A DNA stretch of 39,494 nt from a virus (lineage: Duplodnaviria; Caudoviricetes), in IMG/VR virus record IMGVR_UViG_3300005805_000194, positions 1 through 39,494 of that record. One strand, given 5' to 3'. The notes under the pieces are model-generated. The model was not told where the DNA came from. It worked only from the letters and a program-made list of their open reading frames with translations, and made no database searches. Both the position numbers and the translations under genes were made by a program. Positions 1 through 39,494 of this stretch are shown here, in pieces; position 1 is the stretch's first letter; every line of letters starts with the position of its first letter.

Positions 1-406
1 GTACAGCACCTCGAGCCACATCAGCTACACCTTTGCCCGCAGCTTTAGCAGCACTAGCTACAGCACCTCCAGCAGCTTTAGCACCACCGATAATTTTTTG
101 ACCTGCGGCTTTTAATTGATCTCCGGCACTGGCAGTGTTTTTAATAGCTGTCTCGGCACCCTGCGTAGGAATACCTTTGGATTTTAAAAAGGCCAATACA
201 GTTGTTAGTTCAGCAGTACCACCGGTACGTCCTAGATAGCGTTGGAATTCTTTTTTAAGTTGGTTAGCATGGTCACCTGTTTCTAACTTGCCCTGCGCAG
301 TACCACTGCCTAGCTTAGACAATGCCTTGTTACCTAATTTAGATAACACTCCCATAGGCGCTTCTTGCACTTTTACTGATTCTACTAGTATGTCTGAGAT
401 TTTCAT
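1..406 (-). CDS. Putative internal head/prohead core protein, Ala/Gly/Lys-rich (3' end runs off the window)
   Basis: Not in the ORF track. Manual translation from ATG at 406 is open to the window edge: MKISDILVESVKVQEAPMGVLSKLGNKALSKLGSG...GGAKAAGGAVASAAKAAGKGVADVARGAV. The N-terminus resembles the T4 capsid-targeting sequence, and a TAAATA late motif lies upstream at 435-440. Confidence 0.7.
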   Translation of the reverse strand, partial: MKISDILVESVKVQEAPMGVLSKLGNKALSKLGSGTAQGKLETGDHANQLKKEFQRYLGRTGGTAELTTVLAFLKSKGIPTQGAETAIKNTASAGDQLKAAGQKIIGGAKAAGGAVASAAKAAGKGVADVARGAV

Positions 407-434
407 CGATCATTATTCCACTGTGTATAAGAGA

Positions 435-445
435 TATTTATTCTT
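435..445 (-). promoter_or_regulatory. Late (gp55-type) promoter AAGAATAAATA
   Basis: TAAATA core of the T4 late promoter TATAAATA, 28 nt upstream of ATG 406. The identical 11-mer occurs at 5331-5341 on +. Confidence 0.7.
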
Positions 446-457
446 AATTACCGCTTG

Positions 458-584
458 AACGAGCTAAAGCTCGTTTGCTTTTTCGCGCTTCGCGCTCAAA
501 GCACTTTTCTTTTTTCTTGAATTATCTAAGTTGTGAAAGATATGATATATTTGTGATGACAACTATAAATGCGAAGCATTTTAG
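458..584. other. Cluster of short hairpins including two GCGAAGC mini-hairpins, plus a T-rich tract
   Basis: AACGAGC-TAAA-GCTCGTT at 458-475; GCGC-GAA-GCGC on minus at 485-495, inside TGCTTT/AAAGCA arms; T-tract at about 505-518; AAATGC-GAA-GCATTT on plus at 567-581. Confidence 0.6.
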
Positions 585-650
585 CATTATCTAGATTATT
601 CAGTCACACTTAGCCCAGAGCGGGCTAAGATCTTGTACATTATCTGAGTT
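520..650 (-). repeat. Three dispersed 13-nt repeats AAYYYAGATAATK
   Basis: Minus strand: AACTCAGATAATG (650-638), AATCTAGATAATG (597-585), AACTTAGATAATT (532-520). Confidence 0.6.
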
Positions 651-940
651 ACACAGTACACAATAGCATTACAACATTACAGTGGCGGTCGTCCGGTACC
701 ACGAGTTGCGTCTTAATACGACGGCGGATTACTATACAGATGCTATCCCATATAATAACCGTAGGTTATTAACCTTCTTTTAGCCTTTGGAATTCTTTTT
801 AAACAGCAAAATCAGTTGTATCTAGGCATATCTGATCATGGTCCTGTTAAGGATACTTGCTGAGTGCTTGGTACAGCGCCAAGTCTTCCGTCCCTCTTAT
901 TATCGAGTTAGCGTGGGCACACGTTATTAACCTGTGCTAG
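600..940 (-). ncRNA. Putative large structured non-coding RNA, family unknown; boundaries approximate
   Basis: No ORF of 60 aa or more in the track. Stems at 917-937, 867-883, a three-way junction 804-862 (inner stems 811-836 and 842-853), 763-775, 725-761, 709-723, 682-702, 634-660 and 609-629. The 725-761 stem needs 4 G-U pairs that form only on the minus strand. Confidence 0.6.
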
Positions 941-942
941 TC

Positions 943-1392
943 TTATACTGTTTTGTTACTTGCCTGAAATTTCTTGATTATGTGAGAGCCATGTACACGA
1001 ACCTGTATGTGTCCGTTATACCAATCATTAGATTCTAGTACCTTACGTGCGAATTGCTCGCGAGCCTCTATGTATGAGCATTCTGCTTTGCTTTGACAGT
1101 AAAACAGTATCTCTCTTTTGAAATTATCTACGCCTAACAGTTCGACATCTTTGGTAAGTTCAGGACTGGAACCATAATATGTTTGCCAATCTGAATCAAC
1201 TTTGCTGCGAACCTTCTTTTTCTTTTTCGTGCCGTTTTTTAGTTTATGAACTTTATAGGTAGTACGTCTAAATTTTGCTAATTTTTTGCCTATGTACTTG
1301 CGGGTTGAGGTGAGATTAGTGATTATGTAAACAAAACCTACACAATCTTCAGGTAATTCTTCAACTAATTGATCTTCATAATACCACGACAT
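943..1392 (-). CDS. Stand-alone GIY-YIG (Seg-like) endonuclease-domain protein
   Basis: GFVYIITN...KYIGKK motif, then YYGSS, FKREIL, conserved E (YIEARE) and N (WYNGHI). The track start at 1395 is TTG; ATG at 1392, overlapping the upstream TGA (TGATG), is more likely. Confidence 0.85.
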   Translation of the reverse strand: MSWYYEDQLVEELPEDCVGFVYIITNLTSTRKYIGKKLAKFRRTTYKVHKLKNGTKKKKKVRSKVDSDWQTYYGSSPELTKDVELLGVDNFKREILFYCQSKAECSYIEAREQFARKVLESNDWYNGHIQVRVHGSHIIKKFQASNKTV

Positions 1393-1622
1393 CAACTAGT
1401 TATCTTTGGTGGTCTCCCCAATTTGCCTTTTCTGGCTAACTTTCTTGATTCTCGTTTTGCCTGTATTTCCATTCGCCTAGATGATGCTAGATTGCGTATT
1501 TCTGATAGCCAATACCGTGCCTTAATGCCTGCTTCATCTGAGCCTTTATATTCAAAACGTTCTTGCCATTTAAAATACTGCTGAAACGCTTCGATCATTT
1601 TATCATGTGATTCTGTGGTCAT
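1392..1622 (-). CDS. Small basic protein, Hc1 (histone H1-like) family-like DNA-binding protein
   Basis: FEYKGSDEAGIKARYWLSEIRNLASSRRMEIQ resembles the KG..AAG.RAR..L.E......RR.E pattern of Hc1-like proteins. Basic tail; translationally coupled on both sides. Confidence 0.6.
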   Translation of the reverse strand: MTTESHDKMIEAFQQYFKWQERFEYKGSDEAGIKARYWLSEIRNLASSRRMEIQAKRESRKLARKGKLGRPPKITS

Positions 1623-3397
1623 TCTACAATGTCGATATCGTTGGAATAACTAGTAAAGCCATTCTCTTTAATAACTTTTAACACGTGATTTACACGACTG
1701 GTCAAGTCATCTCTGTGTGAAATCAAGAATACATTCTTGTCACGCTCACGTGTCATGCGTTTTAATACCGCAATACTTGATTCAACACCACTGGCATCCA
1801 TGCCCGAATCTACTAATTCGTCAATGAACAGCAAGTTGATGCTATGATATAGATTCTCCCAAACATCACGGAATGCCCAACTCATAGATAATATCAATCT
1901 ATTACGTTCGCCTCGACTTAGATTATCAAAATCTAGGTCTTGTCCCAACTGTGTAATGATAACACTTAGATCATTTTGGAATTCAACAATGTGAGGTAAT
2001 CCAATCTTATCCAAGTAATATGTCAAACGCTGATTCAAGAATGCCAAGTTCTGGTCAATAATACGTTTACGTACAAATGAATCTTTGTTTGTTAGTAATT
2101 TGTATAAGAATTCTTGATGATCTTTAACACGCATCAATGCGTTTACATGATCCCAAGTGATTTCTTGTACTGCGCTGTTTTTTAAATCATTGATCTGTTC
2201 AAGATATGGATTAGTCTCTGCTTGTTTAGCAGCCAACTCTTTCTCAAGCCCTTCAACTGTACTACGATGATTTAATGCTTCTTCGAGCGTATCGTATATA
2301 GTCCTAGGAGCATCGCCTAAATCACCCAATATAACTTTGGCTTCTTTGAGTTCAACTAACTGTGTATTGGTCGTTAACCATTGAGCAGACGCTTCCTGCT
2401 TGGCAGTTTCTTTGACAGCCAAAACTTCTTCATGTTTACTGTCATGTAAGTCTTGTCCACAAGCATAACACTTGTGATCTTTGAGATCTGCGATTTCTTT
2501 TTCTAGTTTATCGATCTCTTTTTGTTCACGTGTCTGATCAAGATCAGCACGAGCAATGGCCTTGTCAACGTCTTGTATATCTTTTTTCTTAGTATTATAT
2601 TCCACCAACAACTTGTGTGCGGAAATTTCTTCATCTATATTGATATTGCTTAATCCCAAGATGCCACGTTTAAGTTCGTCAATGTTTTTCTCTTTGCTTT
2701 CATCCCAAAGTTGTTGCTTACGGATCAGCGAATCAATACTTTGTTGTATACGATCGTTACTGGCCTTAACAGTTTCAATGCGAGTATTTTCTGTTGATAT
2801 AGAATCTTTAGTTAAACGTAATTGTTCTTTGAGTGCTTCTGCTTTTTCACTAAGCAATGTAATACCTAATAACTGTTCAATGATTGAACGTTGATCATTA
2901 GGCTTTAATGCTAAGAATGGTTCTGTATAAGTGTTCAATGCCACAAGATGTTTAAACATCTCATGACTCATGCCGATCATTTCTTCAATGGCTTTTTGCG
3001 TTTCGCGGCTGTCACCTTGCGATTCATCAAGGTCTTCTAACTCTTGTTCTTGACCGTTGATACTAAACTTTAATAAGTTAGGTTTGCGCCCACGTTCAAT
3101 GTGATATTCAACACCATCCTTTTCAAAGGTCACAGTGACCAACATGGCCTTGCTGTTGATTTTGTTGATCAAATTGTCACGTTTGATATTAGTTAAAGCC
3201 TGGCCGTAGATAGCATAACTCAACCCGTTGATGATAGTAGTCTTACCTGTGCCGTTTCTAGCACCAGAATCGTCACCACCTAAGTCTAAGTTCTCACCTA
3301 AGACCAATGTTAGTTGACCTTTGTCAAAGTCAATGGCCTGGGTTTGATTACCCACGCTCATAAAATTACGTACAGTTAGATTCTTGATTTTTATCAT
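1619..3397 (-). CDS. gp46: Recombination endonuclease ATPase subunit (gp46, SbcC/Rad50-like)
   Basis: Walker A NGTGKTT, coiled coils with zinc hook CYAC, signature LSRGE, Walker B LLFIDE, D-loop, H-loop ISH. Adjacent to gp47. Confidence 0.95.
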   Translation of the reverse strand: MIKIKNLTVRNFMSVGNQTQAIDFDKGQLTLVLGENLDLGGDDSGARNGTGKTTIINGLSYAIYGQALTNIKRDNLINKINSKAMLVTVTFEKDGVEYHIERGRKPNLLKFSINGQEQELEDLDESQGDSRETQKAIEEMIGMSHEMFKHLVALNTYTEPFLALKPNDQRSIIEQLLGITLLSEKAEALKEQLRLTKDSISTENTRIETVKASNDRIQQSIDSLIRKQQLWDESKEKNIDELKRGILGLSNINIDEEISAHKLLVEYNTKKKDIQDVDKAIARADLDQTREQKEIDKLEKEIADLKDHKCYACGQDLHDSKHEEVLAVKETAKQEASAQWLTTNTQLVELKEAKVILGDLGDAPRTIYDTLEEALNHRSTVEGLEKELAAKQAETNPYLEQINDLKNSAVQEITWDHVNALMRVKDHQEFLYKLLTNKDSFVRKRIIDQNLAFLNQRLTYYLDKIGLPHIVEFQNDLSVIITQLGQDLDFDNLSRGERNRLILSMSWAFRDVWENLYHSINLLFIDELVDSGMDASGVESSIAVLKRMTRERDKNVFLISHRDDLTSRVNHVLKVIKENGFTSYSNDIDIVE

Positions 3398-4404
3398 AGA
3401 TTTTGATAGATATCCAATAGCATTGATTTGTCGTAGGTATCACTTTCGATTGCGTTGATCTGATTCATAACAATAGTGTCAACACTTTCAAAAGTAATAT
3501 CGATAGGAGTTGCTTGACTATCAACTTGTACCTTCTCTGGTATCAACATCAATTCACGCAGATCATATTGCGGCATGAACGTTTCTTTAATAAAGTTCGC
3601 TTCTTCAAAACTAATAGGCAGGTCAATAGTAACCCTAGCGTGCATCTTGGGTTTCAATAACCCTTCTGGATTATCAATGATCTGACTTAACTTGAATGTG
3701 CGATACACGGGTTGATCAGGCCAAGTATGATACTCTGGCTTACCACCCCATTCTAAAATCATCATGCCGCGATCATCATCACCTGCATCTGCATAGTTGT
3801 GAGGAAACGCATTACCAATATAAGTTACATTGCCTTTGCTTTGACGTTTATGGAAGTGACCACTAAACACGTACTCTTGGTTTACAAAGTGATCACCTTG
3901 TAGTTGTCCGTGATCTGGCATCTGTACCATAGCATTCATGTAGAATAATGGTAATTCTAAATGTCCAAACACATAGCGACTTTTGATCTTAGATACTTGT
4001 CGCCATTCTTCACCTACTAACCAAGGCATAATAGTTACATCGCCTTCTGTAAGTGTTTCTCTAATTGGCACAATATTTGGAAACAATCGCATAAACTCAA
4101 TTGAGTTGATTTCACGTTTGTCTTTGTAGAACAAATCGTGATTGCCTAAAATGAAGTATACTTTTTCAAAAGTTTCATTCAGCCGTTCTAGATTACTAAC
4201 AGTATAATTCATAGTACTAACGTCAGTAGTCGAACGATTGTGATGCCAATCGCCTAGAAAGATCGCGGTTTTACATCCATTGGCTTTGGCAGTTTCGCAA
4301 AACCATTTGACAAACTCTTCGCAATCATAATTGTGTACTCTACTTCCTGACTTTAATCCAAAGTGGATGTCAGTGAAACAGGCTACTTTTTTGAATAGAC
4401 TCAT
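3394..4404 (-). CDS. gp47: Recombination endonuclease nuclease subunit (gp47, SbcD/Mre11-like)
   Basis: Metallophosphoesterase motifs DIHFG, LGDWHHNR, GNHD, GHLEL, SGHFH. ATGA overlap with gp46. Confidence 0.95.
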   Translation of the reverse strand: MSLFKKVACFTDIHFGLKSGSRVHNYDCEEFVKWFCETAKANGCKTAIFLGDWHHNRSTTDVSTMNYTVSNLERLNETFEKVYFILGNHDLFYKDKREINSIEFMRLFPNIVPIRETLTEGDVTIMPWLVGEEWRQVSKIKSRYVFGHLELPLFYMNAMVQMPDHGQLQGDHFVNQEYVFSGHFHKRQSKGNVTYIGNAFPHNYADAGDDDRGMMILEWGGKPEYHTWPDQPVYRTFKLSQIIDNPEGLLKPKMHARVTIDLPISFEEANFIKETFMPQYDLRELMLIPEKVQVDSQATPIDITFESVDTIVMNQINAIESDTYDKSMLLDIYQNL

Positions 4405-4410
4405 AGTTTT

Positions 4411-4439
4411 ATTGTAATATCTCTTAAGTTAAAAATCAA
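4411..4439 (-). promoter_or_regulatory. Sigma70-type promoter for the gp47 operon, probably leaderless
   Basis: TTGATT (4439-4434), 17-nt spacer, TACAAT (4416-4411), then 6 nt to the ATG at 4404. Confidence 0.6.
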
Positions 4440-5287
4440 TCAAAGTCACCACCATCACCGGTTTTTGGTAAACCGACGGTGGGCCCTGTACCTGTACCTG
4501 AATTTTGACGAGTCCAACTAGGAGTCATACCATTCATTTCTAATATATCATCTCGGATATTTTGATTGCGTTTTTCAATATTGATAATTCTAACAAAACT
4601 GTTAGTAACTGCTGCGGTATAGTAAGCGAATGGGTTATCTGATTTTGATTCATCAAATTGTAACCCTATTTGTGTTAGTTGTAAAATAGCCTGTCCTTTC
4701 ATCTCATCATTGTATGTATATCCGCGAACGTTACCTCTGGTGGCATATCGATCACACAATTTTAAGAACATACGTGCTAGATTGTCGGTCATTTGACCAT
4801 GTTCTTTATTGAACTCACCTGTGTCTAAAGCACCTTTCCAGTGACTCTTGCCCACACAGAATAAGTTACCTTTGTCATCAAACTTCCAGTGTTGGAAAGG
4901 AGGAAAGTTAACTTTTTCGTGACTGTCAGCAGTATTTTTAAGAGTTTTCTTACGACCCGGTGCTAAAGGAACATGCTCAAAGGTCATAACACGGAAAATT
5001 AAGTCCTCTTTGTTCATCTTTTTATAGTCAATTTCAAAATCTTTAGCAGGTAACTTTTTACCACCCGCAATCATTGCAGCTTCGTGTGCTTCTTTTGATA
5101 GTCTAGCAGCACGATTTCTCTTGGCTTCTGCTATGGTTCTTACGTTAAGTTTTTCAAGGCTACTAACGATTAAATCGTAGTTTGAATATGCTTTGTCCAA
5201 AAAAGAACAGTAAGTATTTTTGCTTCTATGGATCTCTTTTAATAGATCTTTATTGGTGAGGTACTTTATTTTCGGTATTAGTGTCAT
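4436..5287 (-). CDS. gp55: Late transcription sigma factor (gp55-like), enlarged
   Basis: YLTNKDLLKEI N-terminus and GYTYNDEM...FDESKSDNPFAYYT...NSFVRIINIEKR core. AGGAG RBS; T4-like gene order 55-47-46. Confidence 0.88.
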   Translation of the reverse strand: MTLIPKIKYLTNKDLLKEIHRSKNTYCSFLDKAYSNYDLIVSSLEKLNVRTIAEAKRNRAARLSKEAHEAAMIAGGKKLPAKDFEIDYKKMNKEDLIFRVMTFEHVPLAPGRKKTLKNTADSHEKVNFPPFQHWKFDDKGNLFCVGKSHWKGALDTGEFNKEHGQMTDNLARMFLKLCDRYATRGNVRGYTYNDEMKGQAILQLTQIGLQFDESKSDNPFAYYTAAVTNSFVRIINIEKRNQNIRDDILEMNGMTPSWTRQNSGTGTGPTVGLPKTGDGGDFD

Positions 5288-5312
5288 TGATATGAGTCTC
5301 CTATTACTTAAT

Positions 5313-5321
5313 ATAATAGCA
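5313..5321 (-). promoter_or_regulatory. Possible extended -10 promoter (TGcTATTAT) for gp55
   Basis: TGnTATTAT on minus, about 10 nt upstream of the AGGAG RBS; no clear -35 element. Confidence 0.4.
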
Positions 5322-5330
5322 CATTTTTAC

Positions 5331-5341
5331 AAGAATAAATA
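5331..5341 (+). promoter_or_regulatory. Late promoter AAGAATAAATA for the baseplate operon
   Basis: TAAATA at 5336-5341, upstream of a GGAG RBS and ATG 5369. Confidence 0.75.
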
Positions 5342-5368
5342 GAGTATAACGGAGAAAAAACGCTCAAA

Positions 5369-6493
5369 ATGCCATTATCAATAAATCCATTAGCACAGTT
5401 AATTACACAGTCTTCTGAAGCTATATCTAGAGCTACTAACGAAGCAAATGCAGCATTACCTCAGATTGGTGATGCTATTTCTAAAGCCAATCTTGATGGG
5501 ACAATATCGAGATTAAGTGGGGGTATTGGTAGTACATTAAATGGATTAACAGGAACTCTTCCCTCAGTAGGCGGATTAAACATTTCTGGCGCTACAAATT
5601 TAGTAGCAGGTGCAGGCACAGCATTAGGTGGAATTGGTAATGTTGCTTCATCAACAGTGGGCGGCGCTATCAATAATTTACAGAGTTTAGCAGGGTCGAC
5701 CAGCAACATCACCGCAGATATATCAGGTACATTGAACAAATTAACAGGCGGAAATCTAGCGGGTGGGCTGCAAAGTCTAGCAGGAAATATTTCAAAATCT
5801 GCAGGCATACTTAATAATATTCTAAGTTTAAAACGTGGTGCTAATCTACCAGCAGGTGGAGAATTATTTGCCCAACGAGGACAAGCTATACAACTTCAAC
5901 CGGGTGCTAAAAACGATTGGCGTGTCCGCATAACTTGTCAATGGAACATTTTTAATAGCCCGTTGTTTAAATTGTTAGAAAATACAGGCGGCGTAGTTTG
6001 GCCCTATACTCCAAATGTCACAGTATCGACCAAAGCAGAATACAATCCAATAAGTCCTACACACAGCAATTATGCTTATCAAGCATATAAGAGCAGTGTA
6101 GTTGATGATATTACTATTTCAGGCGAGTTTACCTGTGAAACAGAAACTGATGCAGCTTATTGGATTGCTGCAACTACATTCTTTAAGACAGCGACTAAGA
6201 TGTTCTTTGGTCAAGGAGAAAATGCTGGAAATCCTCCTATAGTTTGTAATTTAACAGGCTATGGATCTAGTATATTTGATAAAGTTCCAGTGATTATTAA
6301 AACCTTTTCTGTAGATCTTAAAGAAGATATTAATTATGTAAAATGTAATACCTTTGGAACTAATACCTGGGTCCCAGTAGTAAGCACAATAACAGTAACA
6401 GTTACACCAGTATACAATAGAGCCAGAATGCGTAAATTTAGCCTCCAAGATTATTCAAGAGGCAAGGCTGCTAATGGAGTAGGATATATCTAA
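5369..6493 (+). CDS. Putative baseplate/tail-tube initiator (gp48/gp54-like) with Gly-rich N-terminal extension
   Basis: C-terminal beta-rich tube-like domain (GVVWPYTPNVTV...ITISGEFT...GNPPIVCNLTGYG...VPVIIKTFSV). Lies immediately before the gp53-like gene. Confidence 0.6.
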   Translation: MPLSINPLAQLITQSSEAISRATNEANAALPQIGDAISKANLDGTISRLSGGIGSTLNGLTGTLPSVGGLNISGATNLVAGAGTALGGIGNVASSTVGGAINNLQSLAGSTSNITADISGTLNKLTGGNLAGGLQSLAGNISKSAGILNNILSLKRGANLPAGGELFAQRGQAIQLQPGAKNDWRVRITCQWNIFNSPLFKLLENTGGVVWPYTPNVTVSTKAEYNPISPTHSNYAYQAYKSSVVDDITISGEFTCETETDAAYWIAATTFFKTATKMFFGQGENAGNPPIVCNLTGYGSSIFDKVPVIIKTFSVDLKEDINYVKCNTFGTNTWVPVVSTITVTVTPVYNRARMRKFSLQDYSRGKAANGVGYI

Positions 6494-6792
6494 TGGCAAC
6501 ATATACTAAATCAAGTCCTTGGCTTAATACACCAACAAACAATCTATATCTAGAACTTTTAGAAATTAGATCAGTGCCTGCTGAGGCAGATGATTTCCAA
6601 TATACCATTGAAAGTCATTACAAACACAGACCAGATTTACTTGCCTACGACCTATATGGTAATCCGAAATTATGGTGGGTATTTGTTCAAAGAAACATGA
6701 GCGTGATCAAAGATCCTATTTACGATTTCGAACCAGGGGTAACGATATATCTTCCTAAGAAGAGTAATCTACAGAAATTCTTAGGAGTCTAA
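6493..6792 (+). CDS. gp53: Baseplate wedge protein gp53-like (LysM-like fold)
   Basis: RPDLLAYDLYGNPKLWWVF...N...DP...G..IYLP motif; TAATG overlap with the previous gene. Confidence 0.85.
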   Translation: MATYTKSSPWLNTPTNNLYLELLEIRSVPAEADDFQYTIESHYKHRPDLLAYDLYGNPKLWWVFVQRNMSVIKDPIYDFEPGVTIYLPKKSNLQKFLGV

Positions 6793-6793
6793 A

Positions 6794-9106
6794 ATGGCGA
6801 TACGCGATCTTGGTAGAGGAATTATAGATTTAGTAAGACCAGACGGTGGAAGAGTTCTTGAAGATACTTTTTCTACAATGATTCCTAAAGGAATTGCAAC
6901 TAGAGCTACAGATCTTACCGCCCCCCGTGCTGCTGATTTTCTTAACGACGGAGTCAGTAAAGTAGAGCAAAATCCTAATATTCCAGATCCCCAAAATAAT
7001 AATCTACCTAGTATCGTACAAAATCCTTTAGAAGAATTTGCGTCCATGACACCATTATGGACCTTGGCATGTCTAACACCCGAACAGTTTAATAATCCTG
7101 CTTCGTATAGAAACAGCACCGGTGATTTAAAAAATGTAATTTTTGCTTCTGGCGGAAGATTTGATGATCAGCGTCAAAGTACTTTGTTTGGAACACCCGA
7201 ATATTTTGTAAACAATTTCATGATGAAATCTATAGTCGCTGCTGGAGGCAAAACCGGTAACTCTAATGCTTTTAAATTTGAATTTGATATTTACGAACCA
7301 TATAGTATGGGATTGTTATTACAGAGCATGCAGGCGGCGGCGTTAAATGCCGGATATTTAAATTATATGGAGAATTGTCCATATCTTTTAAGATTAGATT
7401 TTAATGGATATAAAGAAGATGGAACTGTCCTAACATCTATTAAACCTAAATTTTTTACGATGAAATTTACATCAGTTAAATTCCAAGTAACAGAAGCAGG
7501 CAGTCAATATAAAGTAGAAGCTATACCTTACAACCATCAAGGGTTTACTGATACAATTAATGTACTCTATAATGAGTTAAAAATAGTTGCATCAACAGAA
7601 GGAACAGTAGAAGACGTTCTAGTCAACAGTCCCGAAAGCCTTGTTGCTGCCTTGAATAAAATCGAACAGAATATGGTTGACGAACAAAAGATAGGATATC
7701 CTGATGTATACGATATACAATTTCCTCAGAACTCTAGTGATTTTGCCAGCACTACTAGACCTCCACAAGCAAACGCTGCGGTTGTAGATCCCAATGCTCC
7801 TCCCGATGTAACAATACAAGGAGATATTGTTCCTTCTATATTGAGAACAAAATTATCACAAGCTAAGTTAGGATTTACCAGCAATGACATAGGTAAAGCC
7901 AGTTTAGGATTTACACAGAGCAGCGGTGGTAATTTTGTTATGAAAAAAGAAGGTGATCAGCGCGATGAAAAAACAGGTATAGTTAATAGAGATGGAATGA
8001 CTATTGACCCTAATAAGAGAGCATTTCAGTTTGGACAGGGCCAATCTCTTACAGCAATGATCAATAGAATAATATTAAGTTCTGACTATGCTAAAAAAGC
8101 AATGGATCCTAAAAATCTTGTTGGTGGATACATCAGATGGTTTAGGCTAGATGTGCAGATAGAATTATTAAAATATGATCCAGAAGTTGGTGATTATGCT
8201 AGAAAAATAACCTATAGGGTAGTACCATTCTTAGTCCATCATTCGGTGTTCACAAATGCTAATGCTGCTCCTATTGGATATCAAGATATTAAAAAACAGA
8301 TATGTAAAGCATATGAATATATCTATTCAGGACAAAACTTAAATGTTCTCAAGTTTGATATTAATATTAATAATCTTTTCTATACAGGTTCATCTCCAAG
8401 TGCAGAAAATAAAAGTGCTCAAGTGGCCAATCAAGATCAAAAAGGCTCCGCAGCGGATCCTGCTAAGACAACAAAGAATAATCAAGGAACATCACCAGAA
8501 GCACAAACAGCTACTCTTGGTAGAACTCGCGTAAAACGAGATCCAAAACTACTTGAAGCTCCGCCAGGAGGATCTGGAGATAGGTCTACAGAACAGATGG
8601 TTGCAGAACAATTCCATAGAGCATTTATTGAGGGATCAAGTGCAGATATGGTTTCTGTAGATTTAGAAATTTTAGGAGATCCTTATTGGATAGTAGACAG
8701 CGGACTATCGAATTATTTTGCTGCCAGTGCAACCCCAAGTAGTCAAATTACTGAAGACGGCACAATGAATTATGAAAGTGGTGAAGTTTATATCTATCTA
8801 ACATTTAGAACACCTTCGGATATTAGTGAAACAACAGGGTTATTTGATTTTCCTAAAGTGAGTCCATTTAGCGGAATATATAGAGTAGTCAATTGTGAAA
8901 GTCAATTTAATGATGGGTTGTTCAAACAAAAAATTAAATGTTTGAGAATGCAAGGTCAAGCAATTGATTATGCTGACAATCCAGCAGGTCTTAAAAATGT
9001 TAAATCTACTAAACAAGGTGCTCTATCTGTTACTATTGCAGAAGAAGAAACAACCAAGACTTCACCTATTGATGAAACATTTCCTAGCATATTGAGATCA
9101 ACATAA
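6794..9106 (+). CDS. Putative baseplate hub protein (gp27-like)
   Basis: Located between gp53 and gp5. C-terminal LEILGDPYW...FSGIYRVVNCESQFNDGLFKQKIKCLR is typical of hub proteins. Confidence 0.65.
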   Translation: MAIRDLGRGIIDLVRPDGGRVLEDTFSTMIPKGIATRATDLTAPRAADFLNDGVSKVEQNPNIPDPQNNNLPSIVQNPLEEFASMTPLWTLACLTPEQFNNPASYRNSTGDLKNVIFASGGRFDDQRQSTLFGTPEYFVNNFMMKSIVAAGGKTGNSNAFKFEFDIYEPYSMGLLLQSMQAAALNAGYLNYMENCPYLLRLDFNGYKEDGTVLTSIKPKFFTMKFTSVKFQVTEAGSQYKVEAIPYNHQGFTDTINVLYNELKIVASTEGTVEDVLVNSPESLVAALNKIEQNMVDEQKIGYPDVYDIQFPQNSSDFASTTRPPQANAAVVDPNAPPDVTIQGDIVPSILRTKLSQAKLGFTSNDIGKASLGFTQSSGGNFVMKKEGDQRDEKTGIVNRDGMTIDPNKRAFQFGQGQSLTAMINRIILSSDYAKKAMDPKNLVGGYIRWFRLDVQIELLKYDPEVGDYARKITYRVVPFLVHHSVFTNANAAPIGYQDIKKQICKAYEYIYSGQNLNVLKFDININNLFYTGSSPSAENKSAQVANQDQKGSAADPAKTTKNNQGTSPEAQTATLGRTRVKRDPKLLEAPPGGSGDRSTEQMVAEQFHRAFIEGSSADMVSVDLEILGDPYWIVDSGLSNYFAASATPSSQITEDGTMNYESGEVYIYLTFRTPSDISETTGLFDFPKVSPFSGIYRVVNCESQFNDGLFKQKIKCLRMQGQAIDYADNPAGLKNVKSTKQGALSVTIAEEETTKTSPIDETFPSILRST

Positions 9107-10764
9107 TGGCAGAATATAAACGTACCCCGTCGAATATATCAGAACAGAGAAACATAGGAAATGGCCCATTCCTTGCCAGAATTGTTAGCCATCTCGATCC
9201 TACATTTATGGGAAGTCTTGAAGTTACATTATTACGATATCAAGCCAATAACGCAGGAGATGATACACAAACTTATGTTGTTCGTTGTGCAAGTCCGTTT
9301 TTCGGATATACTGGTTTTGAATATATGGGACAAAACACAGCAACGACCCAACGCACTCAAGGTGAACAAGCATTAAATCAGCAAGGAGTTCCTGGTGCTA
9401 GAACAATTGATGCGTTCAATGATACACAAAAATCTTACGGTATGTGGATGGTTCCGCCAGATGTTGGTGTTAACGTTCTTGTGGTTTTCATAGACGGAGA
9501 TCCAAGCCAAGGATATTGGATAGCCTGTGTTCCTAGTAGATTTGCTAATCATATGGTTCCTGCTCTCGCAGGATCAACAGAAGTTGATTTAGACAGTGCA
9601 GATAAACAAAAATTAAATTGGCCAAATAAAACAACAGGATTAAAAATGCCATTACCAGTGGCAGAGGTTAACAGAAGATTAAATCAAAGAGATCAAACTA
9701 TCGATGTTGAAAAAATTAAAAAACCATTACATCCTATCGCTGAAAAATTTTTAGAACAGGGGTTGTTAGAAGATGATGTTCGCGGGGTTACTACATCAAG
9801 TAGTCGACGTGAAGCACCAAGCATGGTATTTGGTATATCAACACCAGGTCCGCTTGATAGAAGACCAGATGCTAAAAAAGCCAAGATAGGAACTTTACAG
9901 AGTCCATCAGCTTCGCCTGTTCCTGTAAGCAGATTAGGTGGAACAACACTGGTTATGGATGACGGCGACGATAGATATCGTAGAGAAACACCAGCAGGAA
10001 CCGGTCCTGTAAAATATATTGATGTGATAGCTGAAAAAGATAAACCATCACAGGGCGATCCAACAATACCATATAACGAATATTTCCGTGTGCGCACTAG
10101 AACAGGGCATCAGATATTGATGCACAATTCAGAAGATCTAATATACATAGCCAATTCTAAAGGAACCACTTGGATAGAACTAACCAGCAATGGTAAAATT
10201 GATATCTATGCTCAAGACAGCATCAGTCTACACACAGAAAATGATTTGAATATCAAGGCCAACAGAGATATAAACATGGAAGCTGGACGCAATATTAATA
10301 TGAGATCTGAAATTGGTAGATTCCATATGGATGTTGCTACAGACTGGAAAGTAACTGTGGGTCAAAACAATAAAATAACTGTTGGAAAAGATTATGAACA
10401 CGTAGTTGGTGGGAATACAAAAATTACCACAACAGAAAATCTTGATCTCAGTAGTGGTGGTTACAACAGATTTACAGCCAGTGGAACTACCGATATAAGA
10501 AGTGGAGGAAATCATACAGAATCAGCTGCTAGGATTGATATGAATGGTCCTTTAGCTCAAGCAGCAGTTCAAGCAGCGGCCATAGAACCCTTGCCGTTAA
10601 GAAAAAATCCAACAACTAATGTACAAGAAGGTTGGGACAAAAAATATCAAGGTAGTAATATTGCTAGTATTATGAAACGTATTCCGATGCACGAACCTTG
10701 GATACTTCATGAAAATCAAGCACCACAGTTTTTAACACCAGAAAATACAGATAGGGAAACCTAG
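9106..10764 (+). CDS. gp5: Baseplate central spike (gp5/VgrG-like: OB-fold plus beta-helix, no lysozyme domain)
   Basis: OB-fold motif SYGMWMVPPDVGVNVLVVFIDGDPSQGYW; RTRTGHQILM; VG-spaced beta-helix repeats (VTVGQNNKITVGKDYEHVVGGN). Confidence 0.85.
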   Translation: MAEYKRTPSNISEQRNIGNGPFLARIVSHLDPTFMGSLEVTLLRYQANNAGDDTQTYVVRCASPFFGYTGFEYMGQNTATTQRTQGEQALNQQGVPGARTIDAFNDTQKSYGMWMVPPDVGVNVLVVFIDGDPSQGYWIACVPSRFANHMVPALAGSTEVDLDSADKQKLNWPNKTTGLKMPLPVAEVNRRLNQRDQTIDVEKIKKPLHPIAEKFLEQGLLEDDVRGVTTSSSRREAPSMVFGISTPGPLDRRPDAKKAKIGTLQSPSASPVPVSRLGGTTLVMDDGDDRYRRETPAGTGPVKYIDVIAEKDKPSQGDPTIPYNEYFRVRTRTGHQILMHNSEDLIYIANSKGTTWIELTSNGKIDIYAQDSISLHTENDLNIKANRDINMEAGRNINMRSEIGRFHMDVATDWKVTVGQNNKITVGKDYEHVVGGNTKITTTENLDLSSGGYNRFTASGTTDIRSGGNHTESAARIDMNGPLAQAAVQAAAIEPLPLRKNPTTNVQEGWDKKYQGSNIASIMKRIPMHEPWILHENQAPQFLTPENTDRET

Positions 10765-10773
10765 GAGTGAGGT

Positions 10774-11211
10774 ATGGCCAATAAACTTTACAATCAAAAA
10801 ATTGTAGCGGTAAACAAAGCGTCAGTTGGTGACAAAGGCGGCGTCTTTACCTATAAAGGATTCAGTTCTAAAGAGATCAATCGCAACTATAAGTTATATG
10901 ACATTGATCTAGTTAAACAAGATCTAATCAATCATTTTTATATTCGAAAGGGTGAAAAATTAGAAAATCCAGAATTTGGAACAGTGATTTGGGATATGAT
11001 TTTTGAACAATTTACAGAAGATGTCAAAAATATGATTGCCAAAGACGTCGAAGAAATCATAAATTATGACCCAAGAATAGTAGTAAATGAAGTACAAGTT
11101 GACAGTACTGATCAAGGTATCAGGATTGAAGCTAACGTTACTTATATACCGTTTAACATTAATGAACGTATGACGTTTGACTTTGATAAAGAAAATTCTA
11201 TCATAAACTAA
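10774..11211 (+). CDS. gp25: Baseplate wedge subunit gp25 (sheath initiator)
   Basis: LYDIDLVKQDLINHFYIRKGEKLENPEFGTVIWDMIFE...YDPR motif; GGAG RBS. Confidence 0.92.
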   Translation: MANKLYNQKIVAVNKASVGDKGGVFTYKGFSSKEINRNYKLYDIDLVKQDLINHFYIRKGEKLENPEFGTVIWDMIFEQFTEDVKNMIAKDVEEIINYDPRIVVNEVQVDSTDQGIRIEANVTYIPFNINERMTFDFDKENSIIN

Positions 11212-11227
11212 GCACTTTATTTTGCTT

Positions 11228-11235
11228 GATAAATA
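11228..11235 (+). promoter_or_regulatory. Late promoter GATAAATA
   Basis: Intergenic TAAATA at 11230-11235, upstream of an AGGA RBS and the gp6 ATG. Confidence 0.7.
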
Positions 11236-11253
11236 TGATATAGGAACTAACAA

Positions 11254-14200
11254 ATGACCACTACAAGTAGACAAAATAACCTAATACTCAACGAAGATTG
11301 GACTCGTATCTATCAGACATTTAAGAATGCTGATTTTAAATCATACGATTTTGAAAATTTACGTCGAGTAATTATTGCATATCTAAGAGAAAATTATCCT
11401 GAAGATTTCAATGACTATATTGAATCATCAGAATACATGGCTCTCATCGATGCTATTTCATTTTTAGGTCAAAGTTTAGCTTTCCGTTTAGATCTAGCTT
11501 CGAGAGAAAACTTTTTAGAATTAGCAGAACGTAAAGAATCTGTCTTACGTTTAGCTCGTATGTTGAGCTATAATGCTAAACGAAATGTATCAGCCAGCGG
11601 GTTACTTAAATTTTCTACGATATCAACAACCGAGCCGTTAACAGACAGCAATGGCAAAAATTTAGCCAATCAAATAATCCAGTGGAACGACCCAACTAAT
11701 ACCAATTGGCTAGAGCAGTTTATTACTGTATTAAATTCTGCTATGGCTGACAATACAGAATTTGGTCGTAGTCAAGGTAATTCTACTATTCAAGGCATTC
11801 CTACAGAACAATATAGATTCCGTACTACATCACAAGATGTTCCAATTTTCACATTTAGTAAAACTGTTGCTGGTCGAGGAATGGTATTTGAAATAGTTTC
11901 AACGTCATTTAAAGGCAGCGAATCAATATATGAAGAACCACCTGTACCTGGAAATCAATTAGGATTTGTCTATAGAAATGATGGTAGCGGTCCTGGATCC
12001 CCAAACACAGGATTCTATCTATTATTCAAGCAAGGATCATTAGAGCTTGCAGATTTTTCAGTGGAAGTTCCAACTACCAATGAAAAAGTTTCTGTAGACA
12101 GTTCTAATATTAATAATGATGATGTCTGGCTATTTAAATTAGGATCTGAAGGCACACAACAAGATCAATGGACTAAGGTATCAAATCTTATTGGTAATAA
12201 TATTGCTTACAATAGCTTATCACAAAATATTAGAAATATTTTTGCCGTTCAAACAGAAGAAGATGATCGAATTGATTTAGTGTTTGCTGATGGAGTATAT
12301 GGTAATTTACCACAAGGAGCATTCCGTGTTTACTATAGAGTAAGTAACGGTCTATCATATACTATCGCACCAAACGAGTTACGTGGTATTAATATTTCTG
12401 TTCCTTATGTTAATAAATCTGGAAGTGAACAAACTGTAACTATCGGCCTAGCATTACAAACAAGTATAGCATCTAGTGCTACCAGTGAAGATATTGACAC
12501 GATACGAGTTAATGCTCCGGCACAATATTATACACAGAATAGAATGATCACAGGAGAGGATTACAATCTTGCTCCATTGACAAGTTCACAAAATATTTTA
12601 AAAATTAAAGCAGTCAATAGAACATCGAGTGGTATTTCTCGAAACTTTGAAATTATTGACGCCAGTGGAAAATATTCTAGTGTGAATGTCTTTGCTGACG
12701 ACGGATATGTTTACAAAGAAGAATTAGAATCTCAAATTAATTTCAAATACAGCAGTAGAGTTGATGTAGTTAATACTATTAGAAATCTAATAGAACCTGT
12801 ATTCACAGAAAAAGATGTTTACAATTTTTATCTCACAAAATTTGATAAGGTACTTTTTACAGATGAGAATTCTGTATGGCAACAAAATACTTCAGATATT
12901 AATATAACCACAGGGTATTTTAAGAATATAGTTGATAATTCTCTATTAAAAGTAGGATCATATTCTACTAGTTCGTTAAAATATCTTTCATTTGGGGCAT
13001 TAATTAAATTTGTTCCACCAGCAGGATATGCCTTTAAGAAAGGTAAGTTAGTAGTTGCTAATTCAACAGATGCTGATCAAACAGATAGAATTTGGACCAA
13101 GGTTATCAAGGTTGTAGGCGACGGTACAAATGCAGGACGTGGAGCATTGCCCAGCGGATTAGGTCCTATCACATTCAATGATGTAGTACCGAGTGGTGCT
13201 ATAGCTAAACGTATTGTTCCTAAATTTGTAACAGATTTACCAGCATCTCTTGAAACAGAAATTGTTAATCAAATTATACAAAATCTTAATTTCGGATTAA
13301 GATATGATGTAGTTACTTCATCTTGGAATATTATCACAGCTTCGAATCTTAACTTAACAGATTCATTCAATCTCGGTAAAGAAGGCGACACAAGTAATGT
13401 TAATCTTGACTCATCATGGATGTTTGCCTTTATTAAAGAAGTCGATCAATATGTTGTAAGAACAAGAAAATTAAGTTATCGATTTGGTAGTGTGGAACAA
13501 AATAGATTTTATTTTGATACCTCTGAAAAACAATATAATGATCAATTAGGTAAAGTTGTTAAAGATCATGTTAAAGTTTTAGGAATTAACACAGCCAGCG
13601 ACGGTGTAAATCTTTTAAGAAACGAATTTTCATTTGAAATTTATGACACGATTAAATTTGAAGATGGATATGAAAGTTCAGTTGAAATTGAGGTAGCATT
13701 CTCTGATTCAGATGACGACGGAGTTGTAGATAATCCAGAATCTTTTGAACAGATAGTAGGAGAAGATACAGAATTAAATTATCTATTTTTCCAAACAGTT
13801 ACAGATGCTGCTGGTGAAATAACAACCACATTAATTGACAGCGATACAGTTAAAATATATCAATTAGAATCACAAGTGAATATTAATGATGAAGTAGACG
13901 GACAATTATTATATTTCTATGACATTAATGAAGATAGAGTTAAGAGAGTAAACAAAACTACAAATACTTTAGATTTAGAAACAGAATATAAAGGGGTAAT
14001 TGGTAGAGACGGATTAAAATTCCAATACACACATAATGCCAATGCAGATCGAAGAATAGATCCAAGTGTGAGTAATATCATTGATGTATATCTATTAACA
14101 AGAAGTTATGATGATGCATTTAGAGTATATCTGGCAGGTGGTACTTTAGTTGAACCAATAGCACCGTCTAGCGACAATCTAAGAATTACATTTGGTACAA

Positions 14201-14649
14201 CACTCGATGCTATTAAATCAATCAGTGATGAGATCATTTATCATCCAGTGAAATATAAAGTATTATTTGGATCTACCGCAGAAGAAAAATTAAGAGCACA
14301 ATTTAAAGTGGTTAAAAATCCAACACAATCTATTAATGATAACGATTTGAAAGTTAGAATTATTTCAGCTATCAACGAATTTTTTGATATCAATAATTGG
14401 GATTTTGGTGACAGATTTTATATCAGTGAATTGATCACTTATATTTTAAATCAAACAGCACCAGACATTAGCAATCTTATTATTGTTCCTAGACAATCAA
14501 GTCAAGAATTTGGTAGTTTATTTGAAATACAAAGTACTCCTGATCAATTATTGATCAGTGGAGCAACTGTAGATGACGTAGAAATAGTATCCGCGATAAC
14601 TGCATCAGAAGTTAGAGCTTCCGCAACCAGCATAGTAACGACAACATAA
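11254..14649 (+). CDS. gp6: Baseplate wedge subunit gp6-like, extended
   Basis: DFENLR...FNDYIESSE...ENFLELAERKESVLRLARMLSYNAKR; FADGVYGNLP; EDIDTIRVNAPAQYYTQNRMITGEDY. Confidence 0.9.
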   Translation: MTTTSRQNNLILNEDWTRIYQTFKNADFKSYDFENLRRVIIAYLRENYPEDFNDYIESSEYMALIDAISFLGQSLAFRLDLASRENFLELAERKESVLRLARMLSYNAKRNVSASGLLKFSTISTTEPLTDSNGKNLANQIIQWNDPTNTNWLEQFITVLNSAMADNTEFGRSQGNSTIQGIPTEQYRFRTTSQDVPIFTFSKTVAGRGMVFEIVSTSFKGSESIYEEPPVPGNQLGFVYRNDGSGPGSPNTGFYLLFKQGSLELADFSVEVPTTNEKVSVDSSNINNDDVWLFKLGSEGTQQDQWTKVSNLIGNNIAYNSLSQNIRNIFAVQTEEDDRIDLVFADGVYGNLPQGAFRVYYRVSNGLSYTIAPNELRGINISVPYVNKSGSEQTVTIGLALQTSIASSATSEDIDTIRVNAPAQYYTQNRMITGEDYNLAPLTSSQNILKIKAVNRTSSGISRNFEIIDASGKYSSVNVFADDGYVYKEELESQINFKYSSRVDVVNTIRNLIEPVFTEKDVYNFYLTKFDKVLFTDENSVWQQNTSDINITTGYFKNIVDNSLLKVGSYSTSSLKYLSFGALIKFVPPAGYAFKKGKLVVANSTDADQTDRIWTKVIKVVGDGTNAGRGALPSGLGPITFNDVVPSGAIAKRIVPKFVTDLPASLETEIVNQIIQNLNFGLRYDVVTSSWNIITASNLNLTDSFNLGKEGDTSNVNLDSSWMFAFIKEVDQYVVRTRKLSYRFGSVEQNRFYFDTSEKQYNDQLGKVVKDHVKVLGINTASDGVNLLRNEFSFEIYDTIKFEDGYESSVEIEVAFSDSDDDGVVDNPESFEQIVGEDTELNYLFFQTVTDAAGEITTTLIDSDTVKIYQLESQVNINDEVDGQLLYFYDINEDRVKRVNKTTNTLDLETEYKGVIGRDGLKFQYTHNANADRRIDPSVSNIIDVYLLTRSYDDAFRVYLAGGTLVEPIAPSSDNLRITFGTTLDAIKSISDEIIYHPVKYKVLFGSTAEEKLRAQFKVVKNPTQSINDNDLKVRIISAINEFFDINNWDFGDRFYISELITYILNQTAPDISNLIIVPRQSSQEFGSLFEIQSTPDQLLISGATVDDVEIVSAITASEVRASATSIVTTT

Positions 14650-14650
14650 T

Positions 14651-17600
14651 ATGGCCAATGATAAATTTCCTAAAAGTGGACTACCGATAAGAAAAACGGT
14701 TGATCTATTACCGGCAACTTTTAGAACAGAAACCAATGACAAATTTATGTCTGCGGTTGTTGATCCATTAGTTCAGCCCGGTGTTCTAGAAAAAACTGTA
14801 GGATACATTGGTCGTAGATTTGGTAAAACATATGGCGGTACTGACGTCTATCTAGATTCAGACGAAACACTTAGAAGTAGATATCAGCTTGAACCAGCTG
14901 TAGTTATCAAGGATAACAATGGTAATATAGATAAACTTTACGACTATATTGATTTTAAAAATCAATTAAAATTCTTTGGCAACAATGTAGAACGTGACGA
15001 TTTAACCACAGCACAAGAACATTTTGCATGGAACCCACCGAAACACTGTGACAAATATGTTAACTTTCTTGAATGCTATTGGATACCAGAAGGTCCCCCT
15101 CCTGTTGATGTATTTGGGCAATCTGATAAAATAGTCACCCAATACCAAGTAACATTAGGAGCTACTGGCAATTCTTATATTTTCTCTCCTGATGGTTTCA
15201 CTAATAATCCTACACTAACTTTCTATAGAGGAGCAACCTATAAATTTAGAGTTATCTGTCCTCAAGAAGGATTAGTGATTAGATCAAATTATGATACAGG
15301 ATCGTTATTATTAAATCCAAATAGAGCATATCAGCCGGGCGAGTTAGCAGTTTACGATAACAAACTTTGGAAAGCCAAAGTATTTGTTGCCCCAGGTGAC
15401 GGCAGCAGTATTGATGCAGATAGTCAAGATTGGGAATTTGTTGAAGATGCTACTTCTACTTCAGTTTTAGATTACAACGATGGCGTAACCAACAATGGTG
15501 TAGAAAATGGATTTATGGATTTCACAGTTCCATACAATGCTCCCGATGTTCTTTATTATCAAAGTAAAGTTACACCTGATAGATTTGGTCGTATCATCAT
15601 TGCTGACATAGAATCAAATACATTTGTAGATGTTGAAAAAGAAATTATTGGTAAAGCGACATACACCAGCGGTAACGGTATTAAATTCACTACAGGTCTC
15701 ATAGTTGAGTTTAAAGGTAATGTAACTCCTAAGAAATATGCTAAAGGTCGATGGGTAATTGAAAACGTAGGGGCTCAAATAAATGTAGTCAATTGGGACG
15801 ATCTAATAATTCCGAGATTGGCCAAAGATGTTCCTGAAGTAACATTTGACGATGGTGGATTTGATACCGGACCATTTGATGATGCTACAGCATACCCGTC
15901 AGAGAAAGACTATTTGATAATTAGTCGTGACAGTATCGATCTTAATCCTTGGACCAGATATAATCGTTGGTTCCATCGAGCTGTATTAGATTACGCTTAC
16001 GGAATTCGCGGTCAAGAATTTACAGCACCAGAAGAGGCAAGAGCAAAAAGACCAATTTACGAATTCTTAGCAGGTCTACAATTATTCAATCATGGTAGAA
16101 TTGCCAAAGAGACTGTTGATTATATTGATACCTATACAGATGACGTGCTTTCTAAAATTGAAGGCAGTGGGGGATATAGTGTTGACGGTCAGGAATTATT
16201 TGAAGGCGCAAGACTTTTAGTAGTAGCAGACACTGATACCTTAACCAATAATAAAATTTATGAAGTACAATTTATATTACATAACGGTAGAACACAAATC
16301 CATCTAGCTGAAACAGAAGACACTGTTTCTAAAGAAGGCGAGTGTGTACTGATACGTCGAGGCAACACTAATCAAGGGTTGATGTATCATTTTAACGGCA
16401 CAGCTTGGGTTAAGAGTCAAGAAAAAACTAAGGTAAATCAACCTCCGTTATTTGATGTTTATGATGAAGATGGTGTAAGTTTTTCAGATACTACCAAATA
16501 TCCAGATTCTACATTTGCTGGATCTGAAATCGTTGGCTATAAAGTCAATCCTAATGGAGTACCGGATCCCGAATTAGGAATTCCATTAACATTTCTTAAT
16601 ATTGATAATATTGGTGACGTTGTACAACATTTTAATTGGGACACTGATACATTCACATATAGAGATGGTAATAACGTAATCACTAAACGTATTGCTACAG
16701 GATACTATTATCTAGATCCAACAGGCGGATACGGTGGGTGGGGTAATGGATGGACACCGTTGTCATCGAAATATACAATGCCAATCCTAGACAGTGTGAA
16801 AATCACTTCCTCAACTAATACCTTTACTATTGATACAGTTGATTGGAGTCTTTTGCCAAATGATGATGAATTTGCGATTCGATTCTATTTGAATGGAATT
16901 ATTTACAAAGGGCCATATGTTAGAGATCAAGGAACATTTACCTTTACTGAAAAAACATTTAAAGAAAACGATATCATAACTATAAAGGTAGTTGCCGACA
17001 TAGAACCAAAATCTGGTTATTATCAGATACCATTAGGATTAGAAAAGAATCCATTAAATGCACCGGTGGCACAATGGACACTAGGTCAAGCAGCCGATCA
17101 TTTGAATTCTGGTTTAGATTTCAATCCTTATTGGACTGGCGTAGTTCCTGGCCTTAACGATCTACGAGATATTCCTTTTGATGAGTTCGGTCAACCGTGG
17201 AATACTTATAGTACTCGTTATCTACATCATTCTGGAATTACACCATTAGCGATTACTTTATTATGCGACAAAACAACTAATATTGTTAAATCTCTTCAAT
17301 ATGCTAAAAAATCATATACAGATTTTAAAAATAATTTTGTAGCAAAAGCTATAGAGTTACCATACAATGAAAATATCGCTAATTTTGTTGATGATATTAT
17401 TTCTAATTTAAGCAGAACAAAAAATACTAACAGTCCATTTGCTGACAGCGATATGATCGGTAGCGGAGCATACACAGCTATCAAGTATACAGTTGAAGAT
17501 ACCGGTATTAAAACGTTTGCATTGTCTGAAAGATTTGTATTAGATGAATTAAGTCGTCGTGCGGTATATGTTTATCTAAACGGAACACAATTATTGCATG

Positions 17601-20600
17601 CGAAAGATTATGAATTTAATGGAATATTTGGTTTCGTAAATATTCTTAAATCATTAAATGAAAATGATCTAATAGAAATTAGAGAATACGTTTCGACAGC
17701 ATCTTGTCATATTCCTCCTACACCTTCAACATTAGGATTGTATAAAAAATATACTCCTATGAAATTTGTTGATGATACATATCGAGAACCTAAAGAAGTA
17801 ATACAAGGGCATGACGGTAGTATTACTATCGCTTACGGTGACTTCCGAGACGATTTATTATTAGAATTAGAATACAGAATTTACAATAATATCAAACAAG
17901 AATATAATGCCAAAGTGTTTGATATTGATGTAACAGTCGGCGGATACTACGGTAATGCGTTGTTTAACAAAGACGAATTAAATGATGTAATAAATCCAGA
18001 ATTTTTAAAATGGGTTCAAAATACAAATATCAATTATACACTAAATGAATATTTTGTAGAATACGAACCGTTCACTTATACCTATAGTAACATGTCAGAC
18101 CCGACTGGCACACAAAACTTGCCAGGATGGTGGAGAGGAGTGTACAGATGGTTCTACGATACAGATCGTCCACATCGTTGTCCATGGGAGATGTTAGGTT
18201 TTACAGAACAACCAACATGGTGGGAAGCTACTTATGGAGCGGCTCCGTATACCAGCAACAATTTGATTCTATGGGAAGATCTACGTGATGGGTATGTTCG
18301 TCAAGGTACACGAGCAGGTCGTTATGATAGATATAAACGTCCATCTCTGATGAGTCATTTGCCTGTTGACGCTGATGGTAAATTGTTAAGTCCTTTAGAT
18401 TCTGGGCTAGCTAGAGATTTTGTTTTATTAAACAATCGAGGTTCATTTACATTAGGTGATGTATCACCGGTAGAATATGCTTGGAGATCAAGTTCAGAGT
18501 GGCCATTTGCTATGGCTATTGCGATGTGTTTATTAAAACCATTTGACTTTATCGCTAATAGTTTTGATAGATACTCAACTGTAAAAAATAAATTAAATCA
18601 GACTATCAATAAGACCACAGGAACATTCGTTACCCTTGAAGATCTTATTGTTCCTGATACAACTGGAGAACAGACCGCCGGACTAGTAAACTATTTGGTT
18701 AGTTATATTAAATCTAAAAATTTATCTTTAGATATTTTAAATAAAAATATTAAAAATCTTTCAGTTCAACTATCGACAAGATTAAGTGGATTTGTAGATA
18801 AAGAACAACAAAAATATCTATTAGATACTAAGAGCCCCAAATCAGCAACCAGTGGAATTTTTATTCCACCGGAAAACTATGACATTGTATTCAATGTTAG
18901 TTCCCCTGTTAAGAGCTTAACCTATAGTGGGGTATTATTAGAAAAAACCGAAGGTGGGTGGATAACTAACGGATATGATGATGTATTACCATATTTTGGT
19001 TATTATGAACCATTAGTCAGCCAAGGAGATCCTTTAATCTCAGTTGGCGGAGTAAGTGAAAACTTTGTCGAATGGGAATCAGAATATAGATATTCTAACG
19101 GTCAGATAGTTTTATATAAAAATGATTTTTATAGAGCAAACATAACACATCAAAGCTCGACAGAATTTGTTTTAGCCAATTGGAAAAAATTACCTAAGTT
19201 ACCACTAACTGGTGCGGTTGAAGCATTTAAGAGAAGAGAATTTAACAAGACTCGAATTAAAAAATTAAGTTATGGTTCTAAGTTAACAACACTACAACAG
19301 GTAGTTGATTTCTTATTAGGATATGAAGAATACCTTAAAGATCAAGGATTTATTTTTGACAATTATGATACAGAAAATCAAGTAAGTCAAGACTGGACTA
19401 CAAGTTGTAAAGAATTTATGTATTGGACCAAACACAATTGGGCATTAGGTTCGATAATAGCATTAAGCCCAGCAGCAGAAAAAGTACATGCATCTGTTAC
19501 AGTTGGTGTGGCAGAAAACATCATCGATGGATTCTATGACTATCAGGTTCTTAAAGATGATGGAAAACCTTTACCGGTTGCAAATATCAATGTTAATAGA
19601 ACATTCCAGAATATCACCATTGAAACTACAAATACAACAGAAGGTATATATTTCATTAAACTTTACTATGTTCTTAAAGAACACATTACAGTATTTGATG
19701 ATATCACAGTGTTTAATGATGTTATCTATGATAAGCCAACAGGATATAGACAAGATCGTATTAAATCAGTTGGATTCCGCACAATAGATTGGGACGGCGA
19801 CTATACCAGCCCAGGATTCTTGTTTGATAATGTAAACATACAAGTATGGCAACCATTTACGGATTATAGATTAGGTGACATCGTTTCATATAGAAGCTAT
19901 AATTGGACCAGCTTGAAAAATCAATTAGGCACGGAAGAATTTGATGATACCAAATGGACCAAACTAGATTCAACACCAACAAAACAATTAGTTCCTAATT
20001 TTGATTATAGAATTAATCTAATTGAAGATTATTATGATATTACTTCAGACGGTATTGGCGTAACAACGACTGCATTATCACGCCATGCAACTGGATATCA
20101 ATCGAGACTATATTTAGAAAATCTTTCTGAAGATATGGTAACACAGTATCAACTCTATCAAGGATTTATCCGAGAGAAAGGTACTAACAATGCTATTACT
20201 AAAGTATTCAATAAACTCAGTCGCGCAGAGGATGCAGCCGTTGTTTTAAAAGAAGAATGGGCTTTCCGAGTTGGTAGATTGGGCGGTGTTAATCAGTTAA
20301 GAGAAATTGAATTCACAATTGATAAAGATGAATTCCAGTTAAATCCTCAACCTGTATTAATTTCTACAACAATACCGAGTGTCACTATTGATCAGTATTA
20401 TAGAATTAATGAAGCAGGATTTACAATTAAACCTATTCCTTATGATGTGAATATAAATCCAACATCGGCAGATGCAGAGCCAACTAAAACTGCTGGATAT
20501 GTTAAACTTGATCAGGTTGAATTTATTGTAAAAACTAGAGATGACATTTTAAATTTAGATATTTCTGAATTTTATGAAAATGATCATGTGTGGATAACAT

Positions 20601-23600
20601 TCGATTCATTCACATGGAACGTTTTAAGATTAAATGAATCTCCAGTATTAACTATTGTAAGTCTTTCAAGATCTGGTACAGACGTAGTTATTGCACTTAA
20701 TAGAAGACATGACTTCGTTGTAGATGATATTATTGGTATTAAAAATGTATTGAATTTAACTGGATTCTTCAAGATAACATCAGTCGGGTTAGAAACAGTA
20801 ACAGTTAAAATAGCATCAACGACCCAGGATCCTCAACTAGACGATAGTACAGTTACAAATGTACATCTGTTTACAGAAACACGATTTGCATCGTATGGTG
20901 CACTAGATCCTCAAGAAGCAGCACTATTACCAAACGGATCTAGAATTTATATTGATAATAATGGTTCAGATCTTTGGGAAGTAATTAAAAAGAAAAAACA
21001 ATATTCTGGAAAAAATATTGTACAATACGGAACATCTGCTCCTTTATACACTGGGACAGAAGTAGTTTGGAATGATAAACTTAAACAAGCATTAGTAGGT
21101 ATTCCAGGAACTGGATATGTAATGGCATACCTAGAAACAGAAGCTGGATTATCACTAAGACAAATTATTGCTCCAGAACCTGGTCTTGAATCAAATGTTA
21201 TTGGATCATTCGGATCAGCGATAGCAGTAAGTCCTGACAGTAGATTTTTAATAATTGGTGCTCCGGGAGCAAGCGGAATTGAGAGTGATTATCAAGGTGA
21301 TTACAGTCCGATTCGAAGTTACCTTGTTGGCGATATTGTATTGTACGCTGGAAAATTATGGAAAGCGGTTAAAGATACAGTCGGTGATGGTAGTACTGTA
21401 AATGTTTATACAGAAGATTGGGAACCAGCAGTTTCAATCCCAGCCTTTTCTTCAGGACGAAGCACTGGTGACACAAGTCAGGGCATGATCTCAATATACG
21501 AGTGGTCAAATCAGCAATGGGAAATTAAAAATTCTTTTGTTAGCCCTCGCCCAGCAAACAATGAACAATTTGGTTCTGACATAACAATAGGCGTTAGCGG
21601 CACAACTTATTACATGGCAGTATCTGCAAAAGGATCTTTAGAAAATCGAGGTAGAGTATATCTATATGTTTACGACGGTATAGAATGGAAACATCTAGAA
21701 AATCAAAATTACAGAGGAATATATGCCCCTGCTGGAACATACAATCCGATAACCGGAGTATACAATCCGGTCGGTACAACTTTCTATCCACAAGAGTCTG
21801 TAGTATGGTGGGATTCTGCACTTTGGGAAGCACAAGCAGATAATTACGCCGACGGTAGTACATTAAGTATTGATTCTGCTGATTGGAAAAAATTAGATCC
21901 TATTTCTACTCAATGTTCTTTACCACAAAATATTTCATTAAACGACGACGGTTCGACATTGGCAATGGGATTATTAAATCCTAATCAGTTGGCCGAATTA
22001 GTTAAACAAGGTGATCAGTTTGGTCATAGTTTAACAATGAGTCGAGATGGCAATATTCTTGTTGTTGGTTCTCCTAATAGTGATTCTCAATATTTTGCAA
22101 ATTACAAAGGAATATGGAGACCAGATATTGAATATGTCGAAGGAGATGTTGTTAGATATGTTGATCCTTCATTCGTTACTCCTGGATTTGATTCTCAAGA
22201 AGACAGAATGTATTCTTACTATCGATTAGATCAAAGACTTGGCGATCCTGCTGATTCAACAACTAGAAGTTACAACGAACTTCCAGATGCCGGCACACCT
22301 TGGATTAATATCGGAGATAGTTCATCATTGCCATCAGGAAAAGTTTATATCTATCAACGTTCGACCTATGGTACATATGAACTTAAACAGACTATTAATG
22401 CTGATTCATTACCGGAAATCAATGATCTTGATTCTGGAAATACTATAATTAATTCTGGAGATCAATTTGGTTGGGCGTTAGACATTGATTATTCTGGAAC
22501 ATCTTTAGTGGTGTCAAGTCCTCGATCAGATATTAATTTACAAAATCAAGGAAGTGCTTATATATTCCGCACTGACGGGTTTGCTGAACCACAATATAGA
22601 TTAAAACAAAAATTAGAAAGTTTTGAAAGATTTCCTAATGAATATTTCGGTCAAAGTGTAAGCATCACCCCTGGTGCTGAAAAAATTGTAATAGGTGCTA
22701 AAAATAGTCCGTTTGTATTTTTAACAAGATTTGATACGGTATTAGGCACAACTTTTGATCAAGGTAGAACTCGATTCTCCGATATCCAAGGATATGCCGG
22801 CGGTGTGTATGTATTTGAAAATAAAAATGATACATATTTCTTAACAGAAAAATTAGAAACAGATTTATCACCATATGAAAGTTTTGGATATAGTGTTGAT
22901 GCTACAACATCTATAATATTAGTAGGATCTCCTGATTATCAAGAACCAACGATAGAAAATGCTATATTCTCTTTCACCGGACCAAAAATTGGTATGGCGA
23001 GATTGTTTAAAAAATCGGCATCTCTTGATTCTTGGGAAATTTTAGCATCAAGAAATCCTGTGGTTGACATTTCAAAAATCAAAAGCATTGCGATGTACGA
23101 TGATGTGAACAACGTTAAAATACAAGATTTAGATTATGTTGATCAAGCAAAATTAAAAATTTTAAATCCAGCAGAAAAAGAACTTAAATTTAAAACACCA
23201 TATGATCCTGCGGTATATTCTATCGGTACAGATGAATTGATTGTAGATCCAACCCAAGCATGGAAGGAACTGCATGTTGGCGAATTATGGTGGGACATTT
23301 CTAAAGCCAAATGGTTATATTATGAGCAAGGAGATGTAAGTTATAGAACAGGTAACTGGAACACTCTAGCTGAAGGTGCTAGTATTGATGTATATGAATG
23401 GGTACAATCGATATTATTACCAAGCGAATGGGCAGCAGTAGCAGATACCAATGAAGGTGTAGCAGAAGGCATTTCTGGACAACCTTTATATCCTAATGAT
23501 GATGTGTATGCTATTAAAGAATTGTATAATGAAAATACAGGACAATTATCAGGAACACTGTATTACTACTGGGTTAAAAACAAAACTATAGTACCAGAAA

Positions 23601-26600
23601 ATAAAGTAGGTCGCAGTATTTCTGCAGCCACAGTAGCTTCTTATATTAATAATCCTAGCGGAACAGGAATAGCATTTTTATCGATAATTGATGCAGATAA
23701 GTTTTTATTCCATAATGTACATTCAATATTGTCAGTTGATACAGCATCAGTCAATATCCAATATGTTAAAAATGATAGTAGACTAAATCCTATCCATAAC
23801 GAGTATCTATTGTTAACTGAAGGGGTAGCAGATAGTCTTCCTAATGAAAAAATAGAAGCAAAATGGATTGACAGCCTTGCTGGACAAGATGTAGCAGGTA
23901 ATAGAGTTCCCGATCCTAAATTGCCAGCTAAACAGAAATACGGTTTAGAAATAAGACCAAGACAAAGTATGTTTGTTGATAGATTGCCTATTCTTGAAAC
24001 AGTGGTAACAAATATTAATACAGTTTTATCTAAAGAAGCATTTGCTGATACTATTAATTTTACAAATTTAAATTTAGTAGATGAAATACCAAATGAATTA
24101 TTAAATTTATATGACGTCACTGTCGATACCTATGAAGATTTAGTATCAGTAGGAACTACACGTATCAGACAAGCAGTGCTCAGTGTTAATATTATCGACG
24201 GAGAAATTGATACTATTGATGTGGTATCAACCGGTTTTGGATATAAAGTTCCACCGCCAGTAGAATTTGAAGGTGACGGAGTTGGTGCAACAGCTACCGC
24301 CACACTAGATAATCAAGGACGTGTGGTATCGATTACAGTTAATACACGCGGTAAAAAATATACCACAGCGATCGCTAAAATTAGAAATTTTTCAGTATTA
24401 GTTGTTTCTGATTCCACAGCTAGAGATTTTTGGAGCATTTACGCTTGGGATGATGTACGTCAGGTATTTTTCCGTAGTCGATCTCAAGCATATGATACTA
24501 GAAGATACTGGAGTTTAGTAGACTGGTGGAAAGAAGGATATGATCCTACATCAAGAATAACCAGAGAAATTGGAGTAGTATCAGAAGAACAAGAACCAAC
24601 ATTAGGCATTGAAACCGGAGACCTTATACGAGTTAAGGAATTTGCCAGTGGTGGCTGGGCAGTATTTGAAAAACTTGATGTTCCGGAAAATTCAGGATTT
24701 GCAGAACAATGGCTACAGGTTGGTAGACAAAATGGCACATTAAAGATTAGCGAAGATTTGTACAGAATTAATAATGTTGGTGTTGGGTTTGACAACACAT
24801 TGTCATTTGACACAGCGTTGTATGATATTGAAAATTCTTTAGAATTAAGAAATATCCTTAAGGCAGTTAAAGAAGATATTTTCATAGGTGACTATAGAGT
24901 TGAATGGAATCAATTATTCTTTAGTTGTGTTCGTTATTCTTTTGCAGAACAACAATATATTGATTGGGCATTTAAAACAAGTTTCTTAAATGCTACTCAT
25001 AATGTTGGTGCGCTAGAACAAAAATTAAGCTATAAGAACGATAATCTTGAAAGTTTCCAAGAGTACATTAATGAAGTTAAACCTTATAGAACTACAGTAA
25101 GAGAATATGTCAGTAGATATGATACCGTAGAAGACACTCCTACAGTAATGTCGGATTTTGATTCTCCTGCATTTTATTCTGTAAGTGAAGGAAAAATAGT
25201 TCCTGTAACAGCATCAAACGAACAGATAAATTCATATCCGTGGAAGTGGTGGTTAGACTATCAAGGATATTCTATAATATCTATTAAAGTATCAGATCAA
25301 GGATCAGGATATACTTCTGCTCCTACAGTATACATTGAAGGAAATGGAACAGGAGCCACAGCTAGAGCTTATATTTCAAATGGTAAGGTAGCTGGTGTAG
25401 AGATGTTAACTACCGGTTCTGGTTATACTAAACTTCCTACAATATCTTTAGTTGGCGGTAATGCGTCTAATTCTAATAGAGCCACAGCAGTTGCGGTATT
25501 AGGAGAATCGAAAGTAAGAACATTCAATCTATCAATAAAATTTGATAGAGTTTCTAAAACAGGATTCTACACAGAATTTACACAAACAGAAACAATCACT
25601 GCTCCCGGATCTCAAGCAGTCTTTAATTTAACTTATGCACCATCAAGAGATAAGTCTAAGATATCTATTCTTAAAAATGGTTTATTGATGTTAAGTGATG
25701 AATATATTATTAGTCTTTACATATCTACATCAGATACCTACAGTGCATTGAAAGGAAAAGTTACCTTTACAACTCCTCCAGCTAAGGGAGATGTAATCAC
25801 AGTCAATTACGAAAAGAATGATGAATTACTAGACAGTGTCAACAGAATTGAAAAATATTATTCACCCGCAAATGGAATGAAAGGTAAAGATCTTGGCCAA
25901 CTAATGACAGGTATCGACTTTGGTGGCGTACAAATACAAGGCACAACGTTCGATGTTACAGGTGGATGGGATGCTCTTCCTTGGTTTACAGACAATTGGG
26001 ATAGTGTTGAAAGTTCTGCAGATTATTATCATGTATGTGATGGTAGCACAACCAGTGTAATATTACCGTTTACCCCAGCAGATAGTCAGCAGATTACAAT
26101 ATATCTTAAGAGGGCGGGAACTGCGGTCATTCCAAGCATTGATGATTTAGCATATTCTGAATCAATACCAGAATCTGCAACTGTAAGAATCGATGATCCG
26201 TTCTATGATGCAATAGACGATTCTTCAACATCTTCGAATCCAACCGCTCAAATGCCTACATTTATAGGTGACGGTATCAATAAAGAAGTAGTGATTGGGG
26301 CGTATGTACAAACAAATCCCGGAGATATTTTAATATTCCGACCACTTGAAAGTGACGGATCTGTAACTATTACAGATACTAATCTTCTTGATACTAAATT
26401 AAGTGGCGGATCGTTAGCATCGATGAGTGGTGCGTATGCAACAGCCAACGGAACTACAGCAGAAGAGATTAGTATTGACGGTGATAAATTTATCAGTCCA
26501 GATCAAGTTCCTGCACCGGAAGAGAATGTTCCAGGACAAGTTCTTGATAGTTTAAGTATTCGCGTATTTAATAATACACGTAGCGGTGCAGCACCCTTAC

Positions 26601-28576
26601 AATCTAGATTGTTATTTGGTGATGGCACAACTAGATTCTTTGATATTGGATTAGATGTATTAGAAAATAATTCAGTAATAGTATATGTTGACAAAATAAA
26701 ACAAATGCCAGCCACTGATGATTCAGTAATGAATTACAGTATTGATCTTGTAACCAAACAAGTAGAATTTGTAGAACCTCCTGCAGATGGAGCAATGATT
26801 GAAATTCTTGCTATTGGCATTGGCGGTATTTCTTTATTAGATTATCAAGAATTTGTTGCAGACGGTACTACAAAATTATTCTTAACTTCTGCAAACTATT
26901 ATGATACATCATCAATATTTGTAACAGTTAATGGTGAAGTGGTAGATATAGATTTCATTAACAGTACAGGAACAGTTGATGCCACAGACAAAGTTTTAGT
27001 AAGATTCCCTTCAGATTTGGCCTTTAGAGATATAGTTAAGATCATCTGCCTTGGTTCAAGTTCGGATGTAGATTCTACAGGATTATCAATAGTTCGAGTT
27101 AACAATCAAACATTTGAATTTGAAGGTAGTACCAGAACATTTACATTAGACAATTTTGTAAGTTTATCAAGAGGTGCTGATGCTGCATCGATGATAGTTG
27201 ATGTTAATGGTAGCATATTACGAGGAGTTGATACAACCTATGTAACTTATGATGGTGTAACCAATCAATTTGTATTAGGTATAGATCCAGAAGAGCCATC
27301 AGGTGCTATTTTAAATACCAACATTCGAGTGTTTGTTAACGACATACAAAAAACCATTATTCAAGACTACAGCTATGATGGTACTACAAAAATATTAACA
27401 ATCAAACCATCAGTTTTAACGACAGGTGATAAAATTAAGATTGAAAATGATTTAAGAGCAGAATATCGAATCATTGGTAATGACCTAGTTATCGATTCAT
27501 CAGTAACATTATCTTCAACAAATGAAACTGACAATGAATTAATTAATGTTACATGGTTTAGCGAATACCCATCGATGAGTATTGTAACAGATGAATATAC
27601 AGGCGGAAAAATTAATTACAATTTCAGTCAACTGCCCTTAGATGCTAATTATGTATGGATATATAAAAATGGAGTGCGTTTAGTTAAAGATATCGATTAT
27701 ACAGTTTCTTTACCAAGAGGAGTATTTTATCTAACTGAATTCACAACAGATGCAGACATAATCAAAGCAGTAGTATTTGGTACGGGTATATGGAAATTGC
27801 CAAGTGCTTACGAAATACACAAGGATATGTTAAATGTATATCAATTTAAGAGATATGCGTTAGGAGAAGTTACATTAGCTAAAGATCTTGCTTACTACGA
27901 TACCACAATGACAGTAAGCGATGCGAGTTTATTAGCAGATCCAATAACAAGCAGAAATGTTCCAGGCATTATTGAAATTAACGGTGAAAGGATTGAATAT
28001 CTAGTTAAGACTGGTAATGTGCTTTCTCAACTTAGAAGAGGTACATACGGTACAGCTATTGCAGAATTACATCAAACAGGTACTAATATTGTTGATGTAA
28101 GTATTACACAATCTATACCTTATGCTGAAGATCAAGAACGTGTTGATTTTGTCAGTGACGGTAGTACACTACTAATAGGACCGATAGGATTTGTTCCTGC
28201 AAAATCAACTAGACGATCTACTTGGTATAGAAATTCAATACCAGCAACATACGGACCTTGCGACCAGATCGAAGTATTTGCAGGCGGTACTAGACTAAGA
28301 AAAGACCCTATAACAATATATGACGAAACATTAGGATCAAGTAGTCCTAGTGCTGATAAGCAAGTAGAAGCAGAATTTTCAGTAGACGGAACCACTGCTT
28401 ATATAAGATTAAGTTCAGTAGTACCTGCTGGAACAAGGATTTCTATCATTAAAAGAACAGGAAAATCTTGGTATGATCGCGGTAATACAACCGCTACATC
28501 CGGCGTAACACTGTTTGATAATAGGTCAGCTATTGCTAAATTCATAGCTGAAAGGACAACTAAATTACCCGAATAA
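14651..28576 (+). CDS. Giant 4641-aa baseplate wedge/virion structural protein (gp7-position) with FG-GAP propeller and CBM5/12-like modules
   Basis: Uninterrupted 13.9-kb ORF directly after gp6. Contains FG-GAP blades, W/Y..Y..GD.V.Y....W modules, GSGYT..PTV repeats and a C-terminal INGERIEY...LRRGTYGT motif. Confidence 0.8.
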   Translation: MANDKFPKSGLPIRKTVDLLPATFRTETNDKFMSAVVDPLVQPGVLEKTVGYIGRRFGKTYGGTDVYLDSDETLRSRYQLEPAVVIKDNNGNIDKLYDYIDFKNQLKFFGNNVERDDLTTAQEHFAWNPPKHCDKYVNFLECYWIPEGPPPVDVFGQSDKIVTQYQVTLGATGNSYIFSPDGFTNNPTLTFYRGATYKFRVICPQEGLVIRSNYDTGSLLLNPNRAYQPGELAVYDNKLWKAKVFVAPGDGSSIDADSQDWEFVEDATSTSVLDYNDGVTNNGVENGFMDFTVPYNAPDVLYYQSKVTPDRFGRIIIADIESNTFVDVEKEIIGKATYTSGNGIKFTTGLIVEFKGNVTPKKYAKGRWVIENVGAQINVVNWDDLIIPRLAKDVPEVTFDDGGFDTGPFDDATAYPSEKDYLIISRDSIDLNPWTRYNRWFHRAVLDYAYGIRGQEFTAPEEARAKRPIYEFLAGLQLFNHGRIAKETVDYIDTYTDDVLSKIEGSGGYSVDGQELFEGARLLVVADTDTLTNNKIYEVQFILHNGRTQIHLAETEDTVSKEGECVLIRRGNTNQGLMYHFNGTAWVKSQEKTKVNQPPLFDVYDEDGVSFSDTTKYPDSTFAGSEIVGYKVNPNGVPDPELGIPLTFLNIDNIGDVVQHFNWDTDTFTYRDGNNVITKRIATGYYYLDPTGGYGGWGNGWTPLSSKYTMPILDSVKITSSTNTFTIDTVDWSLLPNDDEFAIRFYLNGIIYKGPYVRDQGTFTFTEKTFKENDIITIKVVADIEPKSGYYQIPLGLEKNPLNAPVAQWTLGQAADHLNSGLDFNPYWTGVVPGLNDLRDIPFDEFGQPWNTYSTRYLHHSGITPLAITLLCDKTTNIVKSLQYAKKSYTDFKNNFVAKAIELPYNENIANFVDDIISNLSRTKNTNSPFADSDMIGSGAYTAIKYTVEDTGIKTFALSERFVLDELSRRAVYVYLNGTQLLHAKDYEFNGIFGFVNILKSLNENDLIEIREYVSTASCHIPPTPSTLGLYKKYTPMKFVDDTYREPKEVIQGHDGSITIAYGDFRDDLLLELEYRIYNNIKQEYNAKVFDIDVTVGGYYGNALFNKDELNDVINPEFLKWVQNTNINYTLNEYFVEYEPFTYTYSNMSDPTGTQNLPGWWRGVYRWFYDTDRPHRCPWEMLGFTEQPTWWEATYGAAPYTSNNLILWEDLRDGYVRQGTRAGRYDRYKRPSLMSHLPVDADGKLLSPLDSGLARDFVLLNNRGSFTLGDVSPVEYAWRSSSEWPFAMAIAMCLLKPFDFIANSFDRYSTVKNKLNQTINKTTGTFVTLEDLIVPDTTGEQTAGLVNYLVSYIKSKNLSLDILNKNIKNLSVQLSTRLSGFVDKEQQKYLLDTKSPKSATSGIFIPPENYDIVFNVSSPVKSLTYSGVLLEKTEGGWITNGYDDVLPYFGYYEPLVSQGDPLISVGGVSENFVEWESEYRYSNGQIVLYKNDFYRANITHQSSTEFVLANWKKLPKLPLTGAVEAFKRREFNKTRIKKLSYGSKLTTLQQVVDFLLGYEEYLKDQGFIFDNYDTENQVSQDWTTSCKEFMYWTKHNWALGSIIALSPAAEKVHASVTVGVAENIIDGFYDYQVLKDDGKPLPVANINVNRTFQNITIETTNTTEGIYFIKLYYVLKEHITVFDDITVFNDVIYDKPTGYRQDRIKSVGFRTIDWDGDYTSPGFLFDNVNIQVWQPFTDYRLGDIVSYRSYNWTSLKNQLGTEEFDDTKWTKLDSTPTKQLVPNFDYRINLIEDYYDITSDGIGVTTTALSRHATGYQSRLYLENLSEDMVTQYQLYQGFIREKGTNNAITKVFNKLSRAEDAAVVLKEEWAFRVGRLGGVNQLREIEFTIDKDEFQLNPQPVLISTTIPSVTIDQYYRINEAGFTIKPIPYDVNINPTSADAEPTKTAGYVKLDQVEFIVKTRDDILNLDISEFYENDHVWITFDSFTWNVLRLNESPVLTIVSLSRSGTDVVIALNRRHDFVVDDIIGIKNVLNLTGFFKITSVGLETVTVKIASTTQDPQLDDSTVTNVHLFTETRFASYGALDPQEAALLPNGSRIYIDNNGSDLWEVIKKKKQYSGKNIVQYGTSAPLYTGTEVVWNDKLKQALVGIPGTGYVMAYLETEAGLSLRQIIAPEPGLESNVIGSFGSAIAVSPDSRFLIIGAPGASGIESDYQGDYSPIRSYLVGDIVLYAGKLWKAVKDTVGDGSTVNVYTEDWEPAVSIPAFSSGRSTGDTSQGMISIYEWSNQQWEIKNSFVSPRPANNEQFGSDITIGVSGTTYYMAVSAKGSLENRGRVYLYVYDGIEWKHLENQNYRGIYAPAGTYNPITGVYNPVGTTFYPQESVVWWDSALWEAQADNYADGSTLSIDSADWKKLDPISTQCSLPQNISLNDDGSTLAMGLLNPNQLAELVKQGDQFGHSLTMSRDGNILVVGSPNSDSQYFANYKGIWRPDIEYVEGDVVRYVDPSFVTPGFDSQEDRMYSYYRLDQRLGDPADSTTRSYNELPDAGTPWINIGDSSSLPSGKVYIYQRSTYGTYELKQTINADSLPEINDLDSGNTIINSGDQFGWALDIDYSGTSLVVSSPRSDINLQNQGSAYIFRTDGFAEPQYRLKQKLESFERFPNEYFGQSVSITPGAEKIVIGAKNSPFVFLTRFDTVLGTTFDQGRTRFSDIQGYAGGVYVFENKNDTYFLTEKLETDLSPYESFGYSVDATTSIILVGSPDYQEPTIENAIFSFTGPKIGMARLFKKSASLDSWEILASRNPVVDISKIKSIAMYDDVNNVKIQDLDYVDQAKLKILNPAEKELKFKTPYDPAVYSIGTDELIVDPTQAWKELHVGELWWDISKAKWLYYEQGDVSYRTGNWNTLAEGASIDVYEWVQSILLPSEWAAVADTNEGVAEGISGQPLYPNDDVYAIKELYNENTGQLSGTLYYYWVKNKTIVPENKVGRSISAATVASYINNPSGTGIAFLSIIDADKFLFHNVHSILSVDTASVNIQYVKNDSRLNPIHNEYLLLTEGVADSLPNEKIEAKWIDSLAGQDVAGNRVPDPKLPAKQKYGLEIRPRQSMFVDRLPILETVVTNINTVLSKEAFADTINFTNLNLVDEIPNELLNLYDVTVDTYEDLVSVGTTRIRQAVLSVNIIDGEIDTIDVVSTGFGYKVPPPVEFEGDGVGATATATLDNQGRVVSITVNTRGKKYTTAIAKIRNFSVLVVSDSTARDFWSIYAWDDVRQVFFRSRSQAYDTRRYWSLVDWWKEGYDPTSRITREIGVVSEEQEPTLGIETGDLIRVKEFASGGWAVFEKLDVPENSGFAEQWLQVGRQNGTLKISEDLYRINNVGVGFDNTLSFDTALYDIENSLELRNILKAVKEDIFIGDYRVEWNQLFFSCVRYSFAEQQYIDWAFKTSFLNATHNVGALEQKLSYKNDNLESFQEYINEVKPYRTTVREYVSRYDTVEDTPTVMSDFDSPAFYSVSEGKIVPVTASNEQINSYPWKWWLDYQGYSIISIKVSDQGSGYTSAPTVYIEGNGTGATARAYISNGKVAGVEMLTTGSGYTKLPTISLVGGNASNSNRATAVAVLGESKVRTFNLSIKFDRVSKTGFYTEFTQTETITAPGSQAVFNLTYAPSRDKSKISILKNGLLMLSDEYIISLYISTSDTYSALKGKVTFTTPPAKGDVITVNYEKNDELLDSVNRIEKYYSPANGMKGKDLGQLMTGIDFGGVQIQGTTFDVTGGWDALPWFTDNWDSVESSADYYHVCDGSTTSVILPFTPADSQQITIYLKRAGTAVIPSIDDLAYSESIPESATVRIDDPFYDAIDDSSTSSNPTAQMPTFIGDGINKEVVIGAYVQTNPGDILIFRPLESDGSVTITDTNLLDTKLSGGSLASMSGAYATANGTTAEEISIDGDKFISPDQVPAPEENVPGQVLDSLSIRVFNNTRSGAAPLQSRLLFGDGTTRFFDIGLDVLENNSVIVYVDKIKQMPATDDSVMNYSIDLVTKQVEFVEPPADGAMIEILAIGIGGISLLDYQEFVADGTTKLFLTSANYYDTSSIFVTVNGEVVDIDFINSTGTVDATDKVLVRFPSDLAFRDIVKIICLGSSSDVDSTGLSIVRVNNQTFEFEGSTRTFTLDNFVSLSRGADAASMIVDVNGSILRGVDTTYVTYDGVTNQFVLGIDPEEPSGAILNTNIRVFVNDIQKTIIQDYSYDGTTKILTIKPSVLTTGDKIKIENDLRAEYRIIGNDLVIDSSVTLSSTNETDNELINVTWFSEYPSMSIVTDEYTGGKINYNFSQLPLDANYVWIYKNGVRLVKDIDYTVSLPRGVFYLTEFTTDADIIKAVVFGTGIWKLPSAYEIHKDMLNVYQFKRYALGEVTLAKDLAYYDTTMTVSDASLLADPITSRNVPGIIEINGERIEYLVKTGNVLSQLRRGTYGTAIAELHQTGTNIVDVSITQSIPYAEDQERVDFVSDGSTLLIGPIGFVPAKSTRRSTWYRNSIPATYGPCDQIEVFAGGTRLRKDPITIYDETLGSSSPSADKQVEAEFSVDGTTAYIRLSSVVPAGTRISIIKRTGKSWYDRGNTTATSGVTLFDNRSAIAKFIAERTTKLPE

Positions 28577-28579
28577 ATA
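28571..28579 (+). promoter_or_regulatory. Late promoter GAATAAATA overlapping the stop codon of the giant gene
   Basis: TAAATA at 28574-28579, 4 nt before ATG 28584. Confidence 0.65.
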
Positions 28580-28583
28580 CACT

Positions 28584-29243
28584 ATGGAACCAAAAGAGAC
28601 TAACATGCCAGAAAATAAAAATCAACAAGTAGAAGCTCGTCCTAACGAAACTGGAGGATTCCATTTCGAAGGACACATTAAGATTTTTGACCCAGAAACC
28701 AACGAAGTTTTTGTAAACAAGCGTAATGCGATACATTATGAAAACATGTCAGTTGCCATGGTAAATGCTCTGTCAAATCAAGGTCAAGGTACGATATATG
28801 AAATGGTATTTGGCAACAGCGGAAGTGTAGTAGATCCTACAGGACTTATTACCTATCTAACACCTAATACAGTGGGTGCTAATTCTAGTTTATATAATCA
28901 AACCTACAAAAAAGTAGTTGATCAAAACAGTATAAACAACATAGATCCTATTAGAAACAAGATGGAAATCCGACATATCAGCGGAGCTACTTACAGTGAT
29001 ATTTTAGTTAGTTGTTTAATTGACTACGGTGAACCATTAGAACAAGAAGCATTCGATAACAGCGTTGATTTAAGTGGAACATTTGTATTTGACGAGCTTG
29101 GATTACGTAGTTACAATCCAAACGGTGATGGAAAATTATTGACTCATGTTATTTTCCACCCAGTACAAAAATCTTTAAACAGACTTTTACAGATTGATTA
29201 CACAATACGTATACAAAGTTTAACTGGTTTCACAGAGGTATAA
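28584..29243 (+). CDS. Baseplate-associated virion structural protein
   Basis: Beta-rich 219 aa (GHIKIFD...FVFDELGL...LLTHVIFHPVQKSLNR) between the wedge and fibre genes. Alternative start at 28605. Confidence 0.6.
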   Translation: MEPKETNMPENKNQQVEARPNETGGFHFEGHIKIFDPETNEVFVNKRNAIHYENMSVAMVNALSNQGQGTIYEMVFGNSGSVVDPTGLITYLTPNTVGANSSLYNQTYKKVVDQNSINNIDPIRNKMEIRHISGATYSDILVSCLIDYGEPLEQEAFDNSVDLSGTFVFDELGLRSYNPNGDGKLLTHVIFHPVQKSLNRLLQIDYTIRIQSLTGFTEV

Positions 29244-29246
29244 TAG

Positions 29247-31538
29247 ATGCCATATAATGTAGAGTTTACAGATAAGAATAATAAATCACCGATAACGGTG
29301 TTTGATAATACATCTAGTACTGATACTTCATTGATATTTCCTGGACGTAACGTAACAGGTTACGGTCAAATCATTGCAGAAAACTTTTTACATCTGCTAG
29401 AGAATTTTGCCAGTTCAACAGAACCAGTAAATCCAGTAGAAGGTCAGTTATGGTATGACAGCACCAATGGTGTATTACAGATCTGGGATAATGTAAGTTG
29501 GAAAGCAGCATCAGGAATACAAAAAGGTCCTTCAGAACCAAGTGTAACTACAGCGAAAGTTGGAGAACTATGGATCGATACTACCAATCAACAATTACGT
29601 ATTTTTACAGGAACACGTTGGATTTTAGTAGGTCCCAGTGAAAGTTCTATAGATGGTCTACGTTATGGACCGTCAGTTGAAAAAATTGTTGACAGCGATA
29701 ACAATGACAGATATGTTTTGATATTCTATCTCAAGGACGTTCCGGTTATTGTATTCAGTAAAGACAGCTTTACTCCTAAAATCAGCATTTCAGGATTTAC
29801 ATATATTAAATCGGGGCTGAATGTAAACGTTCCTGCTACTTCAACAGAGATTGCACAATTTGAAGGTGGGTATCTTCCAAAATTAGTCGGTATTGCAGAA
29901 TCAGCAGATGCTCTTAATATTTCAGGGGTTCCAGTTGCCTCTGGTAAGTTCTTGAGAACAGACACGATCAATACTACAGAATTCCCTATTAATATCAGAA
30001 GCAATAGTGGTATTACCTTAGGTAGTGATGGTACATTTCTTTTGTCATCCTCAACAACCGCAGCAAAAATTTACAATTCAGCGAGTGGTAGCAGTATTGA
30101 TCTACAGGTAAACAGAAATGGAGTACCAAGTACCACATTGCGTGTGATCAATGATAAAGTTGGTATTAACACAGCAGCACCAGATTATGAATTACAGGTT
30201 ACCGGCTCAATAGCAGCATCGGATTCTTTAATTGTATTAGGTACAACAGAAAGTACAAATCTTAGCAATGGTAGTGTTAGAATTAATGGCGGAGCATCGA
30301 TCAAGAAAAACCTATTAATAGGAAGTGGATTAGATGTTACAGGAGTTACCCAAACTAACGAAATACAACCTAAAACTAACGACACATATGATAATGGTAC
30401 ATCGACCAAACGCTGGAAAACTGTTCGTGCTAAAACAGTTATAGCAGACGAAATACAAGGTGTTCTTACAGGTAATATCGGAGGAAATGCTAATACTGCA
30501 ACCAGTTTGAAGAATGTAACAACATTCCAACTAGCTGGCGACGTTATTAGTCCTGCGGTAGCATTTGATGGTCAGACAGGTAGTTATACAAAGATTTTTA
30601 ATACTTCATTGACAGCAAATATTATATCAGGTAAGAATGAACCATTTCCAAATGTTTCTACGGCGTCTGACTATGTGTTGACATACAGAGCTAGTGAAGC
30701 CGCTACTGCTAGTTTAGGTTTATTAAAACAAACTAGAGATACATTTGTAGGTGACCTAGGAGTTCCGATAGGTGCTATTATTCCATTTGCAGGATCAACT
30801 GCACCAGCTGGTTATCTATTATGTGATGGATCAGAAGTTGAAAGAGTTAAATTTCCTAGATTATGGGATATTGTTGGATTCACATACAGCAAAACAAGAT
30901 TTTTAGGTATAGACATAGTTGTAGGTCAAACCTATGTAATTGAAGAATTAGGAACTATAGATTTTTCATTATATGGCCTCGATCCAACCACAAGTGCACC
31001 GGTAGTTAATGCGGTTAACGAAACTTTTGTCTGTATCGCAGTGCCACCGTCTGGCACAGGATCAGTATTCACAACAAACTTCAATGGTATTGGAACTTTC
31101 CGTCTACCAGATTTGAGAGGTCGTTTCCCTCTTGGTAAAGACAATATGGATAATTTAGGAACTGTTCCTAATAGTGTTGGAGGATATGTTGATGCTGGTG
31201 GAGGTAACGTTGATCGAGTACCAGATACTAAAGCTGACATTTTAGGTGAAGGTGCTGGCGCTAGTAATGTTTCATTACAATTATCAAATATCCCAGATCA
31301 TCAACACTCATTAGGAGTTGGGTCTACTCAATACAATACATTAAAAGTAGGTACTGGTCAATATTCACAATTAGGTACTACACCGTCTGCGGTGCAGATC
31401 AGTGGTACTAGCGGAACAAATATATCAAATACCACAGGAGCTATAGATACAACATCTTCTTTAGGAACAGCAATTGGTATTATGAATCCATATCTAACAA
31501 TTAATTATATTATTAGATCTGGTCCACCAGTATTTTAA
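29247..31538 (+). CDS. Tail fibre/baseplate protein with phage tail collar domain
   Basis: Shared N-terminal GRN..GYG....ENFLHLLENFA module; collar VPIGAIIPFAG...GYLLCDG...FRLPDLRGRFPLG; C-terminal MNPYLTINYIIR. Confidence 0.85.
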   Translation: MPYNVEFTDKNNKSPITVFDNTSSTDTSLIFPGRNVTGYGQIIAENFLHLLENFASSTEPVNPVEGQLWYDSTNGVLQIWDNVSWKAASGIQKGPSEPSVTTAKVGELWIDTTNQQLRIFTGTRWILVGPSESSIDGLRYGPSVEKIVDSDNNDRYVLIFYLKDVPVIVFSKDSFTPKISISGFTYIKSGLNVNVPATSTEIAQFEGGYLPKLVGIAESADALNISGVPVASGKFLRTDTINTTEFPINIRSNSGITLGSDGTFLLSSSTTAAKIYNSASGSSIDLQVNRNGVPSTTLRVINDKVGINTAAPDYELQVTGSIAASDSLIVLGTTESTNLSNGSVRINGGASIKKNLLIGSGLDVTGVTQTNEIQPKTNDTYDNGTSTKRWKTVRAKTVIADEIQGVLTGNIGGNANTATSLKNVTTFQLAGDVISPAVAFDGQTGSYTKIFNTSLTANIISGKNEPFPNVSTASDYVLTYRASEAATASLGLLKQTRDTFVGDLGVPIGAIIPFAGSTAPAGYLLCDGSEVERVKFPRLWDIVGFTYSKTRFLGIDIVVGQTYVIEELGTIDFSLYGLDPTTSAPVVNAVNETFVCIAVPPSGTGSVFTTNFNGIGTFRLPDLRGRFPLGKDNMDNLGTVPNSVGGYVDAGGGNVDRVPDTKADILGEGAGASNVSLQLSNIPDHQHSLGVGSTQYNTLKVGTGQYSQLGTTPSAVQISGTSGTNISNTTGAIDTTSSLGTAIGIMNPYLTINYIIRSGPPVF

Positions 31539-31551
31539 TTAGGTAAAAAAC

Positions 31552-33453
31552 ATGTCATATCAAATTAATAAAACAGACGGAACAGTTGTAGCAACAGTGG
31601 CAGACGGTCAGGTAGATACTTTATCTACTGATATAACACTTATTGGAAAAAATTATAGTGGGTTTGGTGAATCATTAAATGAAAACTTTGTCAAACTATT
31701 AGAAAACTTTGCTAACACAACACAACCGACACATCCTATCAAAGGACAAATTTGGTTTGACTCTAGTGAATTAAAATTAAAAGTTTATAGCGGTAGCGAA
31801 TTTATTCCTGTAAGTTCAGCAACAATTTCAGGAACACAGCCAACAACATTAGGAGTTGGTGACCTTTGGTTTAATAACGTTGACGAACAATTATTTTTCT
31901 TCGATGGCGATGCTCCTATTTTATTAGGACCTTCATATGCTGCTAGTCAAGGACTTAGTGGGTTAAAAGTTATTAGTTTACTAGACACTCTAAATCAAAC
32001 ACGTGTTATTACAGGATTATACAACAACGGAATCTTATTAGGTATATTTGCCAAAGATACTTTTACACCTAAAACAGCGATCGAAGGATTCACAGGAAGC
32101 ATTATTCCGGGATTCAATGCTGGGAATCTTGCAGGATTAAAATTTGCTGTGACCTGCACTAATTCAGAAAAATTAGGTGGATTAGCAGCGTCAACTTATG
32201 TATTGAATAATAATTCTGCTGGTACAGAATCAATTGCTGGTACCTTGGCGATCCTTTCAAACACTGGACTTGAAGTTGGGTCAGGAGGTCAAGCTAAATT
32301 TAGAGTAGAAACTGGAAATATTTTATTACAAAATACAGCAACAGGTAGAGATTTTAACGTTAGTGTACGTAAAGACACCAATCAAGAATTAGCCATTGAA
32401 ATTAAATCGACCACACGTGAAATTGGTCTATATGAGGATTATGCATCAAGTCAGGTTAATATTGGCGGAAATCTAACAGTTGGTGGCAATTTAACAGTCA
32501 GTGGTACGACCACTACAGTTAATTCTACAGTATTAGAAGTTGTTGATAAAAATATAGTATTGGCCAGCGGTAATAATACAGATGTTGCTGCTAGAGAGGG
32601 TGGCATTATCTTAGAAGGTGCAACCAAACACATTTTCATGTATGCCGATACTGATGTACCTGCTGTTCCAGGAAGTGGATTACCTGATTTAACAGGAGCC
32701 GGTGATACAGGTGCATGGAATAGTTCAGACCATATTAATCTGGCCACAGGTAAAGCATTTTACATTGATGGAGTTGAAGTTCTTAACGGTTCGTCATTGG
32801 GATTGGGAATTTCAAATATTCCAGGAGTAAACTCATTTGGTGTCTTGGTTCAACTTGAAGTCGGACCTGACGCACTCACTCCAAAGATCAATATAACCGA
32901 TAATATTATTTCAACAGCACAGACAAACATGAATTTGGTGTTAGCTCCAAACGGAACCGGAGTAGTTAATGTATCGAGTAAAAAGATTACAGGGTTACCA
33001 AACGGTGAAGGTGATGCCTACATAGCTTATTCAGCAGTTACTGATGCAGCCAGTGTGGGATATGTTAATTATGCTATTGAATCAAATACCATTGTATTCA
33101 GCATGGATTTAACAGACGGTAAAAATAACACATATATCCGTAATCAGATCTTAAATAATTTAGTACCACCAGCAGACCACAGAGAAGGTACTCGAGCTAA
33201 AATACTATGTACTGTACTAAACATAGCTTCAACGTCAATTAACCTCGGACCAACGTTTACTCCAGGATCGGGATATACATTAGGTGGACCTTTTGATGTA
33301 ACAGGCGGCGGTTCGGCCCCAGCAGTGACAGCAATATCTGTAGGATCTGTAACAGTGCCATCTCCAGGTGTTACTACGTCGAGAGAGATTAGAAGTTTTG
33401 TAATACTTAGTGGAGTATGGGCTGATGACGGTCCAGCTATACCATTACCATAA
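31552..33453 (+). CDS. Tail fibre-like virion protein, paralogue 2
   Basis: N-terminal GKNYSGFGESLNENFVKLLENFA...GQIWFD module; GNLTVGGNLTVSGTTTTVNST...VVDKNIVL fibre motif. Confidence 0.75.
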   Translation: MSYQINKTDGTVVATVADGQVDTLSTDITLIGKNYSGFGESLNENFVKLLENFANTTQPTHPIKGQIWFDSSELKLKVYSGSEFIPVSSATISGTQPTTLGVGDLWFNNVDEQLFFFDGDAPILLGPSYAASQGLSGLKVISLLDTLNQTRVITGLYNNGILLGIFAKDTFTPKTAIEGFTGSIIPGFNAGNLAGLKFAVTCTNSEKLGGLAASTYVLNNNSAGTESIAGTLAILSNTGLEVGSGGQAKFRVETGNILLQNTATGRDFNVSVRKDTNQELAIEIKSTTREIGLYEDYASSQVNIGGNLTVGGNLTVSGTTTTVNSTVLEVVDKNIVLASGNNTDVAAREGGIILEGATKHIFMYADTDVPAVPGSGLPDLTGAGDTGAWNSSDHINLATGKAFYIDGVEVLNGSSLGLGISNIPGVNSFGVLVQLEVGPDALTPKINITDNIISTAQTNMNLVLAPNGTGVVNVSSKKITGLPNGEGDAYIAYSAVTDAASVGYVNYAIESNTIVFSMDLTDGKNNTYIRNQILNNLVPPADHREGTRAKILCTVLNIASTSINLGPTFTPGSGYTLGGPFDVTGGGSAPAVTAISVGSVTVPSPGVTTSREIRSFVILSGVWADDGPAIPLP

Positions 33454-33472
33454 AGAACCAGGAGCGTTTTAG

Positions 33473-35503
33473 ATGTCTTACATAATTAATAAATTTAACG
33501 GAACACAATTAGTAGTACTTGAAGATGGTACTATTGATACCTCCACTAGTCTCGGGCTGGTAGGTAGAAATTATGTTGGATATGGTGAAACACAAAATGA
33601 AAATTTTGTATTCTTATTAGAAAATTTTGCTAATGATGCTCCGCCTTCTAGGCCAATCGAAGGTCAATCTTGGTTTAACACTTCAAACGATCTATTACAT
33701 GTCTATGATGGTGCTAATTGGGTAGTTGTCGGATCAGCAACATTGTCAGCAACACCTCCAGAATCTCCTGCACAAGGAAGATTGTGGTTAAGATCGACAG
33801 ACAACGTTCTTAATGTATGGGACGGAGCTTCTTGGAGATTCATTGGTCCAGAAAGTGCTCCGGGATTCGGGACAACCAGATCTCGATCAACAACACTATT
33901 AGACACTTCTAATACAGCAAGACCAGTAATATTATTCACAGTTAATGATATTGTTATAGCTATCGGTTCGGCAATTCCTTTTACAATTAATCCAGGTACT
34001 CCTGTTGCAGGATTCACAGACTTGAGTGCTGGGATTACATTAAATTCTCTAACCGGTGTTAGAGGTAATTTACAAGGTATAGCAGATCGAGCACAAAGAT
34101 TAGAAGTCGCAAGAAAAATTAATGGTGTTAATTTTGATGGAACAGCAGATATATCAATCACTGCGGCTACATCAAATTCTTTGGTCGGCGGAGATTATAT
34201 ATTAGGCAGTAATTTTAATGGATCAACATCGACCACATGGGATATTGATGCATCATCAGCTAATCTTTCTGGAAAGATAGTGGCAAGAAATACAGCTGGT
34301 GGTTTTTCAGCTGGTATGATTACAGCAGACCTAACAGGTGATGTTATTGGTAACGTTACCGCGGCTTCAGGAACAAGTTCATTTAATATTGTAACCGCTA
34401 ATCAATTTGTTGGACCAGTATTAAGTGGAAACGCTTCAACAGCAACTAGATTGGCAACAGCAAGAACTATTAACGGTGTTGCATTTGATGGATCGATAAA
34501 TGTTACAGTTCCTGCTTCTGCAGAAACATTAACAGGAACTGCTATTAAAAACACAGTTCTAAATTCTAATCTAAAAACAGTTGGAGTCTTAAACAGCTTA
34601 GAAATTGCAGATGCTGGGGCAATTATTGGCGGTGGTGGACAATTAAGGTTGTTGGTTGAAACAGGTCGTCCTACCTTAAGATCATCAACAGGATCTTTAA
34701 ATTTTGACATGGGGGCTTCCGGACCTGACGTTAGTTTTATAGATTCAGCAACATCAGTAGCATGGGGAGGTCCTTTAGCACCAGCAATAGTCGGTGACAA
34801 TCTAACGAATTTAGGTATTACAGGATACAAGTTTGATAATGTTTATGCTAATAGATTTAGAGGATTAGCAGATACTGCAACAGCATCAGTTACATCAACT
34901 AATATAGCAGGCGGTAGTCCTGGATCTGTTCCTTATCAATCTGCATCGAGTACAACAGCGTTATTAGCACCAGGAACACCAGGACAGGTTATTAAAGCAA
35001 CAGGATCAGGAACACTATCTTGGTTAGACACTGCAATAACACCAACAGCAAATACTTTAGCTTTAAGAGATGCTAGCGGTAATTTAAGTGCCAACTACTT
35101 TGTTGGTGTTGCTACAGCGGCACAATACGCCGACTTAGCAGAATATTATACTTCTGATCAAGAATATGAAGAAGGAACGGTTTTAATTTTTGGCGGTGAT
35201 GCAGAGGTAACTACAACAACAACATTTGAAGATCAACGTGTAGCAGGAGTGGTAACAACTAATCCAGCTTATGTTATGAATAGCGATCTAAAAGGTACTA
35301 GAGCTTGTGTAGCATTACAGGGTAGAGTACCTGTAAAAGTTTTAGGTATGATAAGAAAAGGTGGGTTATTAACTACTTCTAATACACCAGGATATGCTAT
35401 TTCAACACTAAATCCAAAAATTGGTACAATTATAGGTAAAGCATTAGAAAGTAAAGACACAGCAGGCGAAGGAATCATTGAAGTGGCTGTGGGCAGAATG
35501 TAA
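33473..35503 (+). CDS. Tail fibre-like protein with C-terminal autocleaving chaperone (Peptidase G2/IMC-like), paralogue 3
   Basis: Same N-terminal module; two AR.INGV.FDG fibre repeats; C-terminal YADLAEYY...GVVTTNPAYVMN...VALQGRVPVKV. Confidence 0.8.
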   Translation: MSYIINKFNGTQLVVLEDGTIDTSTSLGLVGRNYVGYGETQNENFVFLLENFANDAPPSRPIEGQSWFNTSNDLLHVYDGANWVVVGSATLSATPPESPAQGRLWLRSTDNVLNVWDGASWRFIGPESAPGFGTTRSRSTTLLDTSNTARPVILFTVNDIVIAIGSAIPFTINPGTPVAGFTDLSAGITLNSLTGVRGNLQGIADRAQRLEVARKINGVNFDGTADISITAATSNSLVGGDYILGSNFNGSTSTTWDIDASSANLSGKIVARNTAGGFSAGMITADLTGDVIGNVTAASGTSSFNIVTANQFVGPVLSGNASTATRLATARTINGVAFDGSINVTVPASAETLTGTAIKNTVLNSNLKTVGVLNSLEIADAGAIIGGGGQLRLLVETGRPTLRSSTGSLNFDMGASGPDVSFIDSATSVAWGGPLAPAIVGDNLTNLGITGYKFDNVYANRFRGLADTATASVTSTNIAGGSPGSVPYQSASSTTALLAPGTPGQVIKATGSGTLSWLDTAITPTANTLALRDASGNLSANYFVGVATAAQYADLAEYYTSDQEYEEGTVLIFGGDAEVTTTTTFEDQRVAGVVTTNPAYVMNSDLKGTRACVALQGRVPVKVLGMIRKGGLLTTSNTPGYAISTLNPKIGTIIGKALESKDTAGEGIIEVAVGRM

Positions 35504-35517
35504 CGAATAAGTTATGC

Positions 35518-35525
35518 GATAAATA
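35518..35525 (+). promoter_or_regulatory. Late promoter GATAAATA
   Basis: Intergenic TAAATA at 35520-35525, upstream of an AGGA RBS and ATG 35552. Confidence 0.7.
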
Positions 35526-35551
35526 ACATTATATTTTAGGATCTAGCAGAA

Positions 35552-37315
35552 ATGGCATATCAAGTAGACAAGTTTAACGGAACGTTTTTAACTTCAGTAG
35601 AAGACGGAACCATTGATACAACCACCGATCTACGTCTTGTAGGTAAAAACTATGCAGGATACGGTGAAGTACAAAATGAAAATTTTGTACATTTAATGGA
35701 AAATTTCTCTAATACAACTCCTCCACCAAAAGTTGTTATTGGTCAAATTTGGTATGACAGTGCTACTAAAAAATTAAAATTTTATGATGGTGCTAAATTT
35801 AGATTAGCAGGCGGAGCAGAAGTTTCAACTTCGGCACCTACTGGATTACAGATCGGTGAATTTTGGTGGGACAGTTCTGCTAAACAACTTTATGCTTACA
35901 CAGGAACAGAATATGTTCTAGTTGGTCCAGAAGCAAGTCCAGATCTTGGACAATCTGCTGTACAAACTCAAGTGGTTAAAAACACCACAAACGATAATTA
36001 TACTATTGTTAAGATTATAGCAGGCGGTAAAGTAGTAGCTATTATTAGTAAAGATGAATTTACACTAAACAGTTCTGTAAATCCTATCGCAGATTTCACA
36101 GTAATCAAAAAAGGTATTACATTAGCTAAAACAAATTCATCGGGAGTTAGCACCGATAATTATCGCCATTGGGGTACAGCCAGCGACTCAGATAGATTAG
36201 GTGGATTTCCTGCAAGTACGTATCTAAGATCTACAAGTGGAGTATTTGAAAATCAAGTTAGATTTTTAGACAATGGATTTGAACTAGGAGGTACTACAGT
36301 TACTGATGCAGCAGATTTCCGCATCTGGATTGAAAACAGTGATGAACTTATCATTGAAAATAGATTAGGTAATGAAATTACAGTTAGAATTAATGTAACT
36401 GATACCACAGACGAAAGAGATGTTGCGATATTTGGACCAAATGGTGTTGCTCCGGGAGATGATAATGCCTATGATTTAGGTACATCATTATCAAGATGGA
36501 AAAATATATATTCGGCCACAGTTACAGCAAATTCACTAGTTGGTAATCTAACAGGTAATAGCACCGGTTCACACATTGGTAATTTATTAGCCACTGATGG
36601 TACTACAGTTCTTATTAATGCTACTACTAAATTGATTGGATATTCTGGAGCAACATTACGAGGAACACTGATTGGTGCAGTGCAAGGGTCTTGTATCGGT
36701 ACTGCGGATAATGCAACAACACTAGCATTCTTAACACCATCAACAACAGGTCCTTGGTCAACAGCAAGTATTCCAATTAGAGATGCAACTGGTGAGATCT
36801 ATGCTACTAAATTTAAAGGTGCAGCAGATCAAGCAGATCAATTACTAGTTGGTGCTTCTTACAGATCAGCATCAGAATCAGATACTGGAAATACAATAGC
36901 AGCTAGAAATGCTTTAGGTGATATCTATGCTAGATACTTCCAAGGTACAGCTACTTCAGCACAATACGCCGACTTGGCAGAAAAATATCTAGCTGATCAA
37001 GAATATGAAATCGGTACAGTAGTTGTAGTTGGCGGCGAAAAAGAAGTCACAGCTAGTTCATGGGGACAACGTGCTATTGGTGTGGTAAGTGCTAATCCGG
37101 CATACATGATGAACAGTGAGTTAGAAGGCGGTACTTATATCGCTCTAAAAGGTCGTGTACCTTGCAAAATTGTTGGCGCTGTTAAAAAGGGTGATAGATT
37201 AATTGCAGGAAATGATGGAGCAGCCATGGTTGGAAACGTAAATTCGAATGACGTTTTTGCTATCGCACTTGAAGATAACAACCAATCTAATATTATTGAA
37301 GTATTGGTTCTATAA
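35552..37315 (+). CDS. Tail fibre-like protein with C-terminal autocleaving chaperone, paralogue 4
   Basis: Same N-terminal module; YDLGTSLSRWKNIY motif; C-terminal YADLAEKY...GVVSANPAYMMN...IALKGRVPCKI. Confidence 0.8.
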   Translation: MAYQVDKFNGTFLTSVEDGTIDTTTDLRLVGKNYAGYGEVQNENFVHLMENFSNTTPPPKVVIGQIWYDSATKKLKFYDGAKFRLAGGAEVSTSAPTGLQIGEFWWDSSAKQLYAYTGTEYVLVGPEASPDLGQSAVQTQVVKNTTNDNYTIVKIIAGGKVVAIISKDEFTLNSSVNPIADFTVIKKGITLAKTNSSGVSTDNYRHWGTASDSDRLGGFPASTYLRSTSGVFENQVRFLDNGFELGGTTVTDAADFRIWIENSDELIIENRLGNEITVRINVTDTTDERDVAIFGPNGVAPGDDNAYDLGTSLSRWKNIYSATVTANSLVGNLTGNSTGSHIGNLLATDGTTVLINATTKLIGYSGATLRGTLIGAVQGSCIGTADNATTLAFLTPSTTGPWSTASIPIRDATGEIYATKFKGAADQADQLLVGASYRSASESDTGNTIAARNALGDIYARYFQGTATSAQYADLAEKYLADQEYEIGTVVVVGGEKEVTASSWGQRAIGVVSANPAYMMNSELEGGTYIALKGRVPCKIVGAVKKGDRLIAGNDGAAMVGNVNSNDVFAIALEDNNQSNIIEVLVL

Positions 37316-37324
37316 GGATAAGAC

Positions 37325-39385
37325 ATGGGAAATCCTGTAACCAAATTAGTAAACTACAGCACAAATCTTTATTCAGAAGCAACAAATGACACACTAATAG
37401 CGTGGATGGATGGTGTTAATTTTTCACCCGCCACTATCGATCCTATAGAAAAACAATCAATCAAAGATTCAGTTACCTATACATCTTTATCTGGAATACT
37501 ATCCCCAACACAGATAACCAATATACAGGCTGCAATTGAATCTACATTAGACACGTTTGTTACCAATTGGAATGCTAATAATGCTACCTATCTTGGATTT
37601 AGTACCTGGATTAAAGATGGTGCAACAGAAGTCCTTGGAAACTTTACAACTATTGTATCTGGCGGTAATATCTATACAAGAACTAGCGCCAAAGGAACGG
37701 CGTTATATAAACCAGTATATACGATAGACGAACGTGCATCTATCGTATCAACTTATACGTCTAATATTGCATATACTAGTTTGACCACAGTACAGAAATC
37801 TGCTGTAGATCCAAAGATTAATACAGTCGTTGATGCGTTAATAACATTAATTACAGCTTTTAGTTTCACAGCTAATTTATATGATTACGCAATTTCTCAA
37901 ATAGCAGCTCCAGTATCAGCACCTGCAAGTGAAGTTGGTATTACTGGTTTTAAAGCAAATTGGGCATCTGTAGCTGGAGCAACTAGTTATGATGTTCATT
38001 TAGCACCAAATATAAGTTTTTCATCTTCAGTGACCATTGTCAACACAAACTTTTTAAACTATGTATTCACCGGATTATCAGCAGCTACTCCGTATTACTA
38101 CAAAGTAGTAGCTAAAAATGCTTTAAACACCAGTTTATTTTCTGAAATTAGAGGATTAACAACTCTATCATATCCAACACTGATAGCACCAGTCGCAACA
38201 TCAGCGACAAATGTTAAAGGTGTAGAACTTACAGCAAATTGGGGAGCAGTAACTGGTGCTACTTCATATACAGTATCAATTGATAGTAATCCTGCATTCA
38301 CAGCACCAATAACATATTCAACCACTAATCTTTACAAAGTCATAGGCGGATTAAGTCCCACCACTACATACTATTACAGAGTAGTAGCTACTAACCCTGC
38401 AAATACAAGTCCGGTTTCAAACACTATAACAACCACAACTACAGTATCTACAGCAGGAGTTGGTCAACAGATTAGTTATACTCACTATGCTGATATAAGA
38501 AATAAAGTAATACAAATTTTAGGTCCAGGTTCTGGTCAATCGGGGTATGGTCAAACAGTAACAGCACCATCAGTTGGTTCAGGTACGATCATAAGAAAAG
38601 TAGATTGGGATGCTCTTAGAGAAGATATCAGAAATATTAAAACTCATCAGGATGGATTGTTTAACGCGATTAAATTAGTAACAGCTAAACAGGTTATTGA
38701 ATACGGATCAGACCAACCAGTTAGTGAATACGAAACAATTATAGATCAGGCAGTTCTTGACAAATTTTCTATGGATCCTGGAGAAGCTGAAGTTAATCCA
38801 GGAGTAACTACAACAAGAACAGGTAGCTGGACATTACAATCACAATGTGAAATAGAAGTTGTATTCTCTGGGTATACTAAACTTGATTTAACGGTGGTTT
38901 CTCCAGCAGATCATGCTAGATATTTCTTCAATAGTGGTGGTAAGATAAGATTCTTTAGTGAAAGAACTGGTGGTACAACATCAGGACAAAACACATCTTG
39001 GACTAGCTTATTGAGCAGCGTTGGCACAGTTGAATTTGGTGCGAATATTCCTGTAATTGAAAATTTTTATACTCTAACTAATGCGTATCAAACGATTTAT
39101 CAATTAGGATCAACACCTTATTATTCATCAAACTATTTTAAAATAGAAGCTAAAAATTTAGAAGTCGCTGATAATTCATCAGGCGGAGCATCAACATTAC
39201 GTTTCCTTATTACCTGGCAAGATGATTATACTGATGGTGGTCCTCCTCCTCCTGGAGATAGCATTGACGGAACACTTTCTTTAGCGGTTACGGAATATAA
39301 AGCAGCAGATAACACAGGTACAGGAACATTTAAAATTGAGAGTCCGACAACATACAATCTCATATCTGCTATCTCTGCGACCTAA
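37325..39385 (+). CDS. Virion structural protein with two fibronectin type III domains
   Basis: Two APV....ANW..V.GATSY.V...GLS..T.YYY.VVA.N....S..S repeats (about 37901-38164 and 38180-38440); C-terminal ARYFFNSGGKIRF domain. Confidence 0.8.
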   Translation: MGNPVTKLVNYSTNLYSEATNDTLIAWMDGVNFSPATIDPIEKQSIKDSVTYTSLSGILSPTQITNIQAAIESTLDTFVTNWNANNATYLGFSTWIKDGATEVLGNFTTIVSGGNIYTRTSAKGTALYKPVYTIDERASIVSTYTSNIAYTSLTTVQKSAVDPKINTVVDALITLITAFSFTANLYDYAISQIAAPVSAPASEVGITGFKANWASVAGATSYDVHLAPNISFSSSVTIVNTNFLNYVFTGLSAATPYYYKVVAKNALNTSLFSEIRGLTTLSYPTLIAPVATSATNVKGVELTANWGAVTGATSYTVSIDSNPAFTAPITYSTTNLYKVIGGLSPTTTYYYRVVATNPANTSPVSNTITTTTTVSTAGVGQQISYTHYADIRNKVIQILGPGSGQSGYGQTVTAPSVGSGTIIRKVDWDALREDIRNIKTHQDGLFNAIKLVTAKQVIEYGSDQPVSEYETIIDQAVLDKFSMDPGEAEVNPGVTTTRTGSWTLQSQCEIEVVFSGYTKLDLTVVSPADHARYFFNSGGKIRFFSERTGGTTSGQNTSWTSLLSSVGTVEFGANIPVIENFYTLTNAYQTIYQLGSTPYYSSNYFKIEAKNLEVADNSSGGASTLRFLITWQDDYTDGGPPPPGDSIDGTLSLAVTEYKAADNTGTGTFKIESPTTYNLISAISAT

Positions 39386-39391
39386 AAGTTT

Positions 39392-39397
39392 TAAATA
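39392..39397 (+). promoter_or_regulatory. Late promoter core TAAATA
   Basis: Intergenic, 26 nt upstream of ATG 39424. Confidence 0.55.
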
Positions 39398-39423
39398 TAC
39401 AACTTAATAAGATTTAAAAACCA

Positions 39424-39494
39424 ATGGCTAGAGAAACCCAAACATTTACAGCTGACACAACTTGGACAGTTCCACAAGGAGCATCTCTGCTAAC
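39424..39494 (+). CDS. Start of a probable glycine-rich-domain virion protein (truncated)
   Basis: MARETQTFTADTTWTVPQGASLL is open to the window edge; FT...TWTVP.G is a typical opening of phage glycine-rich domains. Confidence 0.55.
   Translation, partial: MARETQTFTADTTWTVPQGASLL

Follow-up and report, generated by a model that had tools for sequence, protein, structure and literature searches.

The window, by which we mean the whole stretch of DNA analysed here, is a 39.5-kb virus record. Because its relatives reach 345 kb and the sequencing runs that contain its stretch come mainly from lake samples, we assign it to a T4-like freshwater jumbo phage. On the minus strand, genes for a late sigma factor (4436-5287), SbcD/gp47 (3394-4404) and SbcC/gp46 (1619-3397) are followed by a 76-aa ORF (1392-1622), a GIY-YIG nuclease gene (943-1392), a gap of 536 nt and an ORF at 2-406. 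The plus strand carries long genes from 5369 on, and an ORF of 4641 aa lies amid the virion genes at 14651-28576. The gap behind the nuclease gene had been singled out in a preliminary description of this DNA as unusual beside gaps of under 90 nt, and it is: the other 17 gaps between listed ORFs are no longer than 81 nt. Five ATAAATA boxes were found in the window, a motif which we take to be of the T4 late-promoter type from the T4 consensus. As all five stand at gene starts, we read the box as a late promoter; the one at 435-441 (minus strand) precedes ORF 2-406. Neither a TAAATA box nor a sigma-70 promoter above chance was seen in front of the RNA that fills much of the gap, and this RNA is likely transcribed from the upstream gp47-gp46 operon (1392-5287, minus strand).

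The nuclease ORF starts with an ATG at 1392 and stops at 945-943. Its 149-aa product belongs to the stand-alone SegE-type GIY-YIG nucleases (Pfam SegE_GIY-YIG, PF19835; phrog_447), with a match over residues 4-130 (E 2.4e-32; 112 bits against a cut-off of 25) that leaves no further domain. The protein is therefore, as first described, essentially a GIY-YIG catalytic domain. Only GIY-YIG families match it, and RuvC and HNH domains are not among the matches. A PDB sequence search and Foldseek gave nothing at E <=0.001. The AlphaFold model (pLDDT 79) aligns with the catalytic domain of I-TevI (1ln0; Z 8.1, rmsd 2.7 Å over 82 residues) and with EndoII (Z 5.0). The very basic insert reported after the YIG motif was recovered at residues 36-66 (1195-1287, minus strand), where the model predicts a beta-hairpin; a second subgroup of the protein, with the same RNA, has a shorter basic insert. 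The catalytic set of I-TevI consists of two Tyr, Gly, Arg, Glu and Asn. Among 30 homologues Y22, Y33, G35, E109 and N126 are invariant, and one of the invariant lysines K36, K37 or K40 may stand in for the catalytic arginine.

Like SegE-like members of PF19835/phrog_447 and the stand-alone T4 EndoII (DenA), the window protein is recognised by sequence family and fold, but it differs from its SegE-like relatives in having no C-terminal DNA-binding domain and in its constant position behind gp46. At least 8000 clusters belong to this very large family (every scored candidate passes), and 492 records of cultured phages match it at <60% identity. The stand-alone form with a basic insert is a trait of this family and is not peculiar to the locus. 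In the 80 closest gene-anchored loci (70-95% protein identity) the gene keeps its place behind gp46; this suggests a housekeeping nuclease more than a homing enzyme, and from its position it probably occupies the resolvase slot of the gp47-gp46 operon. In PHROGs and in many GenBank records phrog_447 is labelled 'NAD synthetase', while sequence and fold indicate a nuclease. One locus (L149) has a frame shift near the C-terminus of the nuclease, which then reads into an intact RNA, and the annotation of cyanophage P-HM2 splits the homologous gene region (NC_015284.1:161341-161925) into two short ORFs.

Directly behind the nuclease gene lies a conserved RNA of about 360 nt (~942 to 586, minus strand), with a hairpin tail beyond it. 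Its first stem starts at 937, in agreement with the earlier remark that stems begin five nucleotides past the stop codon. The 5' domain (801-942, minus strand; 142 nt) is Polynucleobacter-1 (Rfam RF01718), whose covariance model is matched in full (positions 1-141 of 141) with 83.2 bits against a cut-off of 37. The core that follows (663-800, minus strand) lies outside Rfam and was worked out from mutual information with APC correction on 126 sequences, pair counts and a helix list. It contains an A-rich linker, a hairpin (776-762), a long stem (761-726), a stem of 710-699 with 685-670, and two pseudoknots, of 746-740 with 669-663 and of 725-718 with 694-685. Both pseudoknots are found by mutual information in the 126 sequences, which share <90% identity.

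Covariation among homologues, proposed earlier as a check, was clear. Among 39 homologues, 36 of the 51 named pairs change on both sides, a count equalled in none of 500 shuffles and compared with 12-17 in slid controls; helices 5 and 11 score low in these counts because alignment gaps shifted their register. In an RNAalifold consensus, 34 of 58 pairs covary. G-U outnumbers A-C at covarying pairs (239 vs 36), which indicates that the structure forms on the sense strand of the gene. The folding energy of the single sequence is not unusual (z -0.79 and -0.57). Thus the highly structured RNA of about 340 nt that had been postulated is borne out by covariation and the two pseudoknots, although its folding energy is ordinary and the element is somewhat longer, about 360 nt, reaching ~586.

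The downstream region is also conserved. In the 80 gene-anchored viral loci, which were not dereplicated, the window gap is matched by nhmmer in 59, mainly over ~380 nt; two more match but end after 102 nt, five have a type II RNA with another 5' domain, five have an RNA of a second family (family B), eight run directly into another ORF without a type I match, and one is too short. The 5' domain is evidently exchangeable, since type II and family B carry other 5' domains. For loci of type II and family B (L026, L030, L071, L203), Rfam at E <=1 gave nothing credible, and blastn found no match for the window RNA or one family B RNA in cultured phages, or for the family B RNA in plasmids. One freshwater metatranscriptome yielded a single contig of 198 nt at 635-832 and nothing else in 2 kb, which hints weakly at expression of the RNA. 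The nuclease gene is absent from the metatranscriptome contigs of X20, to which we attach no weight as evidence.

The 3' end of the RNA has a two-fold repeated layout, GTGR, spacer and box, twice. Copy 1 of this twin box (ACTC + AGATAAT) lies at 639-649 and copy 2 (ATCT + AGATAAT), where the conserved RNA ends, at 586-596, with a hairpin at 609-627 between them (all minus strand). The 7-mers are the same, and the sequence just upstream of them differs, ACTC in copy 1 and ATCT in copy 2. Beyond copy 2 the template strand carries a GCGAAGC (GNA-triloop) mini-hairpin (567-581, plus strand), followed by an AT-rich tail with more short hairpins (456-566), a candidate unwinding element; the GC content is 0.32-0.37 at 401-700. 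Mini-hairpins with a GNA triloop are stable as DNA. Hairpins with GNA or GNNA loops occur within 130 nt after copy 2 in 86 of 94 loci, compared with 2 of 94 coding control stretches.

Identity between the two 7-mers is strict. In homologues parsed with a pattern that restricted letters but did not force identity (129 sequences examined), the two copies are identical in 128 of 128, in 11 forms (shuffle mean 28.8, max 46). One locus (L083) has lost copy 1 and the hairpin, and another (L092) appears to be without the whole twin tail. At least 53 changes of the 7-mer can be placed on a tree built from the rest of the RNA, also between close relatives. Family B has the same tail: among sequences gathered with two patterns, 130 cores could be parsed, of which 125 have identical 7-mers (79 on average and at most 90 in shuffles), and the 20 remaining cores share a string of 7-12 nt. 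Four single G/A mismatches (L295, L307, L493 and L501; about two events) all have the G in copy 1, which would give a tolerated rG-dT pair if copy 1 of the RNA paired with the template strand of copy 2. The reverse complement of the 7-mer occurs at no fixed place in the RNA or the flanks of the loci, and within the loci the variant of each locus is neither clearly enriched nor depleted. In two 345-kb genomes, inverted pairs and 13-nt matches revealed nothing specific, the 13-nt boxes having one match outside the element, with one mismatch. No column of the GIY-YIG alignment tracks the 7-mer beyond shuffles. With strict twin identity, no RNA partner and no matching change in the nuclease, the template DNA strand is the obvious common complement.

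Elements with a similar anatomy are present in cultured jumbo phages. In PA5oct, PBECO4, Phosso and XbC2, a largely ORF-free gap of 0.8-1.5 kb separates gp46 from the baseplate hub, and in three of the four it adjoins a divergent gene annotated as EndoVII or resolvase; Salicola SCTP-2 has no such gap between these genes. A search with the XbC2 gap hits 255 places in 61 records. There are five copies in XbC2 and four in PBECO4; within each genome they all lie on the same strand at even intervals (p 0.002 and 0.048). Copies lie at 28.9, 94.7, 175.1, 259.3 and 339.0 kb in OP292654.1 and at 38.1, 93.8, 195.3 and 305.2 kb in NC_027364.1. The element, which is structured and multi-copy in phages of the Asterius, Mimas and Eneladus types, is unannotated and outside Rfam; in some records small hypothetical ORFs are called across it. 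Paired CCGT...ACCCGC arms that resemble the type I pseudoknot are present in all 13 copies examined, and so is twin CGTCAG or CGTCAA around a hairpin, a comparison that covers only the last base and two variants. Paralogues inside one phage all share one box variant. Profile HMM cross-searches between the type I core and the core of the cultured phages gave no hit, the family B profile touches only the tail of the window element (E 0.003), and Rfam at E <=1 gave nothing credible on four of the cultured-phage regions. The cultured-phage element is thus a look-alike of the window RNA by position, short pseudoknot pattern and anatomy, not a proven homologue.

Whether the RNA serves the nuclease was judged from their association. 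Where an RNA-anchored locus extends far enough upstream, a GIY-YIG gene is usually found there: in 71 of 74 loci, and for family B in 69 of 75 and in 52 of 54; these sets overlap with the 80 gene-anchored loci and with one another. Within these jumbo phages the RNA is tightly linked to the nuclease gene, though not obligatorily. In four loci with incomplete records (L092, L100, L358, L366) a PD-(D/E)xK nuclease replaces GIY-YIG, and a PF19835 search of three RNA-only records gave no match. The gene in turn occurs without the RNA in 8 of the 80 loci anchored on it, in a record of 130 kb, 80% complete, that has no type I, family B or RF01718 match, and in six of six cultured phages examined, in whose annotated records the next gene starts <=150 nt away and leaves no room for such an RNA. 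In four type I loci another ORF of 230-1040 nt separates the two, and up to 1.3 kb of other genes may do so. Recurrent ORFs of 69-89 aa, some with CxxC, lie between nuclease gene and RNA in L069, L264, L280, L303 and L327.

The preliminary description had proposed that the RNA may supply the nuclease with specificity or a scaffold, by analogy with IscB/TnpB and omega-RNA. Like OMEGA systems, the locus combines a small nuclease gene with a large pseudoknotted RNA behind it, but the nuclease fold is GIY-YIG instead of RuvC/HNH, the RNA has no variable end free to act as a guide, transposon ends and a transposase are absent, and RNA and gene are separable. The guide-like variable end that had been suggested is missing on both sides, the 5' flank being the end of the gene and the 3' flank the conserved hairpin tail, and the boxes gave no outside target in the two 345-kb genomes. 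Proteins with 92-94% identity carry different RNA families (type I or B), and mapped on the protein tree the choice of RNA family must change 23 times or more, compared with a mean of 69 after shuffling. Identity of the nuclease does not track that of the RNA (rho 0.00 with the 5' half, 0.13 with the 3' half; gp46 identity against the 3' half gives rho 0.38), and by these sequence comparisons RNA and nuclease show no co-divergence. Co-occurrence largely holds within the phages and breaks down in islands and small elements, which have the RNA without the gene. Since each occurs alone (the RNA in 17 island copies, in small elements and beside PD-(D/E)xK genes) and nearly identical nucleases have different RNA families, a dedicated guide or scaffold is not supported. 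Of the three outcomes that the preliminary description had named as refuting its idea, one, the independent occurrence of the RNA, is observed.

A narrower version would make copy 1 a short guide with which the neighbouring nuclease, GIY-YIG here or a resolvase in relatives, nicks or cuts its own DNA at copy 2. The cut would start recombination-dependent or rolling-circle replication or packaging, and islands would borrow the enzyme of a helper. This requires the same twin identity as is observed, it would explain the upstream GIY-YIG gene and its frequent replacement by another nuclease, and the basic beta-hairpin could bind nucleic acid. We consider it unlikely: the RNA families are exchanged on the protein tree, the gene exists without the RNA and may be separated from it by other genes, and PF19835 has no match in the five cultured genomes with look-alikes, while the same search was positive in G004 and G005. 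Slightly less probable still is the specific form in which GIY-YIG itself cuts copy 2 to fire an origin, with island and mini-phage parasites hijacking it in trans through an RNA placed behind a phage late promoter.

Two further kinds of carrier have the RNA without the GIY-YIG gene. In the genus Polynucleobacter (that of G011), 18 of 151 genomes have RF01718 above its cut-off; across the class of G051 it was found in 1 of 151 genomes, G051 itself. Ten of the loci in Polynucleobacter were viewed, and eight are islands and two are phage contigs with a GIY-YIG gene. In 17 island copies the Polynucleobacter-1 5' domain is kept, the middle part is different and the same ACTC/ATCT twin tail follows, with identical 7-mers in 11 of 16 complete copies (shuffle mean 2.9, max 10). 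No GIY-YIG hit was obtained in the 5-18 kb around each of the 17 copies. The islands encode integrases, DUF6641 and a homologue of the T4-type clamp loader (E 1e-19), and all 17 copies have a TAAATA box 54-88 nt upstream of the module, which only 2 of 98 phage loci share. The islands are likely phage satellites. The islands L487-L503, of about 10 kb with two tyrosine recombinases, are candidate satellites of these jumbo phages, and also encode small MK(L/I)xEI proteins like the phage's own. Among 17 other DUF6641 loci the twin module was present only in the one already known, and no DUF6641 relatives were found among viral contigs. The second kind are small elements (L269, L284, L327; G014, G015) in which family B lies directly upstream of terminase-like genes with no GIY-YIG gene nearby; a TAAATA box precedes the module in L284 and L327. 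The small elements also encode HNH-like and tail-fibre-like proteins, have TAAATA boxes before several genes, and are possibly satellites with their own packaging motor.

The position upstream of terminase-like genes, with a late box in two of the three elements, would suit a packaging module, either a prohead-type RNA or an RNA-marked pac site. In the jumbo phages the module ends the gp47-gp46 operon and rarely has a late box in front. In PA5oct (NC_071039.1), moreover, 120 nt from the 5' part of the gap (12900-13029) recur at 246155-246276 with 83% identity, inside ncRNA004 (246116-246734; PMC7318152). The share of ncRNA004 in phage reads is given there as 0.08, 0.03 and 0.02% early, middle and late, so that this paralogue peaks early. 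A packaging RNA also leaves the twin identity unexplained, and we regard this role as quite improbable.

The two copies might instead be twin binding sites, in RNA or DNA, for a dimeric phage protein, the RNA being a scaffold or regulator acting in trans. The two-fold layout of the 3' end fits, as does the single box variant shared by the paralogues of one cultured genome. It is hard to reconcile with at least 53 box changes, in none of which one copy alone has changed among 128 cases, and with a box identity as strict as that of the RNA's own essential base pairs. A different protein variant would be required for every one of the 11 very different forms, and for those of family B as well; in GIY-YIG, the one protein compared, no corresponding change was seen. 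We think such sites improbable, to about the degree of the self-directed cut in its general form. A template for reiterative reverse transcription, with a telomerase- or DRT2-like jump between the copies, would need exact direct repeats, and the pseudoknot does adjoin them. RVT_1, however, was found in none of five phage records (three of them >=90% complete), with the control positive in 3 of 14 genomes, and no reverse transcriptase lies beside any locus viewed, which makes this very improbable indeed. A group I intron core, an HDV-like ribozyme, a tmRNA tag, a K-turn or box C/D motif, T-box codons and type III toxin-antitoxin repeats were dropped after comparison by eye with the known features of each.

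The reading we favour, at about even confidence, is that the RNA is a cis-acting origin primer of the ColE1 RNA II kind, with the GIY-YIG gene as an operon neighbour and not a dedicated partner. While the transcript folds, its copy 1 would anneal, behind RNA polymerase, to the template strand of the DNA at copy 2 and seed a persistent R-loop that extends into the AT-rich tail. The leading strand would be primed from the RNA 3' end or from an RNase H cut, and helicase and primase would be loaded by the displaced strand and its hairpins. With the module placed behind a phage late promoter, islands and small elements would borrow the helper's replisome. The nuclease, judging by its position, which in relatives belongs to a resolvase, would likely act on branched DNA. 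An RNase H gene adjoins the gap in phage Phosso, and in L092 one lies upstream. The hairpin tail, the satellite-like carriers with a clamp loader and the evenly spaced look-alikes seem to us a better fit to an origin than to a guide. The AT-rich stretch, the mini-hairpins behind the RNA in most loci, and a look-alike gap at the same gene position in cultured jumbo phages, point the same way.

Several observations count against a primer. ACTC and ATCT before the 7-mer would make the hybrid short or bulged, 5 of 16 island and 5 of 130 family B copies are mismatched, and copy 1 is lost in L083. One box variant per cultured phage also fits a protein-binding site. The GIY-YIG linkage (86 of 89 loci) is tighter than synteny alone requires, and the substitute neighbour is often a nuclease. 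GC/AT skew tracks gene orientation only, with no switch at the RNA, and expression of the RNA is represented by one 198-nt contig.

In ColE1, RNA II forms a persistent hybrid in which an RNA tract is paired with the template strand, and T4 origins such as oriF and oriG combine a promoter and an unwinding element with an R-loop (PMC4412123). As in these systems, a long transcript would pair with its own template and open an AT-rich element, and as T4 has several origins per genome, the look-alikes have 4-5 copies in the two mapped genomes. The window RNA differs from ColE1 in that the pairing unit is a variable twin box of 7-13 nt and not an rG/dC tract, and no equivalent of the antisense RNA I was seen; we claim no sequence likeness.

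The tigRNA of TIGR-Tas, box C/D RNAs and the bridge RNA of IS110 also have a two-part repeated layout, and the bridge RNA covaries by identity with the DNA site of its own element. Unlike these systems, the phage copies have no adjacent Nop-domain or recombinase gene and form no array, and several twin-box variants break the G-A motif that a K-turn requires.

The 5' third of the RNA and the protein family are already known. Polynucleobacter-1 is tabled as a possible cis-regulatory RNA, its role there given as unknown, by Weinberg et al. (2010; PMC2864571). The Rfam model covers 141 of about 360 nt, without the double pseudoknot, the twin box or the DNA hairpins, and the entry does not include the phage and island contexts or the other RNA families with the same tail. 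The supplement of Weinberg et al. 2010 may, reportedly, already mention the gene beside Polynucleobacter-1. The full RNA, the twin box and the spread over phages and islands were not found in print: a literature search, with most subscription journals not covered, returned no paper that deals with the longer RNA, its twin box or a link to the gene, and none that names replication origins for these T4-like jumbo phages.

If the box instead directed a nuclease, a new class of compact RNA-guided enzyme would be at hand, and in the self-targeting form it would be the first RNA-guided GIY-YIG nuclease, reprogrammable via copy 1. If the primer reading is true, it would give a function to an RNA that has been catalogued without one since 2010 and would name the replication origins of a large group of T4-like jumbo phages, for which look-alike elements are available in cultured E. 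coli and Pseudomonas phages. It would also mean that ColE1-like RNA priming exists outside plasmids, with a short, exchangeable pairing code common to phages and their likely parasites.

Follow-up and report, generated by a model that had tools for sequence, protein, structure and literature searches.

The Polynucleobacter-1 RNA motif (Rfam RF01718) was catalogued by Weinberg et al. (2010, PMC2864571), and the rows given to it in the table of that paper name no function; searching full texts for the name of the motif returned the 2010 paper only. For the plasmid ColE1, the available portions of three papers describe an rG-dC anchor through which a hybrid persists, the opposite strand becomes free to load a helicase and a primer results (PMC4412123, PMC5043065, PMC5703827). 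The R-loop origins of phage T4 comprise about 100 bp (a promoter and an unwinding element) according to the available text of PMC3016281, which describes R-loop formation there as independent of specific sequence. The locus analyzed here contains a match to the whole RF01718 model and resembles ColE1 RNA II (NC_001371.1) in having a long folded RNA encoded just upstream, a predicted anchor to its own template and a sequence that occurs twice on the transcribed strand. It differs from ColE1 in that sequence and fold homology are absent, in its location in a 345-kb phage and in its predicted anchor, a 7-9-mer ~50 nt off that varies freely, whereas ColE1 anchors through a G tract at a distance of about 250 nt (G6 tracts lie at 928 and 1175 of NC_001371.1). 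With T4 oriF and oriG it shares the T4-like phage background and a likely transcript followed by an AT-rich element, but in place of the short T4 arrangement it has matched boxes and a pseudoknotted RNA of 370 nt.

The window (the whole stretch of 39,494 nucleotides that was analyzed) is a piece of a large T4-like phage genome. An Rfam search of the whole window returned RF01718 as the sole match above cut-off, at 942-801 on the minus strand, where the gathering cut-off is passed over the whole model (83.2 bits against a cut-off of 37, E 1.7e-17, model positions 1-141). This domain contains two hairpins (937-917, 883-867) and a three-way junction (862-804). An earlier note, made from the sequence alone, had described the RNA as unrecognized and had named a match of this kind beforehand as removing its novelty; the stretch is a partly known fold, and the first third of the element is catalogued already. 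The limits proposed in that note (600-940) fall inside the element but are too narrow, the conserved element covering about 951-584 of the minus strand (~370 nt). The Rfam model spans just 141 nt of it, ends ~215 nt early and includes neither the pseudoknots nor the middle domain, and neither the twin boxes nor the tail. ARAGORN and the Rfam models gave no match to tRNA, tmRNA, RNase P or group I and II introns in the window, and a ribozyme reading of the element found no support. The cow-rumen-2 model (RF02947) reached 19 bits in the same search (E 3), well below its cut-off of 66; its words UAGC, GCCGYC and GGAYRACCG also occur in the middle domain, which resembles it faintly, making cow-rumen-2 a distant relative at most. 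Giant T4-like phages harbor the locus as a conserved, pseudoknotted, non-coding element that is likely transcribed into RNA. A class-1 set of 158 complete copies was reduced to 118 non-redundant ones, with seven loci that lack the junction motif set aside; four further loci (L117, L124, L127, L157) matched the core pattern by chance. The features of the window locus are as follows.

943-1395, minus strand: SegE-type GIY-YIG nuclease gene, single domain, 150 aa (PF19835, E 2.4e-32; phrog_447)
951-947, minus strand: 5' strand of a pseudoknot, within the last nuclease codons; partner 877-873, with 951-873 and 948-876 covarying
942-801, minus strand: Polynucleobacter-1 domain
783-827, minus strand: pseudoknot of loop 827-824 with 786-783 of a purine-rich linker; 826-784 and 824-786 covary
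661-775, minus strand: middle domain, with the long stem 761-725, helix 708-705/675-672, stem 702-682 and two pseudoknots
637-650, minus strand: box 1, A-CTC-AGATAAT-GT, 7-mer at 645-639; putative RNA anchor
609-629, minus strand: hairpin between the boxes; 626-612 covaries, 83% of cells paired
584-597, minus strand: box 2, A-TCT-AGATAAT-GC, 7-mer at 592-586; putative DNA site, the template strand of which would be bound by box-1 RNA
568-580, plus strand: GAA-triloop mini-hairpin on the template strand, directly beyond box 2, seen in the sequence
505-567, no strand assigned: AT-rich spacer, putative unwinding region
458-504, minus strand: two sense-strand hairpins, GA-GCGC-GAA-GCGC-GAA (497-482) and AACGAGC-TTTA-GCTCGTT (475-458)

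All eight stems that the earlier note had drawn are found on the minus strand at the coordinates given there, among them the 761-725 stem with its four G-U pairs (755-732, 750-737, 749-738 and 747-740). Among homologues, six of the eight stems display clear double-sided changes and two are weak. The hairpin 775-763 is variable in length, aligns poorly and is paired in 40-44% of cells of a 46-sequence alignment. The CGUC/GACG stem (723-709) is compatible with pairing, yet has only one double-sided cell, whereas 720-690 and 719-691, which compete with it, covary strictly; it would therefore represent at most an alternative pairing. The loop 745-740 of the long stem pairs with 664-669, which displaces the G-U pair 747-740. 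The stems of the proposed multi-stem architecture are real. Missing from it were five pseudoknots, both boxes and the tail of DNA hairpins, the parts that bear the mechanistic signal.

Folding energy did not set the window sequence apart from its shuffles (z -1.46 for the minus strand, with 10 of 100 shuffles equally good, and -1.29 for the plus strand; not significant). Support for the fold comes from homologues. A model of 80 pairs across 46 sequences (two rows of which belong to another RNA class) has 86.6% paired cells and a covariation of 0.408, compared with 0.172 for shuffles (0/500 as high) and 0.07-0.10 for slid partners, although these controls are lenient because the model was partly derived from the same data. 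Mutual information demonstrates that Watson-Crick covariation reaches well past the Rfam model. The top covarying pair overall is 708-672, in the middle domain. The five pseudoknots are 951-947/877-873, 942-940/931-929, 827-824/786-783, 745-740/669-664 and 721-719/691-689, the last two being those of the middle domain; positions 948 and 876 change 9/9 times on the tree, and 12 joint changes were counted.

The strand was established by G-U cells outnumbering A-C cells by 404 to 95 (12 helices, 118 sequences), which demonstrates that the minus strand is the sense strand, and GNRA-capped hairpins are similarly biased (92 sense, 21 antisense). The claim of a functional minus-strand RNA is thereby backed by covariation, G-U bias and RNA-type loops. 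Transcription has weak support from a single 198-nt contig that lies wholly within the element (635-832), has a depth of 2.9, comes from one metatranscriptome and might be DNA. No minus-strand sigma70-like promoter was found in 943-1700, a consensus that may not fit this phage; given this result, the RNA would arise by read-through of the gp55-gp47-gp46 run. Table 1 of PMC7318152, as far as available, lists four ncRNAs called from RNA-seq in phage PA5oct, none of which falls in the syntenic gap of that phage.

The two boxes carry the same 7-mer in each of the 118 non-redundant class-1 loci, which represent eight haplotypes. This count was obtained with a pattern that demanded two boxes, and it was therefore repeated with relaxed anchors in three motif-defined sets (150, 91 and 85 loci examined, the first holding some class-2 loci). 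Identical 7-mers were found in 138/138, 84/84 and 78/80 loci, with shuffled means of 25.6, 20.1 and 50.4 (maxima 42, 32 and 58). Inspection of 24 loci missed by the relaxed anchors revealed many further joint variants (GAATGAT, AGCGAAA, ACGAAAT, AGATCAA, AGACGAA, ACGTGAA, GTATGAA, ACAGAAA), some chance matches and one locus (L083) that lacks box 1. Two class-3 loci show a mismatch between the boxes at the last position. On a tree built on the upstream columns, the variable box positions changed jointly in 29/29, 4/4, 9/9 and 16/16 cases and never singly. Fifteen of 15 independent pairs changed the same way (p 6e-5), compared with 1.3/15 for a control pair inside box 1. These results demonstrate that the boxes change together. 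Two other large RNA folds occupy the same site and likewise carry twin boxes. All 11 aligned cultured Rak2-like phages have a 6-mer common to both boxes that is jointly CGTCAA, CGTCAG or CTTCAA, and a GTTGC/GCAAC pairing in these phages covaries as the 721-689 pseudoknot does. No twin box was found in the syntenic gaps of PA5oct and Atu_ph07.

The differences in the flanks have a direction: the mismatches there are wobbles only when RNA of box 1 is placed on the template strand of box 2. At offset +11 the combination T in box 1 and C in box 2 occurs 14 times (12 changes) and the opposite combination once (one change), a demonstrated one-way wobble, and wobble-tolerant runs mostly extend over 9-10 bp for box-1 RNA on the box-2 template and over 7-8 bp in the reversed arrangement. 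Misfits to the pairing are the CTC and TCT flanks (positions 0-2), offsets -2 to -4 and offset +12, and an asymmetry at +10 may simply follow from a fixed G of box 1. In pseudoknot-free folding box 1 is not more exposed than the rest of the RNA (openness 0.43 against 0.42). The boxes might alternatively be tandem sites of one protein, as iteron-like DNA or as RNA, with the RNA body a separate, trans-acting molecule. Identity covariation is expected in that case too, the invariant CTC/TCT flanks could be contacts, and iterons are present at T4 oriE in the available text of PMC3016281. However, the boxes change as strictly as RNA pairs do (29 joint changes against 34-36 for 708-672), which means that the protein would have to change each time, and both the box-to-box spacing of 47 to 79 nt across loci (~50 bases here) and the one-directional wobbles also argue against tandem protein sites, which are considered improbable. 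If an RNA segment pairs with the antisense strand of its second copy, identity covariation as strict as that of a helix, with one-way wobbles, is the trace to be expected. Such a trace of an RNA pairing with its own template is rarely seen in genomes. Judged from these sequence patterns, the RNA probably grips its own template DNA, whatever the purpose.

No third box copy was found at a fixed place on either strand within 2.5 kb (sense positions 30-260 nt past the core excluded). Box-like matches within that distance numbered 88 for the own haplotype and 76 for other haplotypes, a 7-mer being too short for genome-wide testing, and only box 2 matches box 1 in a conserved manner. A partial third box (CTT-AGATAAT) lies at 521-531 of the minus strand within the AT-rich spacer, and similar copies occur in only a few loci. 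K-turn, box C/D and anticodon-like readings of the boxes were rejected by eye, as their partner bases fail to covary. One locus (L083, 2500-2560) has an intact RNA body and tail but lacks box 1, the hairpin and a pseudoknot partner, and represents either a natural deletion or an assembly error.

Past box 2 the character of the sequence changes from RNA-type to DNA-type. GNA triloops are DNA-type hairpin loops, and the loops, GNRA tetraloops in the body, become GNA triloops in the tail, where they occur on both strands. Template-strand GNA mini-hairpins number 39 over 85 loci in the 50-nt bin directly beyond box 2, and GNA hairpins number 50 over the same number of loci in the 50-100 nt bin, with a background of 0-6 per bin; the DNA-hairpin tail is a demonstrated part of the locus. 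The AT content is 0.56-0.75 per 10 nt past box 2 compared with 0.54 in the RNA body. Of 116 loci, 111 have a GAGC..GCGA-type motif, and ColE1 has such a hairpin downstream on the displaced strand, with the motif at 1332 and the best match (14/16) near 1331. The likeness is at the level of the motif only, as the mean score of the best 16-mer between the tail and the ColE1 downstream region equals that of control regions. The gene that follows (ORF 2-406, minus strand) has a TAAATA late-promoter-like word at 435-441 of the minus strand, and its start, MKI-x-I-x-E, is common to the highly variable downstream genes of relatives, the products of which we take to be possibly head-packaged.

One way to use a self-template hybrid would be a cis-acting transcription device, in which box 1 swaps with the 9-10-bp nascent hybrid that forms at box 2 and causes polymerase pausing, termination or modification. 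The pairing length fits the polymerase hybrid of about 10 nt (available text of PMC5043065), the table of the 2010 paper grades the motif as possibly cis-regulatory (PMC2864571, table rows), and the element closes the operon while no minus-strand intrinsic terminator was found in 1-1700. Such a device leaves the DNA-type hairpins on both strands, the occurrence on an island-like contig and the divergent layout in cultured phages unexplained, and we give it little credence.

By analogy, the preferred and somewhat probable reading is that the element is a ColE1-like, RNA-anchored R-loop replication origin. The folded body would present box 1, which is predicted to re-pair over ~9-10 bp with the box-2 template during passage of the polymerase, a step modelled on the rG/dC anchor of ColE1. 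A persistent hybrid would then hold the AT-rich tail single-stranded, the GNA hairpins could load a helicase or primase, and the 3' end that serves as the primer would be created by a nuclease, either the RNase H of the host or an enzyme of the phage. Against an origin stand the lack of a skew switch, the lack of a phage RNase H in two genomes, the thin transcript data and locus L083. Base skew in the two genomes (G001 and G002) tracks the coding strand, does not switch at the locus and is uninformative, and a PF00075 RNase H was found in 0/2 genomes, where the host enzyme could serve. In favor of an origin, two near-complete genomes of 345 kb carry one copy of the element each. A reading of the box repeats as products of template jumping by a reverse transcriptase was rejected, PF00078 being found in 0/2 genomes.

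A self-anchored R-loop could also serve as a site of cutting, of recombination-dependent replication or of genome handling, on which gp46/gp47 and a branch-cutting nuclease act. The locus does lie behind gp46/47 together with SegE, a PDDEXK_15/RusA-like protein or Endo VII, and the missing phage RNase H (2/2 genomes) and skew switch would suit such a site. It is nevertheless unlikely, given that elements occur without an adjoining nuclease (L251, L280 and the island-like L204/L497), that the nuclease gene of cultured phages is directed away from the element and that the tail resembles a loading signal for helicase or primase.

The nuclease gene is the last of a gp55-gp47-gp46-76aa run, and the element begins at its stop codon. 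A structural model of the protein aligns with the catalytic domain of I-TevI (Z 8.6, rmsd 2.7, 82 aa aligned), and Y23, Y34, G36, E110 and N127 are invariant among 47 sequences; a sequence search of solved structures and Foldseek returned nothing at E<=0.001. The family is labelled "NAD synthetase" in PHROG 447 and in many GenBank records, which looks like a propagated misannotation. Starting from the protein, most of 80 viral loci with the nuclease have the element directly behind the gene. Starting from the motif, the gene lies upstream in 71/80, 59/68 and 72/73 loci of three RNA sets, the 80 loci of the first set being those retrieved with flanks, and the other nine of these 80 loci consist of four that are too short, four chance matches and one with a different gene. 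In L143 a PDDEXK_15/RusA-like gene identified by profile takes the place of SegE, and four class-2 loci (L269, L302, L315, L328) contain the same replacement gene judging by likeness of the N-terminal sequence. No nuclease gene adjoins the element in L251 and L280 or in L204/L497, where the RNA, twin boxes and tail lie amid non-phage island genes. The GIY-YIG nuclease is the usual but demonstrably replaceable neighbor of the element.

TnpB omega RNA and IS110 bridge RNA are RNAs that accompany a small nuclease gene, with identity covariation between an RNA loop and the DNA site. A TnpB-like RNA-guided system, in which the RNA would guide the adjoining GIY-YIG nuclease or serve as its scaffold, would be in keeping with the start of the RNA across the nuclease stop codon, with the upstream position of the gene in the three RNA sets and with a protein in which a basic beta-hairpin is present but a separate DNA-binding domain is lacking. 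It is considered very improbable, as the obligate coupling of such a system was not observed: the gene is swapped for an unrelated resolvase-like gene or is absent, ~1 kb of other genes can separate it from the element, and in five distant SegE homologues of cultured phages the gap behind the gene is 0-194 nt, too small for the RNA. Unlike TnpB and IS110 elements, the locus is single-copy and fixed among core genes, and the adjacent box is the only target found within 2.5 kb.

Among the first-examined cultured jumbo phages, three of four have a large gap at this place beside a resolvase or Endo VII gene, and the nuclease gene is oriented away from the element. No blastn match to the element DNA was found in cultured phages. 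In phage Phosso (L503, 6410-7425) a 1-kb gap lies between the Holliday junction resolvase and RNase HI genes, the latter directly following the syntenic gap, a placement that speaks for an origin, and CTTCGCTATTC is repeated within the gap, 66 nt apart. A scan of GTDB identified 12 loci; every one lies in a metagenome-assembled or uncultured-bacterium record, and most of those that were read carry phage genes.

If the origin reading is true, it would provide a function for an RNA motif catalogued in 2010 and place the replication origin of a large group of giant phages, cultured Rak2-like ones included. A wider proposal, a widespread jumbo-phage origin family with interchangeable RNA folds, a re-programmable 9-10-nt anchor to the own template and no initiator protein, is tentative and rather doubtful. 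If an anchor of this kind worked in trans, it would represent a natural RNA-guided means of opening and priming DNA at a site of choice. In literature that includes few subscription journals, searches found no description of the full element or of its likely role, and a text search of the available part of a 2026 jumbo-phage review (PMC13282480) did not return terms for origins or R-loops.

Several loci show further peculiarities. Other genes lie between gp46 and the nuclease gene in L206 and L208, two of those in L206 being radical-SAM-like by motif. Behind SegE in L045 (3465-3950) there is a fourth RNA-like sequence with GGAAAAG on both sides of its final hairpin. In L497 (1400-2250) the RNA has twin boxes of the sequence ACATAAA, the hairpin tail is duplicated and repeats of 62 bp are present, with a Doc/Fic toxin-antitoxin pair and DUF6876/DUF6641 genes as neighbors. 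On the plus strand of the window, a 4641-aa ORF occupies 14651-28576 in the tail/baseplate region.
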